Part shown: piece after piece, positions 1-42,502 of the stretch
Layout of the letters: each line of letters opens with the position of its first letter
Position numbering within the stretch: position 1 is the first letter of the stretch
Assembly: GCA_964579185.1 (NCBI GenBank)
Contig: CAZOFK010000001.1
Location: 1 to 42,502 of the forward strand
From: Candidatus Micrarchaeota archaeon
GTDB lineage: Archaea; Micrarchaeota; Micrarchaeia; Micrarchaeales; CABMGC01
Length of the DNA stretch: 42,502 nt
Direction of reading: 5' to 3'
The notes under the pieces: generated by a model
The model's database searches: none
Told to the model about the DNA's origin: nothing
The model's input: only the letters and a program-made list of their open reading frames with translations
Program-made: the position numbers and the translations under genes

Positions 1-1
1 T

Positions 2-250
2 TCATTGCACCTTTAGGCCGCCTAGCTTTGAGAATACTGCACCGTATAGCACATTGTATATGAGTGCAAATATTATGCCACCTATGAATCCACCGATGAT
101 GCCTAATATCACGCCCGAACCGAGCGCTATTGCCCCTACAATCGGACCGCGGATAAAGCCGATCAGCCCTGTGATTATGCCGCCTATCACACCAAACACG
201 GCGAATACGATCCCAGCAGATACGTAATCTATTTGTTTCGCTACTACCAT
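2..250 (-). CDS. Small glycine-zipper integral membrane protein (82 aa), function unknown
   Basis: Complete ORF in track. Almost entirely hydrophobic with repeated GxxxG/GG spacing (GVIGGIITGLIG, GIIGGFIGGII). TATA-like palindrome about 30 nt upstream of its ATG. Confidence 0.5.
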   Translation of the reverse strand: MVVAKQIDYVSAGIVFAVFGVIGGIITGLIGFIRGPIVGAIALGSGVILGIIGGFIGGIIFALIYNVLYGAVFSKLGGLKVQ

Positions 251-277
251 TTAAACACTTAAATTATATTTGCGGTA

Positions 278-291
278 AAGTTTATAAACTT
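278..291. promoter_or_regulatory. Palindromic TATA-like box AAGTTTATAAACTT
   Basis: Perfect 14-nt palindrome centred about 34 nt upstream of the ATG (248-250, minus strand) of the 82-aa gene. Because it is symmetric it could also direct rightward transcription into the 292-759 non-coding stretch. Confidence 0.35.
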
Positions 292-759
292 GTATGCATC
301 ACCCTAGTTAATTCCGATTTATATGATAATGCAGCTGTATGAATGTAGCAGTTCCAGATTTTGGACTGGCATTGTAAAACAGGAGCAGGTGTTTTGAAGC
401 CCTGTTCCTTCGGTAAATTCTGCTCATAAAGTCTAAATCTTGCCACTAAAGCGGCGTAAGTTTTGGGCTTTGACAGCAAAGACGCGCCTTGACAAAAAGT
501 CTTGGTGCGCAACCTTTTCGGAAAGGTTTAATCGAAAACGCCCGTGTGCGAATACAGCTAGAAGTGCACCGTATGTCTTTATATTTTTAAAACGGTATAA
601 TCTGTGTGCGAAAACACAGATGCTCGTTTTCAACATAACATTAAATGGTGAGCTAAATGAAACAAAAGCTAGATGAGAAAGGCTTGAAGCTTGGCGCACC
701 CAGCGGAGAAGGCCGAGGTGCGAATCCCGCCGAGTCCACTCTGTTCGCGAAGTGCTAGG

Positions 760-1833
760 ATGGACTCGGAAGAAATTGCAACGAGCAGGCTTGCCAACCA
801 ACACATATCCTCAGTAGGTTCATCTGGCCCGGTGGGAGTGGTTGCTTCTTTGGGCGCGTTGCAGGCACAGGCATACCACGCTGCGCTCTGGGCGATTGGC
901 CTTCGCTGCGAGGACGCGACGCAGAGAGATGTGGAAGACGTGCTTGCCAAAAAGAAGATAATAAGGACCTGGTCGATGCGGGGCACATGGCACTTTGTCC
1001 CATCCTTCGAAGTCAGGTGGATGCTGAGCCTTTATCCGGAAGAGCCGATCCCAAGCTACCAGCGAAGGTACGGTTTGACAGAGCAGACTCTCAAAAAAGG
1101 ACTTGAAATCATATCTGGCGCATTCAAAAAAGACAAGCAACTTACCTACGACTCCCTTGGAAAGATTCTTGCAGGATCCGGAATTCCTGAATTAAAGAAG
1201 ACAGAAGTGAATAGGCACATAATACGGAGAGCAGGCCGTAGAGGGATAATCTGCTTCAGCGGATACGTGGGCAATCAAGTCGCATTTAGACCGCTAGAAG
1301 AAATGGTGCCAAAAGTAAATCCATATGATCGCAAAGGTTCACTCGCCAGGTTCGCTAAAGTATACTTCGAAAGCCACGGGCCTGCAACGCTGCAGGACTT
1401 CGCATGGTGGTCTGGCTTAAAGATGTCAGACGCAAGGGCAGGCCTCGGTATGGTAAAATCCGGGCTGAGAGAAGAAACGCTCTCAGGCGAGATTTATTGG
1501 ATGCCAAAGAAGATGCGCAAAGCAGGTAGGAATGTGCCTTCCGTATATCTGCTGCCATCTTTCGATGAATACATAATCGCGTACAAGGACCGTAGTGCAG
1601 CACTCGAGCCAAAGTATGCAAAGAAAGTGATCAACGGGTCAATGCTGCCCTTCCTGCCAATGATAATATCGAACGGCAAGGTGATTGGTACCTGGAGACA
1701 TAAAGAGGAAAAAGGCAAAATCGCCCTTACCCTAGCTCCCTTTGCCAAGTTGGATGTGAGGGAATTACAGGACACCAAGGAAGCAGCGGGAAGATTCGGC
1801 GTGTTTGTCGAGCGAGAAGTCTCAATAAGGTAG
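760..1833 (+). CDS. Winged-helix HTH_42/DUF1006 family protein, AlkZ/YcaQ-like DNA glycosylase (interstrand-crosslink unhooking family)
   Basis: Motifs seen: LGALQAQAY (Q-x-Q), IIRTWSMRGTWHFVP, C-terminal NGKVIGTW. They match my recollection of the YcaQ/AlkZ family. Start moved from the track's TTG at 691 to the first ATG at 760; the upstream 23 codons (AHPAEKAEVRIPPSPLCSRSAR) look non-native. Confidence 0.6.
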   Translation: MDSEEIATSRLANQHISSVGSSGPVGVVASLGALQAQAYHAALWAIGLRCEDATQRDVEDVLAKKKIIRTWSMRGTWHFVPSFEVRWMLSLYPEEPIPSYQRRYGLTEQTLKKGLEIISGAFKKDKQLTYDSLGKILAGSGIPELKKTEVNRHIIRRAGRRGIICFSGYVGNQVAFRPLEEMVPKVNPYDRKGSLARFAKVYFESHGPATLQDFAWWSGLKMSDARAGLGMVKSGLREETLSGEIYWMPKKMRKAGRNVPSVYLLPSFDEYIIAYKDRSAALEPKYAKKVINGSMLPFLPMIISNGKVIGTWRHKEEKGKIALTLAPFAKLDVRELQDTKEAAGRFGVFVEREVSIR

Positions 1834-2063
1834 CAGTGATAACCGGCTGTTTCCACACCTGAAGCAGCAGACTCGGATCTTGAAAACATCGATGCGCCAG
1901 CGTATGGCTGGCAGGTATAAAGTAGGGTAACTTCGGTAACATTCTTACCATTGCTTCGTGCCTGCTTATCTTACTCCCATCTTCTTTATCTCCATATCGT
2001 GCTCTTTGCTGTTCCTTATAGCCTCTGCTACAGCGGCTTCTGCACGTTACGCGCGCATCTGCA

Positions 2064-2783
2064 CTAAAAGACTTCTGGGAAGTGCAGGTGCTTGAGCAGC
2101 TTTTCTGTCAGGCGCAAGAGCGAGTCTACTAGCCATTTGAAGTATCTTTCTATGATGAACATCCCGATGAAGACTATTGCACCTGCTAGAAAGACGCCTC
2201 CGAATACATCCGAAAGATAATGCATCCCGACATATATGCGGGAGTAAGCAACTATGGCCGCCTCGAGTGTAAGCAAAACAGCTATCGCCCTTCCCCTGAT
2301 GCTTTTTCTTAGCTTGGTTAGAACGAATATTGAGCCGATGAAGACAATCAACGCATGGCCTGAAGGATATGAAGAATCAGTTTGTGGTGCTACCCGCAAT
2401 ATTACCCCGGCCAGGGTCTCATACGGCCTCGCGCGGTACATTGCAAACTTCATGGCTTCTCCTGCAATTATTCCGATCAGGAATAAGGCAGCGAGTTCTA
2501 TTGCCAGGACTTTCGTTTCCCTTTTTCCGAAAAGAAGCATTACTGCTGTTACTGGTATCCAGAAATATTCCCTGCCGTATTTTGTTGCCAGTATAAGCAG
2601 GAGGTTTAACCATAGGCCAACATGCATTTTGTTGATATAAAGGGAGAGTCCGGAGTCAAGTGCCTGGGCAAGCCCCGAGGTCACCAGCCAGGTGAGTACA
2701 ATGAAAACTATCAAAAAGAGTGCCCCTATGGCTAGTCGGTTGTCCCTTGACACTGTATTTCTTGTACCTACCATTCTTATCAC
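2064..2783 (-). CDS. PAP2-family membrane phosphatase (polyprenyl/dolichyl-diphosphate phosphatase-like)
   Basis: All three PAP2 motifs are present: KFAMYRARP (KxxxxxxRP), PSGH, SRIYVGMHYLSDV (SRxxxxxHxxxD). Multiple hydrophobic helices. The track start at 2783 is GTG; the ATG at 2774 is an alternative. Confidence 0.8.
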   Translation of the reverse strand: MIRMVGTRNTVSRDNRLAIGALFLIVFIVLTWLVTSGLAQALDSGLSLYINKMHVGLWLNLLLILATKYGREYFWIPVTAVMLLFGKRETKVLAIELAALFLIGIIAGEAMKFAMYRARPYETLAGVILRVAPQTDSSYPSGHALIVFIGSIFVLTKLRKSIRGRAIAVLLTLEAAIVAYSRIYVGMHYLSDVFGGVFLAGAIVFIGMFIIERYFKWLVDSLLRLTEKLLKHLHFPEVF

Positions 2784-2905
2784 TACTATGTTAATTCCTC
2801 CGACCTAGCAGCAAGAGCCGCAAGTCAGAATATGTTACGGGTTAATCATTTATCACCATGTGTTTATTTAAATCTGCATTGCATTTATTACCAATCAAAC
2901 TACTG

Positions 2906-2943
2906 GTACTTTCCAATTGACCCTATTTTCAATTGGAAAGTGC
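2906..2943. promoter_or_regulatory. Long inverted repeat in a divergent promoter region: ACTTTCCAATTGA (2908-2920) / TCAATTGGAAAGT (2929-2941)
   Basis: 13 perfect bp, extendable to 15 with one G-T and one G-C pair, and an 8-nt spacer. Lies between the divergently transcribed PAP2 gene and the small Zn-ribbon gene, so it is not positioned as a terminator. Candidate dimeric transcription-factor operator. Confidence 0.45.
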
Positions 2944-2974
2944 CCTGAATGAAAGGCAGTTGCAGGTAGTGGTA

Positions 2975-2982
2975 ATTTAAAT
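2975..2982 (+). promoter_or_regulatory. TATA-like box ATTTAAAT for the 3008 gene
   Basis: Centred about 30 nt upstream of ATG 3008, implying a leaderless or near-leaderless mRNA. Confidence 0.4.
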
Positions 2983-3007
2983 GCGTATGTTTGATTATAT
3001 ATCAGGG

Positions 3008-3154
3008 ATGACCATGGAAGCATATTGTGTTAAGTGCAAGGAAAAGAGAGAGATCAAGGAGGCAAAGGAAGTTACCATGAAGAATGGGCGCAAGGCTACT
3101 ACGGGGGCCTGTCCTGTTTGTGGCACAAAAATGTTCAAAATAAGCGGGAAGTAA
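3008..3154 (+). CDS. 48-aa zinc-ribbon protein (CxxC...CxxC), resembles the DUF5679 small-protein family
   Basis: Not in the ORF track (below its size cutoff). My hand translation: MTMEAYCVKCKEKREIKEAKEVTMKNGRKATTGACPVCGTKMFKISGK, stop TAA at 3152-3154. Two CxxC pairs about 25 aa apart, Lys-rich, TATA box at the right distance. Confidence 0.6.
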   Translation: MTMEAYCVKCKEKREIKEAKEVTMKNGRKATTGACPVCGTKMFKISGK

Positions 3155-3477
3155 TATCAATATGTCCTGGTGCTATACAATAACAATATATTAGCAGTAG
3201 CTGTGCGCACTCCTTCGCAGTAGTGATTAGACGTGCACTGACTTCACTGTTGTTAGTGCAGAATTTTAGTGCAGCTGCAGCTTCTCACATGTCAACCCAA
3301 TAAGATAATGACTGTACTGCAGCGCTGGATCTTTCATTGAAACGAGGCCGTGCATGGGGTTTCTTTTACATAGAAAGGCATAAAGACATGTAAAGCGCAG
3401 TACATCCCGGGTAAGGTCTACAAATTTTCTTGTGATACATGTGCGTGTATGCGCATATTCACAAGTGCTATGAAAGA

Positions 3478-3487
3478 TATTTAAATA
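3478..3487 (+). promoter_or_regulatory. TATA-like box TATTTAAATA upstream of nrdJ
   Basis: Palindromic TATTTAAATA about 60 nt upstream of ATG 3548. A GGTG Shine-Dalgarno-like motif at 3539-3542 lies 5 nt before the ATG. Confidence 0.35.
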
Positions 3488-3547
3488 TACTACTATTTGT
3501 ATGTAGTGGTCGGGTGAAACCCAATATATAGTGTGTGTGGTGTTTAT

Positions 3548-5926
3548 ATGGCTGAAGATGGCAGCGGGATGGAAATTGTAGAAAGAGAGATAGAGACTGG
3601 AGCGAAGGCGGGGGTTTTAGATATTCCAAAGGCGACGCTTGATTTTTTCGAGGGGGATGAGATACGCGCTAGGGTCTTCTATGAAAAATATGCACTGAAA
3701 GACGCGAAGGGTAACATTGTCGAAGTAACCCCTTCGCAGATGTGGGAAAGGATAGCGAAGGAGATGGCAAGCGTGGAATCAACCGATGAAAAGAGAAGGC
3801 AGTGGACAGAGCGCTTCCTCTGGCTTCTTGGAGAATTCAGGTTCCTCCCAGGAGGCAGGATAATGTTCGGTGCGGGGCAGCCCAGAAAGGTTACGTTGCT
3901 GAACTGCTATGTCATACCCGTAAAAGATGATTCAATAGAGGGGATCTTCGAGTGGTGTAAGGAGGCTGCGCGAACATACAGCTACGGCGGCGGCGTTGGC
4001 ACAGACATAAGCGTGCTCAGACCGAAGGGTGCTAAGGTAAACAATTCAGCTGTCTATTCTACAGGCTCAATCTCATTCATGAATCTCTTCAGCGAAACAA
4101 CTCATACTATAGGGCAGCACGGGAGGCGCGGTGCGCTGATGATCACCATAGGCGTTGATCACCCTGATATTATGGAATTCATAAACATAAAGAAGGACAG
4201 GCATTCGGTTAGATATGCAAACATAAGCGTAAGGATAACTGATGAGTTCATGCGCGCAGTAGAGGCAGACAGCGATTTCACGCTTAGATACAGCAATGGC
4301 GTCGTAGGAACCATAGAGAAGAAGGTAAAAGCCAAAAAGGTATGGGATGCGCTGGTCGACTCCGCGAGGGACTGGGCAGAGCCTGGCATCATCTTTTGGG
4401 ACACAATGAAGAGATACTCCCCCAGCGAATACAACGGCATGGATATAATAGGCACCAACCCGTGCAGCGAGCAGCCTCTCCAGGCATACGGAGCTTGTGA
4501 TCTGGGCAATATAAACCTCTCTGCCTTTGTCGAAGACGCCTTCACGGATAAGGCACACATAGACTGGGAGGGTATGGAGAAGGCTGTAAGGTACTCAGTG
4601 CGCTTCCTTGACAACGTCCTTGATTATAACAGCGAGAAGCATCCTCTCAGGGAACAGAGCGAGGCTTCGGGAAAGAGCAGGAGGATAGGCGTAGGCGTGA
4701 CGGGCCTTGGTGACATGTTTGTAAAACTCAGGATAAAGTATGATAGCGAAGAGGCCATCGCCTTTGCAGATGCACTTTTTGATAGGATGAAAGAGACGGC
4801 TTATGATGAGAGCACTGAGATCGCAAAGGAGAAAGGCCCATTTCCGCTTTTCGAGAGGGAGAAGCACCTCTCGATGCAGTTCGTCAGGGAGCTAAACGCA
4901 GCGCTGCAGGAGAAGATAAAGGCAAACGGCCTTAGGAATGTCGCGATACTGACAATCCCTCCAGTAGGCAGCGGCTCTGTACTTGCAGGTACGTCAAGCG
5001 GCATAGAGCCCATCTTTGCATTCAGCTATACACGCCGCTCTGAGTCGCTTAGTCAGGAGTATTTCAAGGTTTATCATCCTCTCGTTCTTGAGTATGCAAA
5101 GGCAATGAAGATGGAGAGCGGAAATCCAGCATTGCCTGAATATTTCGTGCCTGCACACAAGATAAAGCCCGAATTCAGAGTAAAGATGCAGGGTACGATA
5201 CAGCGGCACATAGATAGCGCCATCTCGTCCACAGTCAATCTTGCACGGGAAGCGACAGCCGGAGACGTAGGCAAAATCTATATGCAGGCCTGGAAGGCAG
5301 GATGCAAAGGCATAACTGTTTATAGGGAAGGCTCGAGGGAGGGCATTCTTATAACTGAAGAGGAACAGAAAAAGCGGGAGGTAAGCGTAGCAGAGCTGGC
5401 TCTGAAGAGTTGGGAGAGGCCCCGCCTCATGGCAGGGCAGACAATCAAGCTTAATCTGCCTACAGGGGCGCTTTACGTAACTGCAAACTTCGATAATGGA
5501 ACTGCGAGGGAGGTCTTCGTGACGCTGGGAAAGACAGGCAGCGAGGAGAGAAGCTATTGCGACGCCATAGGCAGGCTCATAAGCAAGTATCTGCAGATTG
5601 GTGGGGACATAAAGGAGGCGATTACTACAATAAAGGGCATAAAGGCAAACTCGTCCATAGTCTGGGACCGCGGCGTCAAGCTTTACAGCATACCTGACGC
5701 TGTCGCCAAGGCCCTCGAGATCATGATAGGTGTTTCAAAGCCACTTGTCGCAGGAAGCCTCTCTGAGGGCCAGGGAAACACACCGCTTGTGCATGGGCAG
5801 CAGCTTCCTATAAGCGGTCCAGATGAAGGAGCAGCAGAGGTATGCATAAACTGCGGAGAACATGGAGTAATACATGAAAACGGCTGTTACACCTGCAGGC
5901 TATGCGGCTACACCAAATGCGAATAG
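3548..5926 (+). CDS. nrdJ: Class II (adenosylcobalamin-dependent) ribonucleotide reductase
   Basis: TNPCSEQPL active-site Cys loop. N-terminal FYEKYALKD...MWERIAKE block. No ATP-cone. C-terminal Cys-rich tail CINCGEHG...CYTCRLCGYTKCE. No intein-sized insertion. Start set to ATG 3548; the track used GTG 3533. Confidence 0.85.
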   Translation: MAEDGSGMEIVEREIETGAKAGVLDIPKATLDFFEGDEIRARVFYEKYALKDAKGNIVEVTPSQMWERIAKEMASVESTDEKRRQWTERFLWLLGEFRFLPGGRIMFGAGQPRKVTLLNCYVIPVKDDSIEGIFEWCKEAARTYSYGGGVGTDISVLRPKGAKVNNSAVYSTGSISFMNLFSETTHTIGQHGRRGALMITIGVDHPDIMEFINIKKDRHSVRYANISVRITDEFMRAVEADSDFTLRYSNGVVGTIEKKVKAKKVWDALVDSARDWAEPGIIFWDTMKRYSPSEYNGMDIIGTNPCSEQPLQAYGACDLGNINLSAFVEDAFTDKAHIDWEGMEKAVRYSVRFLDNVLDYNSEKHPLREQSEASGKSRRIGVGVTGLGDMFVKLRIKYDSEEAIAFADALFDRMKETAYDESTEIAKEKGPFPLFEREKHLSMQFVRELNAALQEKIKANGLRNVAILTIPPVGSGSVLAGTSSGIEPIFAFSYTRRSESLSQEYFKVYHPLVLEYAKAMKMESGNPALPEYFVPAHKIKPEFRVKMQGTIQRHIDSAISSTVNLAREATAGDVGKIYMQAWKAGCKGITVYREGSREGILITEEEQKKREVSVAELALKSWERPRLMAGQTIKLNLPTGALYVTANFDNGTAREVFVTLGKTGSEERSYCDAIGRLISKYLQIGGDIKEAITTIKGIKANSSIVWDRGVKLYSIPDAVAKALEIMIGVSKPLVAGSLSEGQGNTPLVHGQQLPISGPDEGAAEVCINCGEHGVIHENGCYTCRLCGYTKCE

Positions 5927-5973
5927 CTTTACCTAGTTGCACAAATCCTGTATGCTTCAGCTGCAGGAAGATG

Positions 5974-6726
5974 CTACTCGTAAAGCACAGCACGTCTTCC
6001 ATTTAGCTTTGCCAGCCTGATGTCTGCGCCGTAGAGGGAGGAAAGGAAAGCCCCTGTAAGGAGCGCTTTGCTTTTTCCTGCGGCGAAAAGGCTTCCGTTC
6101 TTTAGTGCCACAGTCCACCCGCTCCTGAATGCCAGATCAAAATCGTGAGTCGCTACAAGAAGAGAGATGCGCCTCTCAGGCAGCCTTGAGAGCATATCCA
6201 TGATCCTCCTCTTGTTTCCGAAATCAAGGTTCGAGGTTGGTTCATCTAGCAGCATTGTAGAAGCATCAGAGGCGAGGGCCCTTGCTATGAGTACTAGACG
6301 CTTCTCTCCGCTGCTCAGATCGCTCATCGTCTTGTCAGCAAGATGGTGTATCCCGACGAAGCGCATATTCTCTTCAGCCTTCTCCTCAGATATCCATCTG
6401 CCTTTGCTGCGGGCATTGGACATAACGTCCATAACCCCGAGAGCTAGACCCGATTCGAGTTCCGCCGGGGCGTATGAGAAGTATTCAGGTATCTCACTAA
6501 TCCTTACCTCCTGCAGCGCTCTACCGTCTATATACACGGCGCCCGCTGCAGGCTTTATGTATTTTATCAATGCCCTCAGCAGCGTAGTCTTTCCTGAGCC
6601 GTTAGGTCCCAATATAGTAGTTATGCCTGGCATGGGTATACGCACAGTAAGGCAGTCTATCACTGGGTCTTTCTCGTAGCCAACCCTCAGCCCTTCTATC
6701 CTAATTGAGCCTGCCAACATGACCAC
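5974..6726 (-). CDS. ABC transporter ATP-binding protein, FepC/FhuC/BtuD type
   Basis: Walker A GPNGSGKTT, signature LSSGEKRL, Walker B MLLDEPTSNLD, H-loop ATHD. Overlaps the upstream permease gene by about 20-26 nt, suggesting an operon. Confidence 0.9.
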   Translation of the reverse strand: MVMLAGSIRIEGLRVGYEKDPVIDCLTVRIPMPGITTILGPNGSGKTTLLRALIKYIKPAAGAVYIDGRALQEVRISEIPEYFSYAPAELESGLALGVMDVMSNARSKGRWISEEKAEENMRFVGIHHLADKTMSDLSSGEKRLVLIARALASDASTMLLDEPTSNLDFGNKRRIMDMLSRLPERRISLLVATHDFDLAFRSGWTVALKNGSLFAAGKSKALLTGAFLSSLYGADIRLAKLNGRRAVLYE

Positions 6727-7735
6727 CTCTTTTAAGCAGATATATGAGAAGAGGAGCCCCCACCAGGCTTGTTATAGCAGTTATAGGGACGACAGTGCCT
6801 GGTATTATGCTTTTTGAGACAAAGTTCGAAAGCGAGAGCATGGCTGCGCCGAGGAATGCGGAGAGGGGGAGAACTGCCTTATTGTCTGCGCTCCTCAACA
6901 GTAGTCTTATAAGGTGCGGCGTGACAAGCCCGACAAAGCCTATTATGCCTGTGAACGAGAGAGCTACAGAGGTAAGCACACCAGCAGAAGAGAGCATTAC
7001 GGCTCTGAAGCCCCGGGGGTCGACTCCGGCAGATATTGTTATCTCATCGCCCATCGCAATGAGATTTAGCTTCTTGTAGGACAGAAGCACGTATACAAGC
7101 ACGGGCACGCTTACGATGAGCATGATGAGGTCATCGTTCCATGAAATGCCACTGAGAGTGCCAAACAGGGCAAATATCAGTGAAAACGCGCCGGGGCTCT
7201 TTGAGAGGAGATAAGCCTCAATGAGCATTACAAATGCAGAGAAGAGTATGGAGACGGCTATCCCTGCCAGTGTCATTCTCAGCCATTCCCCCCTCCTGCT
7301 CAGGAGAAGCACAATGATTATAGAAAGCATAGCTCCGGCAAAACCCATGGCTGGCTGCAGTATAGCGCCGAGATGCAGCTGGAGGCTGAATCCCATCAGC
7401 GCGATGCCCAATAGTGAACCAAGCACGGCACCAGACGCTGTTCCTGTTATATACGGATCAGCAAGCGGATTCTTAAGCACACCCTGCATTACAGCCCCTG
7501 CTATTGCCAAATCTGCACCTACAAGGAGGGCGCCTATGGCCTCGGGGAGCCTTATGGCGTACAGTATGGTCTTGTATACCCCTGAAGGGGCAAGCAGTTC
7601 CCCTATCGGTATATATACGCTGCCGAACACAAGATCTGCTATGAACAGGACAAGCAAAAGAACAAGTGCCAATAAAGAAACGTACAGCACTCTCCTGCGC
7701 CTGCTGGCCATATGCACACACGATGAAGAATACAT
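6701..7735 (-). CDS. FecCD/BtuC-family ABC permease (iron-siderophore/haem/cobalamin importer type)
   Basis: RLPEAIGALLVGADLAIAGAVMQGVLKNPLADPYITGTASGAVLG is the hallmark N-terminal block of this family. About 9-10 hydrophobic helices. An alternative start is M9 (7711). Confidence 0.9.
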   Translation of the reverse strand: MYSSSCVHMASRRRRVLYVSLLALVLLLVLFIADLVFGSVYIPIGELLAPSGVYKTILYAIRLPEAIGALLVGADLAIAGAVMQGVLKNPLADPYITGTASGAVLGSLLGIALMGFSLQLHLGAILQPAMGFAGAMLSIIIVLLLSRRGEWLRMTLAGIAVSILFSAFVMLIEAYLLSKSPGAFSLIFALFGTLSGISWNDDLIMLIVSVPVLVYVLLSYKKLNLIAMGDEITISAGVDPRGFRAVMLSSAGVLTSVALSFTGIIGFVGLVTPHLIRLLLRSADNKAVLPLSAFLGAAMLSLSNFVSKSIIPGTVVPITAITSLVGAPLLIYLLKRGGHVGRLN

Positions 7736-7800
7736 TTCACAGAGGCACTAAAAAGGTATCTATGCATCTTCAATATCTTGCGCCAAGCCTTCATGAAGAA

Positions 7801-7810
7801 TATTTAAATA
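7801..7810. promoter_or_regulatory. Palindromic TATTTAAATA box in the divergent btuC-like / surface-protein intergenic region
   Basis: 151-nt divergent spacer. A second A/T box, CATATAGTATATT (7863-7875), lies about 20 nt before ATG 7887. Confidence 0.3.
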
Positions 7811-7886
7811 ACTATGCCTTTATTATACTACTGGTTGGGTTAGTTTTGAACTAACGATACAACATATAGTATATTGGGCGTGTATT

Positions 7887-10800
7887 ATGGCAATCGGATA
7901 TCTCAGAGAGAGAGGTGTGATGATCCTGTTCACAGCTGCCGCGGCTCTCTTCCTTTCAGGAAGCGCCGCTGCGATGGGCGTAATTCCGGGTGCAGCCTTT
8001 TCAAGCAATGGCATAATGATAGGAAACAGCGCTTCCTTGAATGTGCTTGTTTACGGGGGCATAGCGCCGTATAGATCTGCCTTATCGCTAATCTCTGATA
8101 CGAATGCGCTAAACTACAGCACAGGCATGCAAAACCTTACAGCATATGACTCCAATTCACTCAACTCTAATGCCATCCTTAGCATTGCAGTATATGCGAT
8201 CTCAGGGAATGTCATATCGCTTGAGGTCGACGGGATAAACCTCTCCGTAGCAGGCAATGCCATATACGGCGGCTGGACGCTCAACTGCGTCCTGGCCGAC
8301 AGCGCCTCGAACTCGCTTATGTTTAGCCTTCCCCTCACGATATATCCCCTGCTTAATGTCTCGGCTCCCGTACTTAATTCTAATGAGATAGCAGATGGGG
8401 GGGAACTTCTCGATGTGAAGGGCAGCGTGCGCGGAGGCAGCGGCGTGTATACGGCAGGCATTCTCGGCTCCTGGAATGATTCTGCATATATTGCAGCGAA
8501 CAGGAGCTGCGGGGTATACGGCAGCGTTGTAAACTGCTCCTTTATTGTTCCAGCTGAGCGTGCGCAGGGCCTTCTGCATATAAGATTTGAAATCACAGAC
8601 TCGCTTAACGACACACTTAATTCGACGCCAGTCACGCTCATGGTTTACCCTGAGCTTGAGCTGAGTACATCCCGGAATGTTATAAGACTTGACAGCGGCC
8701 AATCAATAGGCATACTCGCCAATGCCTCAGGAGGCACAGGGGATACAGCATATGCATGGAGCGTTCCGAACAGCCTAGCTATCGGCTCTGGCTGCGCAAC
8801 TGGCAGTGCGTGCAATGTCTCTGCAGAAACCCCGGGCACATACATCATAAAGGCAATGGCCATAGATAATGGCACCTCAGAGCCGCAGGCCAGCACAACT
8901 AAGAATATCAGCGTAGCTGTCATGGAACTTCCGCATCTTGCCATTCTACCTTCGATTGTGTATACGGACTATGGCGAAAACGCCATAATAAGCGCAGATG
9001 CCGGAGGTGGCACAGGCAGCTTCGCGTATCAGTGGTCTATGAACGGCATGCCTGTTGAAGGGGCAAAGAATAAAACACTGAGCGTAGGCGAGCCTCCTGG
9101 TGCATACAACATAACTCTGTCTGCCATAGATATCGGGACCACCGAAGGCGCATACCCGCTGCCTATGGCTTCAGCGTACGGGCTGATGCTCGTTCATCCT
9201 CGCCCATCCCTAAAGTCATCGCTTCCTCTGCTTATCAAGGCAGATAAAGGGCAGAAGTTGCAGTATAATGTAAGTGTACCTGCTGATTCAGGTGTAGGCC
9301 CATTCAGTATAGAGATAGTGTCCGATGGCAACACGTTATCATCGAATGATGTTTTAGGCGGCACCACCACTCTTTTGAACTACGTAGCAAACGAACTGGG
9401 AAACATGCCTCTGGAGATAATAGGCATTGACAAAGGCACAAGTGTGCCGTACGCCTTCGGCAGTATCAACAGCACGCTGCTTGTCAGGCCAGCGCCCGTT
9501 GTACAGATATCAAAAAACACGCTTATTCTTGATTCGGGTGAGAGAGGAGCATTCAGAGTAAGAGTAGAGAATGGCACAGGCCCATTCAGTATAGAGGTCA
9601 TTAACGCATCAGACGGCGCAAGCGTTGAGAATGTCACAGGGCTCTCATCCGGAAACGAGACAGATATAAACTTCACCGCCTCTCTTCCTGCAAACGCAAG
9701 CGCTTCAGAGACATATGGGTATGCACTGCTTGCAAAGGATACCGGTACAACGCTGCCGTTCGAATTCAACCCTATTCGGCTCACGCTTAAAGTGTATCCT
9801 GCTCTCAGCGTGCTTACCGACTACGATGCCGCTGCGTACACCATCAGCAACGCCTTCCCCATAGCCAACATAAACAGCAACCAGACATATACCTTCAACG
9901 TGCTCTCATACGTGGCCATAAGCGGCGGCACAGGCAATTATACATACAGCTGGGACACAAGCGGGCTCCCGAATAACTCATTCAGGGCGCTCTCATGTAA
10001 TACATACCTGTGCACGATTAAGGCTATAGGAAGCACCTTGAGCTCATCGGGCACGCTTCTGGCTAGCATAGCCGATACATCCGAAGGCAATCTCAGCTAC
10101 GCTAGCGAGTATTATTACGTCACAGACCCACTGCCACCGCACTACGAGGATTATCTTGATAGGGCACAGAATGTATACAACGCACCTGGCATAGGTATAA
10201 TAATACCCTCGGCGGGGCAGATTATTTATGCGCTTGGGTTAAGCAACGAGGTAGTAGCTATGAGCGGCATCTCTGACGCTGCGCTTAAGTCATTCGGAAT
10301 TGTGCCTTCTGCTATTGTGCAGAACATAGGCTCTCCGTGCTGTGCTCTCTCCGATTTTGCATCTAGGCTTATCTATGCCGGGGCCAATTATGTGCCGGTA
10401 GACGCAGGCGCATTTGAAGGAACACTGACTAGCGGCATCTCGATGCTTGAAGCAGGCAATATAGTGCCGGCAGTCTTGGGCGGTGATTTTGACTCTAATA
10501 TAACTGCTATTGAGAATGACGTTATGATTGTTGCCAATGAGACAGGCAGATACAGCGAAGGGGTCAGCGTGGCAGGGAAGATGGATAAAATACTTTCCGC
10601 AATAAAATCGCGCCTAGGTGGAAGCAAGAGTGAGAGTGTGGCGATGATAGCCGGCTGGTATCCGCCGATGTATATTGACGGCAGTGTCTCGTTCATAGGC
10701 TCCGAGATAGGTGCTGCCAATGGAAAGGATGTGTTTGGAGGCTTCTATCCCTCGCCTTCTCCGGAGGATCTCCTGTACAAGAACCCTGAGTATATCATTG

Positions 10801-11948
10801 CAGCCATATTCAGCTACCCTGCGAACATATCTGCGACATACGCAGCCCTTGAATCAATGCCTGGGATAACTGAGAGTAATGCATGGAAAGACGGGAAAGT
10901 TTATATTCTGGGTAATATGGCAACAAACCTCACGGATGAGCCCGGACCTCTCTCCGTTTATGGGGCCCTGCTATATGCGGCTATACTGCATCCTGAAGAG
11001 TTTGGGCTCTCTTATGCCACTCTGCCCCATAATATAACTTCGGGATGGGTAAGGAAGTATATTGCGCCAGACATAAGCCTTAGTATGCCTCCCCTGCTTG
11101 CTGAGAGCCGGAGCACTGCAACTACACAGCAGAATCTGAGCAATGGCAGCCCCGCTGCTCCGGGCTATGGACAGGCTGCAGGCGCAGGAAGCGTTCAGGC
11201 TACATGGAATGGCTTGTGTTACAGCATAACAAACATGAGCGATAATTCAAGCGCAACGCTGCTCTTCGGGAATATTGGAGTTCAGCTGTTTGTAAGCCAA
11301 ATAACCAGCAATGCGGCAGAGATGCGGGCATTAGGCAGCGTGTATGCGCTGGAAATAAACGCAAGCATAGGAATAGGCAGCGGGTATACTGCAAGGCTTC
11401 TCGGTGTAAACGGTGCTTCAGGAAGGCCTCTTGCCTCGCTTGATTTCTGCTCAGGTGCAAAAGCCGCATCTATAGCAAAGGCAGTTAGTGCCACAATAAA
11501 TGGGAGAGTACAAAGCAGCAATACCATGATCGGAAGCGTTCAGGGCATCGCTGCGCCTGAACTCAGCATAGCAAACAGCAGCGTCATTGCAGGTGGCAGC
11601 GATGAGATTACGGCCTATGCGCCGATGAATGAGACAGTTGCAATACTTGTTAACGGCACCTCACTCTCAACGGGAAACGGCACTGCAGTATTCAACGCGG
11701 GGCTTCTCGGCGAGGGTATGTACGGAATAAAGGCCTGTGCATACGCCCTGGGAAAAGAGGAATGCAGTGCTGTAAGAGGCGTAAGCGTGCGCGTTGCTGG
11801 GACAGCGGCGCCCAGCGCGGCGCCAAACGCAGAGACTAAAGCCGTACAGAACTCCCTGCTGCTCCCGGTCCTGGCAGGCACTGGTATAGTCATCGCAATA
11901 GGCTATCTCGTTGCAAATAATCCATGGCGCAGGAAGCGCCCGACTTGA
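7887..11948 (+). CDS. 1353-aa cell-surface protein: signal peptide, about 7 Ig-like modules, embedded class-III (BtuF/FhuD-type) substrate-binding domain, further extracellular region, C-terminal TM anchor
   Basis: Signal peptide MILFTAAAALFLSGSAAA. A recurring strand motif occurs at residues ~57, 183, 283, 374, 469, 563 and 681: GGIAPY, GGSGVY, GGTGDTAYAW, GGGTGSFAYQW, GVGPFSIEI, GTGPFSIEV, GGTGNYTYSW. Binding-protein blocks span residues ~768-1040. C-terminal LLLPVLAGTGIVIAIGYLVANNPW followed by RRKRPT. Confidence 0.75.
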   Translation: MAIGYLRERGVMILFTAAAALFLSGSAAAMGVIPGAAFSSNGIMIGNSASLNVLVYGGIAPYRSALSLISDTNALNYSTGMQNLTAYDSNSLNSNAILSIAVYAISGNVISLEVDGINLSVAGNAIYGGWTLNCVLADSASNSLMFSLPLTIYPLLNVSAPVLNSNEIADGGELLDVKGSVRGGSGVYTAGILGSWNDSAYIAANRSCGVYGSVVNCSFIVPAERAQGLLHIRFEITDSLNDTLNSTPVTLMVYPELELSTSRNVIRLDSGQSIGILANASGGTGDTAYAWSVPNSLAIGSGCATGSACNVSAETPGTYIIKAMAIDNGTSEPQASTTKNISVAVMELPHLAILPSIVYTDYGENAIISADAGGGTGSFAYQWSMNGMPVEGAKNKTLSVGEPPGAYNITLSAIDIGTTEGAYPLPMASAYGLMLVHPRPSLKSSLPLLIKADKGQKLQYNVSVPADSGVGPFSIEIVSDGNTLSSNDVLGGTTTLLNYVANELGNMPLEIIGIDKGTSVPYAFGSINSTLLVRPAPVVQISKNTLILDSGERGAFRVRVENGTGPFSIEVINASDGASVENVTGLSSGNETDINFTASLPANASASETYGYALLAKDTGTTLPFEFNPIRLTLKVYPALSVLTDYDAAAYTISNAFPIANINSNQTYTFNVLSYVAISGGTGNYTYSWDTSGLPNNSFRALSCNTYLCTIKAIGSTLSSSGTLLASIADTSEGNLSYASEYYYVTDPLPPHYEDYLDRAQNVYNAPGIGIIIPSAGQIIYALGLSNEVVAMSGISDAALKSFGIVPSAIVQNIGSPCCALSDFASRLIYAGANYVPVDAGAFEGTLTSGISMLEAGNIVPAVLGGDFDSNITAIENDVMIVANETGRYSEGVSVAGKMDKILSAIKSRLGGSKSESVAMIAGWYPPMYIDGSVSFIGSEIGAANGKDVFGGFYPSPSPEDLLYKNPEYIIAAIFSYPANISATYAALESMPGITESNAWKDGKVYILGNMATNLTDEPGPLSVYGALLYAAILHPEEFGLSYATLPHNITSGWVRKYIAPDISLSMPPLLAESRSTATTQQNLSNGSPAAPGYGQAAGAGSVQATWNGLCYSITNMSDNSSATLLFGNIGVQLFVSQITSNAAEMRALGSVYALEINASIGIGSGYTARLLGVNGASGRPLASLDFCSGAKAASIAKAVSATINGRVQSSNTMIGSVQGIAAPELSIANSSVIAGGSDEITAYAPMNETVAILVNGTSLSTGNGTAVFNAGLLGEGMYGIKACAYALGKEECSAVRGVSVRVAGTAAPSAAPNAETKAVQNSLLLPVLAGTGIVIAIGYLVANNPWRRKRPT
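10188..11006 (+). other. Embedded periplasmic-binding-protein type III domain (PF01497-like) within the 7887-11948 ORF
   Basis: The block order matches BtuF/FhuD-type proteins as I recall them. N-lobe start IGIIIPSAGQIIYALGLSNEVVAMSG. Inter-lobe helix region GVSVAGKMDKILSAIKSRLGG. C-lobe SVAMIAGWYPPMYIDGSVSFIGSEIGAANGKDVF, SPEDLLYKNPEYIIAA, WKDGKVYILG...EPGPLSVYGALLYAAILHPEEFG. Confidence 0.65.
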
Positions 11949-12008
11949 CAGAGGCAGAGCATGCTCGGTATATAAAAGGCAGTACTTCCTAATTACGCTG
12001 TGTTGAAA

Positions 12009-12551
12009 ATGGCTGCCATCTATTTTACGAGAACCGGCGATGACGGCTCAACCGGAGTATTCGGAGGTCGCGTGCGGAAAGACAGCACGCTCATTGACGT
12101 TATTGGAAACATAGACGAGCTTAACAGCAGCATAGGCATTGTACTCCAGCATATATCCGATAAGAGCCTACAGGACTGGCTTTACGAGGTTCAGAACGAC
12201 CTGTTCAAGATAGGAGCGTATATGGCTTTCCTACAAAACAAGCAGGGAAAGAAGGTTTGCGTGGACAAATCAGACATCGAGAAGCTTGAGGGGCATATAA
12301 AAAGCCTCTCTGAGGCGCTGCCTGAACAGCATCAGTTTGTCATACCCTCCGGCGCGCATGCTGCTCCTTTTCTGCATTTCGCCAGGGCTGTTGCAAGGAG
12401 GGCTGAGAGGAGCATGGTCTCGCTGACAAACGAGTATGATGTGGATAAGGATGCAATAGCATATGCGAACAGGCTCTCTTCGTTTTTATTTGTCGCGGCG
12501 CTATATGTAAACCACTCAGCAGGAAAGGAAGAGCGCCATCCCACTTACTGA
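12009..12551 (+). CDS. pduO: PduO-type ATP:cob(I)alamin adenosyltransferase
   Basis: N-terminal TRTGDDGST motif, about 180-aa helical protein, FVIPSG...FLHFARAVARRAER block. TATATAAAAG box at 11969-11978. The start is either ATG 12009 or GTG 12000 (leaderless). Confidence 0.85.
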   Translation: MAAIYFTRTGDDGSTGVFGGRVRKDSTLIDVIGNIDELNSSIGIVLQHISDKSLQDWLYEVQNDLFKIGAYMAFLQNKQGKKVCVDKSDIEKLEGHIKSLSEALPEQHQFVIPSGAHAAPFLHFARAVARRAERSMVSLTNEYDVDKDAIAYANRLSSFLFVAALYVNHSAGKEERHPTY

Positions 12552-12581
12552 GCATACTCGAAGTGGAATTATTGGGATAAT

Positions 12582-13511
12582 ATGTACCTGTCATGCATGA
12601 GACTCAGTAAGGTATATGAAAAGGGCATTAGGGTGCTCGGCCCCCTTAGCCTTGACATCCCCATGCAAGGGGTCTTCGCCCTGATAGGCAGGAACGGCGC
12701 AGGAAAGACTACGCTTGTGCGCATGCTTGCAACTGAGTTGATGCCGACATCAGGCAGTGCCAAGATGAACGGAGTCGACCTAGTGGCTAACCCTGAGAGG
12801 ATAAGGGAAGAGATCGCCATTGTGCCTCAGGAAGCGAGATGTATACCTTGGATTACACCCATGCAGACGGTAATCTCATACCTGATGTTCAGAGGCTTAG
12901 GATACAGCGCAGCAAGGAGAAAAGCCGCAGAGGCTTTGAGGAAGCTGAAGGTTTATAGTTATAGGGATAAACCGACGCGGAACCTCTCCGGAGGCATAAA
13001 AAGGAAGGTGCTTGTAGCTATGGCGCTGGCTTCAGACGCACGTGTGCTCTTCCTTGATGAGCCGACGACAGGTCTTGATCCTATCTCAAGGAATGAACTC
13101 TGGAACGTCTTGATGGATCTCAAAAAGGAGCGCTTTATATTCCTGACAACGCATTATCTCGAAGAGGCGGAGCGCCTTGCTGATACTATAGGCATAATGG
13201 ATAGGGGCAAGTTGCTCGCAATAGGCTCCCTAGACGATCTCAGGAAAAGGGTAGGCTACCAGTACAGTATAAGGGTGCTTGAGAAGGGAATAAGACCTGG
13301 CATAAGGATAAAGAGAGGCATGACAATAAAGGGCATTGACGGGTTTGAGCAGATTCTTACTACAGAGATAGAGGCGCGCAGGATCTCGAAGTACTTCATA
13401 GAGCAAGGCATTAAGTTTTCTTCGAATCCAGTTTCTCTAGACGATATCTTTTATTACCTGGTAAAAAGGCCCATAGGTGACAAATATGACAACAATAGCG
13501 AAGAGGCTTAA
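12582..13511 (+). CDS. ABC-2-type (DrrA/CcmA-like) transporter ATP-binding protein
   Basis: Walker A GRNGAGKTT, signature LSGGIKRK, Walker B LFLDEPTTGLD. The likely true start is M6 (12597, MRLSKVYEKG). Confidence 0.85.
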   Translation: MYLSCMRLSKVYEKGIRVLGPLSLDIPMQGVFALIGRNGAGKTTLVRMLATELMPTSGSAKMNGVDLVANPERIREEIAIVPQEARCIPWITPMQTVISYLMFRGLGYSAARRKAAEALRKLKVYSYRDKPTRNLSGGIKRKVLVAMALASDARVLFLDEPTTGLDPISRNELWNVLMDLKKERFIFLTTHYLEEAERLADTIGIMDRGKLLAIGSLDDLRKRVGYQYSIRVLEKGIRPGIRIKRGMTIKGIDGFEQILTTEIEARRISKYFIEQGIKFSSNPVSLDDIFYYLVKRPIGDKYDNNSEEA

Positions 13512-14235
13512 CCAGTTTAACGCCTCAGTGCTTATAAATGCAGTGTACGCTATGCGAAGCTACCCGCTTATGCTTGTGAATACCTTCATATCACCGCTCT
13601 CTCTTCTTCTTGTGCTCACGTTCGTAAGTCACGGCTCCCTTATAGGCGTTGCCGTCGAAGGAGGGCTTATAACAAGTATGGTTTCGGCAGGAACGTCACT
13701 GCAGGCAGATCTCTCGCACCTCAAGAACGACTTCGAATTTCAGGATATAGTAGTCAGTTCGCCTACGAGTGCAGCTGTCTACATAACAGGCATGGCGCTT
13801 TCTGAACTTGTGTATTATCTGCCTTCGCTTTTTGTGTTTGGAATACTGGCTCTGCTTTTCATAAAGGCCACACTGGCTGCGGCAATATCAATACTGCTCG
13901 CTATGCTTCTCATGTTCATGTTCTCTATAGTGCTTGGATTTATGCTCTCGACTTTTTCTTCGGACATCATGGAAAACTGGTCCTTCTCTGTCATTCTATC
14001 CACGGTGCTTTCAACTGTACCTCCGGTCTATTATCCCATAACGTATATACCGTTGCCGTACAGGTACATAGCCTACCTCTCACCTACAACTTATGCGGCA
14101 GAGATAGTCCAGAATGCGGCAGGATATCTGCCCCTTGGCACAGTGTATATCAGGGTGGCGTGGCTTGTGCTGGGAGGCACTACACTGCTTCTCTTGGCAG
14201 TAGCCCTGAAAAAGACAAGGTGGAGAGAACCTTAG
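13477..14235 (+). CDS. ABC-2 family transporter permease
   Basis: About 6 hydrophobic helices. Overlaps the preceding ATPase gene by about 26-35 nt, the typical ABC-2 exporter pair arrangement. Confidence 0.7.
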   Translation: MTNMTTIAKRLNQFNASVLINAVYAMRSYPLMLVNTFISPLSLLLVLTFVSHGSLIGVAVEGGLITSMVSAGTSLQADLSHLKNDFEFQDIVVSSPTSAAVYITGMALSELVYYLPSLFVFGILALLFIKATLAAAISILLAMLLMFMFSIVLGFMLSTFSSDIMENWSFSVILSTVLSTVPPVYYPITYIPLPYRYIAYLSPTTYAAEIVQNAAGYLPLGTVYIRVAWLVLGGTTLLLLAVALKKTRWREP

Positions 14236-15557
14236 GCCTCTTTTTCAACCGGTTCCTGCTTCTTAGGATCTGCAGTGATCTCTATGACAGACTCTTTGTT
14301 TTTGATCTCGTTTTCCTGAGGCTGTTTCTTATTTGCAGAGAGCTCATCGGCCTCGACGCCCTTCCTTATCCTGCTTACCTCGCGCACTGAGTTTATTCTG
14401 GCACGCGCATAAAGTGCGAGGAGTATTGTGGCTATTGCGCCTGCCAGATATTCAAAATACGAAGAACCTGCAAAGGCGCCTAATGAGCCAAGCGCAGAGG
14501 GCAGATGTATGCCTATGCTGTTAAGCTTAAGGCTATCCTTTCTTTTGCACTGTGCTATGGCGTTCCCTACTGCGGCTGACAAGTCCATTGAATAATTCAG
14601 GTATTCTGCCGAACCCGGGAGAGTCACAGGATTCGTGTAATTGAGCGCAGAGGCCAGGCTTTCGTTTAATGCTGTACTGTTCTGCGTGCAGTTTCTAAGG
14701 AGAGCGTAGTTTGAGGTATAGTTTGACTTCGCTGCAACGATCATCTCATAGGCCCTTATGTTGTTGTTTATTATAATGTTTGAATCGGTAATGAAAGCTG
14801 AGATTGAGGACTGGTACGGCAGCACGCTCATGTTTGCCAGAGATGCGTTGTAGTAAGCGCACTCCAGATTAGAGCTCTCTGCGCAGAGCGTCGCGTTGTG
14901 CAGGTACGCAGATGCGTTTATTAGCACGATGCCTATGCTGCTGTTGCATATGCCATAGGTGCCGCAGATGTACATATAGGTATCGGCCTCTGGCACAAGC
15001 GCCGAAAATGTAGAGTTGTATATGCGCAGCACCTTGTTTTCGTATGCTGTAAGATGGTGGTAAATTGTGAGGTTTATACTGTAATTGTAGCGTATTTCGG
15101 GATACGGGATTGAAGAGAGCCTTAACCCTACCGAGGCGTTCAGGCTTCCATTGCCTTCTAATATGCCTATGGGCTTCAGCCTTACGGAGCACCATGAGGG
15201 CTCGCTTCCGGCTATGCACCTCAGCCCCGAAAGGTCGAGTGGTTCGCTAATATTGGCGCTATCTGCCTGCGATACGGTGAAGTTGCCATAGTATGCAGGG
15301 TAGCCTGACGCTATGGGAAATGAAACGCCTATGCCTGATGCGTCTGCGCACGAGATGGCTGTTGCATTAACCTGCATGCAGCTCTCTGAGATAGGCATTA
15401 TAAGCTTAGGCACCGAGGCTCTCTGAGGCTGTACCAGCGCAAGGAAAACGAGTATGGCGAGCATAAATATTGTTTTTGAGCTTCTGCGGAGCTCGATGTA
15501 CTCATAGTCTGATTGAATATGTATGCCTGTATACCCTCTTTCCATTCTTAAGACCAT
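14232..15557 (-). CDS. Surface-exposed, sequon-rich, Cys-paired glycoprotein with a C-terminal TM anchor and charged tail; function unknown
   Basis: N-terminal hydrophobic segment IFMLAILVFLALV. I count 19 N-x-S/T sequons. Paired cysteines. C-terminal helix YLAGAIATILLALYA followed by a K/E-rich tail. The start is uncertain: M1 overlaps the upstream gene by 56 nt. Confidence 0.55.
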   Translation of the reverse strand: MVLRMERGYTGIHIQSDYEYIELRRSSKTIFMLAILVFLALVQPQRASVPKLIMPISESCMQVNATAISCADASGIGVSFPIASGYPAYYGNFTVSQADSANISEPLDLSGLRCIAGSEPSWCSVRLKPIGILEGNGSLNASVGLRLSSIPYPEIRYNYSINLTIYHHLTAYENKVLRIYNSTFSALVPEADTYMYICGTYGICNSSIGIVLINASAYLHNATLCAESSNLECAYYNASLANMSVLPYQSSISAFITDSNIIINNNIRAYEMIVAAKSNYTSNYALLRNCTQNSTALNESLASALNYTNPVTLPGSAEYLNYSMDLSAAVGNAIAQCKRKDSLKLNSIGIHLPSALGSLGAFAGSSYFEYLAGAIATILLALYARARINSVREVSRIRKGVEADELSANKKQPQENEIKNKESVIEITADPKKQEPVEKEA

Positions 15558-16143
15558 ATAAGGTGTAGGAAGCCATCGCTACAATGCGCCCCCGGGCTAT
15601 GAACGCAGCTGCAAGCCCTTTATCGCTTACATACAGGTCGCGCCCGTTATCGTTCTCTTCGGTCCTGGCTATAAATGCACCATGACGCTCAAGATAGGCA
15701 TTGAGCTTGATGCTGAGCTTCTCCACGCGTTCGGGGTTGCCCCTTAGCTGCATCACCGCCTCGTAATACGAGCCTGCCTTCTTCCTACATTTATCGCATA
15801 ATACTTTGGTATAGCTCATATTTATCCTTTTCTCAGCTATAGCCTTATGGCCTGCCGCGTTCATAAGTTCGAGGGTGACGCACGTCCTATCTATATCTAG
15901 AATCCTGAACGCACAGCCCTTTAAGGAGAGGCTTATGGCCTTTTGCATAGCCTCGGGCGTAGGCTTGAAATAAGCTCCGGCTATGCGTATCCTGTCGCAT
16001 GCTTTGCAGCGCGCTATTGTTGCCTCTGAAGGCACCTTATCCGAGATCCGTTTCCCTGCGCATGGGGCACAGAACTCACCGATAAACTCTACCTCGCTGC
16101 TTGAGGCATTGCATATGGGGCAGTGCTTAGGCACCCTCACCAC
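15502..16143 (-). CDS. NMD3-family (N-terminal Zn-binding domain) protein, ribosome biogenesis-related
   Basis: Serial CxxC pairs (CPIC, CAPC, CKAC, CDKC) and the YYEAVMQLRG block characteristic of the NMD3 N-terminal domain. GTG start; overlaps the secD 3' end. Confidence 0.55.
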   Translation of the reverse strand: MVRVPKHCPICNASSSEVEFIGEFCAPCAGKRISDKVPSEATIARCKACDRIRIAGAYFKPTPEAMQKAISLSLKGCAFRILDIDRTCVTLELMNAAGHKAIAEKRINMSYTKVLCDKCRKKAGSYYEAVMQLRGNPERVEKLSIKLNAYLERHGAFIARTEENDNGRDLYVSDKGLAAAFIARGRIVAMASYTLYGLKNGKRVYRHTYSIRL

Positions 16144-17713
16144 CGCGTGAATAATGCCTGCTTATTATTGCGCCGTATGCAGGCCTTGTTATCATTGCGC
16201 CCAGAAGAGCCCCAAGAATTGTCGACTCGGAGAAGCCTATTACCTGTACCAGAGAGGCCGAGAAGAGAAGAGGAAGCATGGCTATCACAAGCAGTATCGC
16301 GTCCCACCACACCACAGTGAAGGCCTGGTTCAGCTTTGTCTTTACATTTGAGCTTTTTGCGCCAAGCAGCGTTTCGTCGGTTATTATGATCTGGGCATCT
16401 ACTCCCGTGCCTATAACTGCTATCATGCCTGCAACTGCCGATAGGTCTATAGTGCCGACAAGACCTATTATGGAGACTATAATGAAAAGCTCTGCTAGCG
16501 TTGTCAGCATTATAGGCGCTATAAGGAAAAGCTTCCTGTACCTGATGACTATGGTAATGCCTACAGCAAAAGAGGCAAGGAGCAGTGCGAGCGCGCTTAT
16601 GATCTCGAAGTGCTTGCCGAGCGTAGGAGGCGTTGTTATGGGTACGCCCACTATCACATGTACAGGGAGTGCACCGCCGCTTAATACGCTTGCTATCACC
16701 TCTGACTCGTTCTTCGCGAATGCTATCTGTGAAGCAAGGGGGAGAGATGAAGAGGCTGCACCTGATATTGTATAACCCTCGTTTATATTGCCATTGGTCA
16801 CACCGGGACTGAGTGCAGGAGCAGATAAGAGGCCTATGGCAGGCCACGAGTCGACAATGAACTCTTGTGAGAGATTGGACGAGCTCTGTATAAACTGCGG
16901 AGTCATATTCGCTCCGCTTGCGTATATAAGCGTATAATTAAGCCGCGCCAGGTTATTGAGTATGCCGTTGTCAGTGCCTCTTTCGAGAACCACTGCCGCG
17001 TATCTGCCTTTATTAGCCGTAAAGAACGCCGATACTGAGGACCAGTTTGCCCTCTGCCCGAGCAGCTCTACAGGAATTGTCGACTTTCCGAACAGAAGGG
17101 CTGAGCGGAGCGCGGCTGTTTCGCTTTGGAGTGAGGTGCCTCCGAGAAGCGATTCGTTGATAAGTATTATTGCATTGGTCGGCCTGTCAAGGAACATGTA
17201 AAGGGGCTTGTTGGCCTGCCCGAAAGCAAGCCTTGCGAAGCGCGCAGCTGCCTGCTGCGATATATAAAAGCTCACAGACCATGTAACATTTCCCCCGCTT
17301 GTGAGGTATGTAGGCTGTATGCCGCTTGCACCCCCGAGAATGGCTGAACCGTTTATTGCCTCCTTGCCGTTCACTATGCCCTGGAATATACCCTGCTTTT
17401 CTATAACATCTATAGTGCTGCCTATATCTGATTTTGAGACTGTGGGTATTGTCACATATACCTCGGAGTTTCCTATTCCCTGTATAGTGACCTGCTTAAG
17501 TCCGAATGTGGATATCCTCTGCTGAAGAGTGGATATGAGGCTGCTCATGACGTCGGGATTTACAGAGTGTTCAAGCGTCAGAGGTATCTGGGTGCCTCCT
17601 ATAAATTCTATGCCCAGGTGTATACCGTAATGTATGTCTGCGAGAAGGAGGAGCAGAAGCAAGGCTAAGAGCGCCATGATTCTTTTATCCTTGAGATAAT
17701 ATATGACGGACAT
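16127..17713 (-). CDS. secD: Protein-export membrane protein SecD
   Basis: N-terminal TM, about 350-aa extracytoplasmic domain, then a C-terminal 5-TM bundle with IGTGVDAQIIITDE. Start reset to the ATG at 17711-17713, which shares its A with the secF stop codon (TGATG overlap, translational coupling). Confidence 0.8.
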   Translation of the reverse strand: MSVIYYLKDKRIMALLALLLLLLLADIHYGIHLGIEFIGGTQIPLTLEHSVNPDVMSSLISTLQQRISTFGLKQVTIQGIGNSEVYVTIPTVSKSDIGSTIDVIEKQGIFQGIVNGKEAINGSAILGGASGIQPTYLTSGGNVTWSVSFYISQQAAARFARLAFGQANKPLYMFLDRPTNAIILINESLLGGTSLQSETAALRSALLFGKSTIPVELLGQRANWSSVSAFFTANKGRYAAVVLERGTDNGILNNLARLNYTLIYASGANMTPQFIQSSSNLSQEFIVDSWPAIGLLSAPALSPGVTNGNINEGYTISGAASSSLPLASQIAFAKNESEVIASVLSGGALPVHVIVGVPITTPPTLGKHFEIISALALLLASFAVGITIVIRYRKLFLIAPIMLTTLAELFIIVSIIGLVGTIDLSAVAGMIAVIGTGVDAQIIITDETLLGAKSSNVKTKLNQAFTVVWWDAILLVIAMLPLLFSASLVQVIGFSESTILGALLGAMITRPAYGAIISRHYSRGGEGA

Positions 17714-18864
17714 CAACGCCTCTCTTTTCGCTTCTTGTAAAGGAGCACTATAGTGGCGTTTCCAAGCCACGTGGTAAGTATATCACCGAGGAGGCCGAAT
17801 AGCACCACCCCGGATATCTCATAGTATGTAGGTATATATGCAAGTATTGAAACTATGAAGAGTACGCCGAAGGAGACAAGCGCTGTCGTAGTCATAGTAA
17901 GGCCTGTCTTCATCGAGGAATATGCTCGTTCCTCAGGGGTGCCCTCATGCCTCTTCAGTATCCTTATGGCAGTGAGCACGTCGGTGTCTATTGAGTATCC
18001 TATAAGCATGAGAAGGCCGCCTATGCTTGCTATGCCTAAAGGTATTCCGAGTACGCCCATGGCACCCAAGGCTATGACCATATCGTTTGCTGCCCCGAAT
18101 ACCACGGCAAAGGCGGGAGCTACCGACCTGAATATGGCAAAGACCACTATTATTATAAGTACAAATGCCACGAATATGACATATCTGAGCTGTCCTAGGA
18201 AGTATCTGCCCAGCGTGGGCGTCAGCTGCTGATACGAATAACTTGAATAGGGTATCACCTCGCCTATAACGCCGAGTACCTTCTGCCTGTACACGAGGCT
18301 TGCGTTAGTGTATGAGTCCTGAGCGAGCCCTGTCATTGCGCTTGTACTGTTCGCTGTTGATCCTGCACTGCCTATAAAAGGACTCAGCGCCAAAAGCTCT
18401 TCGCCGAGTGTCTCACGCATGCCGGCAAGAGAGCTGTTGAGAATGGCTGTGGAGTTGCCGAGCTCCGCTTCGAGCGTCTTATTGCCGGGAGCCTTCTCAA
18501 GAGCCAAAGAGAAGGCAGTGGCATTCACCTGCGCGCCTGAATACGTTGCCTTGTATGCGTAAAAGCTAAGAAGTAAGGATTCGGCCTTCGAGAGGCTTTC
18601 GTTGGTTATTAGTGTTATTTGCAGGCCTCCGGGGCTTCTTTGTATGTTAGGCTGCGGTATATGCAGCTTAGAGGCAATGGCAGTGGCAAGCTGCGATGTG
18701 CTCATTGTGGAATTTGTCTGCAGTATTATGCTTACGCCGCCGCTAAGCGAGGAGTCCAGTATTATCTTTGTGGAGAAGTATATGCCTATAAGCATAAGCA
18801 GCACAGGCACTACTATGAAATATTTAAGATGCTTGCTCGTGTAGATATTTGGTATGCTAACCAT
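17713..18864 (-). CDS. secF: Protein-export membrane protein SecF
   Basis: TM1, extracytoplasmic loop, C-terminal TM bundle with GYSIDTDVLTAIRILKR. Lies immediately upstream of secD; secF-secD is the archaeal order as I recall it. Confidence 0.75.
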   Translation of the reverse strand: MVSIPNIYTSKHLKYFIVVPVLLMLIGIYFSTKIILDSSLSGGVSIILQTNSTMSTSQLATAIASKLHIPQPNIQRSPGGLQITLITNESLSKAESLLLSFYAYKATYSGAQVNATAFSLALEKAPGNKTLEAELGNSTAILNSSLAGMRETLGEELLALSPFIGSAGSTANSTSAMTGLAQDSYTNASLVYRQKVLGVIGEVIPYSSYSYQQLTPTLGRYFLGQLRYVIFVAFVLIIIVVFAIFRSVAPAFAVVFGAANDMVIALGAMGVLGIPLGIASIGGLLMLIGYSIDTDVLTAIRILKRHEGTPEERAYSSMKTGLTMTTTALVSFGVLFIVSILAYIPTYYEISGVVLFGLLGDILTTWLGNATIVLLYKKRKERR

Positions 18865-18900
18865 GCGAAATCGCCAGGAACTTCAAAAGATGTAATCAAG

Positions 18901-18921
18901 AATAAAAATAAAAAATAAAAG
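18901..18921 (-). terminator. Oligo-T tract (archaeal-type terminator) downstream of the 18935-19216 gene
   Basis: The minus strand reads CTTTTATTTTTTATTTTTATT, starting about 14 nt after the stop codon. The same A/T region probably holds the secF promoter. Confidence 0.45.
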
Positions 18922-18934
18922 AAAGTATAAAAGG

Positions 18935-19216
18935 CTAACCGTATCTCTTCATGAGCTTTGTATGCAGCGACATGACAAAGCCGTAGACTATGACCATGAG
19001 TGAGAGCACCACAAATGAGGTGCCAAGGGTATAATTTGTATTGAACCCAAGCTTATCTTGCAATATAAATAGCAGCCCCACTATGAAGAGATATATGCCC
19101 ACGTATATGGACTGGAATATGTACCATCCTGAATGCTTCTCCTTATAATGCAGCATTCTCTCCATATACGGCTCCGGATCTAGAACGACATTTTCCTTTG
19201 CTCTTTTTTCAACCAC
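18935..19216 (-). CDS. Small two-TM membrane protein (93 aa), function unknown
   Basis: Two hydrophobic helices (IYVGIYLFIVGLLFIL, FVVLSLMVIVYGFVMSL) after a charged N-terminus. Confidence 0.45.
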   Translation of the reverse strand: MVEKRAKENVVLDPEPYMERMLHYKEKHSGWYIFQSIYVGIYLFIVGLLFILQDKLGFNTNYTLGTSFVVLSLMVIVYGFVMSLHTKLMKRYG

Positions 19217-19311
19217 ATTCTCACCGCTTTTAATATATGTAATGGAAGAGTTTAAGAACCTTGCGGGAAAGGCATCAGAAAGGGCTATATATTATTACAG
19301 GCAGTAATATT

Positions 19312-20157
19312 ATGGGGAGGAGTATGTTTGCTTACCTGAAACATAAAGAGAATGGGTTAGAAAGGAGTGAGGGAAAGTTAGAGAAGATGCTTAGTGACTT
19401 TGAGAAGAGGTATTACGGCTACAGCGGCGCGCATGATATGGCAATCCATGTGGCCGCGGCAAAGACAGGTACTCCTGAGAAGCTAGATACGCTCTTGCGC
19501 ATAGATTCTTTTGCAGGAAAACTGACACAACGGGAGGCAGTCACGTATTTTTTGACATGGAGGAATTCCAATGGCAACGAGGCGCTGCTTGGTACAGAAT
19601 TTACAAATTTTACGCGGGATCTCTACAATGCACGCGCAGGCTACTTTGAGGCGTTGAACACAACGCTGAATGCAAAGGCGTTGACAAGCCCCGAAGTGAT
19701 GAGCAAACCTGTAGCTGAGTTTGCAAGGCTGTACGACAACACAGGAAATCTCTTTTATCTAATAGGTAAGACTGAGAGGGTAAGAGTCTTTACAAACCCT
19801 GATTTTCTAAAATTTGTGAATACGCTCGAACAGAAGGCAGCAACATACCTTTCTGCGGTGGTTGAAACAGCTTGGAAAAATCCTCACAGTGTGGATGTGC
19901 TTACAGGCCCTGATGTGGCGAATGTCAGGGTAGCTGAATTTGCAAAGAGAAAATCACACTACATAGTCAAGGAGTATTTCAAATCAATGGGAGAGGAGGA
20001 AGGCATGGTAAAGGCATTTACCAACCCTGAGTTTATGGGAATGGTGGATAAGGAGGGCATGTTGAGTACCATCCTCATCATAAGTAACTATAAGCGCAGG
20101 ACTGAGGCAGGGACAAATGAAGGCATAGGGGATTTGAAAAAAGCGGGAAGGGCATAA
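19312..20157 (+). CDS. Hypothetical soluble protein with an internal tandem ~55-aa repeat
   Basis: Start reset to ATG 19312, which has TATATATTA about 24 nt upstream. Repeat signature P[ED]V..VAEFA[RK]...V[RK][VA]FTNP[DE]F[LM].[FM]V occurs twice. I recognise no family. Confidence 0.5.
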   Translation: MGRSMFAYLKHKENGLERSEGKLEKMLSDFEKRYYGYSGAHDMAIHVAAAKTGTPEKLDTLLRIDSFAGKLTQREAVTYFLTWRNSNGNEALLGTEFTNFTRDLYNARAGYFEALNTTLNAKALTSPEVMSKPVAEFARLYDNTGNLFYLIGKTERVRVFTNPDFLKFVNTLEQKAATYLSAVVETAWKNPHSVDVLTGPDVANVRVAEFAKRKSHYIVKEYFKSMGEEEGMVKAFTNPEFMGMVDKEGMLSTILIISNYKRRTEAGTNEGIGDLKKAGRA

Positions 20158-20256
20158 GCATAAACAATGCAGTTCCACATTTCTAGATAAAGCTTAATAT
20201 TCTTTGCCTGCATTTTACTATAAGAGTTGCGCCTGATGCGCCTTCAGGTTGGGAAT

Positions 20257-20706
20257 ATGCTTATTGGAATAAAGAGGATATATGAAAAGGTAGAGTTCGG
20301 CGACGGAAGGCGCATACTCGTGGACAGGCTATGGCCCAGGGGCATGAGAAGGAGTTCTGCGAATATTGATACATGGATGAAGGAGATAGCTCCTAGCGAC
20401 AAGCTTAGGCGATGGTTCGCCCACGACGCTAGCAAATGGAACGAGTTTGACATGCGCTACAGGAAGGAGCTTGAAAAAAACCCCCTTGTAGTCTCTCTTG
20501 CGAAGAAGACCCTGCGCGAAGACATAACGCTCATATATGCTGCCAAAGACACAAGGCACAACAATGCGGTAGTGCTTGCAAACGTGCTTCGGGAGAGGGT
20601 AAGGGATCTCAAAGACGTAGGATACAAGCAGGAAAACGTACGGATATTGAATTCGTCACTGAGCGGCTTTTACGCTTTCTTAGAGTTCAACCTTTTTGAG
20701 TTCTAG
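20257..20706 (+). CDS. DUF488 (YeaO-like) family protein
   Basis: IKRIYE...GRRILVDRLWPRGMRR...W.KEIAPS..LRRWF.HD..KW.EF..RY..EL matches the DUF488 pattern. Start set to M11 of the track ORF. Confidence 0.6.
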   Translation: MLIGIKRIYEKVEFGDGRRILVDRLWPRGMRRSSANIDTWMKEIAPSDKLRRWFAHDASKWNEFDMRYRKELEKNPLVVSLAKKTLREDITLIYAAKDTRHNNAVVLANVLRERVRDLKDVGYKQENVRILNSSLSGFYAFLEFNLFEF

Positions 20707-21243
20707 CCTGCTTATCCTGCATATGCCGTATATGCGCTTCATGGCTTCTTTCCTGAACGTGCCGTCTATTATGCCTCTTACTATGTCCTCCCTGCTCTTA
20801 TCAGCCGCGTACTCCTTCGAGAAGGCTGAGAGGGCCTTTCTTATGCTTACACTGCGCCTTGCAGTTGCCTTGTTTAGGGTTACAACAAGCAATTTAAGAA
20901 TGAGGTCTCTGCCGTCCTTGTCCTTGATCCTATCTACAGTATATATGACGCTGCTGTGCCTTCGCACAAGTGAGTGAAGATAGCTATATGTCTGCTCCAT
21001 GTACTTGAGCTCTGTATGGGCAGCTACGCCGTTTACATCTGTTATCTTGAGACCCACCTGGGTGAACGCGTTCTCGGCCCTGTTTGTTATCCATGACATA
21101 TTTACTTTTATTGTCCTGCCTAAGACGTTCGCCTCGTCAGCTGAGGGTATCTCGCTTATGACGCTACTGCCGAGGACCTCAGGCGCGTGCACGCTGAACC
21201 ATTTCTTGAGCTTCCACTTTTCTACTCCTTTTCCTACGGCCAT
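20680..21243 (-). CDS. rps3ae: 30S ribosomal protein eS1 (S3Ae)
   Basis: KKWFSVHAPEVLG N-terminal block and the expected length (187 aa). Adjacent to uS15. Confidence 0.9.
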   Translation of the reverse strand: MAVGKGVEKWKLKKWFSVHAPEVLGSSVISEIPSADEANVLGRTIKVNMSWITNRAENAFTQVGLKITDVNGVAAHTELKYMEQTYSYLHSLVRRHSSVIYTVDRIKDKDGRDLILKLLVVTLNKATARRSVSIRKALSAFSKEYAADKSREDIVRGIIDGTFRKEAMKRIYGICRISRLELKKVEL

Positions 21244-21247
21244 AGCA

Positions 21248-21712
21248 TCATCCTTTTATTATAAGCGCAGCCTTCTCAGGCTCATACTTCCAGTCCTTGG
21301 GCAAAGCGTTGATGCGCTTGTAATACTTTGAAAGCCTCCATATCTTCGATTCGACGCGGATTAGCCTTACCTTATTATGCACATCTTGCTTGTTTGCTTC
21401 AAGGTGCCTCCTGAGACGCAAAGAGCGCGCCATTAGATTCAACAGATCTTGAGGGAGCTCCTGCGATGCGCCCTTCTCCTTGAGGAATGCAACAAGCCTC
21501 TTCCCTAGGACCTGCCTTATGTACGGTACTCCGTTTTTGTCTTTTAGGTATTGCCCTATCAGTGTAGGCCCTATGCCCTGCTTCGTGTATTCGAGTATGA
21601 GCTTTTCTATGTCATCCCTTGTAAGCGCCATGCCTTCTGGCACTACGCCTATCTTTACCACAGGCTTCTTCGACTTTGACTTTCCATGTCTCTTTGTATG
21701 CATCCTTGCCAT
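21248..21712 (-). CDS. rps15: 30S ribosomal protein uS15 (archaeal S15P/S13e type)
   Basis: MARMHTKRHGKSKSKKP N-terminus, 154 aa, C-terminal S15 helical domain (LRRHLEANKQDVHNKVRL). Confidence 0.9.
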   Translation of the reverse strand: MARMHTKRHGKSKSKKPVVKIGVVPEGMALTRDDIEKLILEYTKQGIGPTLIGQYLKDKNGVPYIRQVLGKRLVAFLKEKGASQELPQDLLNLMARSLRLRRHLEANKQDVHNKVRLIRVESKIWRLSKYYKRINALPKDWKYEPEKAALIIKG

Positions 21713-21781
21713 TAGACCACATGCGCCGTATTATACCTTGTTGTTCGCCGATTTGACACTTTGCCTGCTGAACATCATAGC

Positions 21782-24142
21782 TTACTTCACGATTTCAGAA
21801 GAAAGGGTGTCGGCTTTTTTAAGAATGATATCTCCTGCCTTGCATATCTTTGCTATCTCTTCCTTCTCAGCTTCTACAATTCTATAATATTCATCAGGAA
21901 GATTTATAATTATGCGTGTAAGCACCTGGTTGAGCGCCATCCTTGCTCCTCTCTTTTCACGTCTGACCATACCTATTACACTATTGAAATATGCCGCTTC
22001 TGCCTCGGCATTTGCATCTATGAGCTCGCTTCGGGGGAGCGGGAAGGCCTCCTTGTGGACGGATCTCTTGGTCATCGAGGTATAGAGCTCTTCAGTTGCG
22101 AATGGCATGATAGGAGCGAGAATGAGCAATACCTTTGTAATGACCTCGCGAAGGGTATGCAGGACAGCTGATCTCCTCTGCGTTTTTTGGCCGTATGCTA
22201 CGTGCTTTATATTCTCAAGGTAGAAATCACAAAAGTCATGCCAGTAGAAGTCTATGATGCTGCTTACTGCAGCGCTGTACTCGAAAGAGTTGTATGCCTT
22301 GTCAACATCTGAAATGAGCCTGTTCAGTCTGCTGAGAATCCCTTTCTCAAGAAGGCCGAACTGGAGTCCTTCCCCAGCCGGCTCTGAAATGAAGTTCTGC
22401 ATGAAGGCGTATGAGTTGAAAAGCTTGTTTATAAAGTCGTAAGCGTATTTCACGTCATTGAAGACAAGCGCCTTGTTTTTGCCTATTATGCCGCTGAGAG
22501 CGCTCCACATTCTGATTGCGTCAGCAGAGAATTTAGAGAGCAGATACTCAGGGGAAACGACATTTCCAAGGCTCTTGCTCATCTTCTTTCCGTCAGGACC
22601 TAAGACGAGTCCGTGTATCAGTATACGCCTGAATGGCAATCCTCCTGTTAGGGCCCATGTCCTGAGGAGCGTGTAGAAGGTCCACGACCTTATTATCTCA
22701 GTGGCATGCACCCTTATCTCGGCTGGCAGATACCTAGAGACATGCTCTGCGCCGGCTGCTGGCCAGCCGGCTATTATCAAGGGCGTTATCGATGAGTCTA
22801 TCCATACGTCGCATGTTAGCTCCTCAGCTATAAGCCTGCCTCCGCATTTACATTTCTCGAACGGTGCCTTGGCTCTCTTCGGATCCACAGGCAGCGCCTC
22901 CCTGCTGGCCGGCACTGTCTCAGTGCAGTTCTCGCAGTACCAGAAGGGCAGAGGCGTGTCGAACTTTCTATTACGTGAGATGACCCAGTCCCAGTCCACA
23001 TAATCGGCCCAGTCGAGGAGGTAGCGCAGTGTGAATGAAGGCACCCATTCTATCTGCTGTGCCAGCTCCTTGATCTTTTGCGCATGCTCTACCGTCTTTA
23101 TAAACCACTGCGTGCTTTCGAGGAGCTCTACAGGGGTATTGCAGCGGTCGTGTATCTTGACCTGATGCAGTATCTCCTCCTGCCTTGTCAACCTCTTCTC
23201 TTCCTTAAGTATGCCTATGAGTGTGCTCCTTGCGTCATTCAGGCTTAGGCCTGTGTATTTTCCTGCGTTGAGGAGCCTGCCGCTTTCGTCTACAGCTTTG
23301 ATGCTGCCGAGTTTGTGCCTGTGGTACATTATGAGATCCTGCTTGTCGCCGAATGTACAGACCATTTCTGCTCCTGTGCCGTATTCGAGCTTGAGTGTAG
23401 GGTCTGCTATCACCTTTACAGTATTTCCGAATATGGGGACAGTGGCTTCCTTGCCTATTAATTCTTTTGCCTTCTCGCTTCCGGGATTCACAGCGACAGC
23501 TACGCAGGCGTGGAGATACTCAGGCCTGGTGGTGGCTATCTCTATCTTTTTATCAGATCCCTGAATATCAAAAAGGAGATAGTTAAGCTTTGTCTTTTCC
23601 TCTGCTTCCTCTGTTTCCTCCTTGGCTATAGCACTCCTGCAGTAAGGGCACCAATACACAGCGTGCATGCCCCTGTATACAAAGCCCTTCTCATACATAT
23701 CAAGTATTGAGAGTTGCACCTTTGCCTGATACTCCTCAGACATTGTTATATATTCTAAAGAAAGATCCATAGAAAAACCAAGCCTGAGCATCTGTGAACG
23801 CATAGCGGTAAGGTTCTTTGTAGCCAGTTCCTTTCCTTTCGCTATGAATTCCTCTCCGCTAAGCCCTTTGCCGTATAGTTTCTCCACTGCGCGCTCTGTG
23901 GGAAAGCCCATGGTGTCCCATCCCTGCGGATAGTATACGCTGAAGCCCTTCATGCGCTTGTATCTCGCCAGAAAGTCTATGAGTGAGAAATCGAGGACAT
24001 GGCCCATATGCAGTACACCGCTCGTGTACGGCGGGGGAGTATCTATGACATAAAGCGGCTTTCCCTTCTCAGGAATGAACTTATAAGTCATGTCATTGAG
24101 CCATGTCTCGCGCCACTTCTCCTCTATGCCACTATCATACAT
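21782..24142 (-). CDS. valS: Valyl-tRNA synthetase
   Basis: Class Ia signatures LHMGHVLD (HIGH) and KMSKSLGN (KMSKS). Editing-domain block ATTRPEY. N-terminal EEKWRETW...DTPPPYTSG. The 786-aa size fits archaeal ValRS rather than IleRS or LeuRS. Confidence 0.85.
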   Translation of the reverse strand: MYDSGIEEKWRETWLNDMTYKFIPEKGKPLYVIDTPPPYTSGVLHMGHVLDFSLIDFLARYKRMKGFSVYYPQGWDTMGFPTERAVEKLYGKGLSGEEFIAKGKELATKNLTAMRSQMLRLGFSMDLSLEYITMSEEYQAKVQLSILDMYEKGFVYRGMHAVYWCPYCRSAIAKEETEEAEEKTKLNYLLFDIQGSDKKIEIATTRPEYLHACVAVAVNPGSEKAKELIGKEATVPIFGNTVKVIADPTLKLEYGTGAEMVCTFGDKQDLIMYHRHKLGSIKAVDESGRLLNAGKYTGLSLNDARSTLIGILKEEKRLTRQEEILHQVKIHDRCNTPVELLESTQWFIKTVEHAQKIKELAQQIEWVPSFTLRYLLDWADYVDWDWVISRNRKFDTPLPFWYCENCTETVPASREALPVDPKRAKAPFEKCKCGGRLIAEELTCDVWIDSSITPLIIAGWPAAGAEHVSRYLPAEIRVHATEIIRSWTFYTLLRTWALTGGLPFRRILIHGLVLGPDGKKMSKSLGNVVSPEYLLSKFSADAIRMWSALSGIIGKNKALVFNDVKYAYDFINKLFNSYAFMQNFISEPAGEGLQFGLLEKGILSRLNRLISDVDKAYNSFEYSAAVSSIIDFYWHDFCDFYLENIKHVAYGQKTQRRSAVLHTLREVITKVLLILAPIMPFATEELYTSMTKRSVHKEAFPLPRSELIDANAEAEAAYFNSVIGMVRREKRGARMALNQVLTRIIINLPDEYYRIVEAEKEEIAKICKAGDIILKKADTLSSEIVK

Positions 24143-24270
24143 AATATATCACATGCGCCTTTCGCATTGCAACATGCACCAGCAAGGCCTCGCTGCGAAG
24201 CATGAGCCTTTGAGGTAAGACATGCGACAGGATTAATGTAGCAATAGTATATAGCAATAATATATAGATA

Positions 24271-25314
24271 TTATGTAGTTATGCTTTGTCCCTGCTCTGG
24301 CCTCGTGCCTATAATATTCAGCTTATAGCCGCATGATGCACACCCCATCCGTTTATCGAGCTGCCATCCTGTCACTCCGAAACCATCTCGCATTATTACA
24401 GGGCTTCCGCATGCAGGGCAGTATGTATTCTCATAAGGATTCCCTGGTACGTTTCCTATATACACATGTCTCAGCCCGGCTTTTTTCGCTGCATGATAAT
24501 GCCTCTTGAGCGCCTCCAGATCTGTCATAGGATACTCGAGCATTTTGTAATCGGGATGGAAGCGCGTGAAGTGCAAAGGAGTATCAGCACCTACCTCACT
24601 GCATATCCACGAAGCAAGGCTGCGGCATGCGTCTATTGAATCCCCGACTTTTGGTATTACAAGATCTGTGATCTCGAGATGCATGCCTGCCTTTTTTATC
24701 CCGAGTATCGAGGTCTTTACAGGCTCGTTGGAGAGAACAGCCTCAAACCTGTTTGCGAACTTTTCCTCGCCATTGCCTTTGAAATTGACTACGACTGCAT
24801 CTATGAGCCCTTTCATCGCTGATACGCTCTCGTCAGTCAGGTAGCCGTTTGTCACGAAGAGGTTGCGCAGACCTGCCTTATGCGCTAGCCTTGCCGTATC
24901 AAGCGCATACTCAATAAAGATTGAAGGCTCGTTGTATGTATAGGCTATACTTGCTGCACCGCTCTCCTTTGCAAGCTCTACTACCCTTTCGGGAGGCGCT
25001 TCGCTGCCTGATATCTCACGCTCCTTGGATATATTATGGTTCTGGCAGAACTGGCAGCCCCAGCTGCACGAGACGGTGCCTATGCTGAATGCTGTAGTAC
25101 CAGGAAGGAAGTGGTTGAATGGCTTCTTTTCTATAGGGTCAAGCTGCATCGAGGAGAGCAGAGCGTAATTTGCAAGAACGAGCCTGCCGTGCTTGTTCTG
25201 CCTCACAAAGCAGAAACCGTGCGACCCTTCAGGAATTACGCAGTTCCTGGCGCATGCTGTACATCTGACCTTTTTTGAATCCAGTTTCTCGTAAAGGCGT
25301 GCCTCCCTTTCCAT
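24271..25314 (-). CDS. AmmeMemoRadiSam-system radical SAM enzyme (PflA-like activase family)
   Basis: N-terminal Cys cluster CTACARNCVIPEGSHGFCFVRQN, DPIEKKPFNHFLPG, radical SAM CSWGCQFC (CX3CX2C), C-terminal Zn-ribbon CPACG...CASCG. Confidence 0.8.
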   Translation of the reverse strand: MEREARLYEKLDSKKVRCTACARNCVIPEGSHGFCFVRQNKHGRLVLANYALLSSMQLDPIEKKPFNHFLPGTTAFSIGTVSCSWGCQFCQNHNISKEREISGSEAPPERVVELAKESGAASIAYTYNEPSIFIEYALDTARLAHKAGLRNLFVTNGYLTDESVSAMKGLIDAVVVNFKGNGEEKFANRFEAVLSNEPVKTSILGIKKAGMHLEITDLVIPKVGDSIDACRSLASWICSEVGADTPLHFTRFHPDYKMLEYPMTDLEALKRHYHAAKKAGLRHVYIGNVPGNPYENTYCPACGSPVIMRDGFGVTGWQLDKRMGCASCGYKLNIIGTRPEQGQSITT

Positions 25315-25467
25315 GAATATATTACGCTTTCAAGGTATTTAGTATAATCGTTTGCCACTCTGCCTGCGTTTCTGCACATGTGCTGAGACTCAACAATGCC
25401 TTTCTGCAGTCAGACAGGGTGATGAAGCACTCTTTATTGGAGCTTTATCTCCAATATCACCCAGCTA

Positions 25468-26139
25468 TCATGAAACGGTAAAGGTTGTAGGGTCTGATGC
25501 AAACTGGCCTGTGGAATCCATCACAGAGGAATCCACTGTGAATATACCAGTTCCCCATTGTGGCAGCAGCTGGAATGTAAATGAGTTTGATGTCGAAGAT
25601 ATATTGCTGTAAGTTGCGCTGGTCACCAGGGTATCAATAGCATTGTAAACATAGAAATTATATGTATATGGAGGAATACCCCCGCTTACGTAAGCTGTCA
25701 GCGTCTCGTACTGCCCAATGTAAACAATCGGCGCAGATACTGTAAGCACTATGAAAACGAATTTTGGCGCCACGGTCACATTTGCAGTTGAGCAGAAATT
25801 CTTGTTGTATCTCCAGCCTCTCGCTTCTGAACTCTCTGCGTTTGCTATGCAGAATGTGTAATTATATGTACCGGGATTTAGGCTGCTCACGTTTAACGTG
25901 TTTGTATCGGTTCCGTAAGAAATACTGTACCTCCCTATGTTTTCTTCCTGGTAGAGTGTAACTCCCGTAGTGTCAAACCATTGCGAATAGCCCTTATACA
26001 TTATGTCATTTGCAACAAGAGTAACAGAGGAGCCAAACTCTATTGTGCTCCTTCCTGGATTTATCACAGGTATATGTGGGTTGGAGGCAGGCATATGTAC
26101 GCCGGAGTGCGCTGCGGCATTGAGGCCGATGGCGGACAT
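25468..26139 (-). CDS. Secreted Ig-like-repeat protein; true start probably upstream of the annotated ATG
   Basis: Contains the VSGGIPPYTYNF motif shared with the 1353-aa protein. A Sec-type signal peptide is in frame upstream of ATG 26139 but has no canonical start codon (see findings). Confidence 0.55.
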   Translation of the reverse strand: MSAIGLNAAAHSGVHMPASNPHIPVINPGRSTIEFGSSVTLVANDIMYKGYSQWFDTTGVTLYQEENIGRYSISYGTDTNTLNVSSLNPGTYNYTFCIANAESSEARGWRYNKNFCSTANVTVAPKFVFIVLTVSAPIVYIGQYETLTAYVSGGIPPYTYNFYVYNAIDTLVTSATYSNISSTSNSFTFQLLPQWGTGIFTVDSSVMDSTGQFASDPTTFTVS

Positions 26140-26312
26140 AGCTATTATTAAAGTAAAAATGCATATAACTAATCTTATTGTCTTTATGATAGCACCAAAA
26201 CAGAATGCATTTTCGCCTGATGCATTGAATAATTACTAGCCATTGCATCCGTAAAGTATTTATTGATGCCTGTTGTCTGCAGAGTGGGAATAAAAAGAGC
26301 TTAACGTACCTG

Positions 26313-27005
26313 TTAGATACGGTTTCGCGTCTTTGCTGTTCCTCTAGTATTTATACTTGCAGGTTTTCTCTGTGCAGCACTATTCTGCTCGCGCAGTGCT
26401 ACTGTTGTGAACAAGCTATATGTTGAAATCTCGTTTTCTACCCCCTTCTCAAGCTTGTTGTCACCTACCCACAGTGCAAGCGCATCTATCGTCGTATAGT
26501 TACGATATGCGCTAATGATTACAGGAATAACTGACTTTCCCGACCTTTTGAATTTCAGAAATTCTGTTGTGCTTCTACCCTCATATGCCCCTGTTATGCT
26601 TAAGGACTTTGTCGCATCCTCTATTATCTTCCTGTCTGCCTTTTTTGCCTCGTCGAACATGCCTGCGCGTGCGGCTGCTTCAGAAATCATCTTAAATTTT
26701 TTAGCTGCTATGCAATAGTCCGCTGCGGCTTCTATCTCGCCTTTGCTGCTCTCTGCCTTTTTCTCGTAGACTCTGGCTTCTATCACAGCAGGTTTATAAG
26801 CTTTATCCCAGGGGATGTGTGAGTGCGTCTTGGCCTTCTCGGTCTGCATGGTTTGCTCTGTTGCAGTATGACCAATTACATCATGTATACCTAAAATGAC
26901 AATGCCGCTGGATATAACAGCCAAGGCAAGTTTTGCCAAATCCCTGACTTTAGTGTTTATGTTCTTTGTCTCCTTTCTCATTTTACCACGCTTGGAATGA
27001 GGCAT
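26313..27005 (-). CDS. N-terminally anchored membrane protein, function unknown
   Basis: Lys-rich N-terminus, one TM (LAKLALAVISSGIVILGI), about 170-aa helical ectodomain. An alternative start is M9 (26981). Confidence 0.45.
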   Translation of the reverse strand: MPHSKRGKMRKETKNINTKVRDLAKLALAVISSGIVILGIHDVIGHTATEQTMQTEKAKTHSHIPWDKAYKPAVIEARVYEKKAESSKGEIEAAADYCIAAKKFKMISEAAARAGMFDEAKKADRKIIEDATKSLSITGAYEGRSTTEFLKFKRSGKSVIPVIISAYRNYTTIDALALWVGDNKLEKGVENEISTYSLFTTVALREQNSAAQRKPASINTRGTAKTRNRI

Positions 27006-27110
27006 TTTTAGATATATATAGACCTTACCCGAAGCTTTAAATGGCTTCGCTATTTACGAAAAACAGCACGAAACGCATTACATGCCGTTTATTGGTGGCG
27101 GAATGCATTG

Positions 27111-27746
27111 ATGCTACAGCTGAAGGGAAATGTTTTTAACTTCTTAAGTTGCTACTGGTATGGTTGCATGTTCATATATCCGCTGATGTACAGGCATCTC
27201 AGGCGTGGACCGCAGGTTATACTGCCGAAAGACATAGGCATCATAATAGCATTCTCCGGTATAAGCAAGGAGAGCGTATGCATCGACGCGGGTACGGGGA
27301 GCGGATGGCTTGCGATAAGCCTGGCTCGCATCTGCAGTAAGGTATATAGCTACGATATCAGGAGGGATTTTCTTGGAATAGCCGAAAAAAACATGGAGGC
27401 TCTGGGAATAAAGAACCTTGCCCTCAAGAACAAGGATATATTCAAAGGTATAGACGAAAGGAATGTAGACCTCGTTGTACTGGACCTGCCCGACTCCGAA
27501 AGGGCACTGCGGCATGTTAAGAAGGCGCTCAAGGAGCGCGGCTCGGTTGTTGGGTACCTGCCGCACGCGGAGCAGGTCCAGAGATTTGTCAAACGGCTTG
27601 CCTCACTGGGCTTCTATGATGTTTACACCGTCGAGGTGATAGTGAGGGACATCATCGCCAAAGAGACAGGCACCAGGCCCACGACCAAAGGCATATGGCA
27701 TACTGCGTACCTTACATTTGCACGGAAGCCTGGCCAGCCATCCTAG
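27111..27746 (+). CDS. trmI: tRNA (adenine-N1)-methyltransferase TrmI/Gcd14 family (m1A57/58)
   Basis: SAM motif DAGTGSGWLAISLA, VLDLPDSERAL, GYLPHAEQVQRF, C-terminal RPTTKGIWHTAYLTFARK. The usual N-terminal beta-domain looks shortened or absent, and the start is uncertain. Confidence 0.75.
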   Translation: MLQLKGNVFNFLSCYWYGCMFIYPLMYRHLRRGPQVILPKDIGIIIAFSGISKESVCIDAGTGSGWLAISLARICSKVYSYDIRRDFLGIAEKNMEALGIKNLALKNKDIFKGIDERNVDLVVLDLPDSERALRHVKKALKERGSVVGYLPHAEQVQRFVKRLASLGFYDVYTVEVIVRDIIAKETGTRPTTKGIWHTAYLTFARKPGQPS

Positions 27747-27855
27747 CCTCAGCATACATCAACTATTTATGCTTGAAGTTTCATATGGTCTTGCATTAAT
27801 TAATTATTAAATATCAATGAAATATTAATGAGATGTATATGTTAGATGTGTTTTC

Positions 27856-28338
27856 ATGAGACTTCCCAGGATAGCGATAGGTGTAGCAATTATAATTGCA
27901 GTGCTTGCAGCACTTTCGGCTTTTGCTCTGATCGCGCAGCGTGGCTCAAGTGGACTGCAGGCAAAGAGCGTGGCACCAACGACATCTCAGCAGAGTGCTA
28001 ACAACCAGGGCAACACGTCTCTTACCCTGCTCTCTGCTGCGCAGTACGGCCCTTATGCATATCTTATATCTGGAAATTCACTCTCACCTGCTGCTTCGAA
28101 GGCAGCTGCAGGCTTCAATGTAAGCAGAAGGGAAATGCAGAACGGCTCTGTTGAAGTGACGGTGGCGCCCGTATTCGGCGGCAGCAATATAACAGTAGTT
28201 TTGAAACCCGGTGATAGACTGTATTTCATAGAGACCTCGTTTGCCGATGATTCAAACCAGAATGAGTTTTCGCTCGCTGATGACGGGCTTGTAAGAACAG
28301 ATGCCGCGGGGTATATCACAGGCATCTATTATGTTTAG
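27856..28338 (+). CDS. Small secreted or anchored protein, function unknown
   Basis: Signal-anchor MRLPRIAIGVAIIIAVLAALSAFALIA. Lies 10 nt upstream of the next gene, probably as an operon. Confidence 0.45.
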   Translation: MRLPRIAIGVAIIIAVLAALSAFALIAQRGSSGLQAKSVAPTTSQQSANNQGNTSLTLLSAAQYGPYAYLISGNSLSPAASKAAAGFNVSRREMQNGSVEVTVAPVFGGSNITVVLKPGDRLYFIETSFADDSNQNEFSLADDGLVRTDAAGYITGIYYV

Positions 28339-28348
28339 TGTGTAGCGC

Positions 28349-29134
28349 ATGCTGAAGATAGGAGTATATGCTGAGATGGTCGTTTCGCTTCTAGTGCTTG
28401 CTGCAATAGGTATAGCCATGGCAGAGGCGCGAATGCAGCTTCTGACCCAGCTGCTGCTTGCCGTGGTTTCTGCAACAGCCGCTGAATTGCTGCTCAGGTA
28501 TTATAAGCAGAGGCGGAGGGTTACCCTTGCTTCTGTAAACTCTGTAAAGACAGGGGTCATATCAGGGCTTTTTGTAGGAATGCTCCTCAACGCAGGAAGT
28601 GTATGGTATCTGGTAGTTGCCATAGCGCTGCTGAGCATACTGCTTAAGCATGCGCTTGTACTGAAGCACAGGCAGCTGTTCAACACAGCGGCGCTCGGCC
28701 TTCTCGTTTCAGGCATACTATTCAATGAAGGGCCAGGATGGTGGGGTGCATCAAGCCTTGCTGCCATTGTTGTATTGGGGCTTGCTGAGACCTACAGAAT
28801 CAGGGGTTTTAGCATAGTAGTCCCTTTCCTGCTCTTTTACCTGCTCGCTTCCTCTCTCATAATCTGGCCGTGGAGCAGCCTTTCTAAGGGCATAAACGCG
28901 CTTGTGAATATGCTTGAGGCACCAATGATACCATTCTTTGCACTCTTCATGCTTATAGAACCCCGAACCTCGCCGCGCACGACGAGGAATAAGGCCGCGT
29001 ACGGTTCTACTGTCGGCGTAATGGCCCCGCTCTTCTTAAAGTACCTTCCCGGCTATTCCATCCTTGGCGCCCTCCTTGTAGGAAACCTGCTTGTCGCGGC
29101 GCTTCCCTGGCTGAAAGGAATAGTCAGGCGCTGA
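28349..29134 (+). CDS. Polytopic membrane protein with RnfD/NqrB-like motifs
   Basis: LFNTAALG (compare FNPA..G) and MLIEPRTSP (compare TDPVTSP) resemble NQR2/RnfD/RnfE family blocks. About 7 TM helices. No SGAT flavinylation motif seen. Confidence 0.4.
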   Translation: MLKIGVYAEMVVSLLVLAAIGIAMAEARMQLLTQLLLAVVSATAAELLLRYYKQRRRVTLASVNSVKTGVISGLFVGMLLNAGSVWYLVVAIALLSILLKHALVLKHRQLFNTAALGLLVSGILFNEGPGWWGASSLAAIVVLGLAETYRIRGFSIVVPFLLFYLLASSLIIWPWSSLSKGINALVNMLEAPMIPFFALFMLIEPRTSPRTTRNKAAYGSTVGVMAPLFLKYLPGYSILGALLVGNLLVAALPWLKGIVRR

Positions 29135-29135
29135 C

Positions 29136-31394
29136 TTATTGCGCAGGAGGCTTCCTGCTGCCTGCCTGTTTTTTTCTCGTTTTAGATGCATGAGGCCTTT
29201 TTGCTTTAGTGGTGCGTGAGACTTTTCTCTTCTTTATAGCTTTCTTCGCTTCGGCTTTTGGCTTGGAGGCAGGCGCGCTCCTCGGTTCTGCTGCATTGCC
29301 TGATGCAATGGCAGCAGTGCCTTGCACTGCTGCGGCTTTGGCTGCCTGCGGCAGAGGCTTCCATCCTTTTTTGCTCTCGCAGTTAGGATCCAGATCCATC
29401 TCGAATACCTTTCCCTGCCTGAAGACCTTGACAATGGGAGTATGGCAGAACTCGCACACCTTCCCTTTTGGTACAACCCTGGCAAACTGGGGTAATGGAT
29501 AGGTCTGCGTGCATTCCGGCCAGTTCGTGCATCCTACAAAACTCTTCCTGTTGCGCGATACCTTTATGACAAGGTCTCCGCCGCATCTGCATTTACCTAG
29601 GGCATTGGTCTTCTCGGTCTGCCTGAGTCTTTCTGAGAGCTCTTTGCCTATCTCGCCGCTGTGTTCTGAGAATCTTTTGACTGCTTCAGATATTACAGAC
29701 TTTCCCTCGCTTATCACGGCCTCTTTGCTTATCTCACGCTTCGAGATGCGCTCCATGTCTGTTTCAAGCCTCGATGTGAGCTTTTCGTCAAGTATTGTGC
29801 TGCTGTATTTGTTCAGCGTATTGTATACTGACATGCCGAATTCTGTAACCTCTAGCTTCCCTCCTTTTATATATCCGCGCTTGAAGAGCGTGTCTATTAT
29901 GGCTGCCCTTGTCGCTTTGGTGCCCAGGTTCTTCTTTTCAAGAGTGCTTATGAGAGTGGCCTTTGAATACCTCTTTGGCGGCTCTGTCATCCCCTTCTTC
30001 ATATACGCTTTCTCTATGTTGGGCCTTTCCCCTTCCTTAAGATCAGGCAGCGAGTTCTCTTTCTGCTTGTAGTATGGCGCATAGAATTCGAACCAGCCCG
30101 GCTTTTTCAGTATGCTGCCCTTTGCTATATACTCTTCTCCTGCTATATCAAGCAGAATCTCTGATCTCTCAACGATAGCCTCTTCGGCAAAGCACGCCAG
30201 GAACCTCTTCGCGATGAGGTCATAGACCCTCTCCTCGTCATGCTCAAGCCCCTTAGGAAGCTCACCTGTAGGATGGATTGCCGGGTGCGCCTCGTCTGAC
30301 TTGGCGCCTTCCCGTGGCCTGAAGCGGAGGGCTTCTGAGAGCCTTGTCGCTAAGGCGGAGTACTTCTGGTTCTTTGCAAGGTCATTTATTATGCCCTTGA
30401 CGTTGAGCGAATACGGTAGCTTCTGAGACGAGGTCCTCGGATAGGAGATGTAGGCATGCTCATATAGCTTCTGCGCAACTGCAAGCGTCTTGGAAGGGTC
30501 CATGCCGAAGACCCTGCTAGACTCAAGCTGCAGAGAAGTAAGATCGAACGGAGGATACGGATACTGAGCCTCTTCTCTGCGCGCATGCTTTTTTACAACA
30601 GCACTTCCGTTCTTTGTGCTTTCCAGCGAGGCTTTTGCTATTTCCTCGTCTTCTATGTTGCCCCGCCTGTTCTCAAATTCAACACCGCTGCTCAATACGA
30701 ATAGCTTCCAAAAAGGCTTGGAGACGAACGAGCCTATCTCAAGCTCGCGCCTGGCTAATATTGCAAGCGTAGGGCCCTGCACGCGCCCCACGCTGAGTAC
30801 CTTCTTTGTGCCGCTCGCCGCGATCGCGTGCATCAGCGCCCTGCTCAGGTTTATGCCCCATATCCAATCAAGGATGTGCCTGGCTTCCCCTGCATCAAGA
30901 TTTTCCTTGTCAAAAGGCATCAGAGTGCCGTATGCAATATTCAGATCCTTAAGCGTAGTGGTTGAGAATTTCATCCTCCTGACGTTCCCTGGGTTGAGCT
31001 CTGCATTTACATCATGGCTTATTACAGCTTTCAGTATATTTGATCCTATCACTGTACCCTCTATGTCATAGTCGCATGCATTTATGAAGAATGAGCAGCG
31101 CTTCCCCATATCCTCTATGACATCAAGGTATTTCTTGGTGAAGTACGAGGTGCTGCTGACCTTGTATGAAGGGGCCCATTCCACTGAGAAGACAGGCAGG
31201 TGGTCGGTATGTTCCTTCTGGCGTAGGGAGAAGAGATGGCCTGCCGCAGCCACTATGTATAACGTATCACTTCCGCTGTTAACTATATAATAGCTAACGC
31301 CGTTTATTATGCGCCTCTGGGGAGTGGGTCCGCCGAGGGCGAGTGCAAGCCTCGTTGCCACGCTAGGCTTTTCAGCGATTATCAGCTTTTCCAT
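29136..31394 (-). CDS. topA: Type IA DNA topoisomerase (TopA / Topo III-like) with Zn-ribbons and a Lys/Ala-rich basic C-terminal tail
   Basis: TOPRIM start MEKLIIAEKPSVA, GHLFSL, active-site block ISYPRTSSQKLP, Cys4 ribbons (CRCGG...CTNWPEC; CEFC...). Start reset to M25 (31394), which removes the overlap with the upstream small gene. Confidence 0.85.
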   Translation of the reverse strand: MEKLIIAEKPSVATRLALALGGPTPQRRIINGVSYYIVNSGSDTLYIVAAAGHLFSLRQKEHTDHLPVFSVEWAPSYKVSSTSYFTKKYLDVIEDMGKRCSFFINACDYDIEGTVIGSNILKAVISHDVNAELNPGNVRRMKFSTTTLKDLNIAYGTLMPFDKENLDAGEARHILDWIWGINLSRALMHAIAASGTKKVLSVGRVQGPTLAILARRELEIGSFVSKPFWKLFVLSSGVEFENRRGNIEDEEIAKASLESTKNGSAVVKKHARREEAQYPYPPFDLTSLQLESSRVFGMDPSKTLAVAQKLYEHAYISYPRTSSQKLPYSLNVKGIINDLAKNQKYSALATRLSEALRFRPREGAKSDEAHPAIHPTGELPKGLEHDEERVYDLIAKRFLACFAEEAIVERSEILLDIAGEEYIAKGSILKKPGWFEFYAPYYKQKENSLPDLKEGERPNIEKAYMKKGMTEPPKRYSKATLISTLEKKNLGTKATRAAIIDTLFKRGYIKGGKLEVTEFGMSVYNTLNKYSSTILDEKLTSRLETDMERISKREISKEAVISEGKSVISEAVKRFSEHSGEIGKELSERLRQTEKTNALGKCRCGGDLVIKVSRNRKSFVGCTNWPECTQTYPLPQFARVVPKGKVCEFCHTPIVKVFRQGKVFEMDLDPNCESKKGWKPLPQAAKAAAVQGTAAIASGNAAEPRSAPASKPKAEAKKAIKKRKVSRTTKAKRPHASKTRKKQAGSRKPPAQ

Positions 31395-31410
31395 CAGACC
31401 GCCTGCTGAG

Positions 31411-31626
31411 TTACCTTGCCTTTCTCGGAAGCTTTTGCTTCTTCTGCTTGCTTTCAAGGGAGACACGGTATGCCATATAAAAGCCCAGTGCTATAGCTAA
31501 AAGTGCTACCACATAGAAAAGCGATTCGACTCCGTAGATAAAGGCTACGAATGCTGCTATTGTCAGCACAACTATGCCCAAGGCGATAGCCACTGATTTC
31601 TTTTCCTCCTCGTTCATCACATTCAT
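31411..31626 (-). CDS. Small two-TM membrane protein (71 aa)
   Basis: Start reset to ATG 31626, with TTATTAAAAT about 26 nt upstream. Two hydrophobic helices and a K-rich C-terminus. Confidence 0.4.
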   Translation of the reverse strand: MNVMNEEEKKSVAIALGIVVLTIAAFVAFIYGVESLFYVVALLAIALGFYMAYRVSLESKQKKQKLPRKAR

Positions 31627-31939
31627 GAATAGGCTATATATGTAAGATTTTAATAACCTTGCGGAGCCAAGCGCACCCATGCGATGGCATCAAACTGAAG
31701 ATAAGCATGTGCTGCAACATACAGCGTAAGGTATTTGGTTGCTTGAAAACCAGCAGATTAACTGTATGCTACGCGTGCAATGAATGTTTCATAAGCATGC
31801 AGAACCTTTACAGTGAGATACGCATTGCGCACATATAGGAATTTATACTTTTGTGGCATCAGAATCTTTACTGATGCGGGTGCCAGACTGCGTTTGCGCA
31901 TCATATTCTAGAGGCATTGCATAGTTTTGGTGGTTTTGA

Positions 31940-33016
31940 ATGCGCAGTAAGGCTTATAGCGGCGATGTGGAATATATACAGGTCATAGACGAGAATGGAA
32001 AGGCAGACACTGCGCTCTTTCCTGCAGACCTCGATGATGCCAAGATTGCCGGCATGTACAGCGATATGCTCTTCGTAAGGATGCTTGACGCCAAAATACT
32101 CAGCCTACAGCGCCAGGGGCGTGCAGTCACATACGCGCCTCTTATAGGTGAGGAAGCAACTCAGATAGGCAGCGCAAGGGCCATGCGCAGGAATGACCTC
32201 TTTGTGCCATCGTTCAGGCAGCACGGCGTCTATTATGCAAGGGGTTATCCCCTTGAGCTCCTTCTCCTCTACTGGAAAGGGTATGAGGATGGAGCAATAG
32301 CTCCGCAGGGCTCTGAGATGCTTCCCGTGATAGTTCCTGTCTCCACGCAGCTGCCGCATGCAGTTGGAATAGCATATGCGCAACTGTACAAGAAGAAAGA
32401 CGTTGCTGTAGTGGCGTATGTCGGGGATGGAGGCACTTCGGAGGGGGACTTCTACGAGGCGCTTAACTTTGCAGGGGTCTGGAAGGCCCCCCTTGTGGTT
32501 ATCATAGAAAACAACCAGTGGGCCATATCTATGCCGCGGAGCAAGCAGACCTCTGCTGAGACGCTTGCGCAGAAAGCGCTCGCTGTTGGCATAAGGACCG
32601 TGCAGGTTGACGGAAACGATGTGGTTGCAGTGTATAAAGCGGTAAAGTCTGCAATAGATGATGCCAGGAGTGGCCCAACCCTCATAGAGTGCGTTACCTA
32701 CAGGATGAGCATGCATACTACTGCAGACGATCCTACAAAGTACAGGAGTGAATCAGAGCTTGAGAAGTGGAAGAAGAGGGATCCCCTGCTTAGGCTAAGG
32801 GCTTATCTCACAGCCAAAGGCTTGTGGAGCGATGATCTGCAGAAGAAGGCCGAGGCTGAGAATACAGTGAAGATAGATAATGCCGTAGAGAAGGCAGAGC
32901 AATTCAAGCCTGACCCAAAAAGCATCTTCGAGCACGTATATAGCTACATGCCCGAGACCATAAAGGAGGAGATGGACGCTGCTCTCGCCACAAACTTCTG
33001 GGACGAGGTGAAATGA
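31940..33016 (+). CDS. 2-oxoacid dehydrogenase E1 component, alpha subunit (TPP-dependent)
   Basis: GDGGTSEGDFYEALNFA TPP-binding motif; YRMSMHTTADDPTKYR. GGTGG Shine-Dalgarno-like motif 6 nt before the ATG. Confidence 0.9.
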   Translation: MRSKAYSGDVEYIQVIDENGKADTALFPADLDDAKIAGMYSDMLFVRMLDAKILSLQRQGRAVTYAPLIGEEATQIGSARAMRRNDLFVPSFRQHGVYYARGYPLELLLLYWKGYEDGAIAPQGSEMLPVIVPVSTQLPHAVGIAYAQLYKKKDVAVVAYVGDGGTSEGDFYEALNFAGVWKAPLVVIIENNQWAISMPRSKQTSAETLAQKALAVGIRTVQVDGNDVVAVYKAVKSAIDDARSGPTLIECVTYRMSMHTTADDPTKYRSESELEKWKKRDPLLRLRAYLTAKGLWSDDLQKKAEAENTVKIDNAVEKAEQFKPDPKSIFEHVYSYMPETIKEEMDAALATNFWDEVK

Positions 33017-33981
33017 TGCAGATGAATATGGTTAGCGCGCTTAACAATGCGCTTGAGCTTGCAATGAATGAAGATGAAGACGTTGTTCTTCTTGGAGAGG
33101 ATATAGGGAAGGACGGCGGTGTATTCAGAGTCACTGAAGGCTTGCTGGACAAGTTCGGCGAATCAAGGGTCATAGATACGCCGCTTGCCGAATCAGGCAT
33201 AATAGGAAGCGCAATAGGCATGGCTATATCGGGCATGCACCCCATACCTGAGATACAATTCGCAGGCTTCATGTTCCTCGGCTTCAGCCAGCTCGTCAAC
33301 CATGCTGCCAGATACAGGAGCAGGACGCGCTCTACGCTTCCTGTGCCTATGGTAGTGAGAACCCCTGTGGGCGGAGGAATAAGAACGCTTGAGCATCATT
33401 CTGAAAGCCCAGAGGCGTATTACTCGCATATGGGCGGGCTTATAGTAGTGGAGCCCTCAAGTCCGTATGATGCGAAGGGCCTTATGATAAAGGCTGTGCA
33501 TATGAAGGATCCTGTGGTCTTCCTTGAGCCGACAAAGCTTTACAGGCTTTTCAAGCAGGAAGTGCCTGATGGCTTATACGATGTGCCGATAGGCAAGGCT
33601 AGCAGGATCAGAGAAGGCAACGAAATGAGCATTATAACCTATGGCACGATGGTGCCCGTAGTCAGGGACGTGGTAGAAAAGAGAGGCTACGATGCAGATG
33701 TGATAGACCTAAGGACGATAAATCCTCTCGATGAGAACGCTATAATAGAGAGTGTAAAAAAGACAGGCAGGGCCGCGATAGTGCATGAGGCCTCAAAGAG
33801 CTTCGGCGCAGGGGCCGAGATAGCCGCGAGGATAGCTGAGAAAGCTGTGTACGAGCTTGAAGCTCCGATAGAGCGCGTAGCCTCATGCAGCTTTCCGTAT
33901 CCCTTCCCTGGATATGAGAACTTTTATATACCGAACGCTAAGAAGATAGGGGATGCGCTGGAGAGGCTAAAAAACGCCTAG
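33013..33981 (+). CDS. 2-oxoacid dehydrogenase E1 component, beta subunit
   Basis: VIDTPLAESGIIGSAIGMA and DLRTINPLD blocks. ATGA start/stop overlap with E1 alpha. Confidence 0.9.
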   Translation: MMQMNMVSALNNALELAMNEDEDVVLLGEDIGKDGGVFRVTEGLLDKFGESRVIDTPLAESGIIGSAIGMAISGMHPIPEIQFAGFMFLGFSQLVNHAARYRSRTRSTLPVPMVVRTPVGGGIRTLEHHSESPEAYYSHMGGLIVVEPSSPYDAKGLMIKAVHMKDPVVFLEPTKLYRLFKQEVPDGLYDVPIGKASRIREGNEMSIITYGTMVPVVRDVVEKRGYDADVIDLRTINPLDENAIIESVKKTGRAAIVHEASKSFGAGAEIAARIAEKAVYELEAPIERVASCSFPYPFPGYENFYIPNAKKIGDALERLKNA

Positions 33982-33990
33982 GATGGTTGA

Positions 33991-35190
33991 GTGGAGCTTA
34001 GATTTGTAGATGTAGGGGAGGGCATTACTGAGGGCCATATAAGGAAATGGCTCGTCAAGGACGGCGATCTCGTAAGTGAAGACCAGACAATCGCGCAGGT
34101 AGAAACAGACAAGGCCGTTGTTGATATGCCTGCTCCGCGTTCAGGCAGGATAAAGATAGCTGCGCAGGAGGATTCCATAGTGAAGGTTGGAGACATTCTG
34201 GCGGATATAGGGGAGGATGCTAGTGCTGCAGGTGTTACACCTCCGGTGCGTGGAACAGTCCAGGATGCAGAAAGGCCGCCTGAAAAGCCACATGAGGCTC
34301 TTGCTGAGGTATTGGCAACCCCCTCTGTAAGGAAGCTTGCACGTGACCTTGGCGTGGATCTCTCTAAGGTGCACGGCACAGGACCCAACGGGAGAGTACT
34401 TGAAAATGATGTGAGGCTTACAGCTAAGCCTGCACAGCAGAATGCTACGATTACTAAATTCTCGGAACTTAAGGAGGAGCAGCATGCAGGTGAGATAGAG
34501 CGTGTGCAGATGTCGCAGACGCGCAGGGCTATAGCGCGAAAGATGGAACTCTCATGGAGCATACCCCGCGCAGTGCATATGGACAAGCTTAATGCCACAA
34601 AACTCTCGGAGATAGTGCTGCGCGAAAAAGGCAATCTCGCAGAGCGCGGCGTAAAGCTCACATACCTGCCTTTTATCATAAAGGCCACGATCGACGCGCT
34701 TAAGGAGTTCCCGCGCTTCAATGCAAGCTATGACCACGAAAAACTTGAGATCATTGTAAAAAGGTACTACAACATGGGCATTGCCGTGGAGGCTCCCGAC
34801 GGCTTGAAAGTGGTAGTGATTAAGAGCGCGGATAAGAAAAATATAGCCGAGATCGCCGTTGAATTGCGCGAGCTTGGTGAGAGGGCGCGGAGCCAGAAAA
34901 TAACGCTTGAGGAGATGAGTGATTCTACCTTTACCATAACCAATATAGGCAGCCTCGGAGGCGGCTACTTCTCTGTGCCGATGATAAACTACCCTGAGGT
35001 AGCGATATTAGGCATACACTCGATAAGGGACGAGGCTATAGTGGAGAGCGGCATTGTGAAGGCTGCAAAGGTGCTGCCCTTCTCATTATCCTTCGACCAC
35101 AGGGTTGTGGACGGCGCAGAGGCCGTAGCATTCGGCAACGCGCTTATAAAGTACCTCGAGGATCCGGACCTCCTCGAGATCGTGGGATAG
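33991..35190 (+). CDS. 2-oxoacid dehydrogenase E2 (dihydrolipoamide acyltransferase), single lipoyl domain
   Basis: Lipoyl-Lys motif [13 protein letters not shown]. Subunit-binding domain [16 protein letters not shown]. Catalytic [13 protein letters not shown] start. Confidence 0.9.
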
Positions 35191-35192
35191 GC

Positions 35193-36557
35193 ATGGTAAT
35201 GGGCTCTCTTCCTGAAGAGGCAGATCTGGCAGTGATAGGAGGCGGCGTAGCCGGCTATATAGCCGCGATACGCGCAGCCCAGCTCGGCATGTCTGTAGTA
35301 CTTATAGAGAAGGAGAAGCTTGGGGGGCACTGCCTGAATTATGCATGCATACCATCCAAGACGCTCATACATATAGCGGATCTCTTTTACAACGCGCAGC
35401 ACGCTGAGCGCTTCGGAATAAATGCGAGTGTTACACTTGACCCGGGGAGGATGCTAGAATGGAGGCTTTCAGTCTCGAAGAAACTGGAGGACGGTGTGGC
35501 ATTCCTGTGCAGGTCTTACGGCATAGAGACAGTAAAGGCTGAGGCCACATTTCTTTCATCGCATGAGCTGCAGCTCACCAATGGCACAAGCATAGAGTTT
35601 AAAAAGGCCATAATAGCCACGGGCTCTGCACCTACTGCGCTGAAGGGCTTCGAGTTCGGCACAGATATAATAGATTACAAGGCTGCACTTATGCTTGACC
35701 ATCTGCCAAAGGGCATGGCCATAATAGGCGCAGGCTACGTCTCTGTAGAGACAGCCACTCTTTATGCAAAACTGGGGGTGAAGGTGCATGTTATAGCCAG
35801 GTCAGATGTGCTTTCGCGCTTCGACCCGGATGCGCGCACCCTTGTCAAGAAGCGCATGCAGGAGCTTGGTGTAGAGATACATCCCGGGCTTCTTCCTAAA
35901 TCTTACGATGGCAAGTCGCTAATATTGGAAGACGGCACTGGCTTAAGCGTTGAAAAGGTCGTCGTGGCTGCAGGGCTAAGCCCTTATACTAAAAACCTAG
36001 GGCTTGAGAATACAAGGGCGGAGAGAGACGCGAGAGGCTTTATCAAGGTTGACAGGGCTCTCCGCACAGACGATGAGAACATCTTCGCCATAGGTGACGT
36101 CATAGGCGAGCCCCTTCTTGCACATAAAGCGATGAGGCAGGGGGTCATCGCTGCAGAGTCTGTAGCAGGCAGAAACGTGGGCTTTGATAACCTAGTCATA
36201 CCTGCAGTGGTATTCTCGGATCCCGAGATTGCAGTGGCAGGCAGCCTCTCCGGAGAAGGATTATCCTCGATAAAATTCCCGCTTACGGCATTGGGCAGGG
36301 CTATAGCGCTGGGAAGGACAGAGGGCTTCATCAAGCTTGCCTACGATACAGAAAACATCCTTAGGGGAGTGGAAATAGTCTCTGACGATGCGAATGTACT
36401 TATAAGCGAGGCGGCGCTTGCGATAGAGATGGGAGCCACCCTTGAAGACATAGCCGACACAATACATCCCCATCCTACATACGGCGAACTCATGCAGGAG
36501 GCTGCTGAGGCTGCGCTAGGCAGAGCCATACACTTCTTTTACGGAAAGAAGGGATAA
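35193..36557 (+). CDS. lpd: Dihydrolipoamide dehydrogenase (E3)
   Basis: FAD motif GGGVAGY, redox-active disulfide CLNYAC, C-terminal HPHPTYGE. Confidence 0.9.
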   Translation: MVMGSLPEEADLAVIGGGVAGYIAAIRAAQLGMSVVLIEKEKLGGHCLNYACIPSKTLIHIADLFYNAQHAERFGINASVTLDPGRMLEWRLSVSKKLEDGVAFLCRSYGIETVKAEATFLSSHELQLTNGTSIEFKKAIIATGSAPTALKGFEFGTDIIDYKAALMLDHLPKGMAIIGAGYVSVETATLYAKLGVKVHVIARSDVLSRFDPDARTLVKKRMQELGVEIHPGLLPKSYDGKSLILEDGTGLSVEKVVVAAGLSPYTKNLGLENTRAERDARGFIKVDRALRTDDENIFAIGDVIGEPLLAHKAMRQGVIAAESVAGRNVGFDNLVIPAVVFSDPEIAVAGSLSGEGLSSIKFPLTALGRAIALGRTEGFIKLAYDTENILRGVEIVSDDANVLISEAALAIEMGATLEDIADTIHPHPTYGELMQEAAEAALGRAIHFFYGKKG

Positions 36558-36558
36558 T

Positions 36559-37320
36559 ATGAGAATAAAGATTGTAGCAAAGAGGAAGTATCCTGAACTC
36601 AGAAGACTTTACAGCAGCTTCGAGGTCGGGGAGGATGCTGAGCTCTGCATAGCAGTAGGAGGCGACGGCACATTCATACGTGCAGCAAGGTCTTTTGACG
36701 GGCCTATACTGCCTATAAGGAGCAGCGATGAGTGGAGCGTGGGCTATTACTCTGACGTGGGCATAGAGGATATGCCAAAGATAATAAAGAGCCTTAAGCA
36801 GCGCTCTTACAACATAGAGAGGCTCTCGAATAAGATAGAGCTCATGTACAAAGGGAGGAGGCATCATGCAGTCAATGAGATAGTAATGAACAATGCGCGC
36901 GAAGAGGTAAGCTTCAGGGTCTATGAGGGGAGCGGCGCTTCTAGAAAGAGGCTTTATCCGTACACTATGAGCGGTGACGGCTTGCTTGTGACGGCTCTTG
37001 TCGGTTCTACGGCGTACAACAAATCTGCAGGAGGGCCCATCATACTCAGCCCTGATGTGCTCTGCATAACCTTCCTCAATGTGGATGGGCCGTACAGGAA
37101 TCCGATCATAGTTGACTCTAAGAGCGTGATAGAGGTGGAAGTGGCAAAATACAGGGGAAGGCTCAGATACGACGGCATTGAGATAGGAACGCTGAAGCCT
37201 GGGGAAAGATTCAGGGTAAGGCTGTCTAAGAACGCACTGAAGATAGTGAGGCTTAAGTATGGCAGGGAGAGCTTCGGAGACAAGCTTGAACGCATAATAA
37301 GAGGCAGAATGCATCAGTAA
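36559..37320 (+). CDS. nadK: NAD kinase
   Basis: GGDGTFIRA and GSTAYNKSAGGPI motifs. Starts 2 nt after the E3 stop codon. Confidence 0.85.
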   Translation: MRIKIVAKRKYPELRRLYSSFEVGEDAELCIAVGGDGTFIRAARSFDGPILPIRSSDEWSVGYYSDVGIEDMPKIIKSLKQRSYNIERLSNKIELMYKGRRHHAVNEIVMNNAREEVSFRVYEGSGASRKRLYPYTMSGDGLLVTALVGSTAYNKSAGGPIILSPDVLCITFLNVDGPYRNPIIVDSKSVIEVEVAKYRGRLRYDGIEIGTLKPGERFRVRLSKNALKIVRLKYGRESFGDKLERIIRGRMHQ

Positions 37321-37332
37321 CGCGGTGTCTTA

Positions 37333-38541
37333 ATGGAGCCTGAATTCGGTAGGGTCTCGGAGCTGCTTGAGTCGTATAGGGAGGATATGGCAAGGTGCAT
37401 GTCTGATATGGTATGCATCAGGGCGATCTCTCCGGCGTCTGGAGGCGAAGGGGAGTCGAAGCGCGCAGCCTTCCTGCAGGCACTCCTTGAGGGATGGGGC
37501 TTTGGGGTGAGGAGGTTCTCGTATAAAGACGAGAGCGGCACAGAGAGGCCCAATCTTGTAGCATCATTAGGTAATGTGGAGAGGAAGGTCTGGCTGGTAG
37601 CTCACATGGATACAGTTTCTGAAGGTGATCCTTCGCTCTGGGAGAGCGACCCTTTCACTGCGAGGATAGAGAATGGGAGGATATACGGCAGAGGCACATG
37701 TGACAATGGGCAGGATCTGATAGCAGGATTATATGCGCTCAGGGCTCTCTCCGTTTCAAAGATAAACCTGAGGTACGGCATAGGGCTAGCGCTCGTGGCT
37801 GACGAAGAATTGGGCAGCGCGTATGGGATACAAAAGCTGCTTGATGAGAATATATTCAAGGAGAAGGACATGTTCGTAGTGCCTGATTATGGGAAGAGCA
37901 GCGGTGACGTTATAGAAATAGCGGAAAAGGGCCTTCTCTGGCTCAAGATAAGCGTGAACGGACAGCAGGTGCACGCAAGCACTCCTGACAAGGGCAAGAA
38001 TGCTTACAGATACTCTGTGAGGCTTATAAGCAGGCTTGATGAGGAGCTTCACAGGAAGTATGATCTTAAGAATGGGCTTTTTGATCCGCCTACATCGACA
38101 TTCGAGATGACAAAGCATGAGAAGAATGTGGATAGCGTAAATATCATTCCAGGAAAAGAGGTCTTTTATCTTGACTGCAGGCTTCTTCCTGAGTATAGCA
38201 TTGATGCTGTCATAAAGGATGTAAAGGCTATTGCTTCTGAGAGTGCATTCGGTGAAGTAAGTATAGAGGTAGAGACATATGTGAGGAACGATACCACCGA
38301 ACCTACAAGTGAGAATTCAGAGATCATCGGGCTACTTTCGAAGGCCATACGCTACATAAGCGGCAGAGATGCGAAGAGCATAGGGATTGGTGGCGGCACA
38401 TGCGCTGCTTTCTTCAGGAAGAGGGGCTTCCCAGCTGTCGTCTGGAGCAGGCAGGACGAGATGGCCCACAAGCCAAACGAGTACTCTGTTATAGAGAACA
38501 TGCTGAATGACGCAAAGGTATTTGCATATCTCTGCGTTTAG
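37333..38541 (+). CDS. M20-family metallopeptidase (ArgE/DapE/succinyl-DAP desuccinylase-like)
   Basis: AHMDTV, GRGTCDNGQD and VADEELGS metal-ligand blocks. About 400 aa. Confidence 0.8.
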   Translation: MEPEFGRVSELLESYREDMARCMSDMVCIRAISPASGGEGESKRAAFLQALLEGWGFGVRRFSYKDESGTERPNLVASLGNVERKVWLVAHMDTVSEGDPSLWESDPFTARIENGRIYGRGTCDNGQDLIAGLYALRALSVSKINLRYGIGLALVADEELGSAYGIQKLLDENIFKEKDMFVVPDYGKSSGDVIEIAEKGLLWLKISVNGQQVHASTPDKGKNAYRYSVRLISRLDEELHRKYDLKNGLFDPPTSTFEMTKHEKNVDSVNIIPGKEVFYLDCRLLPEYSIDAVIKDVKAIASESAFGEVSIEVETYVRNDTTEPTSENSEIIGLLSKAIRYISGRDAKSIGIGGGTCAAFFRKRGFPAVVWSRQDEMAHKPNEYSVIENMLNDAKVFAYLCV

Positions 38542-38551
38542 CAATAGGTAG

Positions 38552-39232
38552 TTAAAAAAGATTCTTCAATATAGCTTTCAATATCACGTAGCCGTCCCTG
38601 AACGTGTGCAGCTTTGCCTCGCCGTAGCTCCTTGGCTTCTCGTTGCTTGGTATCTCGATGACCTTCATGTGAGCCCTCGCCGCCTTTATGCTTATCTCTG
38701 CTTCTATCCCGAAGCCTTTTTCGCGCAGCCTGAGTTTCCTGAAAGCATCGCGCCTGAAGCTTCTGTAACCGTAGCACATGTCGCTGTAGTGCGAGCCGAA
38801 GAGCATGTTTACTATGTATACAAATGCCTTATTGCCTGCCTTCCTCACAAGCGGCATGTCTTCCGTTCCGCCTCCTGTCATGAACCTTGAGCCCATGCAT
38901 ATGTCGTAGCCCGCCTCTATGCTGTCTATGAGCAGCGTCAGCTCCTTGGGCTCATGCGAGAGATCAGCGTCCATTGAGACGATAATTGTGCCCTTTGCGG
39001 CAAGGAAGCCCTTTATGAGCGCAGAGCCTTTTCCTGTATTGTCGTAGAGTACTTTTGCACCAAGCTTCCTTGCTCTCTCTGCTGTCTTGTCAGAAGAATG
39101 CCCATCCACGACTATTATTTCGTACCTTCTGCCTGAGAGCTGCCGCCTTATTCCCCGCAGAACTGCGCTTATGTTCCTTTCCTCGTTTAGTGTTGGTATT
39201 ACGACAGAGACAGCGCGTTTCATAAAGACCAT
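38552..39232 (-). CDS. GT2 glycosyltransferase (dolichyl-phosphate hexose synthase-like)
   Basis: VVIPTLNEERNI, DGHSSD and DADLSHEP (DxD region). CATATATATAATC box about 15-25 nt upstream. Confidence 0.8.
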   Translation of the reverse strand: MVFMKRAVSVVIPTLNEERNISAVLRGIRRQLSGRRYEIIVVDGHSSDKTAERARKLGAKVLYDNTGKGSALIKGFLAAKGTIIVSMDADLSHEPKELTLLIDSIEAGYDICMGSRFMTGGGTEDMPLVRKAGNKAFVYIVNMLFGSHYSDMCYGYRSFRRDAFRKLRLREKGFGIEAEISIKAARAHMKVIEIPSNEKPRSYGEAKLHTFRDGYVILKAILKNLF

Positions 39233-39631
39233 TTATCCGTATGATTATATATATGAGAATCTTTTCGCATTGTTTGTGAGCATGTGACGGTAGGGCAGAA
39301 GCAGATAGAGAACCAAATGTAAGCAATGGAACATATTTTTAAATAGGAGTTATGAATAAATCATTACGTGACATCCACCCATGAATCAATTCATGGGCTT
39401 CCCAAACGCAGAATGGTTGACTGATATGAAACAAAAAAACATATGTATGTTTCCGAATAAGACTAATGCTGTATGGCGTGACACGCCAAAACTCATGCCT
39501 CCGGATGGCGATGCAAGACCTCAATTCCATGAGGCGAACGCCGATGTAGGAACATACCAAACGCAAAATGGATATGGTTGTCATATGCCACGAATGGCAA
39601 AAGGGGCTTCTACTTCTCAGCTCGCTTTCAT

Positions 39632-39655
39632 CTCACGATTGAAATCGTGGGTTTT
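39632..39655 (+). terminator. Hairpin plus T4 (intrinsic-terminator-like or attenuator-like) 33 nt upstream of the radical SAM ATG
   Basis: CTCACGAT-TGAA-ATCGTGGG gives an 8-bp stem (one G-U) and a tetraloop, followed by TTTT at 39652-39655. Confidence 0.35.
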
Positions 39656-39687
39656 CACGCTCGCAATGGGATAAAAACGCTGGTATT

Positions 39688-40743
39688 ATGAGAAGGCTCA
39701 TCGGACTGGGCATGGCTGCGCTGCGTAGCAACGTATCTGAGCTGCAGCATCCGTACAAGCTGACATTCTCTGTAACATACAGATGCCAGTCGCGTTGCCT
39801 TACCTGCAACATATGGCAGCTCAGGCCTGTTGGAGAGCTCTCTCTGGCTGAGATAACAGAATTCGCAAGGAAGAATACTCATTTCAGATGGATTGAGATA
39901 ACAGGTGGCGAGCCCTTCCTACGGAGCGATATAACAGAGATAATACGCGCATTCAATGAACACTCAAAAGGCTTATACATAGTAACGCTGCCTACAAACT
40001 CTCTAGTGAACAGGGAGGCGCTGCTCGGCAATATGCGCAGCATACTAGAACTTGGCATACCTAAGGTATCGATAACAGTAAGCCTTGACGGATACAGGGA
40101 GCTTCATGACAGAATAAGGGGCATACCTGGAAATTTTGACAGGGCAGTAAGCCTTTTCAAAGCCCTTATGGAGCTCAAGAAGCAGTATAGCAATCTCTTC
40201 GTTGTGTTTGGCTATACAATGAGCAGATACAATGCGGGCATGTTCGAAAAGACGTTTAAGGAAGTGAGCAAAGAGGTGCCAGGTATAAGATACAACGATT
40301 TTCACATCAATGCTGCGCAGACCTCTGAGATTTATTACAATAACCCTGGCATGGAGATACGCAGCGGGAGCATGAGTATGGCGGAGGAGATAAATGGCAT
40401 ATTAAAAGGAAGAAGCCTTGAGATAGGCGCTATACCTAAGATTGAGACCGCTTTTCTTAGGAAACTCGTAAGGTATCTTGAGACAAGCAGAAGCCCGATG
40501 AGGAGTAGGAGCCTGGACGCGTCGCTCTTCTTAGACAGCTATGGCAATGTGTACCCCTCGATAATGTGGAACAGGAAAATAGGAAACATACGTGATGTAA
40601 GCTATAGCCTGGATGCGCTCTGGCATACGCCCGAGGCTGAGGAGGTAAGGAGGCTTATAAGGGAGAGGAAGGAACCCGATTGCTGGACTGCATGCGAAGC
40701 CTACCAGGCGCTTGTCGGCGACATTAAGAGCTTATTTATCTGA
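39688..40743 (+). CDS. Radical SAM enzyme with a Cys-depleted SPASM/twitch-like C-terminal region
   Basis: CQSRCLTC (CX3CX2C), ITGGEPFLRSDI. C-terminal block LFLDSYGNVYPS...IGNIRD...LDALW...CWTAC. Confidence 0.8.
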   Translation: MRRLIGLGMAALRSNVSELQHPYKLTFSVTYRCQSRCLTCNIWQLRPVGELSLAEITEFARKNTHFRWIEITGGEPFLRSDITEIIRAFNEHSKGLYIVTLPTNSLVNREALLGNMRSILELGIPKVSITVSLDGYRELHDRIRGIPGNFDRAVSLFKALMELKKQYSNLFVVFGYTMSRYNAGMFEKTFKEVSKEVPGIRYNDFHINAAQTSEIYYNNPGMEIRSGSMSMAEEINGILKGRSLEIGAIPKIETAFLRKLVRYLETSRSPMRSRSLDASLFLDSYGNVYPSIMWNRKIGNIRDVSYSLDALWHTPEAEEVRRLIRERKEPDCWTACEAYQALVGDIKSLFI

Positions 40744-41469
40744 AGCTATGAACTCAAGAAGAAGTCCTGCTATAGTCTTTGGGTGTGCGTAATGCGGGGT
40801 ATGCCGCGCGCCTTTTATTATATGCAATGAGCTTCCCTCTATGCCGCTCTCGAATGCCTTTGCAAATTTTGGATTTATGACTTCATCTTCCTCTCCCCAG
40901 AGTATCAGGGTAGGCACTTTTATGCTGCGCAGCTCTTCTTCGGAGAGCTGGCCTTCCTGCGAATCGTTCAGTACGCTGCTTACTACATGTTTCCTTGAAC
41001 CCGTCTTCTCTGCTCTGCTTATCACCATGGACTTATAACCTTCACGCGCCCCTGTGCCCCTCACTTCGTCGTAGAAGGCCTTCAGGCCGCTTGAGTCCTC
41101 TAAGACAAGACCTTTAAGCCTCCCGCCAGATGCTGCATATGACGCGGCTATCCAGCCGCCGTATGAGTGCCCGAAAATGTAACACTCAAGGCGCATGCTT
41201 TCTACGAAGAGGGTAAGAATCTCCACCTGCAGGCTTATCCTGTACTCAAGCTCAGGAGCGTCCGAAGAGCCGTGGCCAAGGAGGTCAAGCATGTATACGC
41301 CGAGCGAGTCTGGCAGGTGGAGGATGAGCCTCTCCCATGTCTTCGAGCTGGATGCTAGGCCGTGCAACAGCAGTATGCATTTCCCAGCGCTGCCTTTGTG
41401 CGCCATGTAATGGACCTCTCCGAAATCAGTGCTCATTGCCCCCTTTTCGAAATCGCTGGTATACTCCAT
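40732..41469 (-). CDS. Alpha/beta-fold hydrolase
   Basis: LLLHGLASS, nucleophile elbow GHSYGG, C-terminal GARHTPH. Start reset to M14 to remove the overlap with the upstream gene. Confidence 0.75.
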   Translation of the reverse strand: MEYTSDFEKGAMSTDFGEVHYMAHKGSAGKCILLLHGLASSSKTWERLILHLPDSLGVYMLDLLGHGSSDAPELEYRISLQVEILTLFVESMRLECYIFGHSYGGWIAASYAASGGRLKGLVLEDSSGLKAFYDEVRGTGAREGYKSMVISRAEKTGSRKHVVSSVLNDSQEGQLSEEELRSIKVPTLILWGEEDEVINPKFAKAFESGIEGSSLHIIKGARHTPHYAHPKTIAGLLLEFIASDK

Positions 41470-41479
41470 TGAAATACAC

Positions 41480-42334
41480 TTATAAGGGAAGAAGAGACCT
41501 GAGGACAAGTGTAATGTGGCTGAGCTCCCTTAACCTTCTGTACGAATAATCAAGCCAGCGCTCCCCGAATGGCAGGTAAAGCAGAACACTTTCTCCCTTC
41601 TCCACAAGCCTCTTCGTGTATGAATTCCTTATGCCGTTCAGCATCGCATATTCGACATTGCGCCGGTATGTCTTATTGAGCTCCTCTGCCTCTTCCACGA
41701 GCTTTGCATCGTGCGTCGCTATGATAAAGTTGTCAGAATTCTTGAAAAGATAGTGCATGAGATGCCTGAAATTTTTATCTATCTCATAGCGCGACGTATA
41801 CGCTATAGTGCTGCTTTCTTTATATGCACCTTTTACAAGCCTGACACCGCAGACTGCCCTTACCACACGCCTTATGTCACGCTCGCTCCTTTTAAGGTAT
41901 GACTGCAGACAGAGACCCACCATCCCGCCTTTGGCTTCGCTTATGCATAAGCTTATTGTCTCGTCAACATACCTGTGCGCTTCCATATCCAGCCATGTAT
42001 ATATGCGAGCCTTGCGCGCCGCACCCACAAGCTTAGAATAGTTCTTTTTTGCATACTTGAAATCTATCTTCAGCCCTATCTGTGTCGGCTTTAGGGATAT
42101 ATCCGCATTCAGTTTGCTTCTTTTTATTGCTGCAATGAGTTCAAGATATACAGAGAGAGCACTCTCTACTGCGGCCTTATCCGAGAAATCCTCGCCCAGA
42201 TAGTTAAGTGTTACCTTATATCCAAGACCATTAAGCTTTTTGGTCCTTGCAACGGCGTCATTGATTGTCGGTCCGGCTATCCACCTTCCTGCTATAAGCT
42301 TCTCTGCAAAAGCGCCGATACCCATTTTTTTCAC
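41480..42334 (-). CDS. Monofunctional proline dehydrogenase (PutA PRODH-domain type)
   Basis: RLVKGAY, ATHD, EYAMLNGI and LYLPFGERWLDYSYRRLRE blocks. The track start is GTG; the ATG at 42325 is an alternative. Confidence 0.75.
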   Translation of the reverse strand: MKKMGIGAFAEKLIAGRWIAGPTINDAVARTKKLNGLGYKVTLNYLGEDFSDKAAVESALSVYLELIAAIKRSKLNADISLKPTQIGLKIDFKYAKKNYSKLVGAARKARIYTWLDMEAHRYVDETISLCISEAKGGMVGLCLQSYLKRSERDIRRVVRAVCGVRLVKGAYKESSTIAYTSRYEIDKNFRHLMHYLFKNSDNFIIATHDAKLVEEAEELNKTYRRNVEYAMLNGIRNSYTKRLVEKGESVLLYLPFGERWLDYSYRRLRELSHITLVLRSLLPL

Positions 42335-42429
42335 CGCGTATGTGACATCCCACTATGTTGATTTGACTGTAGCGGAAAGCCGCAATCAATAATGTTTACC
42401 GGTTAACTCATACTTCACCTTACAATCTT

Positions 42430-42501
42430 TTATACTTTTACATCAAATTCAATTCCAAGCACAGGCGCCTCCCCATCAGCCAGATGCTGTGTGCCATTAT
42501 C
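42430..42501 (-). CDS. 3' end of a gene running off the right edge (C-terminal 23 codons only)
   Basis: My hand translation of the minus strand: ...DNGTQHLADGEAPVLGIEFDVKV, stop TAA at 42430-42432. Too short to identify. Confidence 0.3.
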   Translation of the reverse strand, partial: DNGTQHLADGEAPVLGIEFDVKV

Positions 42502-42502
42502 T

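What the first reader, a model, noticed from the sequence alone, without database searches (positions are those of the whole stretch)
7887..11948. Giant surface protein with a BtuF-type substrate-binding domain between an Ig-like module array and a membrane anchor
Seen in sequence: one uninterrupted 1353-codon ORF with four parts. (1) A signal peptide. (2) About 740 aa in which a G-G-x-G/P-x-[YF]-x-[YI]-x-W-like strand motif recurs about every 90-125 residues (positions ~57, 183, 283, 374, 469, 563, 681). That spacing is what an array of about seven Ig/PKD-like beta-sandwich modules would give. (3) About 270 aa (nt 10188-11006) whose conserved blocks follow the order of class-III binding proteins (BtuF/FhuD/haem-binding type). 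(4) About 280 further residues, one TM helix and an RRKR stop-transfer tail. The gene is divergently paired with a FecCD/BtuC permease and FepC/BtuD ATPase that otherwise lack a binding protein. Established knowledge: ABC importer binding proteins are normally stand-alone proteins of roughly 250-450 aa, tethered by a lipid or a single helix. Inference: the binding domain is displayed as part of a long, glycosylated, S-layer-spanning or adhesin-like stalk. It could capture a scarce cofactor at a distance from the membrane, or at a cell-cell contact if the organism is an episymbiont. I do not know of this architecture being described.
Basis: partly seen in the sequence, partly recalled or inferred. 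Interest (0 to 1): 0.75.

Follow-up and report, generated by a model that had tools for sequence, protein, structure and literature searches.

The report
Giant anchored binding protein, Micrarchaeota importer
A tiny symbiotic archaeon (Micrarchaeota) builds the nutrient-catching subunit of a vitamin-B12-type ABC importer into a 1353-residue, sugar-coated, membrane-anchored surface protein with seven Ig-like modules; this is a conserved but undescribed lineage-specific variant of a well-known transporter part.

Summary
Nt 7887-11948 is one 1353-codon ORF. It has a signal peptide, seven Ig-like modules, a class-III (PF01497, BtuF/FhuD-type) binding domain at about aa 767-1063, an unplaced ~255-aa extension, one C-terminal helix and an RRKR tail. 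It is divergent from BtuC-like permease and BtuD-like ATPase genes.

It is not an assembly artefact. Seven independent Candidatus Micrarchaeota MAG loci encode 780-1224-aa proteins with the same domain order, each next to btuC and btuD.

- A PduO-type cobalamin adenosyltransferase lies directly downstream, and an adenosylcobalamin-dependent class II ribonucleotide reductase lies upstream. This linkage recurs in relatives, so a corrinoid is the likeliest cargo. That is inferred from context only; fold and sequence do not separate B12, haem and siderophore.
- The anchor is C-terminal. The Ig array therefore projects beyond the binding domain rather than forming the stalk beneath it.

The conserved core is the last Ig module plus the binding domain (~50% identity). 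Both flanks evolve fast.

Extended class-III binding proteins exist elsewhere (tandem, coiled-coil), and Bacteroides BtuH2 is a non-homologous analogue. I found no paper describing this family.

Verdict: a new variant of a known kind, of moderate interest.

The parts
3533..5926 (+). Class II (adenosylcobalamin-dependent) ribonucleotide reductase NrdJ; the likely consumer of the imported cofactor
   Evidence: TIGR02504 NrdJ_Z scores 563 bits against a cut-off of 400. Pfam finds PF02867, PF00317 and TSCPD. It is syntenic upstream of btuD in L002 and L004 at 70% identity.
5974..6726 (-). ABC ATPase of the importer (BtuD/FepC-like)
   Evidence: PF00005 at 4.8e-25. The best NCBIfam hits are haem, F420-0, FecE and corrinoid ATPases, all below their cut-offs. 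It is adjacent to the permease in 8 of 8 loci.
6701..7735 (-). FecCD-family type II importer permease (BtuC-like)
   Evidence: PF01032 at 2.6e-71, full length. The best NCBIfam hit is BtuC NF003001 at 188 bits, below its cut-off of 334. The IRLPE motif keeps the equivalent of BtuC Arg56 (read from the translation). It is conserved next to the Ig-binding-protein gene in every locus at 52-59% identity.
7736..7886 (.). AT-rich divergent intergenic region with TATA-like elements; probably the promoters for both transcription units
   Evidence: Sequence read (TTTAAATA near 7803, ATATAGTATAT near 7866). Promoter function is inferred, not tested.
7887..7976 (+). Signal peptide, aa 1-30 (an alternative start at Met12 is possible)
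   Evidence: Hydrophobic stretch aa 10-33 followed by an Ala-Ala-Ala/Met-Gly site. All relatives start with a comparable hydrophobic N-terminus.
7977..9797 (+). Variable array of six Ig-like modules (aa 31-637), heavily sequon-decorated
   Evidence: Module alignment and pairwise blastp, with M3/M4 and M5/M6 at E about 2e-9. The module profile matches the Ig-like domain 5lxk at E = 8e-6. Full-length search hits carry SprB, PKD and Ig_3 Pfam domains. The SprB Pfam hit is below threshold, 16.8 against 28 bits. Identity to relatives is only 15-27%, and relatives have fewer modules.
9798..10184 (+). Conserved seventh Ig-like module (aa 638-745: GGTGNYTYSW, a Cys pair, DTSxG) plus the conserved linker YYYVTDPLPP..DYLDR (aa 746-766)
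   Evidence: Present directly before the binding domain in all family members, with invariant G-G-T-G, W, two Cys and D-T-S-x-G. Identity is 33-52%.
10185..11075 (+). Class-III (cluster A, PF01497) substrate-binding domain, aa ~767-1063
   Evidence: PF01497 scores 34.8 bits against GA 27.5. phmmer to 4hn9 gives 6.5e-4. hhalign to E. coli BtuF gives 99.6%. AF2 gives pLDDT 84.5 and pTM 0.86, and above 90 in the second model. Foldseek top hits are 4hn9, ShuT, IsdE, HtsA, BtuF and CeuE, with E down to 5e-14. Identity within the family is 48-54%.
11076..11840 (+). Lineage-specific C-terminal extension or tether (aa ~1064-1318): low-complexity S/T/A/P/G/Q linkers and two beta-rich segments
   Evidence: No Pfam hit, no PDB sequence hit and no similarity to relatives beyond the first ~18 residues. 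Identity is 16-23%. AF2 predicts strands only, at pLDDT below 50. It carries 10 sequons.
11841..11948 (+). C-terminal transmembrane helix (aa 1319-1344), the basic tail NNPWRRKRPT and the stop codon
   Evidence: Hydropathy peak of 2.31 at aa 1324-1342. Every complete relative ends with a hydrophobic helix plus an Arg/Lys-rich tail.
12000..12551 (+). PduO-type ATP:cob(I)alamin adenosyltransferase (likely true start ATG 12009)
   Evidence: TIGR00636 scores 178 bits against a cut-off of 108, and PF01923 gives 9e-49. It is immediately downstream of the Ig-binding-protein gene in L002, L004 and L007, and in L007 it overlaps that gene's stop by 8 nt.

Best explanation
The ORF encodes the cognate, membrane-tethered substrate-binding subunit of the adjacent BtuCD-type (type II) ABC importer of a Micrarchaeota archaeon.

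**Proposed biogenesis and action (inferred)**
- After Sec export and signal-peptide cleavage, the protein stays attached by its single C-terminal helix, with the basic tail in the cytoplasm.
- The class-III binding domain hangs on a flexible, glycosylated extension of about 255 aa. It binds its ligand and swings back to dock on the BtuC-like permease dimer, and ATP hydrolysis by the BtuD-like subunits drives import.
- The cargo is most probably a corrinoid. PduO would then adenosylate it to coenzyme B12 for the neighbouring class II ribonucleotide reductase.

**The Ig-like modules**
- The seven N-terminal modules are distal to the binding domain.
- The innermost module is conserved with the domain and probably forms a structural unit with it.
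- The outer six are a fast-evolving, N-glycosylated array of variable number that extends into or through the S-layer space. Their role (spacer, shield, S-layer or host contact) is unknown.

**Shown:** the ORF, the domain identities, the class-III fold, the conserved gene linkage and the family distribution.

**Inferred:** cleavage, glycosylation, docking, the ligand and the geometry.
For: - The binding domain is a bona fide class-III binding protein.
- It is the only binding protein next to a complete FecCD permease and ABC ATPase pair.
- The same pairing occurs in 7 of 7 related Micrarchaeota loci.
- The closest stand-alone relatives, from Sulfolobales, Caldivirga and Marsarchaeota, sit in ordinary binding protein-FecCD-ATPase operons.
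- The binding domain is the best conserved part of the protein, 48-54% identity against 15-27% for the flanks, as expected if it carries the selected function.
- The Glu equivalent to BtuF Glu202 is present, and the permease keeps the Arg56 equivalent.
- Corrinoid context: PduO clears its equivalog cut-off and lies immediately downstream in the window, L002, L004 and L007, with an 8-nt overlap in L007. NrdJ clears its cut-off and lies upstream in the window, L002 and L004.
- A C-terminal helix anchor behind a glycosylated linker is an established archaeal anchoring mode for binding proteins (PMC3387779).
- Micrarchaeota have an S-layer and express N-glycosylation genes (bioRxiv 10.1101/2021.04.28.441871).
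- Sequons are enriched about 2.6-fold over shuffles.
Against: - Nothing in the sequence or fold identifies the ligand. Foldseek ranks unnamed iron-type and haem binders above BtuF. No BtuF equivalog model is hit. BtuF's corrin-stacking Trp66 aligns to Ala.
- The N-lobe docking Glu72 aligns to Ser, although a conserved Asp/Glu sits three residues upstream. The Glu202 position varies within the family (E, G or S).
- PduO is absent within 10 kb in 4 of 8 loci and NrdJ in 5 of 8.
- The stand-alone relatives have no B12 context.
- No B12 riboswitch was found, although none is expected in archaea.
- Docking of a domain flanked on both sides by large segments has not been demonstrated.
- The flank folds are not confidently predicted.
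Confidence: 0.6

Rival explanations
1. The architecture and transport role are the same, but the cargo is haem, a ferric siderophore or another metal chelate rather than a corrinoid. The adjacency of PduO and NrdJ would then be coincidental or reflect only loose co-regulation.
For: - The top structural neighbours are iron-type, haem and siderophore binding proteins (4hn9, ShuT 2r7a, IsdE 2q8p, HtsA), ranked ahead of BtuF.
- The best NCBIfam hit for the ATPase is a haem ABC ATPase.
- Databases name the relatives 'iron complex transport system substrate-binding protein'.
- BtuF Trp66 is not conserved.
- Half of the related loci lack PduO nearby.
Against: - PduO is immediately downstream in four loci that span family members only 34-47% identical overall, and it overlaps the stop codon in L007.
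- NrdJ, whose cofactor is adenosylcobalamin (the product PduO makes), flanks the importer in three loci.
- The permease's best equivalog is BtuC.
- The database names are generic family labels, not tested functions.
Confidence: 0.25
2. The protein is a host-contact cofactor-harvesting device. The distal Ig-like array crosses the S-layer and binds the wall-less Thermoplasmatales host, which positions the binding domain to take corrinoid directly at the cell-cell contact. This adds to the best explanation rather than replacing it.
For: - The family is restricted to Micrarchaeota among everything found.
- The outer array is long (six or seven modules), fast-evolving and variable in number, as is typical of interaction surfaces.
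- Micrarchaeota have an S-layer and depend on a host.
- Bacteroides uses Ig-stalked B12 binders for competitive capture (PMC13616437).
Against: - There is no evidence of any binding partner.
- Fast evolution and heavy glycosylation also fit a passive spacer or shield.
- Relatives with only one to three modules (780-1019 aa) keep the same gene linkage, so a long reach is not essential.
- The binding domain lies proximal to the array, so the array cannot hand ligand to it in any obvious way.
Confidence: 0.12
3. The binding domain has been recruited for a non-transport role, such as an adhesin, an S-layer anchor or a sensor, and BtuCD uses another binding protein encoded elsewhere.
For: - Binding-protein homologues that serve chemotaxis rather than uptake are known in archaea (PMC3387779).
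- The docking glutamates are not strictly conserved.
Against: - Adjacency to btuC and btuD holds in 8 of 8 loci, with no other PF01497 gene in the flanks.
- Sequence conservation is highest in the binding domain.
Confidence: 0.04
4. The ORF is an assembly chimera or frameshift artefact that joins an ordinary binding protein to unrelated surface proteins.
For: None was found. The window protein is a singleton at full length in the word-indexed search.
Against: - The same order (signal, Ig modules, binding domain, extension, helix) occurs in seven independent MAG loci from different assemblies and in P0076-P0079.
- The junction module and linker are conserved residue by residue.
Confidence: 0.01

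Closest known systems
E. coli BtuF with BtuCD (type II ABC importer for vitamin B12; PDB 1n2z, 2qi9, 4fi3)
   Same: - The binding domain has the class-III two-lobe fold (hhalign 99.6%; Foldseek hits 1n2z and 5ysc).
- It is partnered with a FecCD-family permease whose best equivalog is BtuC, and with an ABC ATPase.
- The Glu202 equivalent and the permease Arg56 equivalent are present.
   Different: - BtuF is a free periplasmic protein of about 245 aa. Here the domain is embedded at aa 767-1063 of a 1353-aa C-terminally anchored glycoprotein.
- Identity is about 17%.
- Trp66 and Glu72 are not conserved at the aligned positions.
- No BtuF equivalog model is matched.
- Corrinoid specificity is inferred only from the PduO and NrdJ neighbours.
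Stand-alone PF01497 binding proteins of Sulfolobales, Caldivirga and Marsarchaeota (e.g. Stygiolobus caldivivus P0007, Caldivirga P0061)
   Same: - They are the closest relatives of the binding domain outside Micrarchaeota (25-37% identity over about 89% of the domain), with shared motifs such as DGKVYI...DEPGPLSVYG.
- They are encoded next to FecCD and ATPase genes.
   Different: - They are 290-390 aa, have an N-terminal hydrophobic anchor or signal only, and lack Ig-like modules, a C-terminal extension and a C-terminal helix.
- They have no PduO or NrdJ neighbours.
Bacteroides thetaiotaomicron BtuH2 (BT1956), a surface B12-binding lipoprotein with three PKD/Ig-like domains
   Same: It combines an array of Ig-like modules with a corrinoid-binding domain on the cell surface of a B12 auxotroph (PMC13616437). 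It is a functional analogy if the cargo here is a corrinoid.
   Different: - It is not homologous. The BtuH binding domain has a novel fold, not class III.
- The anchor is an N-terminal lipid, so there the Ig domains form the stalk between membrane and binder. Here the anchor is C-terminal and the Ig array lies beyond the binder.
- BtuH feeds an outer-membrane TonB system, not an ABC permease directly.
Archaeal C-terminally anchored binding proteins (oligopeptide-binding class of S. solfataricus and Aeropyrum pernix)
   Same: [quoted passage not shown]
   Different: - Those are class-II-type (cluster C) oligopeptide binders for type I importers.
- They lack an Ig array and lack a ~255-aa structured extension.
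Other extended class-III binding proteins found here (tandem P0083/P0084/P0089; coiled-coil-stalked P0118/P0145/P0148; alpha-toroid fusion P0218)
   Same: In each, PF01497 is embedded in a longer polypeptide. This shows that the stand-alone rule has exceptions.
   Different: None has Ig-like modules or the order Ig, binding domain, extension, helix. Their identity to the window domain is only 22-28%.

Membership tests
Class-III / cluster A substrate-binding proteins (Pfam PF01497 Peripla_BP_2) | Sequence match to the family profile above the curated threshold | tested here: met
   34.8 bits against a gathering score of 27.5, aa 869-1010. Relatives P0076-P0079 score 40-52 bits. hhalign to BtuF gives 99.6%.
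Class-III / cluster A substrate-binding proteins (Pfam PF01497 Peripla_BP_2) | Two alpha/beta lobes joined by a single long helix, with structural neighbours of that class | tested here: met
   The AF2 model (pLDDT 84.5, pTM 0.86) alternates strands and helices and has a 22-residue helix at model residues 153-174. All 50 best PDB matches are class-III binding proteins, with E from 5e-14 to 4e-10 and TM 0.57-0.68.
Class-III / cluster A substrate-binding proteins (Pfam PF01497 Peripla_BP_2) | One acidic residue on each lobe that docks onto permease arginines (BtuF Glu72 and Glu202 to BtuC Arg56; established knowledge of BtuCD-F) | tested here: inconclusive
   Glu202 aligns to the Glu in 'SPEDLL', but this position is G or S in some relatives. 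Glu72 aligns to Ser, with a family-conserved Asp/Glu three residues upstream. The permease has IRLPE, which keeps the Arg56 equivalent.
Class-III / cluster A substrate-binding proteins (Pfam PF01497 Peripla_BP_2) | Encoded with a FecCD-family permease and an ABC ATPase | tested here: met
   The window and 7 of 7 related loci.
BtuF proper (corrinoid-specific binding protein) | Match to a BtuF equivalog model | tested here: not met
   The NCBIfam scan at E <= 0.1 returned only TIGR04281 (20 bits against a cut-off of 325) and IsdE (16 bits). No BtuF model was hit.
BtuF proper (corrinoid-specific binding protein) | Corrin-contacting aromatic residue (E. coli BtuF Trp66) | tested here: not met
   Trp66 aligns to Ala in the window domain. 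This residue is not universal among distant corrinoid binders (own knowledge), so it is weak evidence.
BtuF proper (corrinoid-specific binding protein) | Genomic association with cobalamin-processing or cobalamin-using genes | tested here: met
   PduO is adjacent in 4 of 8 loci and NrdJ in 3 of 8.
BtuF proper (corrinoid-specific binding protein) | Binds a corrinoid | not testable with these tools
   This requires UV-vis or ITC with the recombinant domain.
Ig-like beta-sandwich repeats (SprB / PKD / bacterial Ig-like type) | Match to a curated repeat profile above threshold | tested here: not met
   PF13573 SprB scores 16.8 bits against 28, and only at aa 676-692.
Ig-like beta-sandwich repeats (SprB / PKD / bacterial Ig-like type) | Repeated ~90-120-aa units with profile similarity to solved Ig-like domains | tested here: met
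   Seven units are delimited. The six-module profile matches 5lxk and 8zvi (phage T5 decoration protein Ig-like domain) at E = 8e-6 and 2e-5, and matches intimin and Hoc weakly. Homologues of this region carry PF13573, PF13927, PF00801 and PF18911.
Ig-like beta-sandwich repeats (SprB / PKD / bacterial Ig-like type) | All-beta sandwich fold in a confident model | tested here: inconclusive
   Only module 7 was modelled. The model shows strands only, but at pLDDT 30-50.
Archaeal C-terminally helix-anchored binding proteins | N-terminal Sec signal plus a single C-terminal transmembrane segment preceded by a glycosylatable linker | tested here: met
   The hydropathy segments are aa 10-33 and 1319-1344. 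An Ala/Pro/Ser-rich stretch precedes the helix, and relatives have Ser/Thr-rich stretches there. The mode is described in PMC3387779. Cleavage and glycosylation themselves are not testable here.

The most novel reading that the evidence does not exclude
The family is a symbiosis-specific cofactor-piracy device. The fast-evolving distal Ig array penetrates the Micrarchaeota S-layer and binds the wall-less Thermoplasmatales host. The tethered BtuF-like domain then takes corrinoid directly at the cell-cell contact and shuttles it to BtuCD. This would make ribonucleotide reduction, and therefore DNA synthesis, of the episymbiont depend on physical attachment to a B12-supplying host.
Probability: 0.1. 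Interest if true: 0.85.

Novelty: new variant of a known kind. Interest (0 to 1): 0.5.

Why it matters
DPANN archaea have reduced genomes and depend on hosts, yet very little is known about how they acquire cofactors.

This locus puts three things together: an importer, the enzyme that activates B12, and the B12-dependent enzyme that makes DNA precursors. The importer's capture subunit is built into a large glycosylated surface protein that is conserved across Micrarchaeota. This gives a concrete, testable handle on cofactor dependence in an episymbiont.

It is also a natural example of a class-III binding domain working while flanked on both sides by large extracellular segments. That bears on how tethered binding domains reach type II importers.

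If the distal Ig array proves to contact the host or the S-layer, the protein would link nutrient uptake to cell-cell attachment. If it is only a glycan-bearing spacer, the finding is a lineage-specific elaboration of an ordinary transporter.

Tried and rejected
- **Full-length word-indexed search:** only self plus Ig-region hits, so it looked like a singleton. The binding domain alone gave a single hit. Only the exhaustive HMMER search revealed the family.
- **First genome-contig scan:** the single protein found nothing. The alignment-based scan succeeded.
- **Structure prediction with locus translations:** The permitted alignment was too shallow outside the binding domain, so Ig module 7 and the C-terminal extension stayed below pLDDT 50 and were not used for fold search.
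- **C-terminal extension:** no Pfam hit, no PDB sequence hit, and no similarity to the N-terminal modules or to the relatives' extensions.
- **Ligand discrimination:** Foldseek ranking, NCBIfam equivalogs and BtuF contact residues all failed to discriminate.
- **Neighbourhoods of stand-alone relatives:** no informative genes.
- **RNA elements:** the Rfam and tRNA scans of the window were empty, so there is no B12 riboswitch.
- **Literature:** searches on Micrarchaeota with cobalamin, BtuF or Ig-like terms found no description of this protein family.
- **Chimera or frameshift hypothesis:** rejected because the domain order recurs in independent assemblies.

Full report

Yes. Nt 7887-11948 on the + strand is one uninterrupted ORF of 1353 codons. 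Hydropathy shows only two strong hydrophobic segments of membrane-spanning length. One is aa 10-33, at the N-terminus and followed by Ala-Ala-Ala/Met-Gly. The other is aa 1319-1344, followed by NNPWRRKRPT.

Cutting at the recurring L-x-V-x-P linkers gives seven modules of 92-122 aa. Modules 3/4 and 5/6 are significantly similar to each other (blastp E about 2e-9).

A profile of six modules matches the solved Ig-like domain of the phage T5 decoration protein (5lxk, E = 8e-6) through the same GGTGPYTY-W strand. It also matches intimin and Hoc weakly. Proteins that match this region in the large database carry SprB, PKD and Ig_3 Pfam domains. Pfam itself gives only a sub-threshold SprB hit.

N-x-S/T sequons number 41 against 15.7 +/- 3.6 in shuffles. 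They are concentrated in the Ig array and the C-terminal extension.

**2. The binding domain**

- PF01497 (Peripla_BP_2) is matched above its gathering score, 34.8 against 27.5 bits.
- A profile of the domain and its relatives aligns with E. coli BtuF at 99.6% probability over 235 columns. I first checked my recalled BtuF sequence against PDB 1n2z, and it was identical.
- AlphaFold2 with a 52-sequence alignment gives pLDDT 84.5 and pTM 0.86, with alternating strands and helices and a 22-residue helix between the two halves.
- The 50 best PDB neighbours are all class-III binding proteins, with E from 5e-14 to 4e-10. They include 4hn9, ShuT, IsdE, HtsA, CeuE, FecB, RhuT/BhuT and BtuF.
- The domain runs from about aa 767 to 1063. 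Its last ~18 residues (LPHNITSGWVRKYIAP) are still conserved in relatives.

**3. The protein is one of a family, and the organism is a Micrarchaeon**

The word-indexed searches made the protein look like a singleton. The closest relatives of the domain appeared to be stand-alone ~320-aa binding proteins of Sulfolobales, Caldivirga and Marsarchaeota at 25-37% identity.

The exhaustive HMMER search changed this. Four representatives at ~50% identity carry the domain inside long proteins: 759, 979 and 1005 aa, plus one truncated. They have the same preceding Ig-like module, and two of them end in a helix with a basic tail.

A pattern scan of one genome per species then returned seven loci. All are from Candidatus Micrarchaeota MAGs of different assemblies. 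One further fragment came from a metagenome.

Every complete protein (780-1224 aa) has the same order: signal, Ig-like module(s), binding domain, extension, C-terminal helix, Arg/Lys tail. Each has 3.6-4.3 sequons per 100 aa. The window protein is the longest member. The window also encodes NMD3, ribosomal proteins S3Ae and S15/S13 and other archaeal genes. This disposes of the chimera or frameshift alternative.

**4. What is conserved**

| Region | Identity to relatives |
|---|---|
| Binding domain | 48-54% |
| Seventh Ig module | 33-52% |
| Short linker after module 7 (YY[YF][VI]T..P.P...D[YW]L.R) | 29-50% |
| Outer six Ig modules | 15-27% |
| C-terminal extension | 16-23% |

Relatives have only about one to four Ig-like modules. 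The selected core is therefore 'one Ig module + class-III domain'. The outer array and the tether are fast-evolving and of variable length, as is usual for exposed surface segments.

The C-terminal extension could not be placed in any family. The second AF2 model predicts only strands there, at low confidence.

**5. Gene context**

- The divergent neighbours are a full-length FecCD permease (PF01032, 2.6e-71; best equivalog BtuC, below cut-off) and an ABC ATPase.
- In all seven related loci the Ig-binding-protein gene is next to the same two genes. They are divergent in six loci and co-directional in L001.
It is a PduO-type ATP:cob(I)alamin adenosyltransferase, with TIGR00636 at 178 bits against a cut-off of 108.
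It is an adenosylcobalamin-dependent class II ribonucleotide reductase, with TIGR02504 at 563 bits against a cut-off of 400.
- PduO follows the Ig-binding-protein gene in L002, L004 and L007. L007 is the most divergent member (34% identity), and there the pduO start overlaps the upstream stop by 8 nt.
- NrdJ and a downstream ABC-2 exporter pair are syntenic in L002 and L004.
- In L001, L003, L005 and L006 the flanks are unrelated housekeeping genes.
- The stand-alone crenarchaeal relatives sit in plain binding protein-permease-ATPase operons without B12 genes.

**6. Mechanism**

*Shown:* a class-III binding domain, a cognate-looking type II importer, a conserved family and the context.

*Inferred:*
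- The protein is exported, and the signal is probably cleaved.
- It remains anchored by the C-terminal helix with the basic tail inside. This anchoring mode is described for archaeal oligopeptide-binding proteins (PMC3387779).
- The extracellular part is N-glycosylated. Micrarchaeota have an S-layer and express an N-glycosylation system (bioRxiv 10.1101/2021.04.28.441871).
- The binding domain is tethered by the ~255-aa extension and must return to the membrane plane to dock on the permease.
- The docking chemistry is only partly recognisable. The BtuF Glu202 position is Glu here but varies in relatives. The Glu72 position is Ser, with a conserved acid one helical turn earlier. The permease keeps the Arg56 equivalent.

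Because the anchor is C-terminal, the Ig array is distal to the binding domain. By established dimensions of Ig-like domains (about 3.5-4 nm each), seven modules could span 25 nm or so. That is enough to cross an archaeal pseudo-periplasm and S-layer, but this is arithmetic, not evidence.

**7. Cargo**

A corrinoid is the best-supported guess, at about 0.6. Uptake, adenosylation by PduO and use by NrdJ form a complete supply line encoded side by side, and the PduO linkage recurs across divergent members.

The guess rests on context alone:
- Foldseek ranks iron-type and haem binders above BtuF.
- No BtuF equivalog is hit.
- BtuF Trp66 aligns to Ala.
- Half of the loci lack PduO nearby.

Haem or a ferric chelate remains a serious rival, at about 0.25.

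**8. Comparison with the known**

The domain is a member of the class-III/PF01497 family: profile, fold and operon tests are met, and the docking residues are inconclusive. It is not demonstrably a member of BtuF proper.

Stand-alone size is the rule for such proteins but not a law. The same exhaustive search found other extended forms:
- tandem two- and three-domain proteins
- forms with a ~180-aa coiled-coil N-terminal stalk
- an alpha-toroid fusion

The nearest functional analogue is Bacteroides BtuH2. [quoted passage not shown]

I found no paper that describes the Micrarchaeota family. A comparative DPANN study mentions cobalamin genes only generically (PMC8407392).

**9. Verdict**

This is a new, lineage-specific variant of a known kind of protein. 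It is conserved in Micrarchaeota and has a plausible role in corrinoid scavenging for DNA-precursor synthesis in a host-dependent archaeon. Interest is moderate (0.5). It would rise sharply if the distal array were shown to contact the host or the S-layer.

Noticed in passing
window 14232-15557 (-): A 441-aa ORF with no Pfam hit, carrying 19 N-x-S/T sequons against 5.1 +/- 2.0 in shuffles. It also has a Lys/Glu-rich C-terminal tail behind a hydrophobic segment. It is probably another membrane-anchored surface glycoprotein.
   Followed up: partly
window 12582-14235 (+): An ABC-2 type exporter pair (ATPase plus permease) lies directly after pduO. The same pair is syntenic in L002 and L004 at 57-58% identity. 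It is unclear whether it belongs functionally to the B12 cluster.
   Followed up: partly
L007 8197-8204: The pduO start codon overlaps the stop of the Ig-binding-protein gene by 8 nt (AAAAATGGCTAA), which indicates one operon. In the window, L002 and L004 there is a 50-60 nt gap containing a TATA-like element.
   Followed up: yes
L003 and L006 (both from MAG DAHXMW01, different contigs): One MAG carries two copies of the whole btuD-btuC / Ig-binding-protein locus. The L006 protein has the same length and nearly the same termini as the L005 protein from another MAG. This suggests either a strain mixture in the bin or a real duplication.
   Followed up: no
database proteins P0083, P0084, P0089, P0097, P0100: These are single polypeptides with two or three tandem PF01497 binding domains, 627-966 aa long. 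They are multi-domain class-III binding proteins of a different kind from the one studied.
   Followed up: partly
database proteins P0118, P0145, P0148 and P0218: These are class-III binding domains preceded by a ~180-aa coiled-coil-like segment (P0118, P0145, P0148), or by a prenyltransferase/terpene-cyclase-like alpha-toroid domain (P0218). Their origin and context are unknown.
   Followed up: no
window 31940-36557 (+) and 41480-42334 (-): A complete 2-oxoacid dehydrogenase complex operon (E1 alpha, E1 beta, E2, E3) and a proline dehydrogenase sit in what appears to be a DPANN genome. There are also a bacterial-type topoisomerase IA (29136-31466) and SecD/SecF (16127-18864).
   Followed up: no
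window 7887-7922: A second in-frame ATG at codon 12 (nt 7920) would give a shorter signal peptide, MILFTAAAALFLSGSAAA, without the charged n-region. The true start is undetermined.
   Followed up: no
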